A stretch of 64,000 bases of DNA from an uncultured Acidobacteriota bacterium (lineage in GTDB: Bacteria; Acidobacteriota; Vicinamibacteria; Vicinamibacterales; UBA2999), in the NCBI GenBank assembly GCA_963741665.1, contig CAVUIM010000004.1:957122-1021121 (forward strand). The letters are read 5' to 3'. Positions 1-64,000 of this stretch are shown in pieces. The notes under the pieces were generated by a model, which made no database searches, was not told the origin of the DNA, and worked only from the letters and a program-made list of their open reading frames with translations. Positions within the stretch are counted from its first letter, which is position 1; each line of letters starts with the position of its first letter. Both the position numbers and the translations under genes were made by a program.

Positions 1-1316
1 AATCGGCGTCAGCGTCCACGGCTTCGTGGGGTTGGCCGGATCAGGCCGCGCCAGCACGATGGCTCCACCCGGAATGCCCATGATCAACTCGGGCCTGCCG
101 TCGCCGTCGACGTCTTTCAGGGCGGTCACTTCGACCCATACGTCGGGCGTGACCTCGAAGCGCTCCCAGCGTCGCGGCTCGTTCCTGGGATTCACGTACA
201 ACACCCCGGGGCCCATGCCGTTGTTGCCGGTGGCGCACCACTGATCGGCCCAGCCGTCACCAGTGAAGTCGTAGGCGAAGTTGACGGCGCAAGCGCGCGG
301 ATACTGCTTGTGTACGTCGTAGCTCTCCGCGACGTAGATCTCGCGCGACGTCGTGTAGCTAGGGCCGTAGTAGACGTACGGGCCGCTCACGACGTCGTTC
401 ACCCCGTCGTGGTTGACATCGGCGACGCCGGCCGACCAGGTCACGTAGAACTCGCGCAGACGCTGCATCCGGAACCGGCTGGACGTTGCCTCCGTGGGAT
501 AGCTGAACCGGTTCAGATCCTTGTAGCCAAGGTCCTTGAAGCGAACCTCGCCGCTGCCGCCAACGTAGAGCGCGATCGGACCGAAGCCGCTGTAGGGGGC
601 CGCCCCCGACAGCGCCACCCCGCCTTCGTTCAGCAGCAGCTTGGGCGATTGCGCGTCCATGATGATTTCCAGCTCGTTCCACTGACCGGCGTGCAGGGAA
701 CCGGCAGGGCGAGCGCGCATCACTTCGACGAGCGTTTCTTCGATGCCGGCCGGTGCGGCCGGAGTCATCTGTCCTGGAGGTGCGCCGCCCTGGCCCGAGC
801 CTTCCGGCACGCCAGGGCGAGGCGGCATTCCAGCGCCCGCAGCCGCCTCGATCGTGTACATGTAGGTGGCCGGATCGGTGCGGCCAGTCGGTCCCGATTT
901 CAGCCGCTCCCGGCTCAATTCTTTGCCGTGCGAGTCCAGGGTCACGGTGTACGCGTTCAAGTCGCCCGCGTTCAACGACACCAGAACGCCTTTCCTCCCG
1001 CCGTCGGGCGTCTTCTCGGCCCGAAACAGCACCCCGGTCTTGCATCCGCCAGTGCAGCGAAAATTCGCGACGACGCCGATGTCCTGATACGACGTGTCGA
1101 GCACCAGCCAGCCGCCGTCGGCGGTGGTCGGCGTGCCGACGATTTCGCCGTCGAGCGCCTTCCAATCCGCCTGTCCGACCGAGTGCCAGCCGTCCAGGCT
1201 GGAGCCCGCGAACACGACGTCCGGCACGAACGTCCGGGGAGCCGCGATTGCGGCCAGGCCGAACAGCAGTACCGCTCCCGAGACCGTCGCCAGACTGGCA
1301 GGCCAGTTCTTGTGCA
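1..1316 (-). CDS. DUF1080 (LamG-like jelly-roll / 3-keto-disaccharide hydrolase-like) + FG-GAP/VCBS repeat exported protein; N-terminus at 1316, C-terminus runs off the window start
   Basis: Minus-strand frame is open from ATG at 1314-1316 (RBS GGAAGGAG upstream) to the window edge. The translation MHKNWPASLATVSG... contains a DUF1080-like block (GSSLDGWH ... GGWLVLD ... GVLFRAEKT) followed by DVNHDGVNDVV / DFTGDGWAD / DVDGDGRPE FG-GAP-like repeats. Listed ORFs 310..1464(+) and 359..1441(-) are out-of-frame shadows. Confidence 0.55.
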
Positions 1317-1439
1317 TTTCGCTTCTCCTTCCAAGACCACCGGCCGCAGAGTATATCGATTATCGATGGCCATGTGGTGTTCTGCGAAGGCATGCCAGAA
1401 TCAGTGCGCGCGGACATCTCGCGCAAGGGAAGAAGTGCC

Positions 1440-1970
1440 ATGGCGAGGCTCGTGTTCGGAATGAACCAGTCCCTGGACGGCTACGTCGATCACATGGCGT
1501 TCGCGCCAAGCCCCACGCTGTTCCGCCACTTCATCGAAGAGGCGCAGCGGCAGGCCGGCAGTATCTACGGTCGCCACATGTACGAGGTGATGCGCTACTG
1601 GGACGACGACCAGCCTGAATGGGGTGCCGCGGAACAGGCCTTCGCAGCGGCGTGGCGGAAGCAGCCGAAATGGGTCGTCTCGCGCTCGCTGACGTCGGTC
1701 GGGCCGAACGCCAGGCTGGTTGGGGCGGATCTCGAAGGCGCGATCCGCGCGTTGAAGGCCGAGCGCGACGGGGAGATCGAAGTGGCTGGCCCCGACCTGG
1801 CGAACAGCCTCACTGCACTTGGCCTGATCGACGAATATCGAATCTACCTGCACCCCGTCGTGCTCGGGCACGGCAAGCCCTATTTCGCCGGGCCCCGGCC
1901 GCGGCTCCGCCTGACGGCATACGATCGGATTGCCGACGAGGTGATCAGGCTGGTCTACGTACCTGCGTGA
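1440..1970 (+). CDS. dihydrofolate reductase family protein (RibD C-terminal domain-like)
   Basis: ATG at 1440 gives MARLVFGMNQSLDGYVDHMAF...YLHPVVLGHGKPYF, typical of the RibD_C/DHFR-like family. It forms the C-terminal part of listed ORF 753..1970. Confidence 0.7.
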   Translation: MARLVFGMNQSLDGYVDHMAFAPSPTLFRHFIEEAQRQAGSIYGRHMYEVMRYWDDDQPEWGAAEQAFAAAWRKQPKWVVSRSLTSVGPNARLVGADLEGAIRALKAERDGEIEVAGPDLANSLTALGLIDEYRIYLHPVVLGHGKPYFAGPRPRLRLTAYDRIADEVIRLVYVPA

Positions 1971-2006
1971 TCTCGTGACCCGCCGGGATGAAGCCGTCGG
2001 CGGACC

Positions 2007-2990
2007 TCAGGTTCTGAACGGCACGCCCTGCTTCTGCAGGTACGCCTTGGCGATGGTGGCCGTCTCCAGTGCCGACATCGGCATGTTCCGGCCGCCGTCC
2101 AGTTCGACCATGATCATCCCGTCCATCGTCCGGCCTTCGAGCATGGTGAGGATGGCCGCAAGATCGACTTTCCCCTGGCCGAGCGGGCAATACCCCGCGA
2201 AGGCCTCGCCGCCGACCCAGTCCTTCAAATGGACGTGATGAACGGCCGGGAGGAAATCCTTGACCACCTGCACGGGATCCGAGCCGCCCTTCTGAAGCTG
2301 ACCGATGTCGGGGCCGAACTTCAGATACCTGGTATCCACGGCCTCCATCACGGCGTAGGTTTCGTCGCGGGTCTCGATGCAGGTGCCGGTGTGCTGATGC
2401 AGCACCGCGGTCAATCCGAGGTCCGCAATGGCCTTCGCGCCCTCGTTCAGGCTGGACACGATGCCGGCCTTGTGGTCGGCGAAGACGAACGTCGTGCGAT
2501 CCACACCGTTCGGTCCGAAGACGATGATCTTCCCGCCATGCTTCTTCACCACCTTGGCCGACTCGATCAGACGCTCGAGCGATGGCTTCCGCTGCGCGGG
2601 ATCGGTGAGGTTCGGCCCACCGTAGCTGGCGATCAGCGGCAGGCGGTACTTCTCGATCAACCGGGTCAGGCCGCCATGCGCCTCCATGCCCTCGATCTGC
2701 CGGTCGAACAGCTCGACGCCGTGGAAGCCAAGACCTGACAGGTCGATGAAGATCTGCTCGATCGCCTTGGGGTCGACGGATGGCGGACCCGGTGGCGGGG
2801 CTACCAGCCCCGGATCGCCGGCCGGTACCTGAGCGCGGGCGCCGCCGGCACCAGCCGGGTTCCCGCGCGGCCAGGTAATCCCCGTGTGCCCGATGCGCAG
2901 ATTCTTCCGACCCTGGGCCCACGCGGGCACGGCCGACGCGGCAAGGGCCAGCGTCACCGAACGCGAGAAGGTGCGACGGTCCGTCTTCAT
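2007..2990 (-). CDS. sugar phosphate isomerase/epimerase (xylose-isomerase-like TIM barrel), Tat-signal
   Basis: 327-aa ORF with an N-terminal RRTFSRSVTLALAASAVPAWA Tat-like signal and a TIM-barrel isomerase-like body (GFHGVELF...). Confidence 0.7.
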   Translation of the reverse strand: MKTDRRTFSRSVTLALAASAVPAWAQGRKNLRIGHTGITWPRGNPAGAGGARAQVPAGDPGLVAPPPGPPSVDPKAIEQIFIDLSGLGFHGVELFDRQIEGMEAHGGLTRLIEKYRLPLIASYGGPNLTDPAQRKPSLERLIESAKVVKKHGGKIIVFGPNGVDRTTFVFADHKAGIVSSLNEGAKAIADLGLTAVLHQHTGTCIETRDETYAVMEAVDTRYLKFGPDIGQLQKGGSDPVQVVKDFLPAVHHVHLKDWVGGEAFAGYCPLGQGKVDLAAILTMLEGRTMDGMIMVELDGGRNMPMSALETATIAKAYLQKQGVPFRT

Positions 2991-3112
2991 CGAGTCTCTC
3001 CTTGATCGGTCGGAGTCTACCTCACGGGGTCACGCCGTGGTCGCCCCGCCGGCGCGTCGCCTCGAGCTGGATCTCACAGCCGACGCCTCGCCTTGCATGC
3101 GCCAACCGGGAT

Positions 3113-3136
3113 GTTTATACTGAGCCACATGGTTCA
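3113..3136 (+). promoter_or_regulatory. candidate ArsR operator: inverted repeat ATACTGA-N10-TCAGTAT overlapping the ArsR start
   Basis: Perfect 7-bp inverted repeat spanning the ATG at 3129. ArsR/SmtB regulators typically autoregulate via palindromes at their own promoter. Confidence 0.35.
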
Positions 3137-3494
3137 GTATTCGGGGACCCGCTTCGATGCCTCGTTTGCCGCGCTCTCGGACGCCACACGACGCGGTGTC
3201 CTGGAGCAGCTCGGGCGTGCCGACGCTTCGATCACGGACCTTGCCGACAAGTTCCACATGACCCTGACGGGCATGAAGAAGCACGTCGGCGTCTTGGAGC
3301 AGGCGGGGCTCGTCACCACGGCGAAGGTCGGGCGCGTGCGGACATGCAGGCTCGGCCTGCGCAGACTGGATGACGAGGCGGCCTGGATCGAGAGGCACCG
3401 CCAGCGCTGGGCTGCACGGTTCGACGAGCTGGACGAAGTCGTCGAGGAACTGACACGGAAGGAGAAGGTTGATGGACGCAAGAAGAGAGAGTGA
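3129..3494 (+). CDS. ArsR/SmtB family transcriptional regulator
   Basis: Translation MVQYSGTRFDASFAALSDATRRGVLEQLGRADASITDLADKFHMTLTGMKKHVGVLEQAGLV is a winged-HTH ArsR signature. An alternative upstream start exists at 3093. Confidence 0.8.
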   Translation: MVQYSGTRFDASFAALSDATRRGVLEQLGRADASITDLADKFHMTLTGMKKHVGVLEQAGLVTTAKVGRVRTCRLGLRRLDDEAAWIERHRQRWAARFDELDEVVEELTRKEKVDGRKKRE

Positions 3495-3981
3495 GCCCAC
3501 GCCCATGAAGAACCGCACGACGGTGGAGCGGACGTCCGAGCGCGAGCTGGTCGTGACCCGAACCTTCAACGGCCCGGCCCGCATCGTGTTCGCGGCGTGG
3601 ACCACGCCCGAGCTGTTCAGGCGGTGGTGGCTGCCGAAGTCGCTGGGCATGTCGCTGCGTTCCTGCGAGATGGATGTTCGGGTCGGGGGCCAGTACCGTC
3701 TCGAGTTCGAACCCGATGGCATGGCGTTCTTCGGCACGTACCTCGAAGTGACACCGCACTCGCGCCTCGTGTGGACCAACGAGGAAGGTGGTGAGGGTGG
3801 GACTGTCACTACGGTGACACTCGAGGAACAGCGTGGCAAGACGCTGCTGGTCATGCACGAGCTCTATTCCTCGAAGGACGCCCTCGACGCGGCCGGCACC
3901 GGGGCGGCGGATGCGACGGTCGAGACGTTCGCGCAACTGGACGAGCTTCTCCTCACCCTGGGCGCGAGCGTGGGGGACTGA
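3469..3981 (+). CDS. SRPBCC superfamily protein (AHSA1 / activator of Hsp90 ATPase homolog-like)
   Basis: Motif RIVFAAWTTPELFRRWW...GGQYRLEF is typical of the AHSA1/SRPBCC family. The start overlaps the ArsR stop (an alternative ATG lies at 3505). The same ArsR-SRPBCC pairing recurs at 61915-62702. Confidence 0.7.
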   Translation: MMDARRESEPTPMKNRTTVERTSERELVVTRTFNGPARIVFAAWTTPELFRRWWLPKSLGMSLRSCEMDVRVGGQYRLEFEPDGMAFFGTYLEVTPHSRLVWTNEEGGEGGTVTTVTLEEQRGKTLLVMHELYSSKDALDAAGTGAADATVETFAQLDELLLTLGASVGD

Positions 3982-3998
3982 CGTCCCCCCGTCCGTCC

Positions 3999-4024
3999 CC
4001 CCGACGCGCCGGAGCGACAGCGCG
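3999..4024. terminator. GC-rich hairpin between convergent SRPBCC gene and cspA (candidate bidirectional terminator)
   Basis: CGACGCGC-N10-GCGCGTCG 8-bp stem in the 52-nt gap between two convergent gene ends. Confidence 0.35.
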
Positions 4025-4032
4025 TCGAACGT

Positions 4033-4239
4033 CTAGGTCGACGTGCGCCTGACGCTTTCAGCTCGCGGCCCCTTGGGACCTTCCGGGCCCAGTTCGAACT
4101 CCACGCTGTCGCCCTCGCGCAACATCTCGATACCCTCGCCGTAGATGGCGCTCTGATGAAAGAAATACTGCGAACCGTCCGAACCCTTGATGAAACCGAA
4201 GCCTTTGTCCGCCCGCAACGTCTTGATCACACCTTCCAT
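4033..4239 (-). CDS. cspA: cold-shock protein, CspA family
   Basis: MEGVIKTLRADKGFGFIKGSDGSQYFFHQSAI... carries the RNP-1-like KGFGFI motif in a 68-aa protein. Confidence 0.9.
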   Translation of the reverse strand: MEGVIKTLRADKGFGFIKGSDGSQYFFHQSAIYGEGIEMLREGDSVEFELGPEGPKGPRAESVRRTST

Positions 4240-4342
4240 GCAGTCCCCTCCTTGTTTGGAACCAGTATGCCGTCTGGATTTCGGTCCTGCTTGTTCCGAG
4301 GCGGAGCCGAAGAAGCGCTCGACGCCGAGAACGGACCGTGAG

Positions 4343-4417
4343 TGGCTCCTCGGGCTGGATTCGAACCAGCAACCCTCCGGTTAACAGCCGGATGCTCTGC
4401 CGTTGAGCTACCGAGGA
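4343..4417 (-). tRNA. tRNA-Asn (anticodon GTT), CCA encoded
   Basis: Minus-strand cloverleaf: acceptor UCCUCGG/CCGAGGA, D-stem GCUC/GAGC, anticodon stem UCCGG/CCGGA with loop CUGUUAA (GUU), T-arm GCUGG-UUCGAAU-CCAGC, discriminator G, then CCA. Confidence 0.9.
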
Positions 4418-4547
4418 ACAGGCAGGAACGTCGCCACCCGCCACGAATCTGGCGGGCCGGACGAACGTTCATCGTAAACCGAAGCGCCGATGGCCTGCAA
4501 GCACGGCGCGATCGGGGACCTCGGCGCGGCAAGGCGGGTCATAGACT

Positions 4548-5216
<669 letters not shown>

Positions 5217-5231
<15 letters not shown>

Positions 5232-5377
5232 AGTGGTGGCGCAGCACCGAGGGCGGCGATGCGCCCGGCTCGCAAGGCGCGACGACCGAGGATATGGACA
5301 ATATCCGAGGGAGGAGCAACGCCGCGAGCCGGGATGCAGCGCTGACCGAATGCCGGCACCACTTCAACCATGGGCTG
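5217..5377 (+). ncRNA. candidate structured RNA element, copy A: 77-nt conserved core closed by a perfect 21-bp helix
   Basis: The core at 5261-5337 is about 88% identical to 18344-18420. It contains a GGATAT-N5-ATATCC hairpin followed by GAGGGAGGA. It is flanked by perfect inverted repeat CAGCCCATGGTTGAAGTGGTG (5217-5238) / CACCACTTCAACCATGGGCTG (5357-5377). The element sits between the ABC ATPase stop and the permease start. Confidence 0.35.
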
Positions 5378-5390
5378 CTGAAGCCGCCGC

Positions 5391-8051
5391 ATGATCCGGC
5401 TGTTCCGCCAGTTCGTCGGGCGGCGCCTGCTCGGCGAACGTGCCCGCACGCTCACCACGGTCATCGGCATCGCGGTTGGCATCGCCATGGTCATCGCCAT
5501 CCAACTCACCAACGCCAGCTCGGTGCGCGGGTTCGAGACCGCGCTCGAGACGGTGTCGGGACGGGCCTCGGTGGAGATCTCCGCTCCCGGCGGCGTGGAC
5601 GAGACGCTCCTCGCCGGACTCGGCTGGCTGCGCGAGTTCGGCGCCGTGTCGCCGGTGATCGAAGGCGAGATGGCGCTCGTCACCGGCGACCGGCCGACCG
5701 TCTACCGGCCGCGGCGCACCGAAGCGGTGAAGGTGCTCGGCGTGGACATCCTGCGCGACCGCACGGTACGAGACTACGCCGTGGCGGCGTATGCGGGCGG
5801 GGCTGGCGACCGCAATGACGCAGCGGCGGAAGGGGCCGAGCTGACGTCGCAGCAGTTCCTGACGCTGCTCACCAGCCCGCAGAGCGTCGTCATCACCGAG
5901 AAGCTGGCTCGCCGACGTGGCTACGCCCTGGGCGACGAGATCCGGCTGATGACCGGCGACCGCATCGGCACCTACGTGATTCGCGCGCTGCTGAAGGACT
6001 CCGGACCGGCCCGGGTGATGGACGGCAGCTTCGTGCTGATGGACATCGCCGCGGCGCAGCTGGCGTTCGCGCGGCTGGGCCGCATCGACCGGGTAGACGT
6101 GCAGATCGTGCGCGAGCCCACTGACCTCGATGCGTCGCGGACGCCGACCAGCGCCGACATCGACCAGGCCGTTGACGCCATCGCGGCCCGGCTGCCCGAT
6201 GGGCTCACCGCCGGCCGGCCGTCCCGCCGTGGCCAGCAGGTGGAGCGGATGCTGGCCGCCTTTCACCTCAACCTGTCGGCGCTGTCCTGGGTCGCGCTGG
6301 TCGTCGGCCTGTTCCTGGTCTACAACACCGCGACCATGAACGTCCTCGCCCGTCGCGAGGAAGTCGGCATGCTGCGCGCGCTCGGCGTCACGCGGCGCCA
6401 GGTGCTCGGCCTGTTCCTCGGCGAAGCGGCGCTGCTCGGCGTCGTCGGCACCGCGATCGGCGTCGGGCTCGGCCGGCTGCTCGCCGACTGGGCGGTCGGC
6501 ATCACCGGCGCCACCGTGAGCACGCTCTACATCGCCACGGCCGCCGCGCCGCCGGCACTCACGCTGAGCCATCTGGCCCTGGCTGTCGCCATCGGCCTGC
6601 CGCTGTCGCTGCTGGCCGCGGCGCTGCCGGCCATCGAGGCGTCGCGGGTGCCGCCCACCGCTGCCATCCGCGGCAGCGACCGGCTCGAATCCCGCGTCAG
6701 GCTCGGCCTGCGGACGTTCCTGGCGCCGATCGCCGTCCTGGCCGGCGCCTTCGGACTTGCGCAACTGGGGCCGATAGACGGCCGTCCGCTCTTCGGCTAC
6801 GCGTCGGCGTTTGCGACCATCATCGGCACGGCGCTGCTGGTGCCGGTGCTGCTCTTCGGGCTGGCGCGCGTGGTCCGCCAGCCGCTGCGCCGGTTGCTCG
6901 GCGCGGAAGGCCTGCTGGCCCATGCGCACCTCGCCGCGGCGATTCCGCGGCTGTCGATCTCGGTGGCGGCGCTGTCGGTGAGCCTGGCGATGATGGTGGC
7001 AGTGGCGGTGATGATCGGCAGCTTCCGCGACACCGTCGTCTACTGGGTGGGCCAGACGCTGCAGGCCGACCTTTTCATCGGCCCGGGCGTGCAGCCCACG
7101 GTCGGCTCGTCGCAGACGCTCTCCCCCGAGGTGATCGACGCGGTCCGCCGGCATCCCGACGTGGCGGCGGTGGACACGTTCCGCAATCTCGACCTCGTCT
7201 ATCAGGGCAACCTGGTCGTGCTCGGCGCCGGCCAGTTCGACGTGGTGCTGTCGCACGGCGCGCTGCTCTTCAAGGTCCCGGCCGATGGCCGCGCGGCGCT
7301 GCGGCGGGCGCTCGGCAGCGACGGCGTCGTCGTCTCCGAAGCGTTCGCCAACCGCTACGGCACGGCGCCGGGGGACACGCTGCAACTGACCACGGCGGCC
7401 GGCGAGCGGCCGTTCCGCGTCGAAGGCGTCTACTACGATTACGCCATGGACCGTGGCGTCATCGCCATGGACCGCGGCACCTTCGTGAAGCACTTCGGCG
7501 ACCTGCCGCCGACCAGCGTCGCCGCCTACCTGCGCGATGGCGCGTCGCCGGACACGGTGCGCCAGCAGATCCTCGACCGCCTCGACGACGGCCGCCGCGC
7601 CTTCATCTACACCAACCGCGCCCTGCGCACCGAGGTGCTGCGCATCTTCGACAGCACGTTCGCCATCACCTACGCGCTCGAACTCATCGCCATCGTGGTG
7701 GCGATGCTCGGCGTGGCGGCCACGCTGCTGACGCTGGTGCTGGAGCGCCGCCGCGAGCTGGGGATGCTGCGGCTGATCGGCGCCGGCCGCCGCCAGGTGC
7801 AGCGGATGATCGTGGTCGAAGCCTCGCTCATCGGCACCGCCAGCATGGCCATCGGCCTGGTCGTCGGCCTGCTGCTGTCACTGATCCTGGTGTTCGTCAT
7901 CAACGTGCAGAGCTTCGGCTGGACGATTCAGTTCCGCGTGCCGTGGACGTTCCTGGCCCAGGTGTCGCTGGTGGTGATCGCCGCCACGGCGCTGGCTGGA
8001 TTCCTGCCGGCGCGGCGGGCGACGCGGCTGGTGGTGGAACATGAGGAATAA
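5391..8051 (+). CDS. ABC transporter permease, FtsX/MacB-like with duplicated FtsX domains (886 aa)
   Basis: Long ORF with two blocks of 4 TM helices separated by large periplasmic domains. It lies directly downstream of the ABC ATPase. Confidence 0.85.
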   Translation: MIRLFRQFVGRRLLGERARTLTTVIGIAVGIAMVIAIQLTNASSVRGFETALETVSGRASVEISAPGGVDETLLAGLGWLREFGAVSPVIEGEMALVTGDRPTVYRPRRTEAVKVLGVDILRDRTVRDYAVAAYAGGAGDRNDAAAEGAELTSQQFLTLLTSPQSVVITEKLARRRGYALGDEIRLMTGDRIGTYVIRALLKDSGPARVMDGSFVLMDIAAAQLAFARLGRIDRVDVQIVREPTDLDASRTPTSADIDQAVDAIAARLPDGLTAGRPSRRGQQVERMLAAFHLNLSALSWVALVVGLFLVYNTATMNVLARREEVGMLRALGVTRRQVLGLFLGEAALLGVVGTAIGVGLGRLLADWAVGITGATVSTLYIATAAAPPALTLSHLALAVAIGLPLSLLAAALPAIEASRVPPTAAIRGSDRLESRVRLGLRTFLAPIAVLAGAFGLAQLGPIDGRPLFGYASAFATIIGTALLVPVLLFGLARVVRQPLRRLLGAEGLLAHAHLAAAIPRLSISVAALSVSLAMMVAVAVMIGSFRDTVVYWVGQTLQADLFIGPGVQPTVGSSQTLSPEVIDAVRRHPDVAAVDTFRNLDLVYQGNLVVLGAGQFDVVLSHGALLFKVPADGRAALRRALGSDGVVVSEAFANRYGTAPGDTLQLTTAAGERPFRVEGVYYDYAMDRGVIAMDRGTFVKHFGDLPPTSVAAYLRDGASPDTVRQQILDRLDDGRRAFIYTNRALRTEVLRIFDSTFAITYALELIAIVVAMLGVAATLLTLVLERRRELGMLRLIGAGRRQVQRMIVVEASLIGTASMAIGLVVGLLLSLILVFVINVQSFGWTIQFRVPWTFLAQVSLVVIAATALAGFLPARRATRLVVEHEE

Positions 8052-9201
8052 CGCAGGGATCGGGGACCGGGGACCAGGGACCAGGGGCGTCCGCGCCCTG
8101 CGGGCGCTCGCCGTCACGATACTGCTCGCCGCACTCACGCCCCTGCTCGCACAGACGCCGTGGCGCGAGGCGGCGCCGGGTTACACGTTCGCGTTTCCGC
8201 GCGACCATGCCAGCCACCCCGAGTTCAAGATCGAGTGGTGGTATTACACCGGCAACGTCGCCACAGCGACCGGCCGGCGCTTCGGCTACCAGCTCACGTT
8301 CTTTCGGGTCGGCGTCGATCAGACGCCGGTGAATCCGTCGCGGTGGGCGATTCGCGACATCCACATGGCGCACCTGGCGGTGTCGGATCCGCAGGGGCGG
8401 CGCTATCGCTTCGACGAGCGGCTCAGCCGCAGCGGCCCGGGGCTGTCGGGCGCGGCCCCTGATCGCTACGCCGTGTGGAACGACGACTGGCGGGCCGGCC
8501 TGAACGAGCAGGGGCAGCACGCGCTGATCGCGGACAGCTCCAAGGCGTCACTCTCGCTCGTGCTCGATCCCGGGAAGGCGCCGGCGGTGAACGGCGTCAA
8601 CGGCATCAGCCAGAAGGGCGCGCGTCAGGGCAACGCCTCGCACTACTACTCGATGACCCGCATGCCCACGCGTGGCACCCTGGTCGTCGACGGCGAGCGC
8701 TTCGAGGTCACCGGCGACAGCTGGATGGACCACGAGTTCGGCACCAGCTTCCTTGAACCCGAACAGCAGGGCTGGGACTGGCTGTCGATGCAGCTCGACG
8801 ACAACCGTGAGTTGATGCTCTACCAGTTGCGACGATCCGACGGCACCCGCGATCCGCGGTCGAGCGGCACGATCGTCGACGCGCAGGGGCGCGCGACGCA
8901 TCTCACGGCCACCGACTTCACGATGACGGCAGCCGGCCGCACTTACGCCGCGCCGTCCGGCGCGCGCTATCCGATCGGATGGACGGTGGCGATCCCGTCG
9001 CAGCAGATTGCGCTCGAGACGTCGACGCCGCTCGACTCGCAGGAGCTGGCCACGCTCGGCGCGGCCGTCGCCTACTGGGAAGGGATGATCGACGTCCGCG
9101 GCACCGCCCGCGGACAGCCCGTCGGCGGGCGCGGCTATCTGGAGATGACCGGCTACAAGGGCAGCCTGGGCCGGGTGATGAGCCTGACCCCGGGCCGCTA
9201 G
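8041..9201 (+). CDS. lipocalin-like / CrtC (hydroxyneurosporene synthase) domain protein, AttH-like
   Basis: YTFAFPRDHASHPEFKIEWWYYTGNVATATGRRFGYQLTFFRVG matches the AttH/CrtC N-terminal signature. Its start overlaps the permease stop, giving an AttEFGH-like operon organisation. Confidence 0.75.
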   Translation: MRNNAGIGDRGPGTRGVRALRALAVTILLAALTPLLAQTPWREAAPGYTFAFPRDHASHPEFKIEWWYYTGNVATATGRRFGYQLTFFRVGVDQTPVNPSRWAIRDIHMAHLAVSDPQGRRYRFDERLSRSGPGLSGAAPDRYAVWNDDWRAGLNEQGQHALIADSSKASLSLVLDPGKAPAVNGVNGISQKGARQGNASHYYSMTRMPTRGTLVVDGERFEVTGDSWMDHEFGTSFLEPEQQGWDWLSMQLDDNRELMLYQLRRSDGTRDPRSSGTIVDAQGRATHLTATDFTMTAAGRTYAAPSGARYPIGWTVAIPSQQIALETSTPLDSQELATLGAAVAYWEGMIDVRGTARGQPVGGRGYLEMTGYKGSLGRVMSLTPGR

Positions 9202-9282
9202 ACGTCTTGAACGGCCAGAATCCTTGCCTCTGGGCCAAGTTGCGAGCCGTTCAAGACGTCTACGCCCGCCCGAAGGGCGGGC
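9201..9282 (+). terminator. compound hairpin: 15-bp perfect inverted repeat GACGTCTTGAACGGC ... GCCGTTCAAGACGTC followed by GCCCGCC-CGAAG-GGCGGGC stem-loop
   Basis: The IR runs 9201-9215 / 9246-9260 and starts at the AttH stop codon. The second hairpin is at 9264-9282. No U-tract follows. Confidence 0.35.
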
Positions 9283-9354
9283 CAAACAACACTGAACTAG
9301 CGAGGCGCAGCCTTCCCTCCATGCTCGTCGGTCTGAGGCGGAGGCTCGCTAGAA

Positions 9355-9617
9355 TGAGGACGATGACCGCCGACGACCTGCGGGCGTTCGCCAACCGCGA
9401 CTGGGCGGCGGTCGAACGCCACAAGCGCGACTACTGGGCGGAACGCTTCCAGCACTCCGGTGCGGAAGCGGCGCGCACCGTCGCCAACGCGCTGCTGGAG
9501 CACGCGCGCCGCCTCGGCGTGACGGCGTCTCTCGAACAGCGGGACGACGACCTGGCTGGTCACGTCCTCGTGCGCGACCGATTGGATCGCGCCGCCCGTG
9601 CGTTCACCCGTCGCTGA
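9355..9617 (+). CDS. small hypothetical protein (about 87 aa)
   Basis: ATG at 9355 gives MRTMTADDLRAFANRDWAAVERHKRDYWAERFQH... A TAGAAT -10-like hexamer lies just upstream. It overlaps the next gene by 20 nt. Confidence 0.3.
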
Positions 9618-10170
9618 TCTTCTGGCCGACCTGGCCAGCGCCTTCGATGCCCTGGGCATGGCGTGGTACCTCTTCGGCGCCCAGGCGGCGATCGTCTACG
9701 GCGTGGCGCGGATGACCGCCGACGTCGATGTCACGGTACAGGCCCCGGCGGGGAGGACGACCGCCGACTGGCTCGCGGTGGTCGAGAGCCACGGGTTCGA
9801 GGCCCGGTTCGCCGATCCTGCCTTCGTGGCCGCCACCCGCGTCCTCCCCCTCGTCCATCGCGCGACTCAATTCCCGGTCGACGTCGTCATCGCCGGCCCC
9901 GGCCTCGAGGACGAGTTCATGACGCGTGCCGTGCGCCGCGAGGTCGAAGGGGTCGTCGTGCCGGTCGTGGATGTCTCCGATCTCGTCATCCTGAAGGTGC
10001 TGGCGGGGCGGCCGAAGGACGAGGAGGACGTGACGATGCTGGTCCGCATCCACGGCCACTCGCTGGACCACGCGCGCATCCGGCAGGTCCTGGGATCGTT
10101 GCAGGACGCGCTCGGACAAAGCGACCTGCTGCCGGCGCTGGCGCGGGCGCAGGCACGAGCCGCGCGGTGA
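9598..10170 (+). CDS. nucleotidyltransferase-fold protein (Pol-beta-like NTase superfamily), hypothetical
   Basis: FGAQAAIVYGVARMTADVDV fits the hG[GS]-x9-13-DxD NTase motif. GTG start at 9598. Confidence 0.4.
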   Translation: MRSPVADLLADLASAFDALGMAWYLFGAQAAIVYGVARMTADVDVTVQAPAGRTTADWLAVVESHGFEARFADPAFVAATRVLPLVHRATQFPVDVVIAGPGLEDEFMTRAVRREVEGVVVPVVDVSDLVILKVLAGRPKDEEDVTMLVRIHGHSLDHARIRQVLGSLQDALGQSDLLPALARAQARAAR

Positions 10171-10176
10171 CCGCGC

Positions 10177-10803
10177 CTACTTCTTCTTGCTCTTCGCCAG
10201 GCGGCTGCCGCTGCCGCCCGTGACGTAGAGCTGCGCCAGCACGCCGACGACGCCGAGCGCGATCCACGCCCACGGCACCCAGGCCTGGCCGGGCGCCGGC
10301 TGCATCGGATAGGGCACCCACACGTCGCCAGCGGCCGCGGCCGCCAGCCTGGCTTTGTCGCCGGCGACGGCGAGCGCACCGACCAGCACCGCCCAGGCGC
10401 CGGCGAACGCCGTGCCGGCGATCGTCACGTAGCGCTGCAGCCACGTCGACAGCCACGCGCCGGCCACCGCGGCGAGGATCACCAGATACGGGTGCGGATC
10501 GCCGTTCACCTGCGTCCAGATGAGCGTGACGGCCAGCGCGCCGAGACCCGCGCCGACCAGGGCCACGCCGATGAACGACGCGGCCACCATGATGACCGCG
10601 CCGGCCAGGCCGCCGACGAGGAAGGCCCCGGCCATGTAGGCCGTCTCACTGGTGCCGAGAATCGAGCTGGCGGCCAGCCCGCCGATGATGAAGCCGAACG
10701 CGGCCAACACCCACCACAGGAGGCGATAGCCGGCCACGCAGGCCATCAAGCCGCACACGATGAGAACGACGGCGGCGGGCAGCTGGTAGGAGATGGGGAG
10801 CAT
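10177..10803 (-). CDS. integral membrane protein, hypothetical (about 6 TM, C-terminal KSKKK)
   Basis: 208-aa ORF that is almost entirely hydrophobic helices. Confidence 0.55.
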   Translation of the reverse strand: MLPISYQLPAAVVLIVCGLMACVAGYRLLWWVLAAFGFIIGGLAASSILGTSETAYMAGAFLVGGLAGAVIMVAASFIGVALVGAGLGALAVTLIWTQVNGDPHPYLVILAAVAGAWLSTWLQRYVTIAGTAFAGAWAVLVGALAVAGDKARLAAAAAGDVWVPYPMQPAPGQAWVPWAWIALGVVGVLAQLYVTGGSGSRLAKSKKK

Positions 10804-10805
10804 GA

Positions 10806-11402
10806 CTACGAGACGTCCCGCCGCCCCTCCATGGCCTTGCCCATCGTGAGCTCGTCGGCGTACTCGAGGTCGCTGCCCACGGGGATGCCGGTGGCAATGC
10901 GCGTCACCCGGACGCCGAGCGGACGCAGCAGCCTGGCCAGGTAGATGGCCGTCGCTTCGCCTTCCACGGTGGGGCTGGTGGCGAGGATCACCTCGTCGAT
11001 GCGGTCGCCGTCGATGCGGGCGAGCAGCGCCTTGATCTTGAGGTCGTCGGGGCCGATGCCCTGGAGCGGCGAGATGGTGCCCATCAGCACGTGGTACATG
11101 CCGCGGAAGCCGCGCGACTTCTCGATCACGTTGACGTTCTGCGGCTCTTCGACCACGCAGATGATCTTCTGATCACGAGTGTCGTCGCCGCAGTAGCGGC
11201 ACGGGTCGACGTCGGTGATGTTGTGGCACACCGAGCAGTAGGTGACGTTGTCCTTCACCTGCCGGATGGCGTCGCACAGCCGCTCGGTGTCCTCGCGCGG
11301 GGTCTTGAGCACGTGGAACGCCAGGCGCTGGGCGCTCTTGGCGCCGACGCCGGGCAGCTTGCGGAACTGTTCGATCAGCGCGTCGAGCGGACCTGGAAGC
11401 AC
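10806..11402 (-). CDS. recR: recombination protein RecR
   Basis: C4 zinc finger [16 protein letters not shown], Toprim domain and C-terminal Walker-like [15 protein letters not shown]. Confidence 0.95.
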
Positions 11403-11409
11403 AGGGACC

Positions 11410-13128
11410 TTACATTTCCTCGATTTTCGTGCGTTCGACGGGGAAGATCTCGAAGAGTGCCTGCACGCCCGGATCGGCCAGCGCCTCCTGGCGCAGCTCC
11501 TCGTCGCTGGCGCCGGTGACCACGGGCGTGCGCGCCGGAGCGGCCGCCGGCACGGTGGCAGGCGCGGGCGGCGGCGCGCCGGCCTCGCCCGGCGTCACCG
11601 TGGTGACGTGCACGGTCAGCTCCTGGCCGAACGTCTGAGCGGCGAGCGACGTCAGCCAGTCGCGATTCTCCTCGCACTGCGCCCGCGGCACCTTCTGGTT
11701 CGGCAGGAACGCGAAGGTGATGCGCGGCGGCGCGATGTCGATGCGATAGGCCTGGGCGACGACGGCGTTGAAGAAGAACTGCTTGCCGGCCCTGATCGCC
11801 GCGAGATACCGATCGCGGGCGTCGGATCCGCCGCCGCTGCCGGCGGGCGGCGCACTCGGCGCCGCTGGCACCGGCCCTGCCGCCGGTGCCGAGGCACGCG
11901 ACGGCGCGGGCGGAGCGGCGGCCGCGCGAGCCGGCGGCATCGCCGGACGCGCGGCGGCGGCCGGCACCGCGGGGCGGGCGCTGCCCGCCATCGGACGGGC
12001 GCCGCCATCGAGCAGTTCGGCCAGCGGCACCAGTTTGCGCAGGTGCATCAGCCGCACCAGCGCCATCTCGAGCTGGAAGCGCGGATGGTCGGAGTGACGC
12101 ACGTCGAACTCGGCGCGGGTGAAGGCGTCGAAGGCGCGCAGCAGATCCTCGCGCGAATACTGACCGCCGATCGCCGTCAGCCGCGGCCGCTCCGACTCCC
12201 CGGCCACGTCGGGATCCTTGAGGCGGGCCGGATCCACCGACACCAGCAGCAGGTCGCGGGTGGCGCGGGCCAGCTCGCGGCACAGGATCCGCAGGTCGTA
12301 GCCACGTTCGATCGCCGTCTCGACCAGCGCGAAGGCGGCGGCGGCGTCCTCGGCCGCCACGGCGTCGAGCACGTCGAACACCAGGTCGCGGCCGACCAGC
12401 CCGAGCACCGACGTCACGTCCTCGATGGTCAGGGTGTCGCCGGCGAACGCCCGCACCTGGTCGAAGGCGCTGAGCGAGTCGCGCATGCTGCCCTCGCCGG
12501 CCCGCGCCAGCACCAGCAGCGCGTCGTCGGGCACCGCGATGCCCTCCTGCTCTGCCACGTAGCGCAGCCGCTCGGCGACGGTCTTGGACGAGATGGTCTT
12601 GAACTCGTAGATCTGCGACCGCGACAGCACGGTGTCGGGGATCTTCTGCAGTTCGGTCGTCGCCATCATGAAGACGACGTGCGGCGGCGGCTCCTCGATC
12701 GACTTCAGCAGCGCGTTGAAGGACGAGGTCGAGAGCATGTGCACCTCGTCGATGAGGAACACCTTGTAGCGGTTGCGCACCGGGGCAATCGCCAGGCCCT
12801 CGATGATCACCTCGCGGACGTTGTCGACGCCGGTATGGGTGGCGGCGTCGATCTCGAGCACGTCGATGTCGCGGCCCTCGGCGATCTCGATGCAGGCGTC
12901 GCACACCCCGCACGGGGTCGGCGTCGGCCCCTCGGCGCAGTTGAGCGCCCGGGCGAGGATGCGCGCCGTGGTCGTCTTGCCGCAGCCGCGCGGCCCGGCG
13001 AAGACGAACGCCTGGGCGATCCGCCTGCTCTTCAGGGCGTTGCGCAGGGTGCGGGTGACGGCCTGCTGTCCCAGGACGTCGTCGAGCGTCTGGGGCCGCC
13101 ACTTCCGCGCGAGCGCCTGGTAGGACAT
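11410..13128 (-). CDS. dnaX: DNA polymerase III subunits gamma/tau
   Basis: [22 protein letters not shown]...[22 protein letters not shown] with a zinc module CGVCDACIE and a proline/alanine-rich tau linker. Confidence 0.95.
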
Positions 13129-13155
13129 GGGGTCGAATCAGCTGACGGGACTCGA

Positions 13156-13272
13156 GCCCCACCGCAGCCCGGAGGTCCTGCAGCACATCTCAGGAGCTGC
13201 TGAGCGCTGCTGCCTTCCGGCCCTGACGCGGTTCGCAGACTGACATTGCACAGGTTCCGGGCCGCGGTGCGG
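13156..13272 (-). ncRNA. ffs: signal recognition particle RNA (small bacterial 4.5S-type SRP RNA)
   Basis: The minus strand reads ...GUCAGGGCCGGAAGGCAGCAGC...GAUGUGCUGCAGG..., matching the conserved SRP RNA domain IV motif (E. coli GUCAGGUCCGGAAGGAAGCAGC ... GGAUGUAGCUGGCAGG). The termini CACCGCGGCCCGG / CCGGGCUGCGGUG form a 13-bp closing helix. The position immediately upstream of dnaX is the classical ffs location. Confidence 0.7.
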
Positions 13273-13427
13273 CCCGCCGCCCCAGGCGCCGTGCTGGACG
13301 CGCAAAATGCGCCGGGACGAACGTTCAGTGTAGCGTGCCGGACGCCACAGCGGCAAGCGGAATGGCCGAGCTTCCGTGCTAGGATTTCCGCCACGTTCAC
13401 AAGCTCGATTCACGTCAATCTTGGAGG

Positions 13428-16245
13428 TTGGCAATGCGTTGGTGTCATGCAAGCCGGGCCGTCGTGCTCGCCGTTCTCCTGGCCGGCGTCGAAGCCCTGT
13501 TCCCGGCCCACACGGGAGCCCAAACCCCGACGTTCACCGTCGAAGGCGTCATCACCGACGAGCAGCAGGCGGTGCTGCCCGGCGCGACGGTGACCATTCG
13601 TAATACCGCGACCAACCTGTCGCGCACCGCCGTCACCGACGAGAGCGGCCGCTACGTCTTCGCGGCGCTGCCCCCCGAGGGCCGCTACGAGATCAGCGTC
13701 GAGCTGACCGGCTTCTCGACCCAGCTGCGCAACAACCTGGCGTTCAACGCCGGGCAGCGCGCCGTGATCAACGTGCCGATGAAGCTGTCGAACATCCAGG
13801 AGACGATCACCGTGGCTGGCGAGGCGCCGCTGATTCAGGTGACCACCTCGGAGGTGTCGACCACCATCGATCGCCGGGCGTTCGAGACCCTGCCGGTGGC
13901 CCAGCGCAACTACATGCGGCTGCTGTCGCTCGACTCCAACGTCGTGCAGAGCCGGCCCGGCACCAACGCCGTCAACGTCGGCGGCGGCGAGGTGTGGAAC
14001 TTCGGCACCTACGTCGACGGCACCAACAACCACTCCAAGTGGCTGACGCTGCAGCGCGCGCCGCAGCTGGGCTCGGGCGGCTTCGCGCTCGAGACGGTCA
14101 AAGAAGTGCAGCTCATCACCAACGCGTTCTCGGTGGAGTTCGGCGGCCACTCGGCCGGCGTCGCCAGCATGATCACCAAGAGCGGCACCAATTCGGTCGC
14201 CGGCTCGATCTTCGCGATGCTGCGGCCCGGCGATCTGGATGCGCGGCCGCCCCTGGCCCGCGTCGACGTGCCCTACAACCAGCAGCAGCTCGGCGGCGTC
14301 ATCGGCGGCGCCCTGGTCCAGGACAAGATCTTCTACTTCGGCAGCTACGAGTATCGCCGCGAGCGCAGCGAAGTGGCCATCACGTCGGTCGCGTCACCGG
14401 TGCCGTCGGTCGAGACGCCGGCCAACGAGCACCAGGGTCACCTGCGGCTCGACTACCGCTTCAATCCCGTGCATACGGCCACCATCCGCTACAACACGGT
14501 GCGCTGGAACAAGGACAACGAGTCCGGCGGCCTGAACCTGGCCGGCACCGGCTTCATCTGGGACAACAACGTCGACACCGTGCACGGCATGTTCACCTCG
14601 GTGCTGTCGCCGCGGCTGCTGAACGAAGTGCGGGCGCAGTACCTCGCGCTACACCGACCGGCGCGCCGCCAAGCTCGACGCGGTCAGCATCCAGCGCACC
14701 AACTACGGCAACAGCGGCGGCAACGACCAGGGCACCTGGGGCGTCATCCCCGAAGTCACCTACGACCTCAGCAACACCGTGTCGATGTGGTTCGGCAAGC
14801 ACACGATGAAGGCCGGCGCGTCGATCACCTACGACGTCACCGACCAGCTGTTCCAGCCGCTGCAGAACGGCGTCTACACCTTCAACGGCAGCCCCACAGC
14901 GGCACCGACACCGTCGCTCTACCGGCAGTCGTTCGCGCTGGTCCCCGAGGCACGGATGATGTACCCGAAGGCCACCGTCGTCAGCGGCTTCTTCCAGGAG
15001 GACTGGCGCGTCCGCGACAACCTCACCCTCAACCTCGGACTGCGCTACGACGTGGAGTTCATCAAGGACATCCCCGACTGGCCGGCCGGCACCGACGGCA
15101 ACAACTTCGATCCGCGCGTCGGCTTCGCTTGGGATCCGACCGGCGAGCAGAAGTGGTCGGTCCGCGGCGGCTTCGGACGCTTCACCCAGCAGCATCCGAT
15201 CTTCACCATCGTCAAGGGCGGGGTGAGCGGCCGCAACGGCCAGGTGGTGCTGTCGCTGACCCCCACCGACCCGCTGTTCCCGGTGTTCCCCAACACGCTG
15301 TCGGCGTTCCCGCCGGGCGCGGTGCTGCCGGCCCGCGACATCCAGGAGATTTCGCCCGACCTCGGCAACGAGTATGCCTGGGCCGGCAACATGTCGGTGC
15401 AGCGCCAGGTCGGCCCCCGCGCCAGCGTCGAGATCGCGGCCAACATCAACCGCGGCGTGAAGCACGGCTTCCTCGACGTCAACCAGTCGGCGCCCGTGGA
15501 CAAGGCCGCCTTGAACGCGGCGATGGCCGCGGCGCCGCTGACCACGGTGTTCCGCAGCGCCGGCCTGGCCGACGCCACCCGGCCGATCACGCCGGCGGCC
15601 AACGGCTTCCGCCGGATGGACGTGCTGACCATGGAAGGCCGTTCCTGGTATCAGGGCGTTCGTGCCTCGGCGCGCCATCAGTCGACCGATCTCACCCTCA
15701 CCGCCTCCTATACGCTGTCGAAGGCCGAGGATCGCCTGAACCACTGGTTCGCGCCCGAGGACAGCTCGGATCCTGAACTGGATCGTGGCCGCACCGGCGC
15801 CGACACGCCGCACAACTTCGTCGCCAGCGCCACCTGGGACCTGCCCGGCGACAACTTCGTCGTCAACGGCTGGCGCCTGAGCGCCGTGCAGCACTCGCAG
15901 AGCGGCACGCCGTACTCGCTGCGCTACGCCGGCAACAACCCGACCGGCACTGGCCTCACCCAGTGCACCAACCGTGGCTGCCAGGTGGCCCGCCCCGGGG
16001 ACCGCAACACCGAACGCGGTCCGTTCATCAACTACACCGACGTCATGCTGTCGCGGACGTTCCAGATCGGCGAAGACCGGCTCGAGTTCCGCGCCGACAG
16101 CTTCAACCTGTTCAACAACTGGAACCTGACCTCCGACGGCATGGTCGGCATCATCGGCGCGGCCAACTTCGGCCAGCACACCGGCGGTTCGGCCGTGTTC
16201 CCGGGGCGGCAGTTCTCGTTCGCGGTCACCTACAGATACTGACTG
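13428..16245 (+). pseudogene. TonB-dependent receptor with N-terminal carboxypeptidase-regulatory-like domain; reading frame broken by a 1-nt indel near 14640-14655 (possible sequencing error)
   Basis: Frame 0 (13428..) carries the signal peptide, the CarboxypepD_reg-like TVTIRNTATNLSRTAVTDESGRYVF, plug and barrel up to ...NEVRAQYLAL. The frame then moves +1, where ...YTDRRAAKLDAVSIQRTNYGN...MWFGKHTMKAGASITYD continues to the C-terminal FSFAVTYRY (ORF 14779..16242). Confidence 0.7.
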
Positions 16246-16277
16246 GCGGCTAGCGGCTAGACCCACCGATACACGAC

Positions 16278-16316
16278 GAGGGCGGGTGCTGCGGCATCCG
16301 CCCTCGAATCTTTTCT
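16278..16316 (+). terminator. rho-independent terminator after the TonB receptor gene
   Basis: GAGGGCGG-N12-CCGCCCTC 8-bp stem followed by GAATCTTTTCTGG. Confidence 0.55.
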
Positions 16317-16326
16317 GGAGACACTC

Positions 16327-16952
16327 ATGACACGGTCACGATTCCTCGCGGCGATCGCCGCGCTTGCCTTCTCCTTCAGCGTGGCGGCCGTCGCCGAGGC
16401 GCAGCCCGGCGCCAAACCGGTGCGCGTGCGGGTGCAGACCACGCTCGGCGACATCGTCCTCGAGCTCGATCCGGCCAAGGCGCCGGGCACGACCGCCAAT
16501 TTCCTGAAGTACGTCGACGCCGGCCACTACGACGGCGGCACCTTCCATCGCACCGTCAAGATGGACAACCAGCCCGAGAGCACCATCAAGATCGAAGTGA
16601 TCCAGGCCGGCGTGAACGAGAAGGTCGCCAAGTCGGGCTTCCCCGCCATCCCGCTCGAACGCACCACCGTCACCGGGTTGAAGCACGTCGACGGCGCGGT
16701 GTCGATGGCGCGTGGCACCGCCGACAGCGCGACCTCCGGCTGGTTCATCTGCATCAACGACCAGCCGTCGCTCGATTTCGGCGGCCAGCGCAACCCCGAC
16801 GGCCAGGGCTTCGCCGCGTTCGGCCGCGTGGTCTCGGGCATGGACGTCGTGCGCAAGATCCAGCAGGCGCCGTCGTCGACCAACCGCACGACCAACCCGG
16901 AAGCGCAGCGCCTGACCCCGCCGATTGCCGTCACCAAGGTCGCACGCGTTCA

Positions 16953-16956
<4 letters not shown>
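16327..16956 (+). CDS. peptidyl-prolyl cis-trans isomerase, cyclophilin type, secreted
   Basis: Signal peptide followed by ...ETTLGDIVLELDPAKAPGTTANFLKYV...HRTVKMDN...GWFICINDQPSLD cyclophilin motifs. Confidence 0.9.
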
Positions 16957-18301
<1,345 letters not shown>

Positions 18302-18302
<1 letters not shown>

Positions 18303-18460
18303 TGTCCCGGAACCGAGGTTCGGTGACAGATATTTCGCGCGCGGCGCCCGGATCGCAAGGCGCGACGACCGAGGATATGGCGTATATCCGAGGGAGGATC
18401 AACGCAGCGAGGCGGGATGCCCCGCGGGAAATATGTTAGCGAACTTCGGTTTCGGGACAC
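18302..18460 (+). ncRNA. candidate structured RNA element, copy B: homologous to 5217-5377
   Basis: The core at 18344-18420 matches 5261-5337. The hairpin stem GGATAT/ATATCC is conserved while the loop differs (GGCGT vs GGACA). It is flanked by GTGTCCCGGAACCGAGGTTCG (18302-18322) and CGAACTTCGGTTTCGGGACAC (18440-18460), complementary at 21/21 positions if two G-U pairs are allowed on the plus-strand RNA. Total length 159 nt vs 161 nt for copy A. Confidence 0.35.
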
Positions 18461-20070
18461 TAAGACTGCCGGCGTGGGGACTGGCGGTGGTCGCCGCCGT
18501 CACCGCGACCGCGTGGCTCGCCACCGGCGCGCTGGTGCGCCGGGCCCGCATCGCGCAGCTGCCGCCGCTGCAGGTGGAGGCCGCCCCGCCAGCCGCCCGC
18601 GACGCGATTGCCGCGGCCGATCGCGACGCGCGCGCCGCGCCGTCGGCGGACACCGTCGGCGCGCTGGCGGCCGCGTATCACGCCAGCCAGCTGCCGGCCC
18701 CGGCTCTCGCCGCCTACGCCGTCGCCGAGGCGCTGGCCCCGGACACGTGGCGGTGGACCTACCTGCGCGCGTTGCTGCTCGAGGAGCGAAGCGACGCCGA
18801 CGGCGCGCGCGCGGCGTTCGATCAGGTGATCGCGCACTCGCCGGCCCACGGGCCGTCGTGGTTCCATCTCGGTGAACTCGCGTTCAAGAGCGGCCGGCTC
18901 GACGACGCGCACGCCGCCTACACCCGCGCCCGCGATGCCGCCGCGGAGGCGGCGTTCACGACCGCTGCCGTCGGCGCCCGGCAGACCGTGCCGCTCAGCG
19001 CCTACGCGCGGCTCGGCCTGGCCCGGGTCGCGCTCGAGCGCGGGTGGCCCGATGCCGCCGAACGGGAGTTGCAGGCGGCGGTGGCCGCCTCTCCGGGGTT
19101 CGGACCGGCCCGTGGCCTGCTGCGCGAGGTGGAACGACGGCGCGGCGGTACGCCGGTGGCGAGGGCACCAGCCTTCGAGAGTTCGTACGTCCCCGCCGGC
19201 CGATCCCCGGCTCGACGCCGTCGTCGCCGCGTCACATCACGCCGATGTGCTGCTGAAGCATGCCGGCCTGGCGGCCCGGGCTGGCGACGCGGCGTGGCGC
19301 GAGTTCCTGGTGCGCCGGGCCCAGACCGCGGCGCCGTCCGACCTGAACGTGCTGATGGAGATGGCGGCGATGCTGCAGTCGCAACGGCGCCTCTCAGAGG
19401 CGCTCGTCCCCTTGCAGCAGGCCGAGGCGCTCGCGCCCGGCGACCACCACGTGCTGGTCCAGCAAGGCAAGGTGCTGGCCGATCTCGGGCGCCTCGCCGA
19501 GGCCGAGGCGGTGTTGCGCCGGGCCGTCGCGGTTCGCGACACGACCGCCCAGTTCAACCTCGGCGCGGTACTCGATCAGCAGGGACGGTGGGACGAGGCT
19601 CGCGCCCGCTACGAAGCTGCGCTGGCCATCGACCCGTTCAACACCAGTGCGATGAACAACCTGGCCTCGGGCCTCGACCGGCGTGGCGACAACGCCGCCG
19701 CGCTCGCCCTCTTCGAACGGGCCATCGCCATCGCACCCGACCAGGCCGACTACTACACCAACTACGGCAGTGCGCTCGTCCAGGCGAAACGACTCGACGC
19801 TGCGGTCGACGCGCTGGCCGTCGCGATCACGCTCGATCCGCGCGCCGCCAACGCCCACAACAACCTCGGCATCGCCTTCGCACAGCAGCAGCGACTGGAC
19901 CTGGCGGCGCAGGCATTCGAGCGGGCATTGCAGATCGACCCGGCGCACGCCAACGCACGGCGCAACCTGGAATTGACGCGGCAGGTCCTGGCCACCGGCC
20001 GACCCTAGACCAGGATCGCAATTGGTGCGATCAGTCCAGCCCGGCCTGGACTAGGGACTGTCCCTAGTCC
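18433..20070 (+). pseudogene. membrane-anchored TPR-repeat protein; frame broken by a 1-nt indel near 19185-19210 (possible sequencing error)
   Basis: The 18433 frame gives an N-terminal TM followed by TPR-like helices up to ...AFESSYVP. The +1 frame (ORF 18872..20008) continues PADPRLDAVVAASHHADVLLKHAGL... with several canonical TPRs (AIDPFNTSAMNNLA, AIAPDQADYYTNYG, LDPRAANAHNNLG, IDPAHANARRNLE). Confidence 0.6.
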
Positions 20071-20100
20071 TGCCCCGCCCAGAACAGGGACTGTCCCTAC
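20040..20100. repeat. palindromic motifs between convergent genes: GTCCAGCCCGGCCTGGAC and two copies of (CT)AGGGACTGTCCCTA(G)
   Basis: Perfect palindrome CTAGGGACTGTCCCTAG at 20051-20067. A second AGGGACTGTCCCTA begins at about 20085. The 26-nt gap lies between the TPR gene end and the hydrolase gene end. Confidence 0.4.
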
Positions 20101-21233
20101 TGAGGGCGGGTGGCGATCTCCAGCAACTGAGGCGCCAGCAGGAAGTGGCCGGCGTTCTGTCCCTGGTTCATCAGCACCGCGACGGTCACACCGCTCTCCG
20201 GGTCGAAGAGCAGCAGGCTGCTGCCCAGGGCCATCCCGCCGCTGTGACCGAACTGCGGCCGGTCCAGGTAGTGATAGCCGCGGATGCCGAGGCCGGCACC
20301 GGTCTCGCCGGGGATGTTGCCCGCCGCCGGCACGAGCACGCGCAGCTCGGCCTGACGCTCGAGCGACACGACCGTGCCGGCGAAGAACGCGTGGCCCCAC
20401 GACGCGATCGCGGCGGCATCCGCATACAGACCGAACGCCGCCTGGCCGATCGACAAGAGCGACAGCCGATCGAGCGGAGAGACGACGCCACCGCTCCGCC
20501 CCACCGCCGCGGCCACCGGCCCCGGCGGCTCGTCCACGCCGGGCATGAAGATGGCGTGGAGCCCGAGCGGCGTCCACAGCCGTTGGCGATAGAGTTCTTC
20601 GATCGACCGCCCCGTCGCCCGTTCGGCGACCAGGCCGAGCAGCAGGAATCCGGTGTTCGTGTACTCGGTGCGATCGCCGGGCGCGAAGCTCGGCGGCCCG
20701 ACGAACGCCAGCAGCTCGTCCACGTTGAAGCGATGCGCGAGGTCGGCGTCGATCGCCGCGCCGAGGGCCGGATTCAGCGTGTAGTTGGCGAGCCCGGCGG
20801 TGTGCGTGAGCAGCTGGCGCAGCGTGATGGCGGGATCGACGTGCTCACGCGGGTCCAGCCAGCGCTCGACCGGATCGTCCAGCCGCAGCACCCCCTCGTC
20901 GACGAGCTGGAGAATCACGGCGGCGGTCATCGTCTTGGTGATGCTGGCGACGCCGACGAGATGTTCCGGACGCATCGGCTCATCGGGGCCGGCGAGACCT
21001 GACGCGCCGGTCCATGCCGCCCCGTCGGCCAGCACCACGGCGGCGGTGACGCCACGATGGCCTGGCCCGCGGGCCCAGTCGGACAGCGCCGATTGCAGCG
21101 CGGCGGCCAGGGCCTCGGGAACAGCGGCGACCTCTGCGGCGTCGCGTCCGGCGCTGGGCCGGAGTCCCGGCGCCAGGGGCCCGCTCGACGCGGCGGCCGT
21201 CACGGTCACGAGCAGCGCAGCGACTCTGAGCAT
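20097..21233 (-). CDS. serine hydrolase, beta-lactamase / DD-peptidase fold (class C-like), secreted
   Basis: ATG at 21233 gives MLRVAALLVTVTAAASSG (signal peptide), an SxxK active site (VASITKTMTAAV) and a YxN-like YTNTG motif. The remaining upstream part of listed ORF 20097..22145 is out-of-frame read-through. Confidence 0.75.
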   Translation of the reverse strand: MLRVAALLVTVTAAASSGPLAPGLRPSAGRDAAEVAAVPEALAAALQSALSDWARGPGHRGVTAAVVLADGAAWTGASGLAGPDEPMRPEHLVGVASITKTMTAAVILQLVDEGVLRLDDPVERWLDPREHVDPAITLRQLLTHTAGLANYTLNPALGAAIDADLAHRFNVDELLAFVGPPSFAPGDRTEYTNTGFLLLGLVAERATGRSIEELYRQRLWTPLGLHAIFMPGVDEPPGPVAAAVGRSGGVVSPLDRLSLLSIGQAAFGLYADAAAIASWGHAFFAGTVVSLERQAELRVLVPAAGNIPGETGAGLGIRGYHYLDRPQFGHSGGMALGSSLLLFDPESGVTVAVLMNQGQNAGHFLLAPQLLEIATRPQ

Positions 21234-21241
21234 CGGCGGCC

Positions 21242-21856
21242 TCAGAAACGGTACCCCAGGAGCAGTCCGAACGCGCGGGAACGGAATTCTGGTGGTGGGC
21301 CCTCGCTCAACTCCTTCAGCCCGATCGAGGTCCGCACGTCGACGATGACCGCACCGCGCCCAGTGGCCACCTCGAACCCGCCGCCCGCGGTCACGCCCGC
21401 ATCGAGGTCGACGATCCGGTCCGAGATGTCCACCGACTGCCCGGCGGATCGCTGCCTGACGCGCGACACGACACTCAGGTAGGGGCCGGCATAGACCATG
21501 GGCCGGACCCGCCGTTGAGACCCCGCGATGACCTGCACCAGCAGCGGCACCTCGACGACGCGGCTGCGCACGCTGAATGCGATCGGCAGTCCCGCCGACG
21601 AGAAACGCCGCTCGGCATAGAGCACTTCCGCCTGCAGGCGGAGGCGCCGACCGATCTCGACGGCGACGAACCCGCCGGCCGTCGCGCCGGCGTCCGCCGA
21701 GGTGTCGAACGCCCCGGCGCCGTCGACGTTCAATCGGGCGGCGACGACTCCGGCCTTGACACCGGCGCTGACCGTCTGCGCCGCGGCCGGTTGACCCACG
21801 GCCAGCAGCGCCGCGCACACGATCGCCCACACGACTCCCGACTTGTCGTCTCGCAC
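21242..21856 (-). CDS. outer-membrane beta-barrel protein (OmpA-like/OmpW-like barrel family), hypothetical
   Basis: Signal peptide AALLAVGQPAAAQ, alternating amphipathic strands and a C-terminal GLLLGYRF (terminal Phe). Confidence 0.55.
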   Translation of the reverse strand: MRDDKSGVVWAIVCAALLAVGQPAAAQTVSAGVKAGVVAARLNVDGAGAFDTSADAGATAGGFVAVEIGRRLRLQAEVLYAERRFSSAGLPIAFSVRSRVVEVPLLVQVIAGSQRRVRPMVYAGPYLSVVSRVRQRSAGQSVDISDRIVDLDAGVTAGGGFEVATGRGAVIVDVRTSIGLKELSEGPPPEFRSRAFGLLLGYRF

Positions 21857-21883
21857 GTCGTCCTCCGTTGGATGTGAAGTCGT

Positions 21884-23465
21884 CTAGCGGCCGCCGAGGA
21901 ACACGCTGACGTCGACGGCGAACTCGCGGCCGCGGAAGTCGTCGAACGGCGCGCTCTCGGACGTGAAGGGAAACGCGTTGTAGCCCGCCCGCCCGCCCAC
22001 CGACCAGCGCCGCGTCAGGTGGACGTCGAGACCGGCCTGGAACTGCGTGCCCAGACCGTAGCCGACGCCGCTCGTGCGCAGCACCGGCAGCAGCCCGGCG
22101 CCGACGAACGGCTTCAGCCGCTGCGACGCCACCGCGCCGCGCCACGGGTTCCAGCGCACGCCGAGCGGCACCGCGAAGCCACCGAGGAACGCCTGCGCCT
22201 GCTCGGCGCCGAAGCCCTGCAGGCCGCCGGTGACCGCCCAGCGCTCGCCGAGGTAGTGGCTGACGTGGCCGCCGCCGGCGATGTCGAGCGACGATCCGCC
22301 GAGGGTCGTGCCGCGCGACCCCCAGCCGCCGAGGGTCATCGACAACCGGGTCGTGCCGTCGAGGGCGTATCGACCTCGCGAGTCGTTCTGCGCGTCGTCA
22401 CCACGCAGCCGGGTCGGTTCACGCACCGCCACGGCGAACTGGGCGGCGTCGAGCCGACTGCGGCCGCCGTCGGCGAGGGTGACGCGGGTCCGGCGGCTCG
22501 AACGACCGGCGTCGACCCAGAGGTCGTAGACGCCCGGCTCCAGCCCGAGCGCTACCGTACGGCCGCGCGCTTTGCTGAGCTCGACGACCAGGGCCTGTGC
22601 GGCGGTCCGCACGTAGACGCGGCCCTCGACGTCGTCGCCCAGTTCGAGGGTCGCCGTCGTCTGCGCGACGTCGGTCATCACCACGTCCCCGGCCCCGGTC
22701 AGGTTGATGTCGTAGGACGGATGCTGCGCGCCGCCCGAGGTGCCGGCGGTGCGGCCGACGGTCTCGGCGAAGGCGAACTGGTAGGCCTCGTTGAGCGTGA
22801 CCCGGCCGTCGCCCGACAGATCGGCGGCGCCGCGGAATCCCGACACCAGGTAGTGCGTGAAGTACCGAGGCGCCGATCCGGTCCGACTCCTGCGCCGCCT
22901 CGGTGGCGGCGCTCGAGGTGAGGAAGGCGTGGCCGCGCATGGTCGCCGACGCGTCGACGGCGAACGGCGGCCGGCGGCGGCCGCCCTTGAGCCGCGTGAA
23001 GGCGCCCGAGGCGCAGGCGTCGAGCACGGCGATGCGGACGTCGGCCGGCAGGGCATCGAGCCGGTCGCGCAGCGCGCGATACGACACCCGGTCTTCGCCG
23101 AGCAGCAGCCCCTTCTCGTCGGCGTGGCCTGAGTAGTAGAACAGCACCTCGATCCGTCCGCCGGCACCGGGCGTGCGCCGCTCGGCGGCCAGCCGCGCGC
23201 CGAGCCGCGACAGCGCCCCGAGCAGGTCGTCGGCACTGGGATCGCTGAGCAGCACGTCGTTGCCAGGCGCCACGCCGCCGAGTTCGCTGAGCACCTGACC
23301 GAAGCGCTCGGCGTCGGACACGGCGTAGCGCAGTCGCGGACAATCGTCGCCGCCGAAGTTGGCGCCGACGACCAGGGTGTAGCGCCGCAGGGTGTCGGCG
23401 TCCGCCGGTGGCGCCGCCGCGAGGAGCGTGGCGACGACGAGTGGCACGAGGCGCAGCAGGGTCAT
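21884..23465 (-). pseudogene. caspase-domain (peptidase C14) protein with C-terminal beta-barrel-like domain; frame broken by 1-nt indel near 22862-22870 (possible sequencing error)
   Basis: ORF 22419..23465 gives a signal peptide and the caspase His-Cys dyad (YSGHADEKGLLLGED ... IAVLDACASGAF) up to ...AAQESDRIGA. The adjacent frame (ORF 21884..23236) continues RYFTHYLVSGFRGAADLSGDGRVTLNEAYQFA and a glycine-rich beta-strand domain ending FLGGR. Confidence 0.6.
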
Positions 23466-24226
23466 GGCGTGGGCTCCTTGACGAGCGACAACATCGAGTG
23501 TTCGAGTCCGGGCGGCGGGTCGCCGGCCGGACTGCCGAGGGTGTGCATCACCGTCGCGACGTCGAACGGCGCGTCGCTCGCAAACAGGTGGAAGCGCTCC
23601 CAGCGCGGGGCGTCGTCGAGTTCGAAGGCGTCGTCCAGCAGGACCAGCGTCCCGGCGTGGAGCGGAGCGGCGGTGTCGCCGTCAACCGGATAGTGGCGGG
23701 TGACCGCGCCGCGCCCGTCCACCGAGACGATGGCGCCGAAGCCGGCGCGCGTCGACTGATAGCCCACCCGCAGCACGTCGCCCGCGCGAGCCGGATCGCC
23801 GTCACGCAAGGCTTCGCTGCCCGCGGCGGTCTTGCGATAGACGGCCAGGGCGGCACCGGTGCCCTTGATCCGGGCATCAGCGGTATCGGCGCGGACCGCC
23901 CCGGCGGGGTCGCCCGCGGTGGGCAGCCACGGTGTCGCCGCCAGCGCCACGACGCCGGCTGCGGCCAGTGCCATCGCGGTGCGCCGCGGCCACGTGGACC
24001 GGACCTGGGCCGCCGCCATCGCCTGCCGCGACATCGTGTCGGCCGGGACGAGGGCGCGGATCTCGGCGGTCGAATGCTCGAGGGCCTCGAGTCGGGCCCG
24101 CAGCGCCGGCGACTGGGCCAGCTGGTCGTCGATCGCGCGTGTCGTCGCGGCATCGAGTTCGCCCAGGACGTACTGCTCGAGCCAGAGATCGGGCACCGCT
24201 GCGGCGTCACGTTCGGTGCTGGTCAT
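23462..24226 (-). CDS. anti-sigma factor (single TM, N-terminal zf-HC2-like DLWLEQYVLGEL region)
   Basis: ATG at 24226 overlaps the sigma stop (ATGA). It has a hydrophobic helix MALAAAGVVALAATPWL and a C-terminal periplasmic domain. Its stop overlaps the caspase start (ATGA). Confidence 0.55.
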   Translation of the reverse strand: MTSTERDAAAVPDLWLEQYVLGELDAATTRAIDDQLAQSPALRARLEALEHSTAEIRALVPADTMSRQAMAAAQVRSTWPRRTAMALAAAGVVALAATPWLPTAGDPAGAVRADTADARIKGTGAALAVYRKTAAGSEALRDGDPARAGDVLRVGYQSTRAGFGAIVSVDGRGAVTRHYPVDGDTAAPLHAGTLVLLDDAFELDDAPRWERFHLFASDAPFDVATVMHTLGSPAGDPPPGLEHSMLSLVKEPTP

Positions 24227-24744
24227 GCGTTTGCCTCCCGCAGGCCGTCGCGCAACAGACGCAGGCGGCGGCGCACGCCCGACACCGACAACCCGGTCTG
24301 CGCCGCGGTCTCCTCGAGGGTCAGTCCGTCGACGAAGTGCAGCACGGCGATCGTCCGGCTCGACGCCGGATGGCGCGCGAACAGCCAGTCGAGCAGCAGG
24401 CGGGCGTCGCTCACCGCCCCAGGCTCCTCGGCGCACGCGATGCGCGCCAGCAGCGAGTCGTCGCCGCCGGCCGGCGTGCGGCGCCGGTCGCGAATCCAGT
24501 TGAGGCACACGTTGGTGGCGACGCGGAACAGCAGGCTGGACAGGCCGCGCTGGTCGAGCCGATGGCGCTGCCTGACAATCCGCACGAACACGTCCTGACA
24601 GGCATCCCGGGCGTCCTCCTCGTCGCCGAGGAGTCTCCGGCAACGCCGCAGGACCATCGGTCCGTAGCGACGGGTCAGCGCGGTGACATCCGACTCGGCG
24701 AGCACGTGTCTCCCTTCAACACCACGGCAGGGAGAAAGTGTCAC
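24223..24744 (-). CDS. RNA polymerase sigma factor, ECF (sigma-70 region 2 / region 4) family
   Basis: Region 2 (DVFVRIVRQRHRLDQRGLSSLLFRVATNVCLNWIRDRRR) and region 4 HTH (LTLEETAAQTGLSVSGVRRRL). Confidence 0.8.
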   Translation of the reverse strand: MTLSPCRGVEGRHVLAESDVTALTRRYGPMVLRRCRRLLGDEEDARDACQDVFVRIVRQRHRLDQRGLSSLLFRVATNVCLNWIRDRRRTPAGGDDSLLARIACAEEPGAVSDARLLLDWLFARHPASSRTIAVLHFVDGLTLEETAAQTGLSVSGVRRRLRLLRDGLREANA

Positions 24745-24762
24745 CCAGGGGACGGCCCCTGG

Positions 24763-25764
24763 CTACGAGTCGAGCAGGCGGGCCGCCAGGTCGGCGTAGA
24801 GCTCCACGGCCCGCTCCAGGTCGGCGATCGCGACGTGCTCGCGGTCGGTGTGCGCCACGTGGATGGTGCCGGGGCCGAGCAGGAGCGGGGTGCCCCAGTT
24901 GGTCAGGAACGGGACGTCGCTGAAGTAGGCGAACACCTCGGTCGCGAAGCCGGGCACCGTGTGCAAGCGGACGGCCGGGAGCTCGAGGATCTCCTGGACG
25001 TCGACCCGGCCGGCCACCGCCGCGGTCAGCGCCGCGCGCAGCGCGTCGTGCCCGCCCACGGTGCGGAAGAACACCTCGGCTTCGGCGCGTGGCGGAATCA
25101 CGTTCGGCGCGACGCCGCCGCTGATGAGCCCGACGGTGTAGTGGGTGCGGCCGAGCAGCGGATCGTCCGGCCAGCTGCCGGCGCGCAGGTCGTGCAGCAC
25201 GTCGAGGAGCTTCTCGATCGCCGATTCGCCGAGCTCCGGGTAGCCCGAGTGCGCTGCCCGGCCATGCGCCGTGAGCCGCACGCGGAAGCAGCCGCGGGTG
25301 GCCAGCCCGAGCTTCAACTCGGTCGGCTCGCCGTTGATGAGATACCGCGACTTCGAGGCGATGGTGTTGGCCGCCTTGGCGCCGTCGCTGCCCCGCTCTT
25401 CACCGGCGACGAACACCAGGCCGACGCGGGTCTCGCCAGCGGCGCGCAGCCGCTCGGCGGCCGCGACCTGCGCCGCCAGGATGCCCTTGGCGTCGCAGGC
25501 GCCGCGGCCGTACAGCACGCCGCCCTCGACCCGGCTCGGGAAGAACGGCGGCACGCAGTCGAAGTGCGTCGAGAACACCAGCTCCGGCTCGCCGACGGCC
25601 GCGATCACGTTGATGCGATCGTTGTCGAGCGGCTGTTCGAGCACCGAGTAGCCGCGCTCCCGCAGGTAGCCGGCCAGCACCCGGCCGACCGCGCCCTCCT
25701 GCCCGGTGGTGGACTCGATGTCGACGAGGGTGCGCGACAGGCCGACGACGTCTACCGGATCCAC
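24763..25764 (-). CDS. dapE: M20-family metallopeptidase, probable succinyl-diaminopimelate desuccinylase
   Basis: STHFDCVPP...GRGACDAKG...AGEERGSDGAKA M20 motifs. GTG start at 25764 (VDPVDVVGLSRTLVDIESTTGQE) overlaps the dapD stop. The long N-terminal part of listed ORF 24763..26157 is out of frame and covered by dapD. Confidence 0.7.
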   Translation of the reverse strand: MDPVDVVGLSRTLVDIESTTGQEGAVGRVLAGYLRERGYSVLEQPLDNDRINVIAAVGEPELVFSTHFDCVPPFFPSRVEGGVLYGRGACDAKGILAAQVAAAERLRAAGETRVGLVFVAGEERGSDGAKAANTIASKSRYLINGEPTELKLGLATRGCFRVRLTAHGRAAHSGYPELGESAIEKLLDVLHDLRAGSWPDDPLLGRTHYTVGLISGGVAPNVIPPRAEAEVFFRTVGGHDALRAALTAAVAGRVDVQEILELPAVRLHTVPGFATEVFAYFSDVPFLTNWGTPLLLGPGTIHVAHTDREHVAIADLERAVELYADLAARLLDS

Positions 25765-26588
25765 TGTTCGAGCTCCGTACGGGTGTCGGTCTTGTCGTCG
25801 CGGTACTTGACGATCACCGGCGTCGCCAGCGACAGCCCCCAGTCCTTGCCGGCGCCGACGCTGACCGACCGCGCGCCGGGCACGACCACGGCGCCTTCCG
25901 GCACGACCAGCGGCTGCCCTGGCTCCGGCTTGATGATGCGGCCGTTCGGCAGGTCGTAGAGCGGCGTCGAGCCGGTGAGCACGGTGCCCGCCGCGATGAC
26001 CGCGCGCCGTTTCACGACCGCGCCTTCGTAGATGCCGGTGTTGCCGCCGACCAGCACGTCGTCCTCGATGACCACCGGCATCGCGCCGACTGGCTCGATG
26101 ACGCCGCCGATCTGGGCCGCGGCGCTGATGTGCACACGCGCGCCGACCTGCGCGCACGATCCGACCAGGGCGTGGGAATCGACCAGCGTGCCGTCGCCGA
26201 CGTAGGCGCCGATGTTGATGTACATCGGCGGCATGCAGATGACGCCCTGGCCGAGATACGCGCCGGCGCGCACCGACGAGCCGCCCGGCACGATGCGGAC
26301 GCCGGCGTGAGCGCCGGGCCGTTTCAAGGGCATCGTGTCCTTGTCGTAGAACGGCCAGTCGCCCATCGACATGTCGCGCAGGACGCCGAAGCGGAAGCCG
26401 AGCAGGATGCCCTGCTTCACCCAGGTGTTCACGCGCCAGCCGGTCGGCGACGCCGCATCCGGTTCGGCGGCCCGCACATCTCCGGCACCGAGCCGTTCCT
26501 GCAGCTGCCGGAACGCCTCGCGCGCGTCGCCCTTGTCGGCGTCCGCGCCAGCGGCGGCCAGCGCCTCGATCGTGCCCTGTAGATTCAT
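25752..26588 (-). CDS. dapD: 2,3,4,5-tetrahydropyridine-2,6-dicarboxylate N-succinyltransferase
   Basis: Hexapeptide-repeat acyltransferase with DapD-type N-terminus MNLQGTIEALAAAGADADK...WRVNTWVKQGILLGFR. Confidence 0.85.
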   Translation of the reverse strand: MNLQGTIEALAAAGADADKGDAREAFRQLQERLGAGDVRAAEPDAASPTGWRVNTWVKQGILLGFRFGVLRDMSMGDWPFYDKDTMPLKRPGAHAGVRIVPGGSSVRAGAYLGQGVICMPPMYINIGAYVGDGTLVDSHALVGSCAQVGARVHISAAAQIGGVIEPVGAMPVVIEDDVLVGGNTGIYEGAVVKRRAVIAAGTVLTGSTPLYDLPNGRIIKPEPGQPLVVPEGAVVVPGARSVSVGAGKDWGLSLATPVIVKYRDDKTDTRTELEQWIR

Positions 26589-26601
26589 GGTGACGGATGT
26601 C

Positions 26602-27507
26602 CTACGCTGCTTCGCTCGACACGATCGGCAGGTTCAGCTCGCGCAGCACGGCGAGCACCTTGTCGCGCGAGCCCTGGCGCGGCGGCACCATCGGCAGGCG
26701 GAACACTTCCTCGCACAGGCCCATCGCCGCCATCGCGAACTTCACCGGGCCGGGGCTCGACTCGCAGAAGTTCACCAGCATGATGCCGAGCAGGCGCTGG
26801 TGCAGCGCCCGCGCCGTGACGTAGTCGCCACGCTCGGCTGCTGCCACCAGCTGCGCCATCTCACCAGGAATCTGATTCGAGCACACCGAGATGATGCCGT
26901 GGCCGCCGATGGCCATGAGCGGCAACGTGAGCGCGTCGTCGCCCGAGAGCACCAGAAAATCGTTGGGCACGGCGTTGACGATCTCGGCCATCTGGGTCAT
27001 GTTGCCGGCCGCCTCCTTCACGCCGACGATGGTCGGGATGGTGGCCAGGCGGGCCAGCGTCGTCGCATCGACGTTGCAGCCGGTGCGGCCCGGCACGTTG
27101 TAGACGACGATCGGCAGCGGCGTGGCGTCGGCGACGGCGCGGTAGTGCTGGTAGAGCCCTTCGGGGGTCGGACGGTTGTAGTACGGGGTGACGGACAGCA
27201 GGCCGGTGGCGCCGGCCGCGTGCATCTCGGCGGCGGCGTGGGCGACTTCGCGGGTGTCGTAGCCGCCGGCGCCGGCCAGCACCGGCGTCGTGCCGCCGGC
27301 TTCGTCGACGACGATCTCCACCACGTGCCGCCGCTCCTCGGCACTCAATGTCGGCACCTCGCCGGTGGTGCCGCACGGCACCAGGAAATGAATCCCGAGG
27401 TCGATTTGCCGGCGGGCCAGCCGTCTGACGGCGGCCTCATCGACCGCGCCGGAGCTCGTGAAGGGAGTGATGAGGGCCGTGCCGACGCCGGTGAACGCAG
27501 TTCGCAT
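26602..27507 (-). CDS. dapA: 4-hydroxy-tetrahydrodipicolinate synthase
   Basis: GVGTALITPF...VPCGTTGE...VYNVPGRTG and the catalytic Lys in IVGVKEA, all DapA signatures. Confidence 0.95.
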   Translation of the reverse strand: MRTAFTGVGTALITPFTSSGAVDEAAVRRLARRQIDLGIHFLVPCGTTGEVPTLSAEERRHVVEIVVDEAGGTTPVLAGAGGYDTREVAHAAAEMHAAGATGLLSVTPYYNRPTPEGLYQHYRAVADATPLPIVVYNVPGRTGCNVDATTLARLATIPTIVGVKEAAGNMTQMAEIVNAVPNDFLVLSGDDALTLPLMAIGGHGIISVCSNQIPGEMAQLVAAAERGDYVTARALHQRLLGIMLVNFCESSPGPVKFAMAAMGLCEEVFRLPMVPPRQGSRDKVLAVLRELNLPIVSSEAA

Positions 27508-27508
27508 G

Positions 27509-28204
27509 TCAGTCTCCAGGAGTTCGAGTCGTCAAAACGTCGCGCATGGTGTACCAGCCGCGCCGGCCGACCAGCCAGCGCGCCGCTTCGAGCGCGCCGC
27601 GGGCGAAGACGCCGCGGTCGCGGACCTGATGCGTGAGGGTGACGGTCTCTGACGGACCGTCGAAGCCGATGGTGTGAGTGCCGGGGATGGACCCGGCGCG
27701 GGTGGCGGCGACGTCGATGTCGCGGGTGTATCCGGACTCGACCATCGCCCGCTGCAGCATGAGGGCGGTGCCGGAGGGGGCGTCTTTCTTGGCGGCGTGA
27801 TGGAGTTCGTGGATCCACGCGCCGACGTCCTCGCGCGCCGCGAACAGCCGGGCGGCGTCTTCGGCCAGCAGCATGAACAGGTTCATGCCGAGCGAGAAGT
27901 TGGCCGACGCCACCACGCCGATTCCGGTGCGCTCGGCCTCGGCCTTGAGCGCCGCTTCGTGCGCCAGCCAGCCCGTGGTGCCGATGACGACGTTGATGCC
28001 GCGTGACGCCAGCTGCGGCAGGTTCACCGGCACCGCTTCGGGCACGGTGAAGTCGATGGCGACGTCGACCCGGCCGTAGTCGCGGGTGAAGGCGTCGGCG
28101 TCGCGTTCGGTCACCGCCGCGACCAGCTCGAAGCCGTAGGTCGGCGCCAGGCTTTCGACGATCTGCCCCATCCGCCCGTGGCCGACCAGCAGCAGACGGT
28201 TCAC
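27509..28204 (-). CDS. dapB: 4-hydroxy-tetrahydrodipicolinate reductase
   Basis: MNRLLLVGHGRMGQ Rossmann N-terminus and EL/IHHAAKKDAPSGTA DapB motif. Confidence 0.9.
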   Translation of the reverse strand: MNRLLLVGHGRMGQIVESLAPTYGFELVAAVTERDADAFTRDYGRVDVAIDFTVPEAVPVNLPQLASRGINVVIGTTGWLAHEAALKAEAERTGIGVVASANFSLGMNLFMLLAEDAARLFAAREDVGAWIHELHHAAKKDAPSGTALMLQRAMVESGYTRDIDVAATRAGSIPGTHTIGFDGPSETVTLTHQVRDRGVFARGALEAARWLVGRRGWYTMRDVLTTRTPGD

Positions 28205-29601
28205 GGCCGGGCCCCGGCGCCGGCCGGCGCGAAGAAGTGGTCGTGCAGACGGCCAAGGGCCCTGGGCACGTCCGACTCGGGAATCACGAAGGTGATGTTA
28301 CGGCGAGATGCCGCCTGCGAGAGCATTCGTACCGGAACGTCTCCAAGCGCCTGGAGGACGTGCCCGACCAGCGTCGGGTCCTGCTGCAGCCCCTCGCCCA
28401 CCGCGCAGACGATGGCCATGTCTGGTTCGCAGTCGACCTCGGCGAAATCCGACAGCGCCGCGACGATCTCGGGCAGCCGGCGGCGGTCGTCGACGGTGAC
28501 CGACACGCTCACCTCGGAGGTGGTCACGACGTCCACCGGCGTCTTGTGGCGCTCGAACGCCTCGAACAGCCGGCGCAGGAAGCCGTGCGCCATCAGCATC
28601 CGCGTCGAGGTGATGTCGACCACCGTGACGTGCTTCTTCGACGCCAGCGCGGTGAGCGGACGGTCGCTGGCCGGGCGATCGGCGGTGATGAGCGTGCCCG
28701 GGGCGTCGGCGCGCTTCGAATTCAGGATACGCACCGGGATGTTGCGGGCGACGGCCGGCTGGATCGTCGCCGGGTGCAGCACCTTGGCGCCGAAATAGGC
28801 CAGCTCTGAGGCCTCGGCGAACGACAGATGCGGCACCACCTGCGGCGCCGCGACCACCCGGGGATCGGCGGTGAGCATGCCGTCCACGTCGGTCCAGATC
28901 TGGATCTCGCGGGCGCCGAGACAGGCCCCGACGATGGCGCCCGAGAAGTCCGACCCGCCCCGGCCCAGCGTGGTGGTGACACCGGCCTCGTTGGCGCCGA
29001 CGAACCCGCCGAGCACCGGGACCTTGCCGTCCGCGAGCAGCGGGTTGGCCAGCGTCATCAGCGCGGCCGTCGTCTCCGGATACTTCGGCGCGGCGGCCTG
29101 ATGCTCGCCGCTCGTGACGATGGCCTGGCGCGCGTCCACCCACGCGCCGTCGAGTCCGTGCGAGGCGAGCGCCGCGGCGACCAGCCGGCTGCTGACGATC
29201 TCGCCGGCCGCGGCGATGGTGTCGAACCAGCGCGGCGACACCTCGCGCAGCACGCTCAGCGCCGCGGCGATCCGCTCGAGCTCGTCGAACTCGCGGTCGA
29301 TGTCGGCCTGCGCCGCCGCCCGCAGCCCGGCGTCGCGCACGACCTCGCACACCGTCATGTGCCGGGCCCGCAGATCGCGCAGGTTGTGCCGCGCGCCTTC
29401 GGCATCGCCGGCCCCGGCCTCGGCCGCCACGCCGAGCAGCCGGTCGGTCACGCCCGACAGCGCCGACACCACCACCACCGGCCCGCGCACGCCGTGCCCT
29501 TCGGCCACGTCGCGTTCGCGCTGGCGCCGCACGATCGCCATCAGCCGCTCGATCGCCGCCTGATCCGCCACCGACGTTCCACCGAACTTCATCACTACCA
29601 T
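28201..29601 (-). CDS. lysC: aspartate kinase (with tandem ACT domains)
   Basis: MVVMKFGGTSVAD...VVVSALSGVTD kinase signature, 466 aa. ATGA overlap with dapB. Confidence 0.95.
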   Translation of the reverse strand: MVVMKFGGTSVADQAAIERLMAIVRRQRERDVAEGHGVRGPVVVVSALSGVTDRLLGVAAEAGAGDAEGARHNLRDLRARHMTVCEVVRDAGLRAAAQADIDREFDELERIAAALSVLREVSPRWFDTIAAAGEIVSSRLVAAALASHGLDGAWVDARQAIVTSGEHQAAAPKYPETTAALMTLANPLLADGKVPVLGGFVGANEAGVTTTLGRGGSDFSGAIVGACLGAREIQIWTDVDGMLTADPRVVAAPQVVPHLSFAEASELAYFGAKVLHPATIQPAVARNIPVRILNSKRADAPGTLITADRPASDRPLTALASKKHVTVVDITSTRMLMAHGFLRRLFEAFERHKTPVDVVTTSEVSVSVTVDDRRRLPEIVAALSDFAEVDCEPDMAIVCAVGEGLQQDPTLVGHVLQALGDVPVRMLSQAASRRNITFVIPESDVPRALGRLHDHFFAPAGAGARP

Positions 29602-29633
29602 CTATTCCTCGCTCGCTTCGCTCGCTCGCAGAT

Positions 29634-29658
29634 CAGGGAACAGGGAACAGGGAGCAGG
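29634..29658. repeat. CAGGGAACAGGGAACAGGGAGCAGG: 3.5 inverted copies of the downstream heptamer array (can pair with it)
   Basis: Reverse complement of the CTGTTCC repeat unit. Located 33-57 nt upstream of the lysC start codon on the minus strand. Confidence 0.8.
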
Positions 29659-29712
29659 TAGAGCGCTTGTCTCGCTCCAACGGTGTCACGATGCCGTCAG
29701 CCTGTACCGTGC

Positions 29713-29756
<44 letters not shown>

Positions 29757-29794
29757 GCATCCGCGTCCGTGTCCCGTGCTCTTATCTGTGTCTC

Positions 29795-29897
29795 CCCTGT
29801 TCCCTGTTCCCTGTTCCCTGTTCCCTGTTCCCTGTTCCCTGTTCCCTGTTCCCTGTTCCCTGTTCCCTGTTCCCTGTTCCCTGTTCCCTGTTCCCTG
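29795..29897. repeat. heptanucleotide tandem repeat (CCCTGTT)x14.7, perfect
   Basis: 103 nt of uninterrupted CCCTGTT units in the asd-lysC intergenic region. On the minus-strand mRNA this reads (CAGGGAA)n. Confidence 0.95.
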
Positions 29898-29905
29898 ACG
29901 TGTCA

Positions 29906-30949
29906 CTAGACGATGCCCTCCGCCACCATCAGCTCCGCATTGAGAATCGCCGCGCCGGCGGCGCCACGCACCACGTTGTGGGCCATGGCCACGAACTTCA
30001 CGTGGAAGACCGGGCAGGAGCGCACGCGGCCGACGCAGACCGCCATGCCGTCGCCGCGACCGGCGTCGAGGCGCGGCTGCGGGCGATTCGGCTCGGTCAT
30101 CACCTCGATGGCCGGCACCGGGGCACTGGGCAGACCCAGTTCCTGCGGCCGGCCGCGGAAGGCGCGCATCGCCTCGATCACCTGGGCCACCTCGGGCGCC
30201 GATTCGAACTCGACCGACACGGTCATCGTGTGGCCGTCGAGCACCGGCACGCGGTTGGTGTGGGCGCTGATCCGCACCCCGTGGGGCACCCGGCCGCCGT
30301 CGCCGCCGAGAATCTTCTGCGTCTCGATCTCCATCTTCTCTTCCTCGCCGCCGATGAACGGGACGATGTTGCCGAGGATGTCGAGCGACGGGACGCCCGG
30401 ATAGCCGGCGCCGGACACCGCCTGCATCGTGCTCACCACCAGGCGGCTGAGCCCGAACTGGCGCAGCGGCGCCAGCGCCGAGGCCAGCACGATGGTCGAG
30501 CAGTTGGGATTGGTGACGATCGCGCCGCTCCAGCCCTTGGCGGCGCGCTGCTCGGCGATCAGGCCGAGGTGGTCGGCGTTGACTTCGGGAATCAGCAGCG
30601 GCACCAGCGGATCCATGCGGTAGTTGCGGGCGTTGCTGACCACGATGTGGCCGGCGGCGGCGAAGGCCCCCTCGACCTCGCCGGCCACCGAGGCGTCGAG
30701 CCCCGAGAAGACGATCTGGGGTGCCTGGCCCGGCACGCACGCGTGCACGGTACGGGCCGCGGCCTCGGCCGGCAGCGGCGCGGCCAGCCGCCACGGCGCC
30801 GCCGCCGCGTAGGCTTTGCCTTCGGAGCGCTCGCTGGCCGCCAGCCACACCGGCTTGAACCACGGGTGCCGCGACAGCCGTGACACGAAATGCTGGCCGA
30901 CCACCCCGGTGGCCCCCAGCACGCCCACTTCGATCGTCCGCTGCGCCAT
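29906..30949 (-). CDS. asd: aspartate-semialdehyde dehydrogenase
   Basis: MAQRTIEVGVLGATGVVGQ, catalytic Cys in NPNCSTI and VSGAGY motif. Confidence 0.95.
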   Translation of the reverse strand: MAQRTIEVGVLGATGVVGQHFVSRLSRHPWFKPVWLAASERSEGKAYAAAAPWRLAAPLPAEAAARTVHACVPGQAPQIVFSGLDASVAGEVEGAFAAAGHIVVSNARNYRMDPLVPLLIPEVNADHLGLIAEQRAAKGWSGAIVTNPNCSTIVLASALAPLRQFGLSRLVVSTMQAVSGAGYPGVPSLDILGNIVPFIGGEEEKMEIETQKILGGDGGRVPHGVRISAHTNRVPVLDGHTMTVSVEFESAPEVAQVIEAMRAFRGRPQELGLPSAPVPAIEVMTEPNRPQPRLDAGRGDGMAVCVGRVRSCPVFHVKFVAMAHNVVRGAAGAAILNAELMVAEGIV

Positions 30950-30995
30950 GAACCTGTCTCCGCCCTTTCCGCTGAACCGTCTGAAGATCGCCCTG

Positions 30996-31033
30996 AAAAC
31001 ACGAAACCCGCCATGCGCTCCGTGCGCTGGCGG
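30996..31033 (-). terminator. intrinsic-terminator-like hairpin (CCCGCCA-N14-UGGCGGG + UUUCGUGUUUUC) located only about 45 nt upstream of the asd start codon, inside its leader
   Basis: Minus-strand RNA CCCGCCAGCGCACGGAGCGCAUGGCGGGUUUCGUGUUUUC. Upstream of it, a 14-15-bp hairpin (31085-31140) has a 3' arm (GUGGCGGAG) that can alternatively pair with the terminator 5' arm. Confidence 0.45.
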
Positions 31034-31165
31034 GTAGCTGGGTGCCCGAGAGTGGACGTCTGTCCTGGTCTAGGTGCGCACCTTGCCCTCCGCCACGAGT
31101 CGCTTTCGCGTCGCACGCTTTCGAGTGGCGGAGAGGGCGGTGAGGACCGTCATCGGAACCCGAGC

Positions 31166-31196
31166 AGTATAGAAGCCCGCCGGCGCGAGCGTCAAG
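31166..31196 (-). promoter_or_regulatory. candidate sigma-70-type promoter (CTTGAC-N19-TATACT) for the asd-lysC-dap operon
   Basis: Hexamers read on the minus strand. Spacer is slightly long, so confidence is low. Confidence 0.3.
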
Positions 31197-31205
31197 CCCG
31201 CGCGC

Positions 31206-32795
31206 TCACACCGACGGCCGCGGCGACGCCGCGGCGGCCGGACCGGCGGGCGCGGTGCCGGCCGCCGGCGGCGCGGCATCGGGCTGCAGTTTGCCGAAGT
31301 ACTCGGGCATGTCGACGCCGGCGATGTCCTTCATGATCTTCATCGTCGGCGGCAGCGCGCCGGCCAGCGACTGCAGGAAGTTGGCGGTCGTGCCGTTGCC
31401 GCCGTCCCACACCACCACTTTGTCGAACTTGATGTTGGCGATGGCGCTGGCGGCGTTGGCCGACAGCGTGTCGAGGTGCTCGAGCATCAGCATCTGGAAG
31501 GCCTGCTGGGCGCCGCCACAGCTCTCGATCAGCGTCTTCATGCCCTCGCCCTTCCGGGCCAGGATCTCGTACTGGCCGCGCGCCTCGGCTTCGAGCTTGG
31601 CGTAGATCGCCCCGGCCTCGGCCAGCGCCGCGATCCGCACCCGCTCGGCGTCGGCCTCGGCGTCGACCACCACCTGCGCTTTCATCGCCTTGGCGACGGC
31701 TTCGAACTCGGCGCGCTTCTCGGCTTCCAGTTTCTTGGCCTGGGCGTCGGCGGCGCGCGCCTCGGCCAGGTACTGCGCCTCGCGCACCTGCGCATCGGCC
31801 TCGCGCTGCCGCGTCTCGCTCAGGCGGAACGCATCGGCCTCGCGGACGCGCAGGTCGGCGTTGGCCTGGGCGATGTCGGCCTTGGCCTTGTTCTCGCCGG
31901 CCACGGCGGTGGCATTGGCCTCGGCGACGCGGACGCGTTTGGCCTGATCGGCTTCCCGAACCAGGATTTCCTGTTCGTAGGCGGCGCGCTGCTGCCCGAC
32001 CTGGGCGTCCTTGCCGAGCTCCGCCAGCCGCACCTGCTTGTCGCGGTCCGCTTCCTTGGTGCCGATCTCACGCAGCTTTTCGGCGCTGGCCACCTGGATC
32101 TGCCGCTCGCGCTCGGCGTCGGCGACGCCGATCGCCCCGAGCTTCTCCTGCTCGGCGACGTCGATCTTGGCCTGCTGGATCGCCTGCGACGCCGCCTTGC
32201 GGCCGATCGCCTCGATGTAGCCCGACTCGTCGGTGATGTCCTTGATGTTGACGTTGATCAGCACCAGGCCGATCTTCTTCAGTTCGGGTTCGAGCGAGGT
32301 CTGCACCTTGTTGAGGAAGAGATCGCGGTCGCGGTTGATGTCCTCGATGCGCATCGAGGCAATCACCTGGCGCAGCTGGCCCAGGATGATGTCCTCGGCC
32401 TGCTTCATCACCATCCGCTGGTCCTGTCCGAGCAGCCGGATCGCCGCGTTGGTCATCGCCTCTTCATCGGTGCCGATGGCGACGGTGAACACCGACGGGA
32501 CGTTGACGCGGATGTTCTCGATCGACAGCGCGCCCTGCAGGGGGATCTCGATCTGCATCGGGTCGAGCGACAGGTACTCGAACGCCTGGATCAGCGGCCA
32601 CACGAAGGCGCCGCCGCCGTGCAGCGTCCGCGCGGCCCGGCCGGCCTTCACCTTGCCGTAGATCACGAGGATGCGGTTCGACGGACACCGTTTGTAGCGC
32701 CGCACCAGCAGCATGACCATGCCGAACACGATCAGCACGACGGCCAGCGCCATCAGCACCGGGATCAGGGTGACGAACGGAACGATCTCTGGCAT
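31206..32795 (-). CDS. flotillin family protein (SPFH/Band-7 domain, long Ala/Glu-rich coiled coil)
   Basis: N-terminal TM, SPFH core and EA-repeat coiled-coil (ADAERERQIQVASAEKLREIGTKEADRDKQVRLAE...). Confidence 0.9.
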   Translation of the reverse strand: MPEIVPFVTLIPVLMALAVVLIVFGMVMLLVRRYKRCPSNRILVIYGKVKAGRAARTLHGGGAFVWPLIQAFEYLSLDPMQIEIPLQGALSIENIRVNVPSVFTVAIGTDEEAMTNAAIRLLGQDQRMVMKQAEDIILGQLRQVIASMRIEDINRDRDLFLNKVQTSLEPELKKIGLVLINVNIKDITDESGYIEAIGRKAASQAIQQAKIDVAEQEKLGAIGVADAERERQIQVASAEKLREIGTKEADRDKQVRLAELGKDAQVGQQRAAYEQEILVREADQAKRVRVAEANATAVAGENKAKADIAQANADLRVREADAFRLSETRQREADAQVREAQYLAEARAADAQAKKLEAEKRAEFEAVAKAMKAQVVVDAEADAERVRIAALAEAGAIYAKLEAEARGQYEILARKGEGMKTLIESCGGAQQAFQMLMLEHLDTLSANAASAIANIKFDKVVVWDGGNGTTANFLQSLAGALPPTMKIMKDIAGVDMPEYFGKLQPDAAPPAAGTAPAGPAAAASPRPSV

Positions 32796-32796
32796 G

Positions 32797-33390
32797 TCAG
32801 CGGCCTCCGGCCGGCGCGTCGAGCGGCGCCACGACCACGGTATCTGGGGACACCAGGCGACGCACGATGACCAGCGTGCCCGTCGGGAGTTCGGCGCCGT
32901 CGCTCACCGCGGCGAGTTCGGCGGTGCGGCCCTGGACCTTCACATGCACCTTGCCGGCGCCCTGGCCGTGGGCCGGCACCCGCAGGTAGACCGTCGCGGT
33001 GACGCCGACGGCGTTGGCGGGATCGAGATTGCCCTCGACGTCGAGCCGCCGCTGCTGGCTGAGCATCCAGGCCACCGCGGCCATCGCCGCGCCCCCGGCC
33101 GCCAGCGACAGGAGCGCGCCCGGGACCGGACCGACGCCGGCGGCGGTGAGCCACCACCCGGTCAGGCCGAAGAACGCGAGGAACGCGCCGAGCGTGCGCA
33201 CTGACAGCAGGCCGAAGCCACTGCCGTGGTCGCCGGCGTGGAGGTCGTGCACGTCGGCGGCGTCGTGATCGCCGATGCCCAGCACCGACAGGAGCAGCTG
33301 GAGCGCCAGGGTGAACAGCCCGACGGCGGCGCACCCGATGTAGAAGATCCGCAGGATCACCGCGCCGCCCCCTCCCGAAGGTGGCGCCAT
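32797..33390 (-). CDS. NfeD-like membrane protein (flotillin-associated)
   Basis: TM bundle plus a C-terminal OB-fold-like beta domain (GKVHVKVQGRTAELAAVSDGAELPTGTLVIVRRL). It ends 2 nt before the flotillin start. ATG at 33390 (an alternative GTG lies at 33360). Confidence 0.6.
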   Translation of the reverse strand: MAPPSGGGGAVILRIFYIGCAAVGLFTLALQLLLSVLGIGDHDAADVHDLHAGDHGSGFGLLSVRTLGAFLAFFGLTGWWLTAAGVGPVPGALLSLAAGGAAMAAVAWMLSQQRRLDVEGNLDPANAVGVTATVYLRVPAHGQGAGKVHVKVQGRTAELAAVSDGAELPTGTLVIVRRLVSPDTVVVAPLDAPAGGR

Positions 33391-34100
33391 TCTAGCAGCG
33401 CCCGCGTCAGGACGATGTGGCCGGCCAGCGCCGTCGTCACCAGCACGGCGGGCAGCCAGACATAGGGGAAGAACAGCACCCACGTGTTCACGTGCCGCGG
33501 GTCGTCGCCGAAGGCACGCACCATCGGCGAACTGGCCACGGCGACCACGGTGATCACGGCCAGGCACCACAGCCCCCAGAGGTTCCAGATCCAGATCGCC
33601 AGCCGAGGCACGGCGACGCCAGCGCGCAGCAGCAACGCCAGGACGACGGCCCCGGCGCCGGTCACGATGTCGAGGTTGTAACCGGAGTACGACATCTCGG
33701 GCGGCATGATGCCGAGCGTCGCGGCGCGGTGCATCAGCAGTTCGAGCGGCAGGCGGAAGGCCTGCAGGCCCACCAGCGTGGCCACCGGCACCACGGGGGC
33801 CAGGCGTGCGCCGGTCGATCCCAGGCCGACGGCGAAGGCCAGCGCGAAGACCAGGACGATGAGGATGGCCATCGGCGGCGGCGCCATGTCGAATCGGCTG
33901 AGCCGCCCCGACAGCGAGACACCGGCCGTCAGCGTCATCCAGCCGATGACAGCGAGCGCCGCGGCTCGAGCGCGGGCCGGATCCCGGCGTGCCATGACCG
34001 CGACAACGACCACGGCCATCCCGACGGCAAGGCCGCCGATGCCCCAGGCGGCGACCGCGTCGAAGACAGGTACGGGTACGGACGCTGCAGCCGTCGGCAT
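33357..34100 (-). CDS. polytopic membrane protein, hypothetical
   Basis: 247-aa ORF with about 7 hydrophobic helices. Confidence 0.5.
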   Translation of the reverse strand: MPTAAASVPVPVFDAVAAWGIGGLAVGMAVVVVAVMARRDPARARAAALAVIGWMTLTAGVSLSGRLSRFDMAPPPMAILIVLVFALAFAVGLGSTGARLAPVVPVATLVGLQAFRLPLELLMHRAATLGIMPPEMSYSGYNLDIVTGAGAVVLALLLRAGVAVPRLAIWIWNLWGLWCLAVITVVAVASSPMVRAFGDDPRHVNTWVLFFPYVWLPAVLVTTALAGHIVLTRALLEWRHLREGAAR

Positions 34101-34135
34101 CGCCGACAGCCTAGATCAATCGAGGCCGAACGTGA

Positions 34136-35317
34136 TCAGCGGCGCCCGAAGGTGATCGTGTAGTCGGAACGGCCGCCGAGGAAGAACCGGGCGGAGGGTC
34201 CGGCCACCGTGTCGGTCCCCTGCCCGGCGGTGAGGCCGATCACCTGCGGATACCAGATCCCGCCCTGGAACAGCCGTTCCGGCACCGTCCAGCCACCGGG
34301 TTCGTCGATCCGGGGATTGAAGGAGACGTAGACGCCGCCCTGCTTCCACTCGTTCGACGTCGCCTGGTTGAGCAGCATCACGTAGCTCTCGATCGAGGTG
34401 TTCCAGTGGATCGACGGTCCCCAGAACACGTTGACGCCGCTGTTGCCGTTGTCCCAGCGATCGCCGGCGACCATGATCGGCGAGGCCAGCGGATAGCGCC
34501 AGTCGTCGATGAGCGCGGGCACCTCGGGCGACGCGTCGTCGGCCGGCGCCGGCGCGAACTCCCCGATCTCGGTCTGCACGGCGGCCGGCGGTTGCCACAC
34601 GCCGTCGGCGAAGACGTCGACGCGGCCGGCGGGGGCGTCGCGGTCGGCCCAGGCCAGTCGGGCGGCCGAGACTCCGGTGCGGCCCGTATCCTCCATGTAC
34701 TGGGTGTAATAGAGGTAGACGAACAGGCGATCGGGATCGAGCACCGCCGAGAAGTCGCCGACGCCGCCGACGAAATAGTGGTTGTTGGTGGTGCAGCGGG
34801 TGGTGTCGGCCGGCGTCTCCAGGATCGGCCCGAGGTCGATCCACGACCGGCCGTGGTCGTCGGATCGCGCCGCGCCGATCCGCGGCCAGACCTTGCCGGA
34901 GCCGGCGCAGACCACCCCGTCGCGCTCGTTGTGGTAAAAGCCGTACCAGGCCTCGGTGTCGCGAATCACGCTCTCGAACCAGAAGCCGCCGTGCGGCGCC
35001 GCCGACGCGAACGCCACCGGGCCCTGAGCCGCCAGCCGCTGCACGCTGCGGCCCGCGCTCAACTGGGCCGTCCCGGCCACCGAGTTGAGCATCGACAGCC
35101 GCCACTCGCCGTCGGCCATCTCCCAGATGGCCGGGCTGTTGGAGTCGGCGTGGTTCGGAAAGTTCAGGCTGGCGCCGGGCACCAGCGTCGCGTACGGCTC
35201 CCCGGCGGAGGTGCGCGCCGACGACGCGACGGTGGCGACGATGCCGGCGACCACAATCGAGGCCGCCATGGCCAGCCGGTGACGCCGGCGGAGGTCGAAA
35301 TTGGACAGTCCTGGCAT
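34136..35317 (-). CDS. exported protein with BNR/Asp-box motif (glycoside-hydrolase/sialidase-like beta-propeller), hypothetical
   Basis: Signal anchor followed by an SDDHGRSW Asp-box. Confidence 0.45.
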   Translation of the reverse strand: MPGLSNFDLRRRHRLAMAASIVVAGIVATVASSARTSAGEPYATLVPGASLNFPNHADSNSPAIWEMADGEWRLSMLNSVAGTAQLSAGRSVQRLAAQGPVAFASAAPHGGFWFESVIRDTEAWYGFYHNERDGVVCAGSGKVWPRIGAARSDDHGRSWIDLGPILETPADTTRCTTNNHYFVGGVGDFSAVLDPDRLFVYLYYTQYMEDTGRTGVSAARLAWADRDAPAGRVDVFADGVWQPPAAVQTEIGEFAPAPADDASPEVPALIDDWRYPLASPIMVAGDRWDNGNSGVNVFWGPSIHWNTSIESYVMLLNQATSNEWKQGGVYVSFNPRIDEPGGWTVPERLFQGGIWYPQVIGLTAGQGTDTVAGPSARFFLGGRSDYTITFGRR

Positions 35318-35367
35318 GACCCGGGGCCGAGAAGCAACCGGCGTGCCTTAACGTCCTTTACAGGCGG

Positions 35368-36375
35368 ATGACAATGCGTGACAGTATCGCGGTCGCCTGG
35401 GAGGCCCCGATGACCATCCGAGCCCGGATCGCCCTCGTTGGATTGGCCGTCGCGCTCGCGGCCGCGCCGCACGGCCTCACCGCGCAGCCACCGCTGCGGT
35501 CGCAGCTCGTCGGCCACTGGCGCCTGGTCGGCACCGAACAGGTGCGCGAGGGCGAACCGCCGGCGGCGACACTGGGCAGTGCGCCGTTGGGCCTCATCAC
35601 CTACACCGCCGACGGACACATGCTGGCCCAGCTCGGTCCCGCCACTCGTCCCAAGGTGCGCGCCGCCGACGCCACGCCGGACCAGGTGCGCGAGCTGCTC
35701 CGCACCCAGACCAGCTACTTCGGCACGTTCACGGTCGACGAGCGCACCCGCACGGTGACGCACCACCGCGACGGCAGCCAGGTGCCAGGCGAACGCGACT
35801 TCGTCCGCACCATCGATCTGTCGGGCACGCGACTGGTGCTGACGACGCCGACCACCGTGGTGGACGGCAAGAAGCGCTTCGCCCGGATCACCTGGGAACG
35901 CGTCGCGCCGGCGCCAGCCCAGCCGCCCTACGACGCGGTGGCGCGCACGGCCGTGGCCGGCACCTGGGAGCTGGTGGCACACCAGACCACCTCGGCCAGC
36001 GGCGAGGTGCGGCGCGCGTTCGGTCCGTCGCCGAAGGGCCTCTTCATCTTCAGCGACAACGGCTACACCACCGTGCAGATCGTCAACCCGCAGCGCCCGG
36101 CGACGCCGCTCGACAAGGCCACCGACGACGAGGCCCGGGCGCTCGCCAGCTCGTATCTCGCCTACTTCGGCACCTACGACGTCGACCTGGCGGCGAAGAA
36201 GATCGTCGTCCACACCACGTCGGACTTGAATCCGTTGAACAACGGCGTCGATCAGATTCGCTTCTACGAGATCGACGGCGACACCATGTACCTGCAGCCG
36301 CCGCCGGCGGCCAACGGCAGCGTGTCGCGAATCACCTGGCGCCGCGTGCGCACCACGCCGTCGCAGGGGCGCTGA
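35368..36375 (+). CDS. secreted protein with two tandem lipocalin-like domains
   Basis: Two repeats of the LVGxWxLV...YxGxFxV pattern (LVGHWRLVGTEQ ... YFGTFTVDE and VAGTWELVAHQT ... YFGTYDVDL). The probable start is the internal ATG at 35410 (MTIRARIALVGL signal). Confidence 0.55.
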   Translation: MTMRDSIAVAWEAPMTIRARIALVGLAVALAAAPHGLTAQPPLRSQLVGHWRLVGTEQVREGEPPAATLGSAPLGLITYTADGHMLAQLGPATRPKVRAADATPDQVRELLRTQTSYFGTFTVDERTRTVTHHRDGSQVPGERDFVRTIDLSGTRLVLTTPTTVVDGKKRFARITWERVAPAPAQPPYDAVARTAVAGTWELVAHQTTSASGEVRRAFGPSPKGLFIFSDNGYTTVQIVNPQRPATPLDKATDDEARALASSYLAYFGTYDVDLAAKKIVVHTTSDLNPLNNGVDQIRFYEIDGDTMYLQPPPAANGSVSRITWRRVRTTPSQGR

Positions 36376-36400
36376 CGCGCCGCTACACGAGGAGGCTGTC

Positions 36401-37360
36401 ATGACTCACTATCCGCCAGCGCGTCGGGACATCCTGAAGCTCTCCGCCTGGGCCGCCGCGGCCGTGCCGCTGCTGGGCACGGGGCGCGGCGTCGCGGCCA
36501 CAGGCGGCGCCCCGGCCTACGACCCTGGCGCCAGCTTCGACCTCGACGTGACCGAGGTGGAGATGCGCCGCAACCGCGCCGGACGCCTGCTGATGGCTCG
36601 CGTCTACCGTCCGAAAGGGCCCGGGCCGTTCCCCGTGGTCCTCGACCTCCACGGCGGCGCCTGGAACCGCAAGGACCGGACGGCCGAAGAACCGATGGAC
36701 CGCGCCATCGCCGCCAGCGGCGTGCTGGTGGTGGCCATCGATCTCACCCTCGCTCCGGAGGCGCCGTATCCGGCGTCGGTGCAAGACGCCAACTACGGCG
36801 TGCGCTGGCTGAAATGGCAGGCGCCCACCTGGAACGGCGACGCCGCGCGGCTCGGCCTCTACGCCAGTTCGAGCGGCGGGCATGTGGCGCAGCTGCTCGC
36901 GATGCGTCCGCACGACCCGCGCTACAACGCGATTCCGCTCACCGGCGCCCCGCCGGTCGATGCCACCGTGGCCTTCGTCGCCATGCGCTCGCCGATCAGT
37001 GATCCCGTTGCCCGCTACGAGAACGCCGTGCGGCACAAGCGCGAGAGCATGATCGACAGCCACAAGACCTACTTCGTGCCGTGGGAGTCGATCCACGAGT
37101 CCAGCCCGCAGGCCATCCTCGAGCGCAAGGAGAAGGTGACGCTGCCGCCACTGCTGCTGATGCAGGGCGCGCTCGACGACAACGTGCTGCCGGCGGTGCA
37201 GGAGAGGTTCGCGGCCACCTACCGCGCTGCCGGCGGACACTGCCAGCTCGAGATTTTCGCCGGCAGCGAGCACGAATGGGTGGCCACGCCGGGCCCGCAG
37301 ACCGACCGCGCCCGGGCGATGGTGAAGGCCTTCATCGCCGAGCAGTTGCGGCGCACGTAG
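36401..37360 (+). CDS. alpha/beta-hydrolase fold esterase/lipase (HGGA/HGGG family), Tat-signal
   Basis: RRDILKLSAWAAAAVP Tat motif, oxyanion VVLDLHGGAW and nucleophile elbow YASSSGGH. Confidence 0.8.
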   Translation: MTHYPPARRDILKLSAWAAAAVPLLGTGRGVAATGGAPAYDPGASFDLDVTEVEMRRNRAGRLLMARVYRPKGPGPFPVVLDLHGGAWNRKDRTAEEPMDRAIAASGVLVVAIDLTLAPEAPYPASVQDANYGVRWLKWQAPTWNGDAARLGLYASSSGGHVAQLLAMRPHDPRYNAIPLTGAPPVDATVAFVAMRSPISDPVARYENAVRHKRESMIDSHKTYFVPWESIHESSPQAILERKEKVTLPPLLLMQGALDDNVLPAVQERFAATYRAAGGHCQLEIFAGSEHEWVATPGPQTDRARAMVKAFIAEQLRRT

Positions 37361-37398
37361 GTAGCGACTGGCCCGGCGCGTGCTGCCGCGACGGGCGG

Positions 37399-37749
37399 CT
37401 ACCGCGCGGCCGCCTTGAGTCGGCGCACCTTCAACGCGAGCGCCACGACCACGAGCAGGATGGCACCGAGCGACACGGCCAGGCCGCGCCTGCGGAAGGC
37501 CACTTCGTCCAGCGCGACCTGGCCAGCCGCGTCGACCCTGGCGGTGATGGCCAGGCCCTCCTGCAGCATCGTGCTCACCGGCGCCGGGTCGAACGCATGC
37601 ATCTCGGTCCGCGCCAGGGTCAGGTGGTTGCCCGCCTCGCGAAGCGCCAGCGACTGATCGCCCATGTCCATGCCGGCGTTCTCGGCCGACGCGACCAGGG
37701 TCGAGGACCGATCGATCGCGGTCTTCAGCGTCTCGATCCCGGTGCGCAT
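37399..37749 (-). CDS. small C-terminally membrane-anchored hypothetical protein
   Basis: ATG at 37749 gives MRTGIETLKTAIDRSS... and a C-terminal TM LAVSLGAILLVVVALALKV. Confidence 0.3.
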   Translation of the reverse strand: MRTGIETLKTAIDRSSTLVASAENAGMDMGDQSLALREAGNHLTLARTEMHAFDPAPVSTMLQEGLAITARVDAAGQVALDEVAFRRRGLAVSLGAILLVVVALALKVRRLKAAAR

Positions 37750-38720
37750 CGTCGTGGCCGCGCTTGATGTCCGTTGTCGCCCTCGCTGTGACAGGCGGAG
37801 CACAGCGCCGTGGCATCGGTGCCGAGCATCGCGTCGGTGGGCTTGGCGATCTCGTGGTTGCCGTGGCACTCCACGCAGCCGCGGTCGAAGATCTGGCTAT
37901 GCGTGCTCAGCGCGAACTTGGTGGCGAACACGGTGTGGCAGGTGCCGCAGACGTTGGCGACCGCGCCGACGCCCGGCGGCGCGGCGCCGTGATTGCCGTG
38001 GCAGTCGTTGCACGTTGGCGCCGACAAGTCATTGCGCTCGGTCATGGCCGCGTGATGCACGCTGTTCTCGTACTTCGCGCGCTGGTCGGTCGGCAGCGGA
38101 GAGCCGTCGGCCGCCGTGTAGCCCTTCATGCGCTCGGCGTCGGCGTGGCACTAGGTGCAGGTGGTCGCGACGTTCGCCGGATAGACCGGCGACTGGGCGT
38201 CGCCGACCAGCCGCACGCCGTGCGCGCCGTGGCAACTGACGCAGGTGGCGACGTTGGTGTCGCCCGTGGCCAGGCGCTGGCCGTGCACGCTGGTGGCGTA
38301 CTCGGTCGCCTGGTCGACGCGCTGCTTCGGGGCGTACTTCCGCATCAGCGCCGCGTCGCTGTGGCAACGCGAGCAGACGGCGATGACCGCCTGGCCCTCA
38401 GGCTTGCCGCGGAAGCCCGTCGGCGCCGCCTTCGCCTTCAGCTTGTCGGGCTCGCTGGCGTCGCCGCCGTGGCAATCGACGCAGCTGAAGCCCCGGTCGC
38501 GGTGGACGTCGGTGGCGGCGAAGTCGCGGGCCGGCGCCGCGAGATGCGCCGCGGTCTGGTCGCGATGGCAAGTCTGGCACGACGACACCGGTGCCGTCTG
38601 GGCGCCGGCTGGAGTCGCCCACGCCACGGCCGCCCACATCGCCGCGGCCACGCACAGTCGCCGCGCAGGCGACCAACGACCCGCCGGATGGTTCGCGTGT
38701 CTATGCGGCGACATAGCCAT
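37725..38720 (-). pseudogene. nona-heme c-type cytochrome; single frame interrupted by an in-frame TAG (38151-38153) that falls inside a CxxCH motif
   Basis: ORFs 38151..38720 and 37725..38129 are in the same frame, separated only by TAG. Heme motifs are CQTCH, CVDCH, CSRCH, CVSCH, C-T-TAG-C-H, CNDCH, CGTCH, CVECH and CSACH. Confidence 0.65.
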
Positions 38721-39784
38721 AGATGGTGAAGACGATGAGATAAATCACCGCGAGGACCCCCGCAGCAGTGATGAGCCGGTTGGGGCGCCCGGCGGCCGCT
38801 CCCGGGTCGAGGAACGGCACCACGACAATCAGCCCGGCAGCCAGGCCGAACCCCAGGACGCCCAGCATCTCGCCCTCGATCCCGAGCACGTGGCCGGAAT
38901 CAGCTTCAGCGTCTGGAACATCGCCAGGAAGTACCACTCCGGCCGGATGCCAGCCGGCACGGCCGCGAACGCGTCGGCCTTCTTGCCCAGCTCCCAGGGC
39001 AGGAACAGCGCCAGCGCTGCCAGCACCGCCAGCGCGACGTACCACCACATCACGTCGTGCAGCACGTAGTTGGGGAAGAACGGCTCCTGCGGGATGCGTC
39101 TCGCCGGCCTTCTCCCGCGCTCTCGACGCTCGGCGGCACGCTCATGCCCTGACGCTGGATGAGCAGCAGGTGCAGACCCGAGCAGGACGGTGGTGATCGC
39201 CGGAAGGATCGCGACGTGGATGCCCGTAGAAGCGCGTCAGCGTCGCGCCGGTCACGTCGTCGCCGCCGCGCAGGAAGCGGACCAGGAAGTCGCCGACGAC
39301 CGGCACGGCGCCGGCGATGCCGGTGCCGACCTTGGTCGCGAAGAACGCCAGCTCGTTCCACGGCAGGAGGTAGCCGCTGAAGCCGAAGCCCATCATGACG
39401 AAGAGCAGCAGCACGCCGGTGATCCACGTCAACTCGCGCGGCTTGCGATAGGCGCGGAGGAAGAACGTGCTGAACAGGTGAACGAACGCCATCAGGATGA
39501 GCAGGTTGGCCGACCAGCTGTGCACGTTGCGGATCAGCCAGCCGAACTGGCACCTGGCTGACGATGAACTTGACGCTCTCGTAGGCCTCGCTGGCGCTCG
39601 GCCGGTAGTAGAGCAGCAGCAGGATGCCGGTGGCCACCTGGACGCCCACCAGGAACAGCGTGATGCCGCCCATGAAATACCAGACGCTGTGCCGGTGCAC
39701 GGGCACGCTCTTCTCGGCCACGAACGCGCGAAGCGCGCTGAGGTCGAGCCGCTCGTCGAGCCATGCGTAGACGCGCTCGGTCAT
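38701..39784 (-). pseudogene. cytochrome b (bc/b6f-type, fused with subunit IV-like C-terminus); at least five frame changes
   Basis: Recognisable cytochrome b segments are distributed over three frames: [26 protein letters not shown] ... [15 protein letters not shown] ... [22 protein letters not shown] ... [16 protein letters not shown] | [10 protein letters not shown] ... PEWYFLAMFQTLKLIP | HVLGIEGEMLGVLGFGLAAGLIVVVPFLDP. Confidence 0.6.
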
Positions 39785-39799
39785 GGCGCTCCAGGGCGT

Positions 39800-40282
39800 T
39801 CAGGTCCGCGAGATCACGACGTCTTCGTGGCCGGGCTCGCCGCGCAGATTGACCGCGAACGCATCGAGGGGCCGGGGCGGCGGCCCCGAGACGACGTTGC
39901 CGGACAGGTCGTACAGCCCGTTGTGGCAGGCGCACCAGATCTGCGACGTGTCGGCCTGGTACTGCACGGTGCAGTCGAGGTGGGTGCAGACGGCGGTGAA
40001 CGCCTTGAACTGCCCGTCGCTCGTCCGCACCAGGATGGCCGGCTTGGTGCCGAACTTGACGACCGCGCCGGTGTTGGGCTTGAACTCGGCGGCCTTGCCG
40101 GCGACGACGCTGTCGGTGGCCGGCTCGGCGGTGGCCGGCGGAATCACGTACCGCCAGACCGGGTAGAAGACCGACAGGGCGGTCGAGACGAACCCGAAAC
40201 CGAGCACCGTGTCCAGGAACGACCGTCGAGGCGAAGCCACCACGTCCGGACCTCCGACTGGAAGCCTGCCGTCACCACCCAT
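39800..40282 (-). CDS. Rieske [2Fe-2S] iron-sulfur protein of a cytochrome bc-type complex
   Basis: SPRRSFLDTVLGF Tat/TM anchor and the two cluster-binding boxes CTHLDC and CACHNG. The listed ATG at 40282 overlaps the barrel-gene stop by 11 nt (an alternative GTG start lies at about 40234). Confidence 0.85.
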   Translation of the reverse strand: MGGDGRLPVGGPDVVASPRRSFLDTVLGFGFVSTALSVFYPVWRYVIPPATAEPATDSVVAGKAAEFKPNTGAVVKFGTKPAILVRTSDGQFKAFTAVCTHLDCTVQYQADTSQIWCACHNGLYDLSGNVVSGPPPRPLDAFAVNLRGEPGHEDVVISRT

Positions 40283-42470
40283 AGGTGAGCCGGACGAAGC
40301 CGGCGTGGGCCGTGTAGGGACGATAGAGATAGCCGAGCAGCAGCGCGTTGGTGGCAGCCACCGGAGCGCCCTCCTGCACCGGCGGGAACGCGATGCCGGT
40401 GAGGGTCGTCGGTCCGAGCGCGAAATCCTGCACGTTGTAGTCGTCGAACCAGTAGGCGACGCCGAGCCTGAGATTCCGCGACAGCTCGTAGCTCAGGTCG
40501 ATCTCCGAGCGCAGCAGCTCGTTCTTCACGGGCGGCAGCTGCTCGGGCACGGCCAGCGGGGAGCCGGCGACCAGACCGTAGAGATAGGTGTCGTTCGACC
40601 GGTTCCAGTCCACCGAGAGGCGGACGGTCGTCCGCTCGATGGCTTCGGCGATGTCGAGGGCCGCCTCGAGGAAGTGCACCTTGCCGGTGAAATCGGTGGT
40701 CCAGTCGCGGATGGGATTGGCCTGTTCAGCGGCGGAAGTCGCGTTGCGGGATCGCTGGAGGGAACGGTAGCGCTCCCAGCCGTAGCTGGTGGTCAGGCTG
40801 TAGCGATCGTCGGGAACCACACTGACGCCGGCCGAGTACTGATCGGAGTCGAACGACAGCAGGCCGTGGGTGCTGTCGGGATACTCGTCGCGCCCGATGC
40901 CGGCCGAGGCGGTCAAGCCGAAGATGCCCCCCGGCGTCACGTTGGCGATCAGCGTCAACCGCTGCCGGTCGCGATCGGCGATGTCGTAGTGACGCAGCCC
41001 GGCCAGCTCGCCGACTTCTTCCAGGGCCCCGGCCTCGAAGCCGTCGCCCTCGCGCTGCCGGTTCTCGTAGACGCCGCGCAGCATCACGTACTGGTTGCCG
41101 GTGGTGTCGACCGACAGCCGGAAGACATTCTCGGCGGTGCTTTCCCAGATGCGGCTCGTGTAATCGGTACCCAGGTGGCTGAAGCCCACCTTGATCGACG
41201 TCGACGGCACGACCTGGAACGCGCCATCGGCGTCGAACGTCGAACGCTTCACGCTGTGGTACTGCGACGAGCCGGCGACCGCCTGGAAGCTCGAGTCGTA
41301 GGCGACCGTGCCGCCTGGGCGGTCGAAGATTGGCGTCTGCACGTCGACGTCGGCGTAGCGGTACTTCGCGTTGAACGACAGCAGACGGGCCGGCCGGGCA
41401 GCGAAGGTCAGCTGCGCGATGGTCATCTGGTGGGTGGCGTCGGCGGTCGGCCGCGCCAGCGCGATCGGGGCAATCGCGGTGTTGATGGTGAAGGGCAGCA
41501 GATCCTGGTTGCTGCGCCCCTGTCCCACCGCCAGATAGCCGGTCAGCCGCCCGCGCGCCGGCAGAGTCATCGATCCGGTGCCGTGCAGGTAGTTGAGGGT
41601 GTTGCCTGGCCACAGCGCCATCCGCCCCTGTGACGGCGTCGCCGCGAGATCGGGCCCGAAGCGCAGCGGGTTGTCCCAGGTGACGCTCTCGACGGAATTG
41701 TGGAACGCCGAGCCATCCCAGCCGACGCGCAGCAGGCCCCTGGTGTTGGCCCACTCGAGCGCCGTCTGGATGTCGGTGGTCCGCGTATCGATCGGCACCG
41801 GCAACTCGACGGCGTTGTTGAAGCCGAACGTCCCGCCGAACGGAATCGCGCCCTCGCGGGTGGTGTTCCTCACCTTGACCAGCACGTCGGTGGACCGATC
41901 GACGTTGAAGACGATATCGGCCTGGCCGATCTTGCGCAGCGTCCGGACGTCGAAACGAACGGCCTGGTCGTCGAAGTTCCGCAGCGTCTTCGTTCCTGCC
42001 TGGATCTCCTGCTGCAGGCCGTCTTCGAGCCGGAAGACCCCGGCCGACGACGCGGTGTACAGCGTGCGGGTGTCGCGGCTGATGAACATGGGAATCTGAT
42101 CCCACAAGAACGACACCGACAGGCGCCCGACCCGCTGGAAGTCGACCTGATACCGCTGGTCGCGGTAGCCGGCGTTCCACGCCTGGCCTTCGAGGTTCCA
42201 CTCTTCGGTGCGCCGACCGATCAGCGCGTTGTTGCCGTAGATGCCGGGCCGCAAGTCGCGGTAGCGCTGGAATCGAGCCTGGTCGCCGTCGGTTTCGTTC
42301 AACCGGGCGCCGAAGTCGATCGTGCCGTACAGCTTGCCGCTCATCTCGCTGCGGCCGACCTCGACCGGGTCGGTGCGGGCCGGCAGCGTCGGGGGGGTCT
42401 GCGCCGATGCGCTCACTGCGGTGAGCAGGACGAGCGTCGCGGCGGTCGTGAGTGTGTGACGCATGGCCAT
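40272..42470 (-). CDS. MtrB/PioB-family outer-membrane beta-barrel (porin component of a porin-cytochrome conduit), 732 aa
   Basis: ATG at 42470 (RBS GGGAGATGG) lies 6 nt after the decaheme cytochrome stop. It has the signal peptide MAMRHTLTTAATLVLLTAVSASAQ, about 700 aa of alternating Y/W-rich strands and a C-terminal RLTYGW. It is the 3' part of listed ORF 40272..43613. Confidence 0.6.
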   Translation of the reverse strand: MAMRHTLTTAATLVLLTAVSASAQTPPTLPARTDPVEVGRSEMSGKLYGTIDFGARLNETDGDQARFQRYRDLRPGIYGNNALIGRRTEEWNLEGQAWNAGYRDQRYQVDFQRVGRLSVSFLWDQIPMFISRDTRTLYTASSAGVFRLEDGLQQEIQAGTKTLRNFDDQAVRFDVRTLRKIGQADIVFNVDRSTDVLVKVRNTTREGAIPFGGTFGFNNAVELPVPIDTRTTDIQTALEWANTRGLLRVGWDGSAFHNSVESVTWDNPLRFGPDLAATPSQGRMALWPGNTLNYLHGTGSMTLPARGRLTGYLAVGQGRSNQDLLPFTINTAIAPIALARPTADATHQMTIAQLTFAARPARLLSFNAKYRYADVDVQTPIFDRPGGTVAYDSSFQAVAGSSQYHSVKRSTFDADGAFQVVPSTSIKVGFSHLGTDYTSRIWESTAENVFRLSVDTTGNQYVMLRGVYENRQREGDGFEAGALEEVGELAGLRHYDIADRDRQRLTLIANVTPGGIFGLTASAGIGRDEYPDSTHGLLSFDSDQYSAGVSVVPDDRYSLTTSYGWERYRSLQRSRNATSAAEQANPIRDWTTDFTGKVHFLEAALDIAEAIERTTVRLSVDWNRSNDTYLYGLVAGSPLAVPEQLPPVKNELLRSEIDLSYELSRNLRLGVAYWFDDYNVQDFALGPTTLTGIAFPPVQEGAPVAATNALLLGYLYRPYTAHAGFVRLTYGW

Positions 42471-42475
42471 CTCCC

Positions 42476-43454
42476 CTACTGCCGCAGGAAGGTCGCGCCC
42501 GCGGGGTGATTGGACCCATGGATGGCCGCGTGACAGGTCACGCAGCTGCGACTGAACAGCCGGTTGCTGGTCTGCAGGACTCGGTTGTCGTAGATCGTCG
42601 AGGGGTGGCGCGTGTGATTGTGGCAGCGCTGACAGAGGAACGGCAGCTTGGCCACCAGCATGCGATCGTTGTTCGAGCCGTGCGGGTCGTGACAGGTCGC
42701 GCAGCTCTCGCCGTTGATCCCGGCGTGCTCGAACAGGAACGGGCCGCGCTTCTCGGCGTGGCAGCTCGCGCACGACTCGTTGACGGTGTTGCCGGCCTTG
42801 AGCAGGCGCACGTTGGTCGAGCCGTGCGGGTTGTGACACGACGTGCATTCCATCTTGCCCTCGCGCACCGGCATGTGTCCCGAGCGGTCGAGCTTCGCCA
42901 CCTTGTCGCGATGGCAGGTCATGCACTGCTGCTGCTGATTGACTGCTTTGAGCTGCGAACTCCGCCGACTTGGGCTTGTGGACGCTGTGGCAGCTCACGC
43001 ACGAGACGTTGCGCGATTCATGCTGACTGCCTTTCCACAGCGCATGGGTGCCGCGGTTGTGGCAGGTGACGCAGGTGTCGGTCACCTCACTGGCGGCGAT
43101 CCGGTCGAACTGGCGGGGCTTGACCTTCTCGGGATCGCTGGCGTGGGCCTCCCCCGGCCCGTGGCAGCTTTCGCACCCCTGCGCGGCCCAGGGCGATCGC
43201 GGGTCCTTCGCTTGACCGTGTTTGGTGGCCTTGATCGACGCCTCGTAGCCTTCGTGGCAGGTGGCGCAAGCCTCGGCGCCGATATACCCAGGCTGGGGGG
43301 TGGCCGGCGCCGTCTGTGCGGCGGGGGGGGCGGCCGGGCCGTCGCTGGACGGCGGCGGCGCGACCGCCGCGGTCTTGACCGCGGTCGCGGCCAGAGTGCC
43401 GGCGAACAGCAACGCGGCCGCGACGTTCAACAACGTGACGGAGCGTAGTCTCAC
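42476..43454 (-). pseudogene. MtrA/PioA-like periplasmic decaheme c-type cytochrome (about 326 aa, 10 CxxCH); 1-nt frame change near 42925-42940
   Basis: GTG start at 43454 (RBS AAAGAGG) gives MRLRSVTLLNVAAALLFAG signal, then CATCH, CESCH, CVTCH, CVSCH in one frame. After a CAG-run the +1 frame continues QQQCMTCH, CTSCH, CASCH, CATCH, CQRCH, CVTCH (ORF 42476..42922). Confidence 0.6.
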
Positions 43455-43477
43455 GATCGGCCTCTTTCGCGAATCCA

Positions 43478-43816
43478 CTACACCTTCTTCTTGGCGGCGA
43501 GAAACGTGACCAAGGCGTCCAGATCCTCCTTGGGCAAGCTGGGAAAAGCCCGCATTGCCGGTTTCCTGATGGCTTTCGCCGCCGCCGCCATGTCGGCCGG
43601 CGTGACGATCCACTTGCGGATGTCGTCGGCGCTGAGTTTGGTCCCGACCCCGTCGAGCGGCCCCTTCGCGTTGCCCTGGCCGTCAAGCGAATGGCATAGC
43701 GAGCACCGCTGGGCGGCGAACACCGCTGCGCCCTTGTCCTGGGCCCGCGCGTCAGCCACCGGGGCAGCCAACCACATCAGCGCGACTACCCCGCCCACTC
43801 GAAGGATGCCAGTCAT
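43478..43816 (-). CDS. monoheme class-I cytochrome c, secreted (112 aa)
   Basis: ATG at 43816 (RBS GGAGG) gives signal MTGILRVGGVVALMWLAAPVADA, the heme site CSLCH, and a distal Met region. Confidence 0.75.
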   Translation of the reverse strand: MTGILRVGGVVALMWLAAPVADARAQDKGAAVFAAQRCSLCHSLDGQGNAKGPLDGVGTKLSADDIRKWIVTPADMAAAAKAIRKPAMRAFPSLPKEDLDALVTFLAAKKKV

Positions 43817-44028
43817 CGCCCGCCTCCCAACTCTGAACGCCACTGCCTGCAACAACACTGCCGTCGCCCTACGGCGCGCCGGCGGGGCCTGCGGCGGGCA
43901 ACCGGGAACATTCCCGCGCCGACGCGGGGAAGAGTCCCCAGGCTCGCCGTCGGTGACGACGTCGACCTCCCCTTCTGGCGCTGGGCACCCTCGGAGTGAT
44001 CGAGTGGCGCGCGCCCCGACGCTAACCG

Positions 44029-46968
44029 TTAGAACTCGAACTGCAGCGACAACTGCGCCGCACGGGCGGCCTGGCGGTTCTGCCCGCGGAACGTGCCGTC
44101 GGGCGCGTAGGCGAAAGCTGCACTGCCGATCAGGTTGCTGCCGGTATTGACCCCGTCGCCGCCCAGGAATTCCTGCAACGCGTCGCGGTTGGTGATGTTC
44201 AGCACGCTGAGGGCGATATCGAGCTTCCGGCCGCCGAGCGCGAACCGCCGGCCGACGCGCGCGTTCCACTGCGCCAGGCTGGGCGCCTGCCGCTGCCCCT
44301 CGCCGCGCGTGGCGTACGCGAACCGGACGGTCGTCGCCAAGGGGTTCGACACGGTCCGCCCGTTCGACAGGACCAGCGTCGGCGGACCGAACTGCGGGTC
44401 GGGCGCTGCCAGGAGGGTAACGATCGGGCCGGTGTACGGTCCCGAGAAGACGTTCAGGTTGCTGGAGAGCGTGAGCCCCCACGGTGCGTTGTACGAGCCG
44501 GCGAGACGCAGCGCGTGCTTGATCCACATCGGGTTGCGCGACAGCGACGTGCCCGACAGGCTGTTGTTTTCGCCGCCACGGATCGAGCCGATGCCGCGAT
44601 TGTTGGCGAACGCCGTGGTTTGGATGAACGCCGCCGGGTCGTTCGGTTGCCACGTCCCGTCGAGGTGCTGGAAGCCGCGCGTGTAGCCGACGATGAACTG
44701 CGAACGGCCCGTCCGCTGAGCGCCGATGACCTCCACCCCCGTGTAGATCGGCGTGTTCCACACGTTGTTGGTCTGGAGCAGGATGGCGTTCTGGGACTCG
44801 TCCGCGTAGCCGCGAAACACGCCGTCCGTATAGATGCCGTTGACGTCGATCTGGGCGGGCATGTCCTTGTAAGCACGCCGGATGAAGGTCGCGTCCAGGC
44901 TGATCTGGCCGGGCAGCTGGCGCCGATAGCCGAGCAGGATCTCGTCGGTGAACGGCTGATGCCGGTCCGGATCGACGCGCCGGTTGGCCGCCACCTGGGT
45001 CTGGGCGGGCGTCACCAGCACGGTCGCAAAGCTCCCGTCGCCACGGGTGTCGTAGGTGTCGGTCGTCGTCACCGTGACGCCACCCCCGAAGAAGCCACCC
45101 CCCAAGGTCGGCAGGTACAGCCACTCCGGCTTGGCGGCAAGGCGGCTGAAGCTCCCGTGGACGATGTTCCGGCTGTCGGCCGTCACGGCGTAGACCGCAC
45201 CCACCCGCGGGCCGACCTCCAGACTCGACTGCGTCCGCACGCCGAACAGGTCGTCATCGTCGACCACGCGCTCGACGCGCAGACCACCGACGAGGGTCAA
45301 TCGCGGCACCGGCTTCCAGGCGTCCTGGACGTAGACGGCGTAGTTCTGGGAATTTCTCTTTTCAGTGGTGAATACCAACCGGGTTGGATCGACGAACTGA
45401 CGATGGAAGGGGATGTAGCCCGAGAACGGATCTCCCGGGACGCGCAGTCGAACATCCTCGAGGGTGAAGCCGCCATTCAGGTAGTTCGCTTCGGTGCTCA
45501 ACCGCATCACCGGCTGGAGAAAAGCCCCCGCCTGGAACTCATGAGAGCCCAACCAGCCCGCGCGGTACCAGTTCACGTCGGCCTGCACGGTGAGCTTGCT
45601 CGACGGCGTGACGTTGAAGCTCTGGTTGTTGCCAACAGTGGCGACCAGGCCGTTGCCGACCAGCCGTCCCGCCGACGTGGCGACCGAGTCGTAGATGCGC
45701 ACCCGCGGGCCGCCGTAGTCGAGGCCCTTGAAGGCCGCGAGCGACGTTCTGCCGCCGAACGTGTTGAACGAGGCGCCGACGGTCGTCGTCAGCGTGTTGG
45801 TCCACGCCGAGAAGAGCCGTGCGGCGGCGCCGTTGCCCGTCGTGCCGCTGTTGCTGAAGCGGCGGCTGTCCGTGGACGCACTGGGCTCCTCGAAGCCGTG
45901 CGGTTTCAGGAAGAATCCGTGCAGCTGATGTCGAGCGCGCAGCTGGGCGTTGACCTTGACGAATCCCGTATGGTGCCGGCTGCGGTTGTCGAACGGCTCC
46001 CACCCGGGGATCGACCCTCGGAGGTTGTTCAACTGGGTCGGGGTGCGTGAGATCTGACTGTTGCGGTGGAGGTAGAAATACGACGCGAAGAACCACGCGC
46101 GATCGCGCCGAATCGGCCCGCCAAGCGCTGCCTCGAGGTCCGTGGTTTCGGCAATCGCCGGCACACCGAGCGGGTCGTTGTCGGCGTTCCAGCCGCGATT
46201 CTGATGATGGACTCCTGCCGACCCTGCCAGCCGGTTGGTCCCGACCCTCGTCGTCACGTTGAACACCACGCCCAGCCCCGCCGGCGCCGACGCATCGGCA
46301 CCGCCGGTCCGCACCTGGGAATCCGCGATGGCGTTGGTGGGAAGCCTGACGATCTCCATGCGTCCTTGACGGGACGACGCCATGTCGGCGCCGTCGATCA
46401 GCACCACGTGCTGCTCGACATCGGTGCCGCGCAGCATGTAGGTCTGGGTGCCGTTGTTGGCAATGAGGTTGCGGGCCGTCACCCCCGGAGTCACCTCGAG
46501 AGCGTCGGTGAGGTCGCGTCGGGTCGACAGCGGCAGCAGGCGCTGGAAATCGCCGGCGACGTTGACGGCCTGAATCGGCTTGTGCGATTCGAGCAATGGC
46601 GGCGCGCCGCTGACGACGATGGTCTCTTCGACGCTGCCGACCGCAAGGACGATGTCGAGGGTGAGGTTGAGCCCGGCCCGGACCTCGACGCGTTGCTGCG
46701 CATACTTGGTGAAACCCGCCAGCTCGGCGACGACGTCGAAGACGGCGGGCGGCAGGTTCAGGAGGCGATAGGTGCCGTCGGACTCGGTGACACTGACATG
46801 CGTGCCCGGGATGGTCGCGCTCACCGCGGTCACAGTGACCCCGGGCAGCACCCCGCCGCCAGCGTCGCGGACCACACCCCGCACCGTGCCTTCACTGGCG
46901 ATCTGCGCGTCCACGGGTCCCGCCGTCAGGAACACCAGCACGGCCACCACGCTGAGGCGTCGGCGCAT
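44029..46968 (-). CDS. TonB-dependent receptor with carboxypeptidase-regulatory-like N-terminal domain (979 aa)
   Basis: ATG at 46968 (RBS GGAGGGAG) gives MRRRLSVVAVLVFLTAGPVDAQ. CarboxypepD_reg-like GTVRGVVRDAGGGVLPGVTVTAVSATIPGTHVSVTESDGTYRLLNLP, plug, and a C-terminal LSLQFEF. Confidence 0.85.
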   Translation of the reverse strand: MRRRLSVVAVLVFLTAGPVDAQIASEGTVRGVVRDAGGGVLPGVTVTAVSATIPGTHVSVTESDGTYRLLNLPPAVFDVVAELAGFTKYAQQRVEVRAGLNLTLDIVLAVGSVEETIVVSGAPPLLESHKPIQAVNVAGDFQRLLPLSTRRDLTDALEVTPGVTARNLIANNGTQTYMLRGTDVEQHVVLIDGADMASSRQGRMEIVRLPTNAIADSQVRTGGADASAPAGLGVVFNVTTRVGTNRLAGSAGVHHQNRGWNADNDPLGVPAIAETTDLEAALGGPIRRDRAWFFASYFYLHRNSQISRTPTQLNNLRGSIPGWEPFDNRSRHHTGFVKVNAQLRARHQLHGFFLKPHGFEEPSASTDSRRFSNSGTTGNGAAARLFSAWTNTLTTTVGASFNTFGGRTSLAAFKGLDYGGPRVRIYDSVATSAGRLVGNGLVATVGNNQSFNVTPSSKLTVQADVNWYRAGWLGSHEFQAGAFLQPVMRLSTEANYLNGGFTLEDVRLRVPGDPFSGYIPFHRQFVDPTRLVFTTEKRNSQNYAVYVQDAWKPVPRLTLVGGLRVERVVDDDDLFGVRTQSSLEVGPRVGAVYAVTADSRNIVHGSFSRLAAKPEWLYLPTLGGGFFGGGVTVTTTDTYDTRGDGSFATVLVTPAQTQVAANRRVDPDRHQPFTDEILLGYRRQLPGQISLDATFIRRAYKDMPAQIDVNGIYTDGVFRGYADESQNAILLQTNNVWNTPIYTGVEVIGAQRTGRSQFIVGYTRGFQHLDGTWQPNDPAAFIQTTAFANNRGIGSIRGGENNSLSGTSLSRNPMWIKHALRLAGSYNAPWGLTLSSNLNVFSGPYTGPIVTLLAAPDPQFGPPTLVLSNGRTVSNPLATTVRFAYATRGEGQRQAPSLAQWNARVGRRFALGGRKLDIALSVLNITNRDALQEFLGGDGVNTGSNLIGSAAFAYAPDGTFRGQNRQAARAAQLSLQFEF

Positions 46969-47191
46969 CGTCACTCCCTCCTGTGGCAGACGTCGATCCA
47001 GGAACACAGCCAGATCGCCGGGGCCACCTCGCGTTGGGCCGATCACGGCCACGGGACGGCTGGACAGAGGCGGGCGCAGTATAGTCGACCGGCCTCGGCC
47101 AATGGAGGTGATGCGACGCACGCAGGTTCTACGGAAATAGGCGCAGAAGCCGGCCGGGAGCTATCAGTCGAAGAAACGGCGAAGCTCACGT

Positions 47192-47833
47192 ATGATGACG
47201 CCATCGGCGACCATGCCTGAGCGCATGAGCACGAGCGACACGGCTCCAGACGACGTCAGCGCGCTGCTTCGGGCATGGACCGCAGGCGACCAGCAGGCGC
47301 TCGCCCGGCTCACCCCGATCGTCTACGGCGAGCTCCACCGTCTGGCGCACTACTACCTGAAGCGCGAGCGGGCCGGCCACAGCCTGCAGACGACCGCGCT
47401 CGTCAACGAAGCCTATCTGCGGCTGGTCGACTACAAGCGCATGCAGTGGCAGAACCGGGCGCATTTCATGGCGGCGGCGGCGCAGGCCATCCGCCGCATC
47501 CTCGTCGATCACGCGCGGCGGCGCAACGCCAAGCGGGGCGCGAACGCACCGCATGTCTCGCTCGATGCCGAGGCGCTGCTCTGCCCCGATCGCTGCGACG
47601 ACTTCGGGTTCCTGGACGACGCCCTGAACGCCCTGGCGGCGCGGGCGCCGCGCAAGGCGAAGGTCGTCGAGCTGCGCTTCTTCGGCGGCCTGAGTGTCGA
47701 GGACACCGCCGACGTGCTGCGCGTCTCGCCGATCACCGTGATGCGCGAGTGGAAGAGCGCCAAGGCCTGGCTGTACCGCGAGCTGACCGGCGAGGATGGC
47801 AATGGACGGCGACCGCTGGCACCAGGTCGATAG
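47192..47833 (+). CDS. ECF-type RNA polymerase sigma factor (of the class found next to Ser/Thr kinases)
   Basis: Region 2 ([38 protein letters not shown]) and region 4 HTH ([28 protein letters not shown]). The 3' end overlaps the kinase start by 38 nt. Confidence 0.8.
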
Positions 47834-50831
47834 GCTGCTGCAGTCCGCCCTCGACGTTCCCCCGGCGGAGCGCGATGTCTTTCTACGGAACGCCTGCGGC
47901 GGCGACGGTCCGCTCGAACGCGACGTCCGCTCGCTGCTCGCTGCACACGACCGTGCCGACGGATTCCTCGACGCCCCGGCGATCGACCTTGCCGCGCGGG
48001 GGCTCGCCGGCGAGCCGGACGCCAAGGACGGCCGGGCCGCCCCGTCGACTTCGCTCAGGGCAAGCGGCGATCCGCTGATCGGCCAGACGTTCTCGCACTA
48101 CCGCATCGTCGGCAGGCTCGGCGGCGGCGGGATGGGCGTGGTCTACAAAGCCGAGGATGGGCGGCTGCACCGTCCTGTGGCGCTGAAGTTCGTCGCCGGC
48201 GATCTGGCGAGTGACGCCGAGGCCCTGAGCCGCTTTCAGCGTGAAGCACGCACCGCCTCGGCACTCAACCATCCACACATCTGCACCATCTACGACATCG
48301 GCGAGCAGAACGGACGCGCGTTCATCGCCATGGAGTATCTCGAAGGCGAGACGCTGAAGGATCGACTCGCAGCCGGTCCCCTTGCACTCGAGACGGTGCT
48401 GCGGCTCGGGGTCCAGATCGCCGACGCCCTCGACGTCGCTCACAGCGCGAACATCATCCACCGCGACATCAAGCCGGCGAACATATTCATCACCGCGCGC
48501 GGGCATGCCAAGCTCCTCGACTTCGGTCTGGCGAAGCTGGGCCCAGCCATCTCACCCCAGGCAGACGTCACGACCGCGGCCGGGACGATGCAGGGTGTCG
48601 TGATGGGCACGGTCGCCTACATGGCGCCTGAGCAGGCGCGCGGCGGGACGGTCGATCACCGCGCCGACCTCTACAGCGTCGGCCTGGTGCTGTACGAAAT
48701 GGCCATGGGCACGCGGCCGGCACCTGCCGTTCAGCTGCGGGTCGAGCACTCGCCCGATCTGGAACGCGTCATCTCGAAGTGCCTGGAGACGGATCCCCAG
48801 CTTCGGTATCGGCACGCCGCCGACCTGCGCACCGATCTCGGGCGCCTGACGAGTGGACCGAGCTCAGCGGCCGCCACCACACCTCAGGGGCCCGGTCGGA
48901 TGCGCCGGTACCTCGTCGTGGCTGCCGGCCTGGCCGCGGCAGTCTTCGTCGGCGCCTACGTCTTCGCGCCGCGGGCGGCGACGCTGACCGACAAGGACAC
49001 CCTCGTGCTCGCCGAATTCGCCAACACGACCGGCGACCCGGTATTCGATGGCACGCTACGCCAGGGGCTCGCGGCCCAGCTCCAGCAGTCTCCGTTTCTC
49101 AGCCTGGTGTCGGACGCGCGCATCGTGAAGACGCTGGCGCTGATGCAGCAGCCGCCGGACGCGCGGCTGACGCCGGAGATCGCCCACGGTGTGTGCGCCC
49201 GGACTGCCAGCGCCGTGGTGCTCGATGGATCGATCGGCAGCCTGGGTAGTCAGTACATCCTCTCCCTGCGGGCGAGAAACTGCTCCACCGGCGACATTCT
49301 CGCCGACGAGCAGGCGCAGGTCGCGCGCAAGGAGGATGTTCTTGGCTCCCTGAGTGAGATGGCCACCCAGGTCCGTGAGCGGCTCGGCGAATCGGTCGCC
49401 ACCATCGAGAAATACTCCAGACCGCTGCAGGAAGCGACCACGGCGTCCCTGGACGCCTTGAAAGCCTTCACCACCGCCAGGCAGGTGTACGGGTCATCCG
49501 GCCGTGGGCGGGCCCAACCGCTGTTCGAGCGTGCCATCGCGCTCGACCCCGACTTCGCGCTCGCGCATGCCCAGCTCGGGATCTTCTACAGCAACGAGGG
49601 CGAGTCGGCGCTGTCGCGGCAGAGCACGATCAAGGCGTATCAGTTGCGTCATCGCGCCAGCGACGCCGAGCGATTTTTCATCGAGACGGTGTACGACCGG
49701 CAGGTGACCGGCAACATGGACCGGGAGATGGAGACGCTGGACGCGTGGGCGCAGAGCTACCCGCGCGATAGCATTCCGCACGGATTGCTGGCCGGCTTCG
49801 CCACGCGGAGCACCGGCCGATACGAGGAGTCGGTCGCCGCGGCCGACCGGTCGATGGCACGTGATCCCGAGGGTGGCTCCGCCGCTTCGACCAACAGCAA
49901 GGCGTACGCGGAACTTCACCTGAATCGACTGGACGCGGTCGAAGCGACCATCCGTCGGGCCGAAGAGCTCAAGCTGGACTCTGAGTTTGCCGTGATTCGC
50001 TACTTCATCGCGTTCTTGCACGGCGATGGCGAGGGCGTGGCCCAGCAGGCCGCGAAGGCTCGAGCCAGCCGCTCGACCGAAGACTTGATCTCGCATCTCG
50101 AAGCGCTGCGCCTGGCGGGCGCCGCCCGGCTCCAGGATGCCAGGCGGACATCCGCGACTGCCGCCGCCATCGCGAAGCAGTCTCGCAAACTCGAACGGGC
50201 GGCGTTATTCGAATCGGCCACCGCGGTGTGGGAGGCGCTCTACGGCAATCAGGCGGCAGCCCGACAGAAGGCCACCGAGACGCTCGCGCTCGGCCGGGGC
50301 CGCGAGGTCGACTATGCGGCCGCCTTCGCGCTGGCCGTGTCCGGTGACGTGTCACGGGCGCGCGCGCTCGCCGACCAGCTGGCCCGCGACTATCCGGAGG
50401 ACACGTCGGTGCAGTTCATGTACCTGCCGACGCTTCGCGCCCTGTTCGCCCTGGAGGCCCGTGATGCGGCAGCGGCGATTCGGTCGATGGAGACGGCCTC
50501 CCGCTTCGATCTCGCCCTGGGCGGCATCGGCTTCAACGCGCATTTCGGCAAGCTGTATCCGATCTACGTTCGCGGTCTGGCCTACCTGGCGGCGCGGCAG
50601 CCGGCACAGGCCGCCGCCGAGTTCCAGCGGATCGTCGAACATCGCGGCATCGTCCTCGTCGATCCCATCGACGCGTTTGCACGCCTGCAGCTGGCGCGGG
50701 CGCTGGCGCTCGCCGGCGACCCCGCGAAGGCGAAGCTCGTCTACGGCGACCTCTTCACGCTGTGGAAGGACGCCGACCCGGAACTGACGGTCCTCAGGGA
50801 GGCGCGGTCGGAGCACGCGCGACTGCCGTGA
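47796..50831 (+). CDS. Ser/Thr protein kinase - single TM - periplasmic domain - TPR repeats (paralog 1, 1011 aa)
   Basis: Hanks motifs [30 protein letters not shown] and APEQ. TM at [23 protein letters not shown]-terminal TPRs. Confidence 0.9.
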
Positions 50832-50833
50832 GC

Positions 50834-53800
50834 ATGCCGACACCGCCGCAACCCGGCCGATCGCCGAGGGACACCGAGCGCTGGACCCGCGTCGACCGGC
50901 TGCTGCAATCCGCGCTCGACGTTCCCGCGGCCGAGCGCGACGGCTATCTTCGCGACGCCTGCGGCGGCGACCGCGGCCTGGAAGGCGACGTCCGGTCGCT
51001 GCTCGCCGCCCACGACCGTGCCGACGGGTTCCTCGCCGCGCCGGCGATCGATCTCGCCGCACGCGCGCTGGCCGGCGGGCGCAGCGCCGACGGCCGCCCC
51101 GGCGCCGGCGATCCGTTGATCGGTCAGAAGCTCTCGCACTATCGGGTCGTCGAGCGGCTCGGTGGCGGCGGGATGGGCGTGGTCTACAGGGCCGAGGACT
51201 CGCGGCTGCACCGTCCCGTGGCGCTCAAGTTCGTCACCGACGACCTGGCGAGTGACGCCGAGGCCCTGAGCCGCTTCCAGCGGGAAGCGCGCACCGCGTC
51301 GGCACTCAACCATCCCCACATCTGCACCATCTACGACATCGGCGAGCAGGACGGACGCGCGTTCATCGCCATGGAGTATCTCGAGGGCGCGACGCTGAAG
51401 GACCGACTGTCGTCTGGTCCCCTCGCACTCGGGACGGTGCTGCGCCTTGGCATCCAGATCGCCGACGCCCTCGACGCCGCCCACAGCGCGAACATCGTCC
51501 ACCGCGACATCAAACCGGCGAACATCTTCATCACCTCGCGCGGGCACGCCAAGCTCCTCGACTTCGGCCTCGCCAGGAGTGGGCCGGCCGCACCGCATGC
51601 GGATCTGACCACGATGGCCCGCACGCGCCCGGGCGTCGTCATGGGCACCGTCGCCTACATGGCGCCGGAGCAGGCCCGGGGCGACGCCGTGGATCACCGC
51701 GCAGACATCTGGAGCTTCGGCCTGGTGCTGTACGAGATGGCCAGGGGCACGCGGCCGGCGCCGGGCGTCCAGCTGCGCATCGAGGATGCTCCCGAGCTGG
51801 AACGCGTCGTGTCGAAGTGCCTGGAGACGGATCCAGGTCTCCGCTATCAGCACGCCGCCGACCTGCGCGCCGATCTCGAGCGCCTGACGAGCGGATCGAG
51901 CCCGGTGGTCGCCAGTGGACCTCCGGTGCCCAGTCGGACGCGCGGGCGCCTCGTCGTGGCTGCCGGCCTGGCCGCGGCCGTCCTCGTCGGCGCGTACGTC
52001 TTCGCGCCTCGGGCGGCGACGCTGACCGACAAGGACACGATCGTCCTCGCCGAGTTCACCAACACGACCGGCGATCCGGTGTTCGACGACACGCTGCGCC
52101 AGGGTCTGGCGGTGCAGCTCCAGCAGTCGCCGTTCCTGAGCCTCATCTCGGATCAACGTATCCGCGGGACCTTGGCGTTGATGAATCAACCGGCGGAGGC
52201 CAGGCTGACTCCCGAGGTCGCCCGGGGCGTCTGCGTCCGAACTGGCAGCGCGGCGGTACTCGAAGGCTCAATCGCGACGCTCGGCAGCCAGTACGTTCTC
52301 GGCCTGCGCGCGACGCAGTGCACGACCGGCGACGTCCTCGCCGACGAGCAGGCACAAGCGGCCCGGAAAGAAGAGGTCCTGAACACCCTCAGTCAGATTG
52401 CCACGCGCTTCCGAACGAGGGTCGGGGAATCGCTCGCTACCATCGAGAAACATTCGACGCCTCTCGCGGCAGCGACGACGCCCTCGCTCGAAGCGCTGCA
52501 GGCCTTCAGCGCCGGACACGACCTGGCGGATTTCAGCTGGGACAGACGGCTGCCCCACTACCAGCGCGCGATCGCCATCGATCCCGAGTTCGCCCTGGCT
52601 CATGCGCAAGTCGGGTTCGGCTACAGCACGCTGGGCGAGTCGGCGCTGGGGCGACAGAGCCTGCAGAAAGCCTACGAGCTGCGCCATCGCGCCAGCGACG
52701 TCGAGCGCCTCAACATCGAAACGCTGTACGACCGCGATGTCACCGGCAACCTGGAGCGCGAACGACGGACACTGGAGACGTGGGCCGAAAGCTATCCCCG
52801 CGACGCGCGAGCCCGTTCGTTGATGGCCGGCCTGGCGCTGACCAGCACCGGACAACACGAGCTGGCGATCGCCAAGAGCGAAGAAACCCTGGCTTTGGAC
52901 CCGGACTCGACCCCCACCTATGGCAGCAAGGCATTCAACGAACTGTTCCTCAATCGCCTCGACGATGCGCTGCTGACCGTCCGTCGGGCCGCCGAGCGTA
53001 AGCTGCAATCGCCCGATCTGCGGTTGATTCCATATGCCGTCGCTTTCTTGAAGGGGGACGACGAGGAACTCGAACGAACCGGTACGGCCGCCAGGAACAG
53101 CCGCGGCCTCGACGATCTGATTCCGCAGTTGGAAGCCCTTGCCCTGGCTCGGTCCGGCCGCCTGCAGGACGCGAGACGAACGTCCACGGTCCCGGTTGAG
53201 CTCGCGGAGCGCTCGGGTCGTCGCGAGCGGGCCGCCCTGTTCGAGGCAGGCCGAGCCGTGTGGGAGGCGTTCTACGGCAATGCGCCCGCCGCCCGACAGA
53301 GCGCCAGCAAGGCGCTGGCGCTCGGAAAAGGCCGCAACGTCGACTACGCCACGGCGTTCGCGCTCGCCCTTTCAGATCGTCTGCCGCAGGCGCGCGCCCT
53401 CGCTGAGGATCTCGCCCGCGAGTATCCGGAGGATACGTTCGTTCAGTTCATGTATCTGCCGACGCTCCGGGCCCTGTTTTCGCTGAACGCCGGCGATCCG
53501 GCCGCAGCCATTCAGGCGCTGCAGGTCGCCTCGCGCTACGACCTCCATACCGGAGGCGTCGGCTTCATTCAGCGCTTCGGCGCCCTGTACCCGATCTACG
53601 TGCGCGGGGTTGCCTACCTCGCGGCCCGGCAGCCCGCCGCAGCCGCCGCCGAGTTCCAGCGGATTCTCGATCACCGGAGCATCGTCCTGTTCGATCCGAT
53701 GGACGCGCTGGCGCGCCTGCAGCTGGCACGAGCGCTCGCGCTGGCCGGCGACACGGCGAAGGCAAAGAGTGCCTACAGCGATCTCTTCACTCTGTGGAAG

Positions 53801-53863
53801 GACGCCGACCCGGACCTTCCGGTTCTCACGGACGCTCGGGCCGAATACGCACGACTGCCGTAA
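50834..53863 (+). CDS. Ser/Thr protein kinase - TM - TPR (paralog 2, about 1009 aa)
   Basis: Same architecture, 3 nt after the paralog 1 stop. ATG at 50834 ([30 protein letters not shown]). The listed ORF begins upstream at 50762. Confidence 0.9.
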
Positions 53864-53905
53864 GCGTGGCGAGGTCGATGCACACACCGCCGTGGCGACC
53901 GCGGC

Positions 53906-54442
53906 CTACTGGAACGGCTCGAATTGGATGCGAACGAAGTTGGCGCTGCCCGTGCGCGACCCCACCACAACACCTTGCAGATCGATGGTTTCCACCGTCG
54001 CCATCGCGCTGGCGCTATCGCGGTCATCGCCCAGCGTCATCTCGAGGCGGAGCCTGTTGTAGCGAAGCGGCTGGGCCGTGTTGACGTCGTAGAAGAGATC
54101 CCACAGCGTCACGCCGAACCGCCCTTTGCCAAGGTAGCGCCAGACGCCATGGGCCGCGGTGTGTGGCGGACGTGCGGGGTCGGTGCTGACTTCGCCTGGC
54201 ACCGAGCGGAGGACGGTGCCATCGGCATGGAACGTGATGAGTTGTCTGATGCCGGTGGCGGTGGTGCCAAACCAGGAGCCGACGATGCCCCACGGTTGCC
54301 CCGGCTTGCTGTGTTCGTCGCTCCTCGGGTCCTGCCGCTCCTGACTGTGACCAGGTTGCGCGATGGATTGGGCCTGCATCCCGGTCGCCGCGAGCGCGAG
54401 TGTGCCGGTGAGCAGCAGTGTTTCGACGATGTTCTTCACCAT
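53906..54442 (-). CDS. small exported hypothetical protein
   Basis: ATG at 54442 gives MVKNIVETLLLTGTLALAATGMQAQS signal. About 178 aa with no recognisable motifs. Confidence 0.4.
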   Translation of the reverse strand: MVKNIVETLLLTGTLALAATGMQAQSIAQPGHSQERQDPRSDEHSKPGQPWGIVGSWFGTTATGIRQLITFHADGTVLRSVPGEVSTDPARPPHTAAHGVWRYLGKGRFGVTLWDLFYDVNTAQPLRYNRLRLEMTLGDDRDSASAMATVETIDLQGVVVGSRTGSANFVRIQFEPFQ

Positions 54443-54479
54443 ATGGATAGCTCCTTCGCCCGGCCATTCCACCAGCCTC

Positions 54480-54611
54480 GGGCTCTACCGAAATAGGCGC
54501 AGAACCCCGGGAAGAGCTATCAGGCGAAGAAACGGAGAAGACCGATATAATGCCGCGTGCGCGAGTCGAGAAGCGCCAATGCCTGGCTGTATCGCGAGTT
54601 GACCGGCGAGG
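54480..54611 (+). repeat. relic of a second ECF-sigma gene copy: duplicated promoter-proximal block plus the last about 70 nt of the sigma ORF, with the body deleted
   Basis: 54483-54545 (CTACCGAAATAGGCGCAGAA...GAGCTATCAGGCGAAGAAACGGAGAAG) parallels 47118-47185. 54547-54611 parallels 47745-47795 (the sigma 3' end ...CGCGAGTTGACCGGCGAGGATGGCAATG). Confidence 0.7.
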
Positions 54612-57600
54612 ATGGCAATGGACGGCGACCGCTGGAACCAGGTCGATAAGCTGTTGCAGTCCGCGCTCGACGTTCCCCCGGCGGAGCGCGATGGCTTTCT
54701 GCGGAACGCTTGCGGGGGCGACGACCCGCTCGAACGCGACGTCCGCTCGCTGCTCGCCGCGCACGACCGTGCCGGCGGGTTCCTCGACGCGCCGGCGATC
54801 GATCTCGCCGCACGCGGGCTGGCCGGCGGGCGCAGCGCCGACGACGGAATGGCCGACCCTTCGACTTCGCTCAGGGCAGGCGGCGATCCGCTGATCGGTC
54901 AGACGCTCTCGCACTATCGGGTGGTCGAGCGGCTCGGCGGCGGCGGGATGGGCGTCGTGTACAAGGCCGAGGACTCGCGGCTGCACCGTCCCGTGGCGCT
55001 GAAGTTCGTCACCGACGATCTGGCAAGTGATGCCGAGGCACTGAGCCGGTTTCAGCGTGAAGCGCGCGCCGCCTCGGCGCTCAACCATCCACACATCTGC
55101 ACCATCCACGACATCGGCGAGCAGGACGGGCGGCCGTTCATCGTCATGGAGTACCTGGAGGGCACGACCCTGAAGGACCGGCTCGCGGCCGGTCCGCTCG
55201 GACTCCCTACGGTGCTGCGCCTTGGCATCCAGATCGCCGACGCCCTCGACGCCGCCCACAGCGCGAACATCGTCCACCGCGACATCAAACCGGCGAACAT
55301 CTTCATCAGCGCGCGTGGTCACGCCAAGCTCCTCGACTTCGGCCTGGCGAAGATGGGTGCGCCGACGCCGCGCGAGGCCTATGTCACGACAGCCGCCGGG
55401 ACGCTCCAAGGCGTCGTGATGGGCACGGTCGCCTACATGGCGCCCGAGCAGGCGCGCGGCGAGCCGGTCGATCATCGCGCCGACCTCTACAGCGTCGGCC
55501 TGGTGTTGTACGAGATGGCCAGGGGCACGCGGCCGGCGCCGGGCGTCCAGCTGCGGATCGAGGATTCCCCGGAACTGCAACGCGTCGTCGCGAAGTGCCT
55601 GGAGACGGATCCGGGGCTCCGCTATCAACACGCCGCCGACCTGCGCGTCGACCTCGAGCGTCTGACGAGCGGATCGAGCCCGGTGGCCGCCAGTGGACCT
55701 CCGGTGCCCAGTCGGACACGCGGGCGCCTCGTCGTGGCTGCCGGTCTGGCCGCGGCCGTCCTCGTCGGCGCGTACGTCTTCGCGCCTCGGGCGGCGACGC
55801 TGACCGACAAGGACACGATCGTCCTCGCCGAGTTCACCAACACGACCGGCGATCCGGTGTTCGACGACACCTTGCAACAGGGACTGATGGTGCAGCTGCA
55901 GCAGTCGCCGTTCCTGAGCTTCGTCTCCGATCAGCGCATCCGCCGCACGTTGCCGTTGATGAACCAGCCAACGAATGCACGATTGACTCCTGACATTGCT
56001 CGCGGCGTGTGCGTCCGGACCGGCAGCGCGGCAGTTCTGGAAGGGTCGATCGCCGCGCTCGGAAGTCAGTATGTCCTTGGCCTGCGGGCGACGGCCTGCA
56101 CGACCGGCGACGTCCTGGCCGACGAGCAGGCACAGGCGCCACGGAAAGAGGATGTCCTGAGCGCACTCAGTCAGATGGCGACCCGCTTTCGAACCCGCGT
56201 TGGAGAATCGCTCGCCACGATCGAGCAACATTCGCGGCCGCTCGCGGAAGCGACGACTCCGTCGCTCGACGCGCTGCAGGCCTACACCGCCGCGTTGAAG
56301 GAATTCGACCGGGCCCGGCGACTGCCGTTCCTGCAACGGGCGGTCGCCCTCGATCCCGAGTTTGCGGTGGCCCACGCGCAACTGGGGTTCGCTCTCGGCA
56401 ACCTGGGAGAGGCGGCGCAGGGACGGGACAGCCTGGTCAAGGCGTACCAGCTGCGACAGCGAGCCAGCGACCTCGAGCGCTTCTCCATCGAGACCTTTTA
56501 CGACCGCGACGTCACCGGCAATCTCGAACGGGAACGACGGACATTGGAGACGTGGGCGCAGCACTATCCTCGCGATCCATCCCCTCACACACTGCTAGCG
56601 GGTCTGGCCCTGACCAGCACCGGCCAGCACGAGCTGGCGATTGCCGAAACCGACAAGGCCATTGCGCTGGATCCCGACTGGACACCGGCGTATGGCAACA
56701 AGGCGTTCAATCAGCTCTACCTGAATCGCCCCGACGATGCCTTGGTGACGGTCGCTCGGGCGAGGGAGCGCAAACTGGAACCCGCCAACTTTCTGCTGGT
56801 TCCCTATTTCGTCGCCTTCTTGAAGGGCGATCAGGAGGAACTCGCACGGTCGGCGACGGCAGCCCGGAAGGGCCCCGAGTTGGTCGACTTCATGCCGCAT
56901 CTGGAGTCGCTGACGCTGGCTCGCTCGGGGCGCCTGCAGGACGCACGACGGATGTCCGCGGTGCTCGTCGAGGTTGCGCAACAGTCGGGTCGGCGCGAAC
57001 GGGCCGGCTTGTTCGAAGCTGGCAGAGCCGTGTGGGAAGCGTTTTACGGCAATGCGGCCGCCGCCAGCCAGAGCGCCAGCAAGGCGCTCGCGCTCGACCG
57101 GGACCGCAACGTCGATTATGCCGCGGCATTCGCGCTCGCCCTCGCGGGCGGTGTGCCGCAATCGCGAGCCCTCGCCGAAGACCTCGCCCGCGAGTTCCCA
57201 GAGGATACGTTCGTTCAGTTCATGTATTTGCCGACGCTTCGTGCCTTGTTCGCATTGAACGCTCACGATCCAGCCGGGGCCATCCAGGCGTTGCAGGTCG
57301 CCTCCCGCTATGACCTTCATACGCGTGGCGTCAGCTACATCGGACGCTTTGGCGCCCTGTACCCGATCTACGTTCGCGGACTGGCGTACCTCGCGTCACG
57401 TCAACCCGCCGAGGCCGTCGGAGAATTCCAGCGGATTCTCGATCATCGAAGCGTCGTCCTCATGGATCCCATGGACGCGTTGGCGAGACTGCAGCTGGCG
57501 CGAGCGCTCGCGCTCACTGGCGACACGGCGAAGGCGAAGAACGCCTACAGCGATCTCTTCACGTTGTGGAAGGACGCCGATTCGGACCTTCCGCTTCTCA

Positions 57601-57635
57601 GGGACGCCCGGGCGGAGTTCGCGCGACTGCCGTGA
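54612..57635 (+). CDS. Ser/Thr protein kinase - TM - TPR (paralog 3, 1007 aa)
   Basis: N-terminus [43 protein letters not shown] is near-identical to paralog 1, with the same Hanks motifs. Confidence 0.9.
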
Positions 57636-57685
57636 GCGCTGGCCAACCACCGCCGCGTCGAGTTCATCAAGAGGTAGCGGGCGCC

Positions 57686-59253
57686 ATGAACATGAGGACG
57701 ATGCTCGCCGCCGCCGTCTGGTTGCTGGCGGCGGCAGGACTCATCGCGCAGAGTCAGCTCGCGCCGCTCGGCCTCACCGAGACCGCTGCCCGGACCTTCG
57801 TGCTCAACGACATCAAGGGACCGGCAGCGGATCGCGGCGCCGAGATCGAGGTCGCCGGCACGCGCGCCTTTCTCACGCTCCCGCCCGCCGCGCGCGGCCC
57901 GGCAGCCACCGCCCTGTTCGCCTGGGTGAAGGCGTACGTGAGCTCCCCGGCGTTCATCAACAGCTACAACGCGTACCGCAACGGTCGCCTGCCAACCCCG
58001 CGACATTACGCGCTCTCGGTCGACGCCCAGGTGAAGAAGGACATCGCCGAGCAGCTCGCCGGGTTTGAACAGATGCGGCTTGCCGCCGACAAGATGCCGC
58101 CCCAGGACCGCGACATGCTCATGGAGCAGGTCAAGCCGGCACTCGCCAACCTGACCAATCCTGCCTACGCCGACACGCTCAGAGCGCAGTTGACGGCCGA
58201 GCGTGCGCAGGAGACCGGGCTCGGACCCGAGATTGCCCTGGAGGTCGAGAAGACGACGCCGGCCGATCCAGGGATGCTGTTCTCGCGGCGTTTACGAGAG
58301 TTCCTGACCGCGACCGCGGACGTGAATTTCTCGGCGCGGACTGGCCCCAATCCCGCAGCAGATGCGCTCGGCCTCGGACACAACCAGCCCGTCGACCCCT
58401 TCACGCTGTATCCGATTCCACACCTGACCGGCGTCGTGACCGCCGTGGTCGGTGCCGCAGCCTGCCATGCGGTTCTCGCCAACGGTCAGGTGTTCTCGTG
58501 GGGTGTCGGGCCATACGGCACTCTTGGCACGACGCCGCTCGACGAGTTGGTGACACGGGTGGAGCCACACTTCCGTTCGAATACGCCGGTGCCCGTGGCC
58601 GCGACGTTCGACGCGGTGGACGTGTCCTCGCTGGGCGAGCACGTGCTGGCGCTCGCGCGCGATGGCAGCGTCCATGCCTGGGGTCGCGGCGACGCCGGTC
58701 AGCTCGGCATCGGCGGGCTGCCGATGGTCAACTACAGGGGCCGGTCGTCGCGCGTCGAGAACTTCGTGTCGTACCCCGCGCGCATTCCCGGCCTCACCGA
58801 TGTCGTCGCGATCAGTGCCGGCAAAGGGCACTCGCTGGCGCTGCTGAAGGACGGCACCGTGCGCGCGTCATGGCCTGGGGCAACACCCACGGCAGCAGCG
58901 ATCCTCGCCCGGTGCCGGCGGCGGTCGTCGGCGCGCGCGGCCGTCGCTCGGTCGTCGGTGGAGACGCTCACGTCGTGGCGATCACTCACACCGGCGGGGT
59001 CATGACCTGGGGCACGTCCGGTCACTACGAGACCGGCCGCGGCCGGAACGCGAGCGCACCGGGGCTCGTCAAGGAGCTCACCGGCGTGGTGTCTGTCGCT
59101 GCCTCGGCGTGGGGCAGCGCCGCAGTCCTGGCGTCGGGACGAATCATGGCGTGGTCCGAGGTGCGGCCGTGGCACCGGCCGGGTTACAACGGCACCAACA
59201 ATCTCAGTCCGACGCCGATCCTGTTGTGGCTCGATGGACTCGAGCAGCCGTGA
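57686..59253 (+). pseudogene. secreted RCC1-repeat (regulator of chromosome condensation-like beta-propeller) protein; 1-nt frame change near 58860-58870
   Basis: Signal MNMRTMLAAAVWLLAAAGLIAQ. RCC1-like repeats (VHAWGRGDAGQLGIGG, GHSLALLKDGTVRA) in the first frame, then (V)MAWGNTHGSS...VMTWGTSGHYETGRG...IMAWSE in the +1 frame (ORF 58498..59253). Confidence 0.55.
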
Positions 59254-59540
59254 CCCGTAAGTCGCAGGGTTTGCCCGGGGGTTTCGGGGGGTATGTGACA
59301 CAGTTCTGACACAGAATCCGAACGCAGTTGGCGAAATACGAAGCGAAGGGCCTTCGTGCGCGTCCCGGGTAATGCTGCTGTACTCGACTTGGCGCGTCCT
59401 TCTGGACGCGGCCGCACGTCGCGACTGTAGCGGATGATCTGGCTCAGCACGAGTCCGATCGCCAGCATCGACATTCCGGCGAGCCGCGCCGTATCAGCGG
59501 GAGACGATGCGTCGATGACGACACCACCGGTTGCCGACTC

Positions 59541-60500
59541 CTAGAAGCCGCCTTCGACATCGACGACGATGCGTCCGCGCGCCTGTCCGGCGCGCAGGCG
59601 CTCCAGGCCGGCCGCCACATCTCGCACGGCGACCACCGAATCAATTGGCGCCGCGAGACCATCGACGAGCCACCGCCCAATTTGGTCGAGAGCGGCGGTC
59701 GTGGACTTCACCGCCACCAGGTGTGCCCGCGTACGGGTCAGCAGGCTCAAGGCCTTGTCCACGAAGAACGCCTTCGTCGGCAGCGTGGTGACGAACGCGC
59801 CGCCGGGCTTGAGCGCGTGGCGCCATTCGCGCCACCGGTAGGCCGCGGCGGCATCGAACACCACGTCGAACGCACTGGGCGCCGCCCTCGTGACCGGACC
59901 GCGCGTACGGTCCCACACCATCGAGGCGCCCATGGCGCGAGCCATCTCGAGCCCCGCGCCCGATCCCACTCCGGTCACGTCTCCGCCAAGGCGCATGCCG
60001 ATGCCCACGGCCAGCGACCCGACGCCGCCAGACACGCCCGTCACCAGCAGGCGTCCTCCCGGCGGCAGGCGTCCCAGCGTGCGAATCCCCTGCAGTCCCG
60101 TGAGGCCTGTGGTGGCGGCTGCCGCGGCCGCGCGGTGCGACACCGACGCCGGCTTCACGCCCACCTCGGCCTCCCGCACGATAACGGATTCGGCGAACGC
60201 TCCGCGCCGGTTGAACGGCCCGTACGGCAGACAGCCGAACACGTCGTCGCCGAACGCGAGCTGGCGCACACCAGGACCGACGGCCTTGACGGTCCCCGAG
60301 AAGTCGTAGCCCATGATCAGCGGCGACGTGCGTCCATGCAGGAGCGTCATCGTGCCGCCGATGACCTTGTAGTCGGCCGGGTTGAGCGCCGATGCCACGA
60401 CGTGCACGAGCACTTCGCCCGCGCCGGGCGCACCCTCTGGCACTTCGACTTCGTGGAGGCGCTCCAGCGGGCCGTAGCCGCTCACCGCCATGGCCTTCAT
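59541..60500 (-). CDS. zinc-binding alcohol dehydrogenase / quinone oxidoreductase (MDR superfamily)
   Basis: GroES-like N-terminus and GxGxxG-like cofactor loop (LVTGVSGGVGSLAVGIG). Confidence 0.8.
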   Translation of the reverse strand: MKAMAVSGYGPLERLHEVEVPEGAPGAGEVLVHVVASALNPADYKVIGGTMTLLHGRTSPLIMGYDFSGTVKAVGPGVRQLAFGDDVFGCLPYGPFNRRGAFAESVIVREAEVGVKPASVSHRAAAAAATTGLTGLQGIRTLGRLPPGGRLLVTGVSGGVGSLAVGIGMRLGGDVTGVGSGAGLEMARAMGASMVWDRTRGPVTRAAPSAFDVVFDAAAAYRWREWRHALKPGGAFVTTLPTKAFFVDKALSLLTRTRAHLVAVKSTTAALDQIGRWLVDGLAAPIDSVVAVRDVAAGLERLRAGQARGRIVVDVEGGF

Positions 60501-60505
60501 GGCGA

Positions 60506-60913
60506 CTACTTGGCGCGCATGCGGTTGCCGCGCGCGTTGTGCTCGACCTCAGCGAGGCCCAACTCCTCCATGAGCGGCGGCACGTACATGCCGAAGCGGC
60601 CGCGTAGACCCTTCTTCCGGCCGTACCATCCGCCCACGGGATTCTTCGGCGAACGGCCCCACGCCTCCACGGTGTCGGGCTTGGCAGGCTTCTGCTCGTC
60701 AGCCGAACCCAGCTCCATCCAGTCGCCGTGCGCCTTCAGCATCGCGTGGAGGTCTTTCAGGCAACGGTACTCGTAGTGAAGGATGGTCTTCCCCACCGTG
60801 CACACCAGCATATCGACGCCGTCGATGGTGTCGCGGTGCATCGTGAATTCGGACGTGAGCGGCGGCGTCTTCAACTTCCACGGGTCAGCGGCAGTGCCTT
60901 TGGATTTGGCCAT
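60506..60913 (-). CDS. conserved hypothetical protein (135 aa)
   Basis: Clean ORF 6 nt upstream of the ADH start. No recognisable motif. Confidence 0.45.
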   Translation of the reverse strand: MAKSKGTAADPWKLKTPPLTSEFTMHRDTIDGVDMLVCTVGKTILHYEYRCLKDLHAMLKAHGDWMELGSADEQKPAKPDTVEAWGRSPKNPVGGWYGRKKGLRGRFGMYVPPLMEELGLAEVEHNARGNRMRAK

Positions 60914-60925
60914 GTGAGAGTCCCT

Positions 60926-61373
60926 CAGGATCGTTCGGCTTCCTTCTTCAGGTCCGCGGCGTATTGCTCGAACACCGGCTTGAAGTCCGGCAGCGACAGG
61001 CCGATGAGCGGCAGCATGAAGCCGGTGAACACCTCTTCCATCGAGAAGGCCGTCGACCGCCGCCTTTCGGCGTTAGCGTATAGGTCCGCACGCCGCGGAA
61101 CACGGCGTTGCCGTCACTCCACACCAGACGTGTGTAAGGTTCGACGATGTCGACCTTCACACTGAACGTCCGTGTCGAGATCGGCACCTTGATCTTCAGC
61201 TGCTCGCCGAGCGCCACGCGGCCGTCGATCTGCGTAATGGTCGAGTTCCAACGCGGTGTCTCGGCCACGTTGGTCAACAGCGACCAGATCTTCTCGGGCG
61301 TCGCGGTGATGTCGACGTCAACGCGGACTGACTGCCGGAACGTGCTCTTTGTCTTCACTGCCGTCGGACTCAT
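60926..61373 (-). pseudogene. SRPBCC (polyketide cyclase/START-like) protein; 1-nt frame change in a G-run near 61045-61060
   Basis: MSPTAVKTKSTFRQSVRVDVDITATPEKIWSLL ... TYTLTPKGGG in one frame, continued by STAFSMEEVFTGFMLPLIGLSLPDFKPVFEQYAADLKKEAERS in the next. Confidence 0.5.
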
Positions 61374-61402
61374 GTGCCCGGCCTCCTGCGTGGCGAGAGC
61401 GA

Positions 61403-61900
61403 CTACTGCCCCCGGACGAGCTCGGAAATGGCCTTGCGGCCAAGATCTTTGCGAATGGCGCCGATGCCGCCCACATGGTACGCCTCGTGCCACGCGAAGA
61501 AGAGCAGCGTGTCGAAGACCAGCTTCTCATCGTGCGGACCGGCGCCTGGCATTGGCGCGTCGAGCTGCGCGGCCGACGCCTCGCTCACCGCCGCACTGAG
61601 CTCGCTGTTCAACGTCGTAAAACCCGCGAGCAGCTCCGCGAGCGCCGGGTAGTTCGAGCCGTCGGTCGCCGCGGCGTGCTCGAATGACGCCGCGAACGGA
61701 TTCGCCTTCGCTCGACCCAGGAGCTGCAGCATCTTGACCTTGTGGTGGCACAGATGGCCGATCGTCCACGCGATGGACGGTCCCGACCCGGCGCGCGATC
61801 GCGTCTTCGCGTCGCTGTCCGAGAGGTCCTTGACGCTCGTCGCCAGGATGCCGCCGGACAATCCGTACTGGGCCACGATCGCACGAGCCATCGATTCCAT
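61403..61900 (-). CDS. DinB/YfiT-family metal-dependent four-helix-bundle protein
   Basis: SIAWTIGHLCHH ... FFAWHEAYHVGGIG His-triad pattern. Confidence 0.75.
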   Translation of the reverse strand: MESMARAIVAQYGLSGGILATSVKDLSDSDAKTRSRAGSGPSIAWTIGHLCHHKVKMLQLLGRAKANPFAASFEHAAATDGSNYPALAELLAGFTTLNSELSAAVSEASAAQLDAPMPGAGPHDEKLVFDTLLFFAWHEAYHVGGIGAIRKDLGRKAISELVRGQ

Positions 61901-61914
61901 CGGTCATCCTTCCA

Positions 61915-62367
61915 TCACTTCGTCGCGAACCGGCCGCACGCCGCCACGAAGTGCGGCAGCAGGCCACCCCACCCTCGCTGGTTCCTGTCGCGTCGCGCCG
62001 GCCCGAGGTCGCCGAGGCCGTCCCATCCCGAGTGCATGATCTCCACGCGGGTGGAGTCGGCGGTGAGGGACACAAACTCGATGCGCACCTGCGTCGCGAG
62101 CGAACGGTCGGCGCCGAGGTGCCAGAGATAGGCGAGGCGCTGCGGCGGATCCCACAGGGTGATCTCGCCCCAGTCGAATTCCGTGCCGTCAGGCGCGCGC
62201 TCGAAGAGTCGCCCGCCCGTTCGTGGCTCGAACGTCACGGCCAGGCCAGGCTGGTGCGACACCGAGTGTGACACCGGCCACCACAACGACGTGGACGCCG
62301 TGAACACCGCGAACGCATGCGCCGCGTCGCACTGCACGACGACCGACACCTCCAGCGGCTCGATCAT
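61915..62367 (-). CDS. SRPBCC superfamily protein (AHSA1-like)
   Basis: ATG at 62367 gives MIEPLEVSVVVQCDAAHAFAVFTASTSLWWP. ATGA overlap with the upstream ArsR. Confidence 0.65.
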   Translation of the reverse strand: MIEPLEVSVVVQCDAAHAFAVFTASTSLWWPVSHSVSHQPGLAVTFEPRTGGRLFERAPDGTEFDWGEITLWDPPQRLAYLWHLGADRSLATQVRIEFVSLTADSTRVEIMHSGWDGLGDLGPARRDRNQRGWGGLLPHFVAACGRFATK

Positions 62368-62702
62368 CTCTTGCGGTTCCGTGCGCGCCGGGATGTGTTC
62401 TCGGCGACCAGACGATAGCGAGCTAACGCCTGGCCCCACACGGACCGGACGTATTCCCGCATGGCTTCGGCGCCGTCGGGGTGAAGTCGATACAGCCGCT
62501 TCGTGCCGTCGGCCGAATCGACCACCAGGCTGGCGTTCTTCAGCAGGCGCAGGTGCCGAGACACCGCGGGCCGGCTGATCGGCAGCGACTCCGCGATCTC
62601 GCCGACCGACTGCGGCCGCTCTTTGAGCCGCTCGACGATGGCGCGACGGTTGGGATCCCCAAGGGCGTCGAACGGATCGCCTGAACGGCGCTGCGCTTTC
62701 AT
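62364..62702 (-). CDS. ArsR/SmtB family transcriptional regulator
   Basis: ATG at 62702 gives MKAQRRSGDPFDALGDPNRRAIVERLKERPQSVGEIAESLPISRPAVSRHLRLLKNASLV. Confidence 0.8.
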   Translation of the reverse strand: MKAQRRSGDPFDALGDPNRRAIVERLKERPQSVGEIAESLPISRPAVSRHLRLLKNASLVVDSADGTKRLYRLHPDGAEAMREYVRSVWGQALARYRLVAENTSRRARNRKR

Positions 62703-62721
62703 GGTGGTCCAGCGTAACCGC

Positions 62722-62741
62722 ACTTGGTCCGTAACGCAAGT
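62722..62741. promoter_or_regulatory. candidate ArsR operator CCGTAAC-N6-GTTACGG
   Basis: Perfect 7-bp inverted repeat 20 nt upstream of the ArsR start. Confidence 0.35.
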
Positions 62742-63129
62742 GTTACGGAGTGACGCAGCGGCTGAACACCCTCGGCGCGATCTCGTGGCGCGGCACCATG
62801 CACTGCGCCTCGCGCATCCGAGTTCGGCGCTCGGGCAACAGACATCGCTCGCGGCGAAGCTGATCCGGCGGCGCGACAAAGCTGTGACGCGAAGAGCCCT
62901 CGGCTGGGTGAGGCCGGCACAGGCATGTCTGGGATGCTCACGTCGGCCGGCGTGTTCGGCGACCGACGGTCACGGGCACGAGTACTGCTGTGACCTGTGG
63001 CATCGATCGCTTGCTGGAGATCTCCGCTGGGTCGATTCCGAACCGACGGGAAGAACCCCGCGATGATCGCGGACTTTCACGCACCGAGGTGCTCCGGCGC
63101 TCCCGCACGGCAGCGAATGAGGACTCGCA

Positions 63130-63648
63130 ATGCTAACCAATATGACTCCGGCGTTCGACGCGTCCGACAACGAGACCAACTGCTGCCCCCGTTTCAGGCC
63201 AGGGCCCTGGCAGGACCAGGAACTCCACTTCGACAATAAGCTGTTCGTCAGAGCGTCGACGGTCAGCGCGTTTCACATGCCGCTCAACATGGGCTCGGTG
63301 TTCGCCCGGACGATCGCCGCCATTGAGACCGCGCATGCCGCAGGTGGCGGGCTGCTGGTCTTGAGTCATGACGATTCGGCCTGGCACGCCGAGCATCTGT
63401 TTGCCGTCGACAAGGAGGTACCCGGCGCCGAAATGGTGCGTCTGAGCGGCGCTTTCCTGACGCGTGTGTTCGAAGGCCCCTACAAGGAGGCACCCACGTG
63501 GGCCGCGTCGATGGCGGCGTATGTGAAAGAGAGAGGCAAACACCTCGACACGATGTACTTCTTCTATACGACGTGTCCAAAGTGCGCGCGGCACTACGGC
63601 AAGAACTATGTAGTGGGCGTGGCCAAGGTCAGCCCGCTCGAGGCGTGA
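63130..63648 (+). CDS. hypothetical protein
   Basis: 172-aa ORF with a C-terminal CPKC pair and no recognised family. Start uncertain. Confidence 0.35.
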   Translation: MLTNMTPAFDASDNETNCCPRFRPGPWQDQELHFDNKLFVRASTVSAFHMPLNMGSVFARTIAAIETAHAAGGGLLVLSHDDSAWHAEHLFAVDKEVPGAEMVRLSGAFLTRVFEGPYKEAPTWAASMAAYVKERGKHLDTMYFFYTTCPKCARHYGKNYVVGVAKVSPLEA

Positions 63649-63720
63649 TCACTCGGCCTGAGGCGCAGACTCCGGTGGTCCTCCACGAAGGCCACGTGAC
63701 CATCAGAACCAGAGGTCGCC

Positions 63721-63861
63721 CATGAAGGTGTTGACGGTCTTCGCGCATCCCGGTCCGCGGTCGTTCTGCCATGCCGTCCTCGAGCGGTTCGACGCCGGTC
63801 TCCGAGACGCGGGACACGCGAACGAGACGCCCGTAGAGATCACGGGATATCCAGAGGTCTG
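63721..63861 (+). pseudogene. N-terminal fragment (46 aa) of a flavodoxin-fold NAD(P)H:quinone oxidoreductase-like protein, prematurely terminated
   Basis: MKVLTVFAHPGPRSFCHAVLERFDAGLRDAGH is the characteristic N-terminus of NAD(P)H dehydrogenase (quinone)/azoreductase-like proteins, which normally run about 190-260 aa. A stop follows at 63859-63861. Confidence 0.4.
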
Positions 63862-64000
63862 AGACAGTTCTCGGCGCGAATCGCCACCGCGTTCCCTTCA
63901 ACTCGTTACCGACCAACGAGATGCTGCGGAATGACGCGAATCGGATCCGTCGATGCCGTGGACGCGGCTCGCTACGTTATGGCCGCTGCCGGGCAGCGAC

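Follow-up and report, generated by a model that had tools for sequence, protein, structure and literature searches.

Does a soil acidobacterium of the order Vicinamibacterales encode, in a single operon, an electron path from the quinone pool to the cell surface? The question is raised by six tightly packed genes on the minus strand (43816-37399) of the window, the 64,000-nucleotide stretch of DNA analysed here. The operon joins an MtrAB/MtoAB-type porin-cytochrome conduit to a Rieske/cytochrome b complex. Three of its genes are interrupted by frame lesions in this sequence. The operon is probably functional, encoding a route for electrons through the entire cell envelope, with the lesions as artefacts.

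The six-gene cluster

The genes are, in order of transcription:

43478..43816, minus strand: monoheme class I cytochrome c, 112 aa, with a signal peptide and one CSLCH motif
42476..43478, minus strand: periplasmic decaheme cytochrome of the DmsE/MtrA/MtoA/PioA family, with 10 CxxCH motifs
40272..42470, minus strand: MtrB/PioB-family beta-barrel, 732 aa, intact, with a signal peptide and 26 predicted strands
39800..40243, minus strand: Rieske [2Fe-2S] subunit of b6f type, 147 aa from GTG 40243
38701..39784, minus strand: fusion of cytochrome b6 with a subunit-IV-like protein, 359 aa after frame correction
37399..38720, minus strand: nonaheme c-type cytochrome, about 412-439 aa, with nine CxxCH motifs

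The gaps between them, in order along the operon, are -1, 5, 28, 15 and -20 nt, a spacing that fits a single transcription unit. Profile searches returned strong family matches for all six products, and the genes and order claimed in an earlier note on this DNA are present as described. That note counted seven genes and ended the cluster at 37725. What it took for a "small membrane protein" (37399-37770) belongs to the nonaheme cytochrome, as its C-terminal stalk and anchor; once these are joined to the heme domain, the cluster ends at 37399.

The barrel matches PF11854 (MtrB_PioB) with 260.9 bits over profile positions 3-635 of 635; on TIGR03509 it scores 219.2 bits, slightly below the cut-off of 240.05. 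Its AF2 model has 26 strands, and a Foldseek search of the PDB places MtrB first (6r2q_B, E=3.4e-26, TMt 0.72), followed by 22-strand TonB receptors with E-values of at least 1e-9. The claim of an MtrB/PioB-type barrel is upheld by the whole-profile match, the 26-strand model and the top fold. The decaheme, starting at GTG 43478 or GTG 43454, scores 252.8 bits on TIGR03508 (DmsE family), over the cut-off of 192.2. It aligns with MtrA over residues 9-321 (6r2q_A, E=1.4e-56), as expected from its earlier description as MtrA-like. The two multiheme cytochromes have ten and nine heme motifs, in agreement with the earlier counts. The monoheme cytochrome matches PF00034 (37.8 bits) and PF13442 (35.8 bits), and its heme is probably ligated by His and Met. 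It has the same operon position as MtoD, but sequence likeness to MtoD is undetectable.

The Rieske protein carries a Tat motif (SPRRSFLD), an N-terminal anchor helix and the cluster boxes CTHLDC and CACHNG. It matches PF00355 with 54.3 bits, and its best NCBIfam matches are b6f PetC models, under their cut-offs. The most likely start codon is GTG 40243: GGAGG lies 7 nt upstream of it, and orthologues are called at 147 aa. This start lies 28 nt past the barrel stop, so the overlap reported earlier disappears. The cytochrome b has four heme-ligand histidines in two pairs (spacing 14 residues) and a PEWY Qo motif; it lacks the heme ci cysteine and carries F at that position of b6. It scores 261.7 bits on PRK03735 cytochrome b6 and 38.7 bits on PetD, and matches PF00033, PF13631 and PF00032. 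In an alignment with spinach b6 (6rqf_I, E=2e-64) all four histidines and PEWY coincide, and its homologues are intact proteins of 359 aa.

In the nonaheme cytochrome, a signal peptide and the heme domain are followed by a stalk of three helices and a transmembrane helix at the C-terminus. Its nine CxxCH motifs are invariant in 34 homologues, in which heme domain and stalk/anchor form one continuous protein. The AF2 model of an orthologue, P0260 (pLDDT 78), has helices at 289-320, 326-348 and 351-411. Searches of the PDB by sequence and by fold gave no match, and more than 7000 relatives bear generic names only.

A putative electron path and its direction

Gene linkage suggests a complete quinone-to-surface wire, whose modules would be functionally or physically coupled. 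At the inner membrane, the Rieske protein and the fused b6/subunit IV would pass electrons to, or take them from, the quinone pool. The nonaheme cytochrome, anchored C-terminally on its helical stalk, would fill the place of cytochrome c1 or f as the c-type subunit of the complex, being itself neither. At the outer membrane, the MtrA/MtoA-like decaheme would be threaded through the 26-strand MtrB/PioB barrel, with no MtrC-type surface cytochrome. The soluble monoheme likely shuttles electrons between both ends and to terminal oxidases. Such a path would in principle run both ways. Outward, quinol could be oxidised and its electrons handed to the exterior; inward, Fe(II), minerals or humics could supply electrons to oxidases or, with proton-motive force as the drive, to the quinone pool.

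Electron uptake or Fe(II) oxidation is one possible direction. The conduit would act like MtoAB/PioAB, with extracellular Fe(II), or minerals or humics in reduced form, reducing the decaheme and the monoheme feeding aa3/cbb3 oxidases. The Rieske/cytochrome b complex, reversed by proton-motive force, would refill the quinone and NADH pools, like the petI bc1 complex of Acidithiobacillus ferrooxidans. A genetic tie between a bc1 complex and the oxidation of iron is known (PMC10654088). No MtrC/OmcA-type gene was found in the 64-kb window or within 10 kb in the related locus L022. This absence supports uptake, since the FeGenie paper describes iron oxidisers as lacking MtrC; however, MtrAB without MtrC can still serve reduction, as in Magnetospirillum, and MtoA complements a Shewanella mtrA mutant (PMC7005843). 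The monoheme gene heads the operon, as does mtoD, whose product has been proposed to hand electrons on from MtoA to partners in the inner membrane (PMC5566968). Among PDB sequences, the monoheme best matches oxidase-feeding c domains, those of ACIII ActA, caa3 subunit II and CcoP. Against uptake, the surroundings of the operon yielded no genes for carbon fixation or other lithotrophy. The Rieske/cytochrome b complex would also be dispensable for uptake to oxidases, so that this direction explains the linkage only in part.

Extracellular respiration is the other possible direction and hardly less likely. Here the Rieske/cytochrome b complex would oxidise quinol, as such complexes normally do, and a Q cycle would conserve energy. 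When oxygen is short, electrons would pass through the nonaheme, and possibly the monoheme, to the decaheme and leave the cell; their acceptor could be a partner cell, humic quinones, Mn(III/IV) or soluble or chelated Fe(III). This route places all six products in one linear path. In relatives without the conduit, the trio of Rieske, cytochrome b and nonaheme genes often adjoins a monoheme cytochrome c gene (L035, L037, L039, L040, L047, L049), which suggests that the nonaheme normally hands electrons to c-type carriers. Multiheme cytochromes with mostly bis-His ligation are usually of low potential, and a Rieske centre is a poor donor for such hemes and an awkward partner. The surface cytochrome needed to reach solid minerals is absent from the 64-kb window, and the cultured members known from the class are aerobes. 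Several relatives add a NapC/NrfH-like gene, of quinol dehydrogenase type, to the gene set (L004-L007, L010, L028, L051), but CymA-type genes are present also in the iron oxidiser Sideroxydans (PMC5566968).

Two precedents come closest: mtoDAB-cymA and the Geobacter cluster extHIJKLMNOPQS, a porin-cytochrome cluster with a Rieske/cytochrome b pair that is implicated in selenite and tellurite reduction (PMC5877670). The cytochrome b described here scores 215.6 bits on the ExtP model, in favour of respiration. This precedent qualifies the earlier view of a non-canonical layout.

Linkage and partner exchange in related loci

Linkage of the conduit to Rieske/cytochrome b genes recurs in about 20 related loci, which have the same gene set, as far as their contigs reach, with all genes intact. 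Those with a name are mostly Vicinamibacterales MAGs, and every relative is a MAG or a metagenome contig. L001, L002, L022-L024 and L083 carry the same six genes, all in one unbroken frame each. dN/dS is 0.06-0.25 across the six genes at dS up to 0.9. The linkage is a conserved, selected arrangement and no one-off. The arrangement had been called unusual for an Acidobacteriota-like genome. The conduit is common in Vicinamibacterales MAGs: 1122 barrel relatives were found, and identity is 65% or higher for each of the top 120.

The trio may be the ordinary complex III of the lineage, merely adjoining the conduit. It is widespread without a conduit (L020, L034, L035, L037, L040, L044, L047, L048), down to 45-57% cytochrome b identity. 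At the same time, about half of the close barrel relatives lack a downstream Rieske/cytochrome b pair (L003, L008, L009, L011, L012, L014, L015, L017). At the equivalent conduit, such relatives have an FdnI-like cytochrome b with a nonaheme, as well as a NapC/NrfH-like gene; alternative inner-membrane partners among the relatives are NapC/NrfH-like and MtoC-like modules. This exchange of partners is a pattern already known from mto operons (PMC5566968). The stronger reading, in which the trio is housekeeping, the monoheme is its ordinary acceptor and the conduit was inserted beside them to work with other partners, would make co-transcription mechanistically meaningless. It is improbable. In a neighbour-joining tree the conduit-linked cytochrome b genes are not scattered but form essentially one clade, and upstream of the apparent exceptions (L026, L027, L029) lies a conduit or an inserted gene. 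The arrangement, with -20 to 28 nt between genes, has persisted over a dS of about 0.9, and it survives both a permuted gene order with the set retained (L041) and a convergent layout in the basal locus L019. Of the earlier interpretation, the conduit and its linkage stand, while rarity in Acidobacteriota does not.

Origin of the frame lesions

Lesions had been reported in four of seven genes. They number nine, eight indels and one TAG codon, are private to this sequence and affect three of the six genes (decaheme, cytochrome b and nonaheme):

42956, minus strand: decaheme, +1, inserted G in the non-homopolymer context GAGTTC[G]CAGCTC
38893..39548, minus strand: cytochrome b, +1 at 39548, 39221, 39176, 39121 and 39096, -1 at 38893
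38151..38153, minus strand: nonaheme, in-frame TAG at the second X of the fifth CxxCH (C-T-*-C-H)
37762..37763, minus strand: nonaheme, 2-nt insertion splitting stalk and anchor from the heme domain

Most likely all nine are errors of an error-prone, probably long-read, MAG assembly and do not count as evidence of gene decay. An independent Logan contig (L018), which also encodes the exact monoheme product, is 100% identical to the window over 1212 bp save for the inserted G of the decaheme; this comparison with identical sequence covers one of the nine lesions. The decaheme insertion is also missing in L001, L002 and L083. The last of these (95% nucleotide identity) is without all six insertions that it covers, five of them in cytochrome b, and ends short of the cytochrome b deletion site. 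L084 has zero indels. Similar frame breaks occur in two related long-read MAG loci (L009 and L017). At the TAG position, nonaheme homologues have S, T, K, R, Q, A or G. The closest of them, P0260 (92%), has serine, which if encoded by TCG would give TAG through a single base change.

That this strain is losing the cluster through genuine mutations is very unlikely, even though lesions are far denser in the operon than in the rest of the window (P~1e-7; P~1e-9 for those of cytochrome b), the insertions lie in non-homopolymer contexts and a nonsense codon is atypical of long-read indel error. The identical contig L018 is free of the decaheme insertion, and relatives at 95% and 97.7% identity are intact. 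About five further frameshifts fall in other genes elsewhere in the window. With a dN/dS of 0.08, the corrected cytochrome b is 95% identical to relatives in amino-acid sequence, which is incompatible with the time needed to gather six neutral indels. Bacterial gene decay is biased towards deletions, and seven of the eight indels are insertions. The possibility that the cluster is absent or degraded in all relatives, which together with real lesions would make it a dead locus, is answered by the intact copies in about 20 related loci.

If the operon is functional as favoured here, it could wire the quinone pool of this acidobacterium to iron or other extracellular redox partners.

The operon and its gene order

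The operon lies in a window of about 69% GC and consists of six genes on the minus strand, which were reconstructed by three-frame translation and alignment to relatives.

Genes of the operon
43816-43478, minus strand: monoheme class I cytochrome c, 112 aa, with a signal peptide and one CSLCH (PF00034, PF13442)
about 43478-42476, minus strand: decaheme cytochrome of the DmsE/MtrA family, ten CxxCH (TIGR03508)
42470-40272, minus strand: MtrB/PioB barrel, 732 aa, intact (PF11854)
40243-39800, minus strand: Rieske protein with Tat motif SPRRSFLD and the CTHLDC and CACHNG boxes (PF00355)
39784-38701, minus strand: cytochrome b, fused b6-like and subunit-IV-like parts, 359 aa
38720-37399, minus strand: nonaheme cytochrome, nine CxxCH and a C-terminal transmembrane helix

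The gaps between successive genes are -1, 5, 28, 15 and -20 nt, and the monoheme stop abuts the decaheme start in the window. The gene content and order described in an earlier note are borne out with corrections. There are six genes rather than seven, and the supposed seventh, a small membrane protein, belongs to the nonaheme cytochrome as its C-terminal stalk and anchor; the nonaheme protein is continuous in 34 homologues. No identical protein is on record for the barrel, the Rieske protein (three start variants) or the downstream hydrolase; of the products looked up, the monoheme cytochrome alone gave an exact match.

A promoter and terminator scan of 37000-47400 found no promoter-like sites, the scan being uninformative for a GC-rich non-enteric genome, and terminator-like sites were no more frequent than in shuffled controls. 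A weak terminator-like hairpin with a T-rich tail is found at 43875-43860 (minus strand), between a TonB-dependent receptor gene (44029-47121) and the monoheme gene. Its position fits an operon start at the monoheme gene, though the scan as a whole did not exceed the shuffled controls. The receptor gene itself is ruled out as a member of the operon: it is syntenic in the related locus L002, and unrelated genes stand in its place in L022-L024. Divergent from it, at 47192-50831 (plus strand), lie an ORF for an ECF-type sigma factor and, with its start overlapped by that ORF, the gene of a Ser/Thr kinase of 1011 aa that has TPR-like repeats; this pair bears no sign of a tie to the operon.

The conduit and the putative quinone-active complex

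The conduit is of the MtrAB/MtoAB/PioAB kind, not MtrCAB. Its decaheme cytochrome carries ten CxxCH once one inserted base is removed, scores 252.8 bits against TIGR03508 (cut-off 192.2) and matches MtrA of the solved Mtr complex (6r2q_A) nearly end to end (E=1.4e-56). It has the ten motifs, the length of about 300-350 aa and the profile score above cut-off by which DmsE/MtrA/MtoA/PioA decahemes are recognised. The barrel gene starts 5 nt past the decaheme stop, and the same order is found in 17/17 genome loci. Its product reaches 260.9 bits against PF11854, for which the gathering score is 23, and the match spans profile positions 3-635 of 635. Against TIGR03509 it scores 219.2 bits (E=1e-64, profile positions 12-627 of 662), just short of the cut-off of 240.05, as expected of a barrel from a divergent acidobacterial branch. 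By sequence it matches MtrB (6r2q_B) with E=4e-10. An AlphaFold2 model of moderate confidence (pLDDT 67, pTM 0.61), built on 46 homologues, has 26 DSSP strands; its top Foldseek match in the PDB is again MtrB 6r2q_B (E=3.4e-26, TMt 0.72), followed by 22-strand TonB receptors at a TM of about 0.4. The full-length PF11854 match, the 26 strands and MtrB as the best fold match agree with the earlier assignment of the 40272-42470 product to the MtrB/PioB barrels, and orthologues with 92-67% identity carry the name 'MtrB/PioB family' at NCBI and JGI. No surface decaheme of the MtrC/OmcA type is encoded in the 64-kb window, where no ORF outside the operon has more than one CxxCH, and no such gene is called within 10 kb in L022-L024.

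The monoheme cytochrome resembles, at the level of its sequence, the c domains that feed terminal oxidases. Its PDB matches (phmmer, E<=1) are ACIII ActA, caa3 subunit II, CcoP and c552-type chains. The PDB contains an MtoD structure, and this PDB-wide search returned no MtoD chain; identification of the monoheme as MtoD was rejected, the place in the operon being all that the two have in common.

The inner-membrane module is a Rieske/cytochrome b complex, but strictly speaking it is not a bc1 or a b6f complex. The Rieske protein scores 54.3 bits against PF00355, has both cluster-binding boxes (CTHLDC, CACHNG) in its translation and is closest to b6f PetC models. Cytochrome b matches spinach b6 with E=2e-64 and contains four heme-ligand histidines in two pairs, located in segments of 17 and 18 residues. 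The module is like cytochrome b6f in its b6-like cytochrome b, the helix D histidine spacing of 14 residues, the PEWY Qo motif (as IRPEWYF) in the subunit-IV-like part and the PetC-like Rieske protein. Unlike b6f and other Rieske/cytochrome b complexes, it has b6 and subunit IV fused, phenylalanine in place of the b6 heme-ci cysteine (WYFMGG vs FYCLGG) and a nonaheme cytochrome in place of f or c1. These other complexes include heliobacterial bc and the anammox and deltaproteobacterial ones with multiheme subunits. Thus b6f sensu stricto is ruled out by the fused 359-aa chain, the missing heme-ci cysteine and the lack of a cytochrome f gene, and bc1 sensu stricto by the absent c1 gene and the 14-residue spacing (bc1 has 13, in an 8-helix cytochrome b). 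Among the NCBIfam models, that of Geobacter ExtP ranks second for cytochrome b; an ExtP-type assignment was rejected with 215.6 bits against NF040969, below the cut-off of 290. A tetra- or pentaheme gene of the NapC/NrfH family (CymA-type) is absent from the window.

The nonaheme cytochrome belongs to a family of more than 7000 relatives without a name or a solved structure. It has no NCBIfam equivalog and no sequence match in the PDB, and the best hit of a fold search of the PDB, NrfA (E=0.1), is not significant. In an AlphaFold2 model of its closest homologue, the orthologue P0260 (pLDDT 78), a heme domain sits atop a three-helix stalk, and the C-terminal anchor is like those of cytochromes c1 and f. 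We infer that the nonaheme cytochrome stands in for c1 or f in a single quinone-active complex with the Rieske protein and cytochrome b.

Relation to known systems and direction of electron flow

The nearest layouts are mtoD-mtoA-mtoB-cymA, with a Rieske/cytochrome b complex instead of CymA, and Geobacter extHIJKLMNOPQS. The earlier interpretation stands in part. The mtoD-mtoA-mtoB-cymA operon of Sideroxydans lithotrophicus ES-1 and mtoABCD of Gallionella ES-2 and Dechloromonas also begin with a monoheme cytochrome c, followed by a decaheme MtrA homologue and an MtrB/PioB barrel, have no MtrC, and encode the inner-membrane quinone-active partner in the same operon. The partner varies by lineage and can be CymA, nonaheme MtoC or Cytbc (PMC5566968). 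In contrast to these, the partner here is of the Rieske/cytochrome b6 type and has three subunits, one of them a stalked nonaheme; the monoheme has no detectable similarity to MtoD, and the host is not a betaproteobacterial iron oxidiser but an acidobacterium.

In extHIJKLMNOPQS, a conserved cluster of Geobacter sulfurreducens, genes for a conduit stand together with those for the Rieske protein ExtO, the cytochrome b ExtP and multiheme cytochromes (PMC5877670). Its porin ExtI is from a different, smaller and unrelated family of barrels and is accompanied by cytochromes of its own (ExtKL) and a rhodanese, whereas the conduit here is MtrAB-type and cytochrome b is fused to the subunit-IV part. 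With Shewanella MtrCAB (6R2Q) the operon has in common a decaheme homologous to MtrA and a barrel homologous to MtrB in sequence and fold with 26 strands, at only about 16% identity by structural alignment; unlike MtrCAB it has no MtrC/OmcA surface decaheme, and no CymA is encoded in the window.

PioABC of Rhodopseudomonas palustris TIE-1 likewise combines a decaheme with an MtrB/PioB barrel without MtrC, and uses them for electron uptake. PioA carries a long N-terminal extension. PioC is a HiPIP and not a c-type cytochrome, and the pio operon lacks a quinone-active complex. Homologues of PioA and PioB have been reported in Acidobacteria (PMC10654088). The petI operon of Acidithiobacillus ferrooxidans encodes a bc1 complex for uphill electron flow that is genetically tied to iron oxidation, together with a feeding c-type cytochrome (PMC10654088). 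Unlike the present operon, it does not include the outer-membrane component, which is the fused porin-cytochrome Cyc2, and it has a canonical c1 and an acidophilic host. A survey by Baker et al. lists MtrCAB-containing Acidobacteriia only, with no quinone oxidoreductase or inner-membrane partner nearby (PMC8805035). A literature search found no paper on this operon, nor on Vicinamibacterales with Mto-type genes.

The operon probably encodes a functional, coupled path that spans the cell envelope. In the predicted structure, the stalk of the nonaheme cytochrome would hold the hemes out in the periplasm towards the decaheme, and the monoheme cytochrome c probably shuttles electrons. Electron uptake through the conduit, or oxidation of Fe(II), is a tentative reading of the gene content: the operon has no MtrC, the monoheme gene stands at its head as mtoD does, and the monoheme is of oxidase-type character. 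Outward extracellular respiration is a similarly tentative, only slightly less likely use of the same path; it would place all six products on one linear route and has a precedent in the ext cluster of Geobacter (PMC5877670). The authors of FeGenie regard the direction of MtoAB and MtrAB as not decidable from sequence and treat the MtoA/MtrA split with caution (PMC7005843).

Relatives, frame lesions and significance

A scan with one genome per species gave 17 loci with a close barrel homologue, 17/17 of them MAGs and most labelled Vicinamibacterales. The trio of Rieske, cytochrome b and nonaheme genes follows the barrel directly, as single-frame genes, in seven loci (L001, L002, L004-L007, L010) and is absent in eight (L003, L008, L009, L011, L012, L014, L015, L017). 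The synteny that the earlier note had looked to in related genomes is thus present in seven of the 17 barrel loci, and look-ups add more. Cytochrome b and barrel homologues led to intact six-gene operons in L022-L024 (12 contigs, with a different genomic neighbourhood) and in L083. Further metagenome contigs with the operon include L028, L030, L032, L036, L051 and L078, and L041 has the same gene set in permuted order. Across a dS of about 0.9 the operon is conserved under purifying selection. The titles of several public MAG records (L002, L015, L016, L017, L004 and L009) give implausible taxonomy ('uncultured Bifidobacteriaceae', 'uncultured cyanobacterium', 'Acidimicrobiia'), although these records match the window at 70-87% DNA identity and have the operon in common with it, like the loci labelled Vicinamibacterales.

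The partner of the conduit differs among these relatives. A membrane-anchored pentaheme NapC/NirT/NrfH-like cytochrome of 451-466 aa is encoded between monoheme and decaheme in many of them, as in L005 (7578-8933) and L008 (7518-8918) and also in L004, L006, L007, L010, L028 and L051. Matches to PF03264 and TIGR03153 identify the gene in L004-L007, L010, L028 and L051; it is missing from the window, L001, L002 and L022-L024. Where it stands beside the trio, the operon holds two quinone-active modules. L008 (5669-7518), L011 and L016 have no Rieske/cytochrome b genes and encode a 344-aa nonaheme followed by an FdnI/cytochrome b561-like protein and a NapC-like gene; this variant looks like a split quinone module of the MtoC/CbcL type. 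The inner-membrane partner of the conduit is thus modular, as is known for mto operons (PMC5566968).

The trio is also widespread without a conduit, often adjoining a monoheme cytochrome c. In a neighbour-joining tree the conduit-linked cytochrome b genes form what is essentially a single clade, with unlinked trios in sister clades. The apparent exceptions in the linked clade do not break this pattern: another conduit lies upstream in L027, a gene is inserted in L029, L026 has upstream genes in common with L027 on a contig that ends before any visible conduit, and L049 is too truncated to judge. In the more basal L019, trio and conduit (an MtrB/decaheme pair) are convergent neighbours. Mere adjacency of the Rieske/cytochrome b genes and the conduit, in place of a coupled path, is improbable.

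In L027 (1-8000) and L026 (1-4300) the second conduit is distant, its barrel being about 30% identical, and after it comes an ACIII/Qrc-like module made up of an 8-heme cytochrome, a 4Fe-4S protein and a membrane protein similar to NrfD. Conduit and module lie upstream of the trio, which brings three respiratory modules into one neighbourhood. L019 (7215-14067) encodes a cytochrome b with 72% identity and a SoxA/TsdA-like diheme cytochrome instead of the monoheme, and its Rieske gene is apparently split into small ORFs.

Alignment with the closest relatives located nine lesions in the window copy, all in non-homopolymer contexts.

Frame lesions of the operon
42956, minus strand: decaheme gene, one inserted base
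39548, 39221, 39176, 39121 and 39096, minus strand: cytochrome b gene, five inserted bases
38893, minus strand: cytochrome b gene, one missing base
38153-38151, minus strand: nonaheme gene, TAG within the fifth CxxCH
37763-37762, minus strand: nonaheme gene, 2-nt insertion

The lesions are very likely assembly errors. Their density in the operon far exceeds that in the rest of the window (Poisson P~1e-7; for cytochrome b ~1e-9), as real decay of a dead locus would have it, but such decay is very unlikely in view of the selection on the genes, their intact relatives and the frame breaks elsewhere. Once the frames are corrected, comparison with L001 and L002 gives a dN/dS of 0.08 for cytochrome b, of 0.10 for decaheme and barrel and of 0.17-0.25 for the nonaheme; constraint is thus strongest on the gene with the most damage, which argues against decay. 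L018, a Logan contig of run ERR11593397, encodes an identical monoheme protein, and over all of 1212 bp it agrees with the window but for the inserted G at 42956, which it lacks. L083 (JGI, 95% nucleotide identity) has none of the six insertions in the stretch that it covers, and L084 (97.7% identity) shows zero indels across 2771 bp. A check against identical sequence is possible for the decaheme lesion only. The cytochrome b lesions are compared with the 95%-identical L083 only; no identical intact cytochrome b is found among the cluster members of the best matches, the closest differing at 15 residues. Similar frame breaks occur in the long-read MAG loci L009 and L017, and a GC3-based frame model marks about five more unexplained switches in the window, which suggest that the whole assembly is error-prone. 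The locus is alive in the lineage and its lesions are probably artefacts; the dead or degraded cluster that the earlier note had considered does not agree with intact relatives under purifying selection.

The five switches outside the operon are probable frameshifts at ~14650 (plus strand, TonB-dependent-receptor-like gene), ~19101 (plus, TPR-like), ~22863 (minus, caspase-like), ~58862 (plus, RCC1-repeat-like) and ~61087 (minus, SRPBCC-like). None has a stop codon nearby, and translation stays protein-like in the new frame. Recoding of the in-frame stop in the nonaheme gene was rejected, the codon being TAG and not TGA, at a variable position of the protein that has a sense codon in 33/33 homologues. 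Programmed frameshifting was rejected as well, since it does not fit six indels in one gene, none of which occurs in close relatives. Apparent pseudogenes such as these call for caution about frame errors in long-read MAGs.

In known Mtr/Mto/Pio systems the conduit is linked to the quinone pool by simple quinol dehydrogenases that conserve no energy (CymA, or the MtoC/CbcL type), and arguments on how iron oxidisers drive electrons uphill still rely on genes at separate loci. The operon may, as a tentative proposal, represent a dedicated monophyletic branch of b6-type complexes in which c1/f has been replaced by a stalked nonaheme 'wire' that docks, directly or via the monoheme, on an MtrAB-type conduit. 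Such a branch would serve Q-cycle-coupled extracellular respiration, or pmf-driven uptake that supplies the quinone pool with electrons of Fe(II) or minerals, in abundant aerobic Vicinamibacterales of soils and sediments. To our knowledge, neither use of a Rieske/cytochrome b complex as the inner-membrane terminus of Mtr/Mto/Pio systems has been described. With the conduit encoded in one operon with both a Rieske/cytochrome b complex and a soluble cytochrome c, the link to uphill flow would become directly testable, and a different energy balance of extracellular electron transfer would be implied. Vicinamibacterales are common in soils, sediments and groundwater and are usually seen as plain aerobic heterotrophs; if the system works, they would join the organisms able to drive redox cycling of iron, manganese or humic substances. 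The main value of the operon is a testable hypothesis on how abundant soil bacteria connect an outer-membrane conduit to a quinone complex that converts energy.

Follow-up and report, generated by a model that had tools for sequence, protein, structure and literature searches.

[quoted passage not shown] To our knowledge, direct phosphorylation has been demonstrated as the activating step for ECF43 alone among the sigma groups, and there in two proteobacteria only. From its sequence the locus reads, with a probability of roughly 0.7, as an ECF43 phosphorylation-activated sigma module with three sensor kinases from a Vicinamibacterales-like acidobacterium. The module is ordinary for its class in soil Acidobacteria and of a kind that is already known. 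The features discussed below lie in a window of 64 kb, which is the whole stretch of DNA analysed:

44029-46968, minus strand: TonB-dependent-receptor-like gene, divergent from sigma (PF13620, PF07715, PF25183, PF00593)
47137-47166, no strand: intergenic motif copy 1, ATAGGCGCAGAA-N12-GCTATCA
47192-47833, plus strand: ECF43-type sigma gene, 213 aa (PF07638, TIGR02999)
47796-50831, plus strand: kinase K1, 1011 aa, sensor type A
47805-48008, plus strand: N-terminal extension of K1, a three-helix module
50834-53863, plus strand: kinase K2, 1009 aa, sensor type B
50870-51073, plus strand: N-terminal extension of K2
53906-54442, minus strand: small secreted-protein ORF in the K2-K3 spacer, 178 aa
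54481-54643, plus strand: remnant of a second sigma gene (blastn, tblastn, alignments)
54493-54522, no strand: intergenic motif copy 2, ATAGGCGCAGAA-N12-GCTATCA
54612-57635, plus strand: kinase K3, 1007 aa, sensor type B, with a K1-like 5' end and the remainder K2-like
54621-54824, plus strand: N-terminal extension of K3 (93% identity with the K1 extension)

Sigma factor, kinases and sensors

Exactly three such kinases and one sigma factor were found by tblastn in the whole window. Residues 20-199 of the sigma match PF07638 (Sigma70_ECF) in Pfam at 3.4e-47, and the protein scores 203.2 bits against NCBIfam TIGR02999, for which the cut-off is 126.15; according to the family models its domain content is sigma-2 and sigma-4 only. 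We take these two models to correspond to ECF43. M8 (47213) and M12 (47225) are likelier start codons than 47192, from which residues are numbered here. Ordinary ECF sigma factors bind RNA polymerase beta-prime via an acidic DAED patch in region 2.2; at this place the present sigma has QTTA (residues 66-69), none of the four residues being acidic. Together with the two family matches, this replacement bears out the ECF43-like assignment made by the sequence-only reading. A QTTA-type motif in place of DAED is both the hallmark of ECF43 and its phospho-acceptor site (PMC13147305, PMC8999054). By analogy, T68 is the predicted phospho-acceptor, and because QTTA replaces DAED the sigma is expected to need phosphorylation of T68 before it can act. 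The sequence-only reading also placed the sigma with those that lack an anti-sigma partner, and its neighbours are indeed the divergent TonB-dependent-receptor-like gene and the overlapping K1; anti-sigma Pfam matches were found neither among these neighbours nor in the N-terminal extension. A Hanks kinase adjoins the sigma here, and at related loci a kinase with the extension follows all 83 of 83 full-length sigmas.

All three kinase genes are intact, as ORF, Pfam and tblastn analysis confirmed for the earlier description of three paralogs of about 1000 aa with kinase, transmembrane (TM) and TPR parts. K1 overlaps the 3' end of sigma by 38 nt, or by 32 nt if the second ATG is the start, and the ATG of K2 at 50834 lies 2 nt past the K1 stop, both much as first read; K2 is probably co-transcribed with K1. 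Each protein begins with the three-helix N-terminal extension, followed by the Hanks domain, a single TM segment, the two-Cys domain in the periplasm and TPRs. The Pkinase domain begins near residue 101 (Pfam E-values of 1e-43 to 4e-45), with the P-loop, APE and other Hanks catalytic motifs complete in K1, K2 and K3, and it is followed by the single hydrophobic segment (371-393), periplasmic Cys467 and Cys496, and TPR matches at about 575-610 and 920-985. The conserved motif quoted for the extension is present in all three kinases, and about 95 residues precede Pkinase instead of the 85 or so first given. K1-K3 residues 373-833 align to positions 215-670 of TIGR04510 at 172-176 bits, where the family cut-off is 400; this family, a 'putative peptide modification system cyclase', has the same TM-periplasmic-TPR module with a cyclase as output, whereas the output here is a Hanks kinase.

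Protein identities are 70% for K1/K2, 71% for K1/K3 and 81% for K2/K3. Nearly every domain of the three proteins has a dN/dS of 0.1-0.4, and the value for K2/K3 overall is 0.20; with the catalytic motifs complete, this speaks for functional kinases. The cytoplasmic halves of K1-K3 are 80-86% identical within the genome. The periplasmic half of K1 is 62-64% identical to those of K2 and K3, and each has a closer orthologue in another genome: that of K1 shares 77% identity with the first kinase of locus L004, and that of K2 shares 73-75% with L004_6846, L003 and L006. The K1 and K2/K3 sensor types are old, with separate orthologues in another genome, and types A and B are neighbours in a related genome too. 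The term tandem triplication is therefore apt for the presence of three paralogs and inapt in two respects, as K3 stands apart from K2 behind a 748-bp spacer and K1 differs from K2/K3 by an old, distinct sensor type. The idea of three inputs to one sigma rests on the genes being intact and the sensors diverged; as judged from the sequences, the type A sensor of K1 and the type B sensors of K2 and K3, which set these kinases apart mainly in their periplasmic part, probably report different signals to the one sigma that is left. At 7 of 80 related loci, one sigma precedes two kinases.

Two studied pairs offer a comparison. Experiments have demonstrated that PknS of Xanthomonas citri phosphorylates EcfK, an ECF43 sigma (PMC13147305). 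Like the present locus, EcfK-PknS combines an ECF43 region-2.2 signature in the sigma with an adjacent kinase gene, and in PknS, as in K1-K3, an N-terminal segment (about 80 aa) leads into a Hanks domain, after which come a single TM segment and TPRs in the periplasm; homology between the two N-terminal segments is detectable, and AlphaFold predicts antiparallel helices in both. Unlike EcfK-PknS, the present locus, which belongs to a different phylum, has one sigma for three kinases and a deleted second sigma copy. Its kinases are longer (about 1,000 aa against 833 for PknS), and their periplasmic module is larger and contains a two-Cys alpha/beta-like domain of TIGR04510-like type. EcfK has the motif QATE and the present sigma the consensus QTTA; the output of EcfK-PknS is a type VI secretion system, and the sole candidates here are the TonB-dependent-receptor-like gene and the small secreted protein. 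EcfK T51A remains functional in X. citri (PMC13147305), so that a single-threonine switch may be too simple. In the second pair, as summarised in PMC8999054 from Iyer et al. 2020, EcfP of Vibrio parahaemolyticus is an intrinsically inactive ECF43 sigma without DAED and with STTA, switched on through threonine phosphorylation by the adjacent Hanks kinase PknT; that summary gives it no anti-sigma factor. According to the same summary, EcfP-PknT differs from the present locus in having STTA, not QTTA, and a single kinase, not three.

The K2-K3 spacer and the chimeric third kinase

The spacer between K2 and K3 (53864-54611) preserves both ends of a second sigma gene. Positions 54481-54540 correspond to the sigma upstream region, at 84% identity to 47125-47184, and positions 54557-54643 to the sigma 3' end (aa 184-212), at 83% identity; between them about 540 bp of the coding interior are gone, the last 29 or so codons are kept, and a TATAAT stands at 54546-54551. 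The first 150 nt or so of K3 are K1-like (84-95% DNA identity) and the rest is K2-like, with the crossover near codon 50. K3 descends from a second sigma-kinase unit, of which the sigma was deleted and the upstream region with its motif retained. Elsewhere, sigma-less kinases with the extension stand behind the same motif at loci L023, L064 and L077. The spacer also carries the minus-strand ORF, which is divergent from K3 and has an AAGGAG ribosome-binding site, a signal-peptide-like N-terminus and a start 52 nt from motif copy 2; it had no match in Pfam or NCBIfam.

Intergenic motif and candidate target genes

In its strict form, AGGCGY-N17-TATCR, the 28-bp motif has exactly two occurrences in the 64 kb, where 0.06 would be expected: one upstream of sigma and one upstream of K3. 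It precedes 56 of 80 related sigma genes with a spacer of 17 nt every time, and when the GGATCA variant is included, 72 of the 85 motif matches in the loci lie upstream of sigma. The motif is partly palindromic and stands ahead of related sigmas as well as of genes for secreted proteins. At L042, L057 and L059 it accompanies the left-hand gene only, and at L040 and L066 the right-hand sigma only; given this one-sidedness and the partial palindrome, it is a candidate for a promoter or an operator in either orientation. Scans around both upstream regions found no consensus sigma-70 promoters and no intrinsic terminators, and Rfam had no match in the sigma upstream region, its matches elsewhere in the window being a tRNA and the SRP RNA only. 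We consider the chances evenly balanced that TAGGCGCAGAA-N12-CTATCA, the best candidate, is a regulated promoter or operator that serves both the sigma operon and the divergently oriented genes for secreted or outer-membrane proteins.

The divergent gene upstream of sigma encodes CarboxypepD_reg, Plug and beta-barrel domains (Pfam); its longest ORF reaches 47121, and the signal-peptide-like start is at M52. The same receptor-like neighbour lies upstream of sigma at the related Vicinamibacterales loci L002, L003, L004 and L006; loci of other orders have an HAF-repeat secreted protein as divergent partner instead. Beside such genes the motif supplies candidate outputs for sigma-kinase units, and at this locus both the TonB-dependent-receptor-like gene and the small secreted-protein ORF of the spacer are candidate target genes.

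The N-terminal extension as a candidate docking domain

The extension has no Pfam or NCBIfam model. Its conservation beyond the array, which the sequence-only reading had presupposed, is borne out by its presence in at least 22,754 protein clusters (50% identity) and by its homology to the N-terminal segment of PknS. Against PDB sequences, residues 1-100 of K1 match residues 4-69 of 9EED, which is PknS of X. citri, at E=4.6e-4, and a profile of 25 extensions matches residues 8-68 of the same entry at E=6.1e-6, its sole significant match. AlphaFold2 with an alignment models the K1 extension at a pLDDT of 84.9, with helices at 2-16, 20-31 and 35-56; the fold is a generic three-helix unit and had no informative structural match. 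In a single-sequence AlphaFold2 model of K1 residues 1-370 (pLDDT 42 overall), residues 10-50 only are confident.

Association with sigma was counted at 80 acidobacterial loci, found with a 10-sequence subset of the 25-sequence extension alignment. All extensions (97/97) stand ahead of a kinase domain; 86 of the 97 extension-kinases come directly after sigma and 7 after another extension-kinase. Sigma adjacency was seen for 86 of 95 kinases with the extension and for 0 of 11 without it (Fisher p=6e-10), and 17 bystander extension modules followed the same pattern. Divergence across 66 triplets was correlated at r=0.82 between sigma and extension, against 0.31 between sigma and kinase and 0.30 between extension and kinase, and no kinase block of 68 columns out of 200 reached the sigma-extension value. 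The extension tracked the far N-terminal third of sigma, about 500 nt away, at r=0.64, and the N-lobe of the kinase, which lies about 50 nt downstream, at r=0.25. Same-genome pairs (n=5), compared for concerted evolution of sigma and extension, gave a mixed pattern. With these counts and correlations, we put at even odds that the N-terminal module recruits sigma to its kinase and is a docking domain. The correlation could also stem from physical linkage combined with a recombination breakpoint in the linker, and not from protein contact.

The latter thought belongs to a wider alternative, in which the extension is an intramolecular regulator or a dimerisation element without sigma contact, and its association with sigma reflects only that the two share a line of descent and adjoin each other on the DNA. 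Sigma and extension are DNA neighbours, a crossover within or just after the extension, as in K3, could by itself create a sigma-plus-extension block, the fold is generic, and the roughly ten tandem copies of the extension in protein P0231 resemble a scaffold or repeat. Linkage should decay symmetrically, however, and the far sigma third is tracked better than the nearby kinase N-lobe; the co-variation of an extension with its own kinase domain that this alternative predicts is absent, and sigma-linked kinases without the extension do not occur in the same loci (0/11), so we think it unlikely. Still less probable is that a degenerate anti-sigma domain makes up the extension, by which the kinases sequester sigma and release it on signalling while phosphorylation is secondary. 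RseA/RsiW/RslA-type anti-sigma factors share with K1-K3 a gene directly downstream of sigma and a topology in which a cytoplasmic helical domain at the N-terminus precedes a single TM segment and a sensor in the periplasm. In K1-K3, unlike those proteins, a kinase domain separates the helical module from the TM segment; no similarity in sequence was detected, and the structural comparison gave no informative match. Even at E<=10, K1 residues 1-100 and 25 diverse extensions have no match to Pfam anti-sigma families, and PknS remained the only significant match of the profile among PDB sequences. The three helices carry one conserved Cys only and no zinc-binding HxxxCxxC. Sigmas paired with anti-sigma factors of the RseA/RsiW/RslA type need release, whereas the studied ECF43 sigmas are intrinsically inactive and need activation, as is predicted for the sigma here.

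Other alternatives concern the array as a whole. K2 or K3, or both, could be redundant leftovers of duplication, with K3 orphaned by the loss of its sigma and decaying. The destroyed sigma copy beside K3 fits this, as do the 81% identity and common sensor type of K2 and K3; but three full-length ORFs with intact catalytic motifs, the K2/K3 dN/dS of 0.20, the intact motif and TATAAT box upstream of K3, and the recurrence elsewhere both of sigma-less extension-kinases and of one-sigma-two-kinase arrays make it quite improbable. An ECF sigma beside a TonB-dependent receptor gene also suggests a cell-surface signalling system of the FecA/FecR/FecI type, and the divergent receptor-like gene is found upstream of sigma both here and at the related Vicinamibacterales loci. 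Such a system is very improbable, however: the locus has no FecR-like gene, the receptor N-terminus is CarboxypepD_reg, with no signalling (STN) domain detected by Pfam, the sigma falls in the PF07638/TIGR02999 family and is not FecI-like, and the HAF-repeat protein takes the place of the receptor in other orders.

Under the docking reading, a sigma with QTTA would be inactive until T68 is phosphorylated, a step modelled on EcfP and EcfK. A periplasmic signal would activate one of the kinases through its two-Cys domain and TPR sensor, the N-terminal three-helix module of about 60 residues would recruit sigma to the activated kinase, and that kinase would phosphorylate it; type A and type B sensors would thus bring different signals to one sigma, and some acidobacterial units would wire several sensors to one sigma. 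A broader claim, which we hold at somewhat less than even odds, is that the extension is an unnamed, very widespread domain which every ECF43-cognate kinase, from Acidobacteriota to Xanthomonas, uses as its dedicated module for recruiting sigma, and that sigma and extension form a portable cassette. If true, the cassette has been re-attached in evolution to varied kinase and sensor bodies, with the K3 chimera as an example caught in the act, and it would explain the one-to-one, and here three-to-one, sigma specificity of promiscuous Hanks kinases. The N-terminal segment of PknS, which is contained in the construct that phosphorylates EcfK, PknS(1-364), was said in passing to perhaps 'play a functional role' (PMC13147305). 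The present data describe this segment as conserved across phyla, restricted to sigma-linked kinases and evolving with sigma and not with the catalytic domain, and they turn the passing remark into a specific hypothesis on a 60-residue module.

Two further kinds of candidates were set aside. Apparent extension-only proteins of 52-165 aa, some of them encoded on long contigs, proved on inspection to come from kinase genes with a frameshift or truncation, their tails reading as out-of-frame, Arg-rich sequence, and the longer sigma matches that might have been natural sigma-extension fusions are N-terminal over-extensions or frameshift fusions without a clean extension. Paralogous sigma-kinase units are common in soil Acidobacteria, and several loci have two or three per contig.

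An ECF43-type sigma factor and the adjacent kinases

The window, with a G+C content of about 69%, encodes an ECF sigma factor followed by three paralogous Hanks kinases (K1, K2 and K3). The coordinates are from the ORF listing and translation.

47192-47833, plus strand: ECF sigma factor, 213 aa
47796-50831, plus strand: K1, ORF of about 1,000 aa
from 50834 (ATG, two nt past the K1 stop), plus strand: K2, ORF of about 1,000 aa
54612-57635, plus strand: K3, ORF of about 1,000 aa

The sigma factor was assigned to PF07638 (Sigma70_ECF, 3.4e-47; Pfam) and TIGR02999 (203 bits against a cut-off of 126; NCBIfam). Its nearest homologues among the matches listed (more than 8,000) are 76-97% identical and originate in soil metagenomes and Vicinamibacterales MAGs. 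[quoted passage not shown] This mechanism was demonstrated for EcfK-PknS of Xanthomonas citri (PMC13147305) and, as summarised in PMC8999054, for EcfP-PknT of Vibrio parahaemolyticus. The window sigma has QTTA at residues 66-69 of its region 2.2. A divergent TonB-dependent-receptor-like gene lies upstream of it and K1 overlaps the sigma end, which leaves no space for an anti-sigma gene and bears out the sequence-only reading of a sigma factor placed beside kinases without such a partner. Judged from sequence, the module shows every ECF43 feature tested and the locus belongs to this known sigma-kinase kind; phosphorylation of the sigma is predicted, as is a mode of action like that of EcfK-PknS and EcfP-PknT. 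Unlike those pairs, the window has three kinases per sigma and a deleted second sigma. Multiple kinases per sigma are not unique to it, since one-sigma-two-kinase arrays occur in about 8% of related loci.

Within 47191-47227, a TATGAT box kept in relatives coincides in part with ATGATG at 47192, where the sigma start is annotated, and one related locus (L002) has CTG in place of the M8 ATG and retains the M12 ATG. Translation therefore probably begins at 47225 (or 47213), which would give a protein of 202-206 aa.

In each kinase the Pkinase domain begins at about residue 101 and retains every catalytic motif; after it come a single hydrophobic segment (residues 371-393), a conserved pair of periplasmic cysteines (C467 and C496) and TPR matches (Pfam). 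Residues 373-833 align with the sensor part of TIGR04510, under the family cut-off, and neither Pfam nor NCBIfam gives a family for residues 1-100. ORFs, Pfam and a motif check thus agree with the architecture first described for this array (sigma, three paralogs, extension, kinase, TM, Cys, TPRs). Pairwise protein identities are 70% (K1/K2), 71% (K1/K3) and 81% (K2/K3), and dN/dS is 0.1-0.4 across nearly all domains and pairs, so all three kinases are under purifying selection. Apart from a short sigma remnant, tblastn found no other kinase or sigma copies in the whole window. Directly 3' of K3 lies a gene whose product has RCC1 repeats and an N-terminus resembling a signal peptide (57683-59005, plus strand; PF00415, 4e-18).

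The N-terminal extension and its covariation with the sigma factor

The extension ahead of the Hanks domain was modelled with AlphaFold2 and an alignment as three helices (residues 2-16, 20-31 and 35-56; pLDDT 84.9). The N-terminal segment of PknS has no density in the crystal and is predicted to form three to four antiparallel helices (PMC13147305). As a single query, K1 residues 1-100 match PknS (PDB 9EED) residues 4-69 (E=4.6e-4), and a 25-sequence extension profile matches 9EED residues 8-68 (E=6.1e-6), its sole significant PDB match. On these alignments the extension is homologous to the PknS segment, a type for which a literature search returned no paper giving a function. A profile of the three window extensions retrieved 22,754 clusters at 50% identity (E<=1e-3), so the extension, proposed earlier as a conserved feature, is far from confined to this array. 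The match lies within residues 1-70 almost without exception, and nearly all inspected members of at least 300 aa have Hanks motifs; sensors vary (TPR, TolB-like propeller) among four full-length members examined closely. P0231, a 1156-aa Hanks kinase from outside the window, has about 10 tandem extension copies of about 45-50 aa each before its kinase domain, so the module is an autonomous, repeatable unit; if the extension docks sigma factors, P0231 could bind several simultaneously.

We compared 80 related loci, 78 from a scan of one genome per species and two added, all annotated with HMMs built for this analysis. Of the scanned loci, 77 of 78 are labelled Acidobacteriota (orders Vicinamibacterales, Bryobacterales, Terriglobales and others). 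A kinase domain follows the extension in all 97 modules found. Directly 3' of a sigma of the window sigma's family lie 86 of the 97; seven stand 3' of another extension-kinase, in one-sigma-two-kinase arrays like K1-K2, two are at contig ends and two are without sigma. Most sigma-extension pairs abut or slightly overlap, with a modal gap between HMM matches of -2 nt. An extension follows the full-length sigma in 83 of 83 cases, and none of the 11 extension-less kinases has an upstream sigma (Fisher p=6e-10). The 17 modules not used in fetching loci give the same pattern (14 behind a sigma, 3 behind a kinase).

Distance matrices were computed pairwise from 66 complete sigma-extension-kinase triplets. 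The sigma-extension correlation was 0.82 (Mantel, 0 of 2000 permutations as high), against 0.31 for sigma and kinase domain and 0.30 for extension and kinase domain; with the kinase controlled for, sigma and extension had a partial correlation of 0.80. Of 200 random 68-column kinase blocks, none exceeded 0.40 against the sigma. In block analysis, sigma thirds and extension halves formed one module (r 0.52-0.77) and kinase blocks a separate one (r 0.55-0.76), with cross-module values of -0.06 to 0.41; the boundary is the short linker between extension and catalytic domain, despite the single polypeptide. Such a pattern may reflect contact co-evolution of sigma and extension. It may also be that the two are passed on together as a cassette and joined by recombination to different kinase bodies, a possibility illustrated by the chimeric K3. 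Under both readings the covariation marks the extension as the sigma-matched part of the kinase, with binding as a candidate function, and the worth of the locus lies in this comparative evidence.

One locus, L003 (CAYUAX010000042.1), is labelled 'uncultured Bifidobacteriaceae bacterium'. Its sigma-kinase pair and TonB-dependent-receptor neighbour have a layout nearly identical to Vicinamibacterales loci, and its sigma is the closest to the window sigma among all loci (distance 0.13); the contig is probably mis-binned.

Origin of the array

The three paralogs reported as a tandem triplication are real; simple tandem copying does not hold, given the 748-bp K2-K3 spacer, two old sensor types and the chimeric K3. 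The spacer region includes the following.

53906-54442, minus strand: small ORF without a Pfam or NCBIfam family match; AAGGAG as ribosome-binding site, N-terminus resembling a signal peptide
54557-54643, plus strand: sigma remnant, last ~29 codons (blastn/tblastn and alignment)

Plus-strand positions 54481-54540 are 84% identical to the region directly upstream of the sigma (47125-47184), and 54558-54700 are 92% identical to the sigma 3' end and K1 start. Because the upstream region and 3' end of a sigma are retained before it, K3 descends from a second sigma-kinase unit, whose sigma, as aligned, has lost about 540 bp of coding interior.

In the periplasmic half, K1 shares 77% identity with the first kinase of L004, a Vicinamibacterales MAG locus with one sigma then two kinases. 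The second L004 kinase and the lone kinases of L003 and L006 share 73-79% with K2 and K3, and K1 is only 62-64% identical to K2/K3. By these identities the array holds two old sensor types, K1 versus K2/K3. The cytoplasmic halves of K1-K3 are mutually 80-86% identical, against 72-77% to their sensor orthologues, and dS falls from 0.6-1.3 in the periplasmic part to 0.1-0.5 in the cytoplasmic part, which suggests homogenisation of the cytoplasmic halves within the genome. K3 DNA is nearer K1 up to about 54760 (84-95% identity) and nearer K2 downstream of it, so K3 is a chimera of a K1-like 5' part and a K2-like rest.

A conserved intergenic motif and neighbouring genes

47137-47166: motif copy 1, ATAGGCGCAGAA-N12-GCTATCA, upstream of the sigma
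54493-54522: motif copy 2, ATAGGCGCAGAA-N12-GCTATCA, upstream of K3

The core AGGCGY-N17-TATCR has only these two sites in 64 kb (0.06 expected). Of 80 related sigma genes, 56 are preceded by the strict motif, its spacer invariably 17 nt, and most of the others have a GGATCA variant; with the variant admitted, 72 of 85 matches in 1.36 Mb of loci are sigma-upstream. The copies are followed by TATGAT (47191-47196, copy 1) and TATAAT (54546-54551, copy 2). Searches of the motif regions for Rfam families, consensus sigma-70 promoters and intrinsic terminators were negative. The motif is partly palindromic (GATAG...CTATC) and so could be read in either direction, and it could be a promoter or an operator. 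We give about even odds to its marking the module's regulated promoter region; if so, the module's outputs may include the divergent genes at 44029-46968 and 53906-54442.

Across the motif from the sigma there is usually a gene for a secreted HAF-repeat protein (TIGR02913), and in Vicinamibacterales a TonB-dependent-receptor-like gene. In Acidobacteriaceae and Bryobacterales the divergent HAF-repeat gene is nearly universal (TIGR02913, 1e-39 to 1e-43), and it starts 20-65 nt from the motif (loci L005-L080). HAF-repeat gene, sigma and kinase look like a conserved three-gene module. Two examples of the first are:

L076 3040-4374, minus strand: HAF-repeat gene, TIGR02913
L007 7919-9268, minus strand: HAF-repeat gene, TIGR02913

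The motif also precedes secreted-protein genes without a neighbouring sigma (L042 twice, L057, L059); the converse, motif with sigma alone, occurs in L040 and L066. At L042 3922-7061, three successive minus-strand genes for secreted proteins of no known family are each preceded, at about 50 nt, by a separate motif copy; a divergent sigma-kinase pair shares the last of these. Another copy precedes a CadC/OmpR-type winged-helix regulator with a TM, a TolB-N-like domain and TPRs (L007 5564-7806), so the motif is not exclusive to sigma-kinase units.

Elsewhere in the window, 40272-43613 (minus strand) encodes an MtrB/PioB-type outer-membrane porin (PF11854, 1.3e-76), with multihaem CXXCH cytochrome motifs and an Arg-rich, out-of-frame-looking stretch upstream within the same long ORF; the probable arrangement is an MtrA/PioA-like cytochrome gene and then a porin gene, an extracellular electron-transfer module. 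The window's only Rfam matches above the gathering score are a tRNA (4346-4417) and a bacterial small SRP RNA (13164-13262), on the minus strand.
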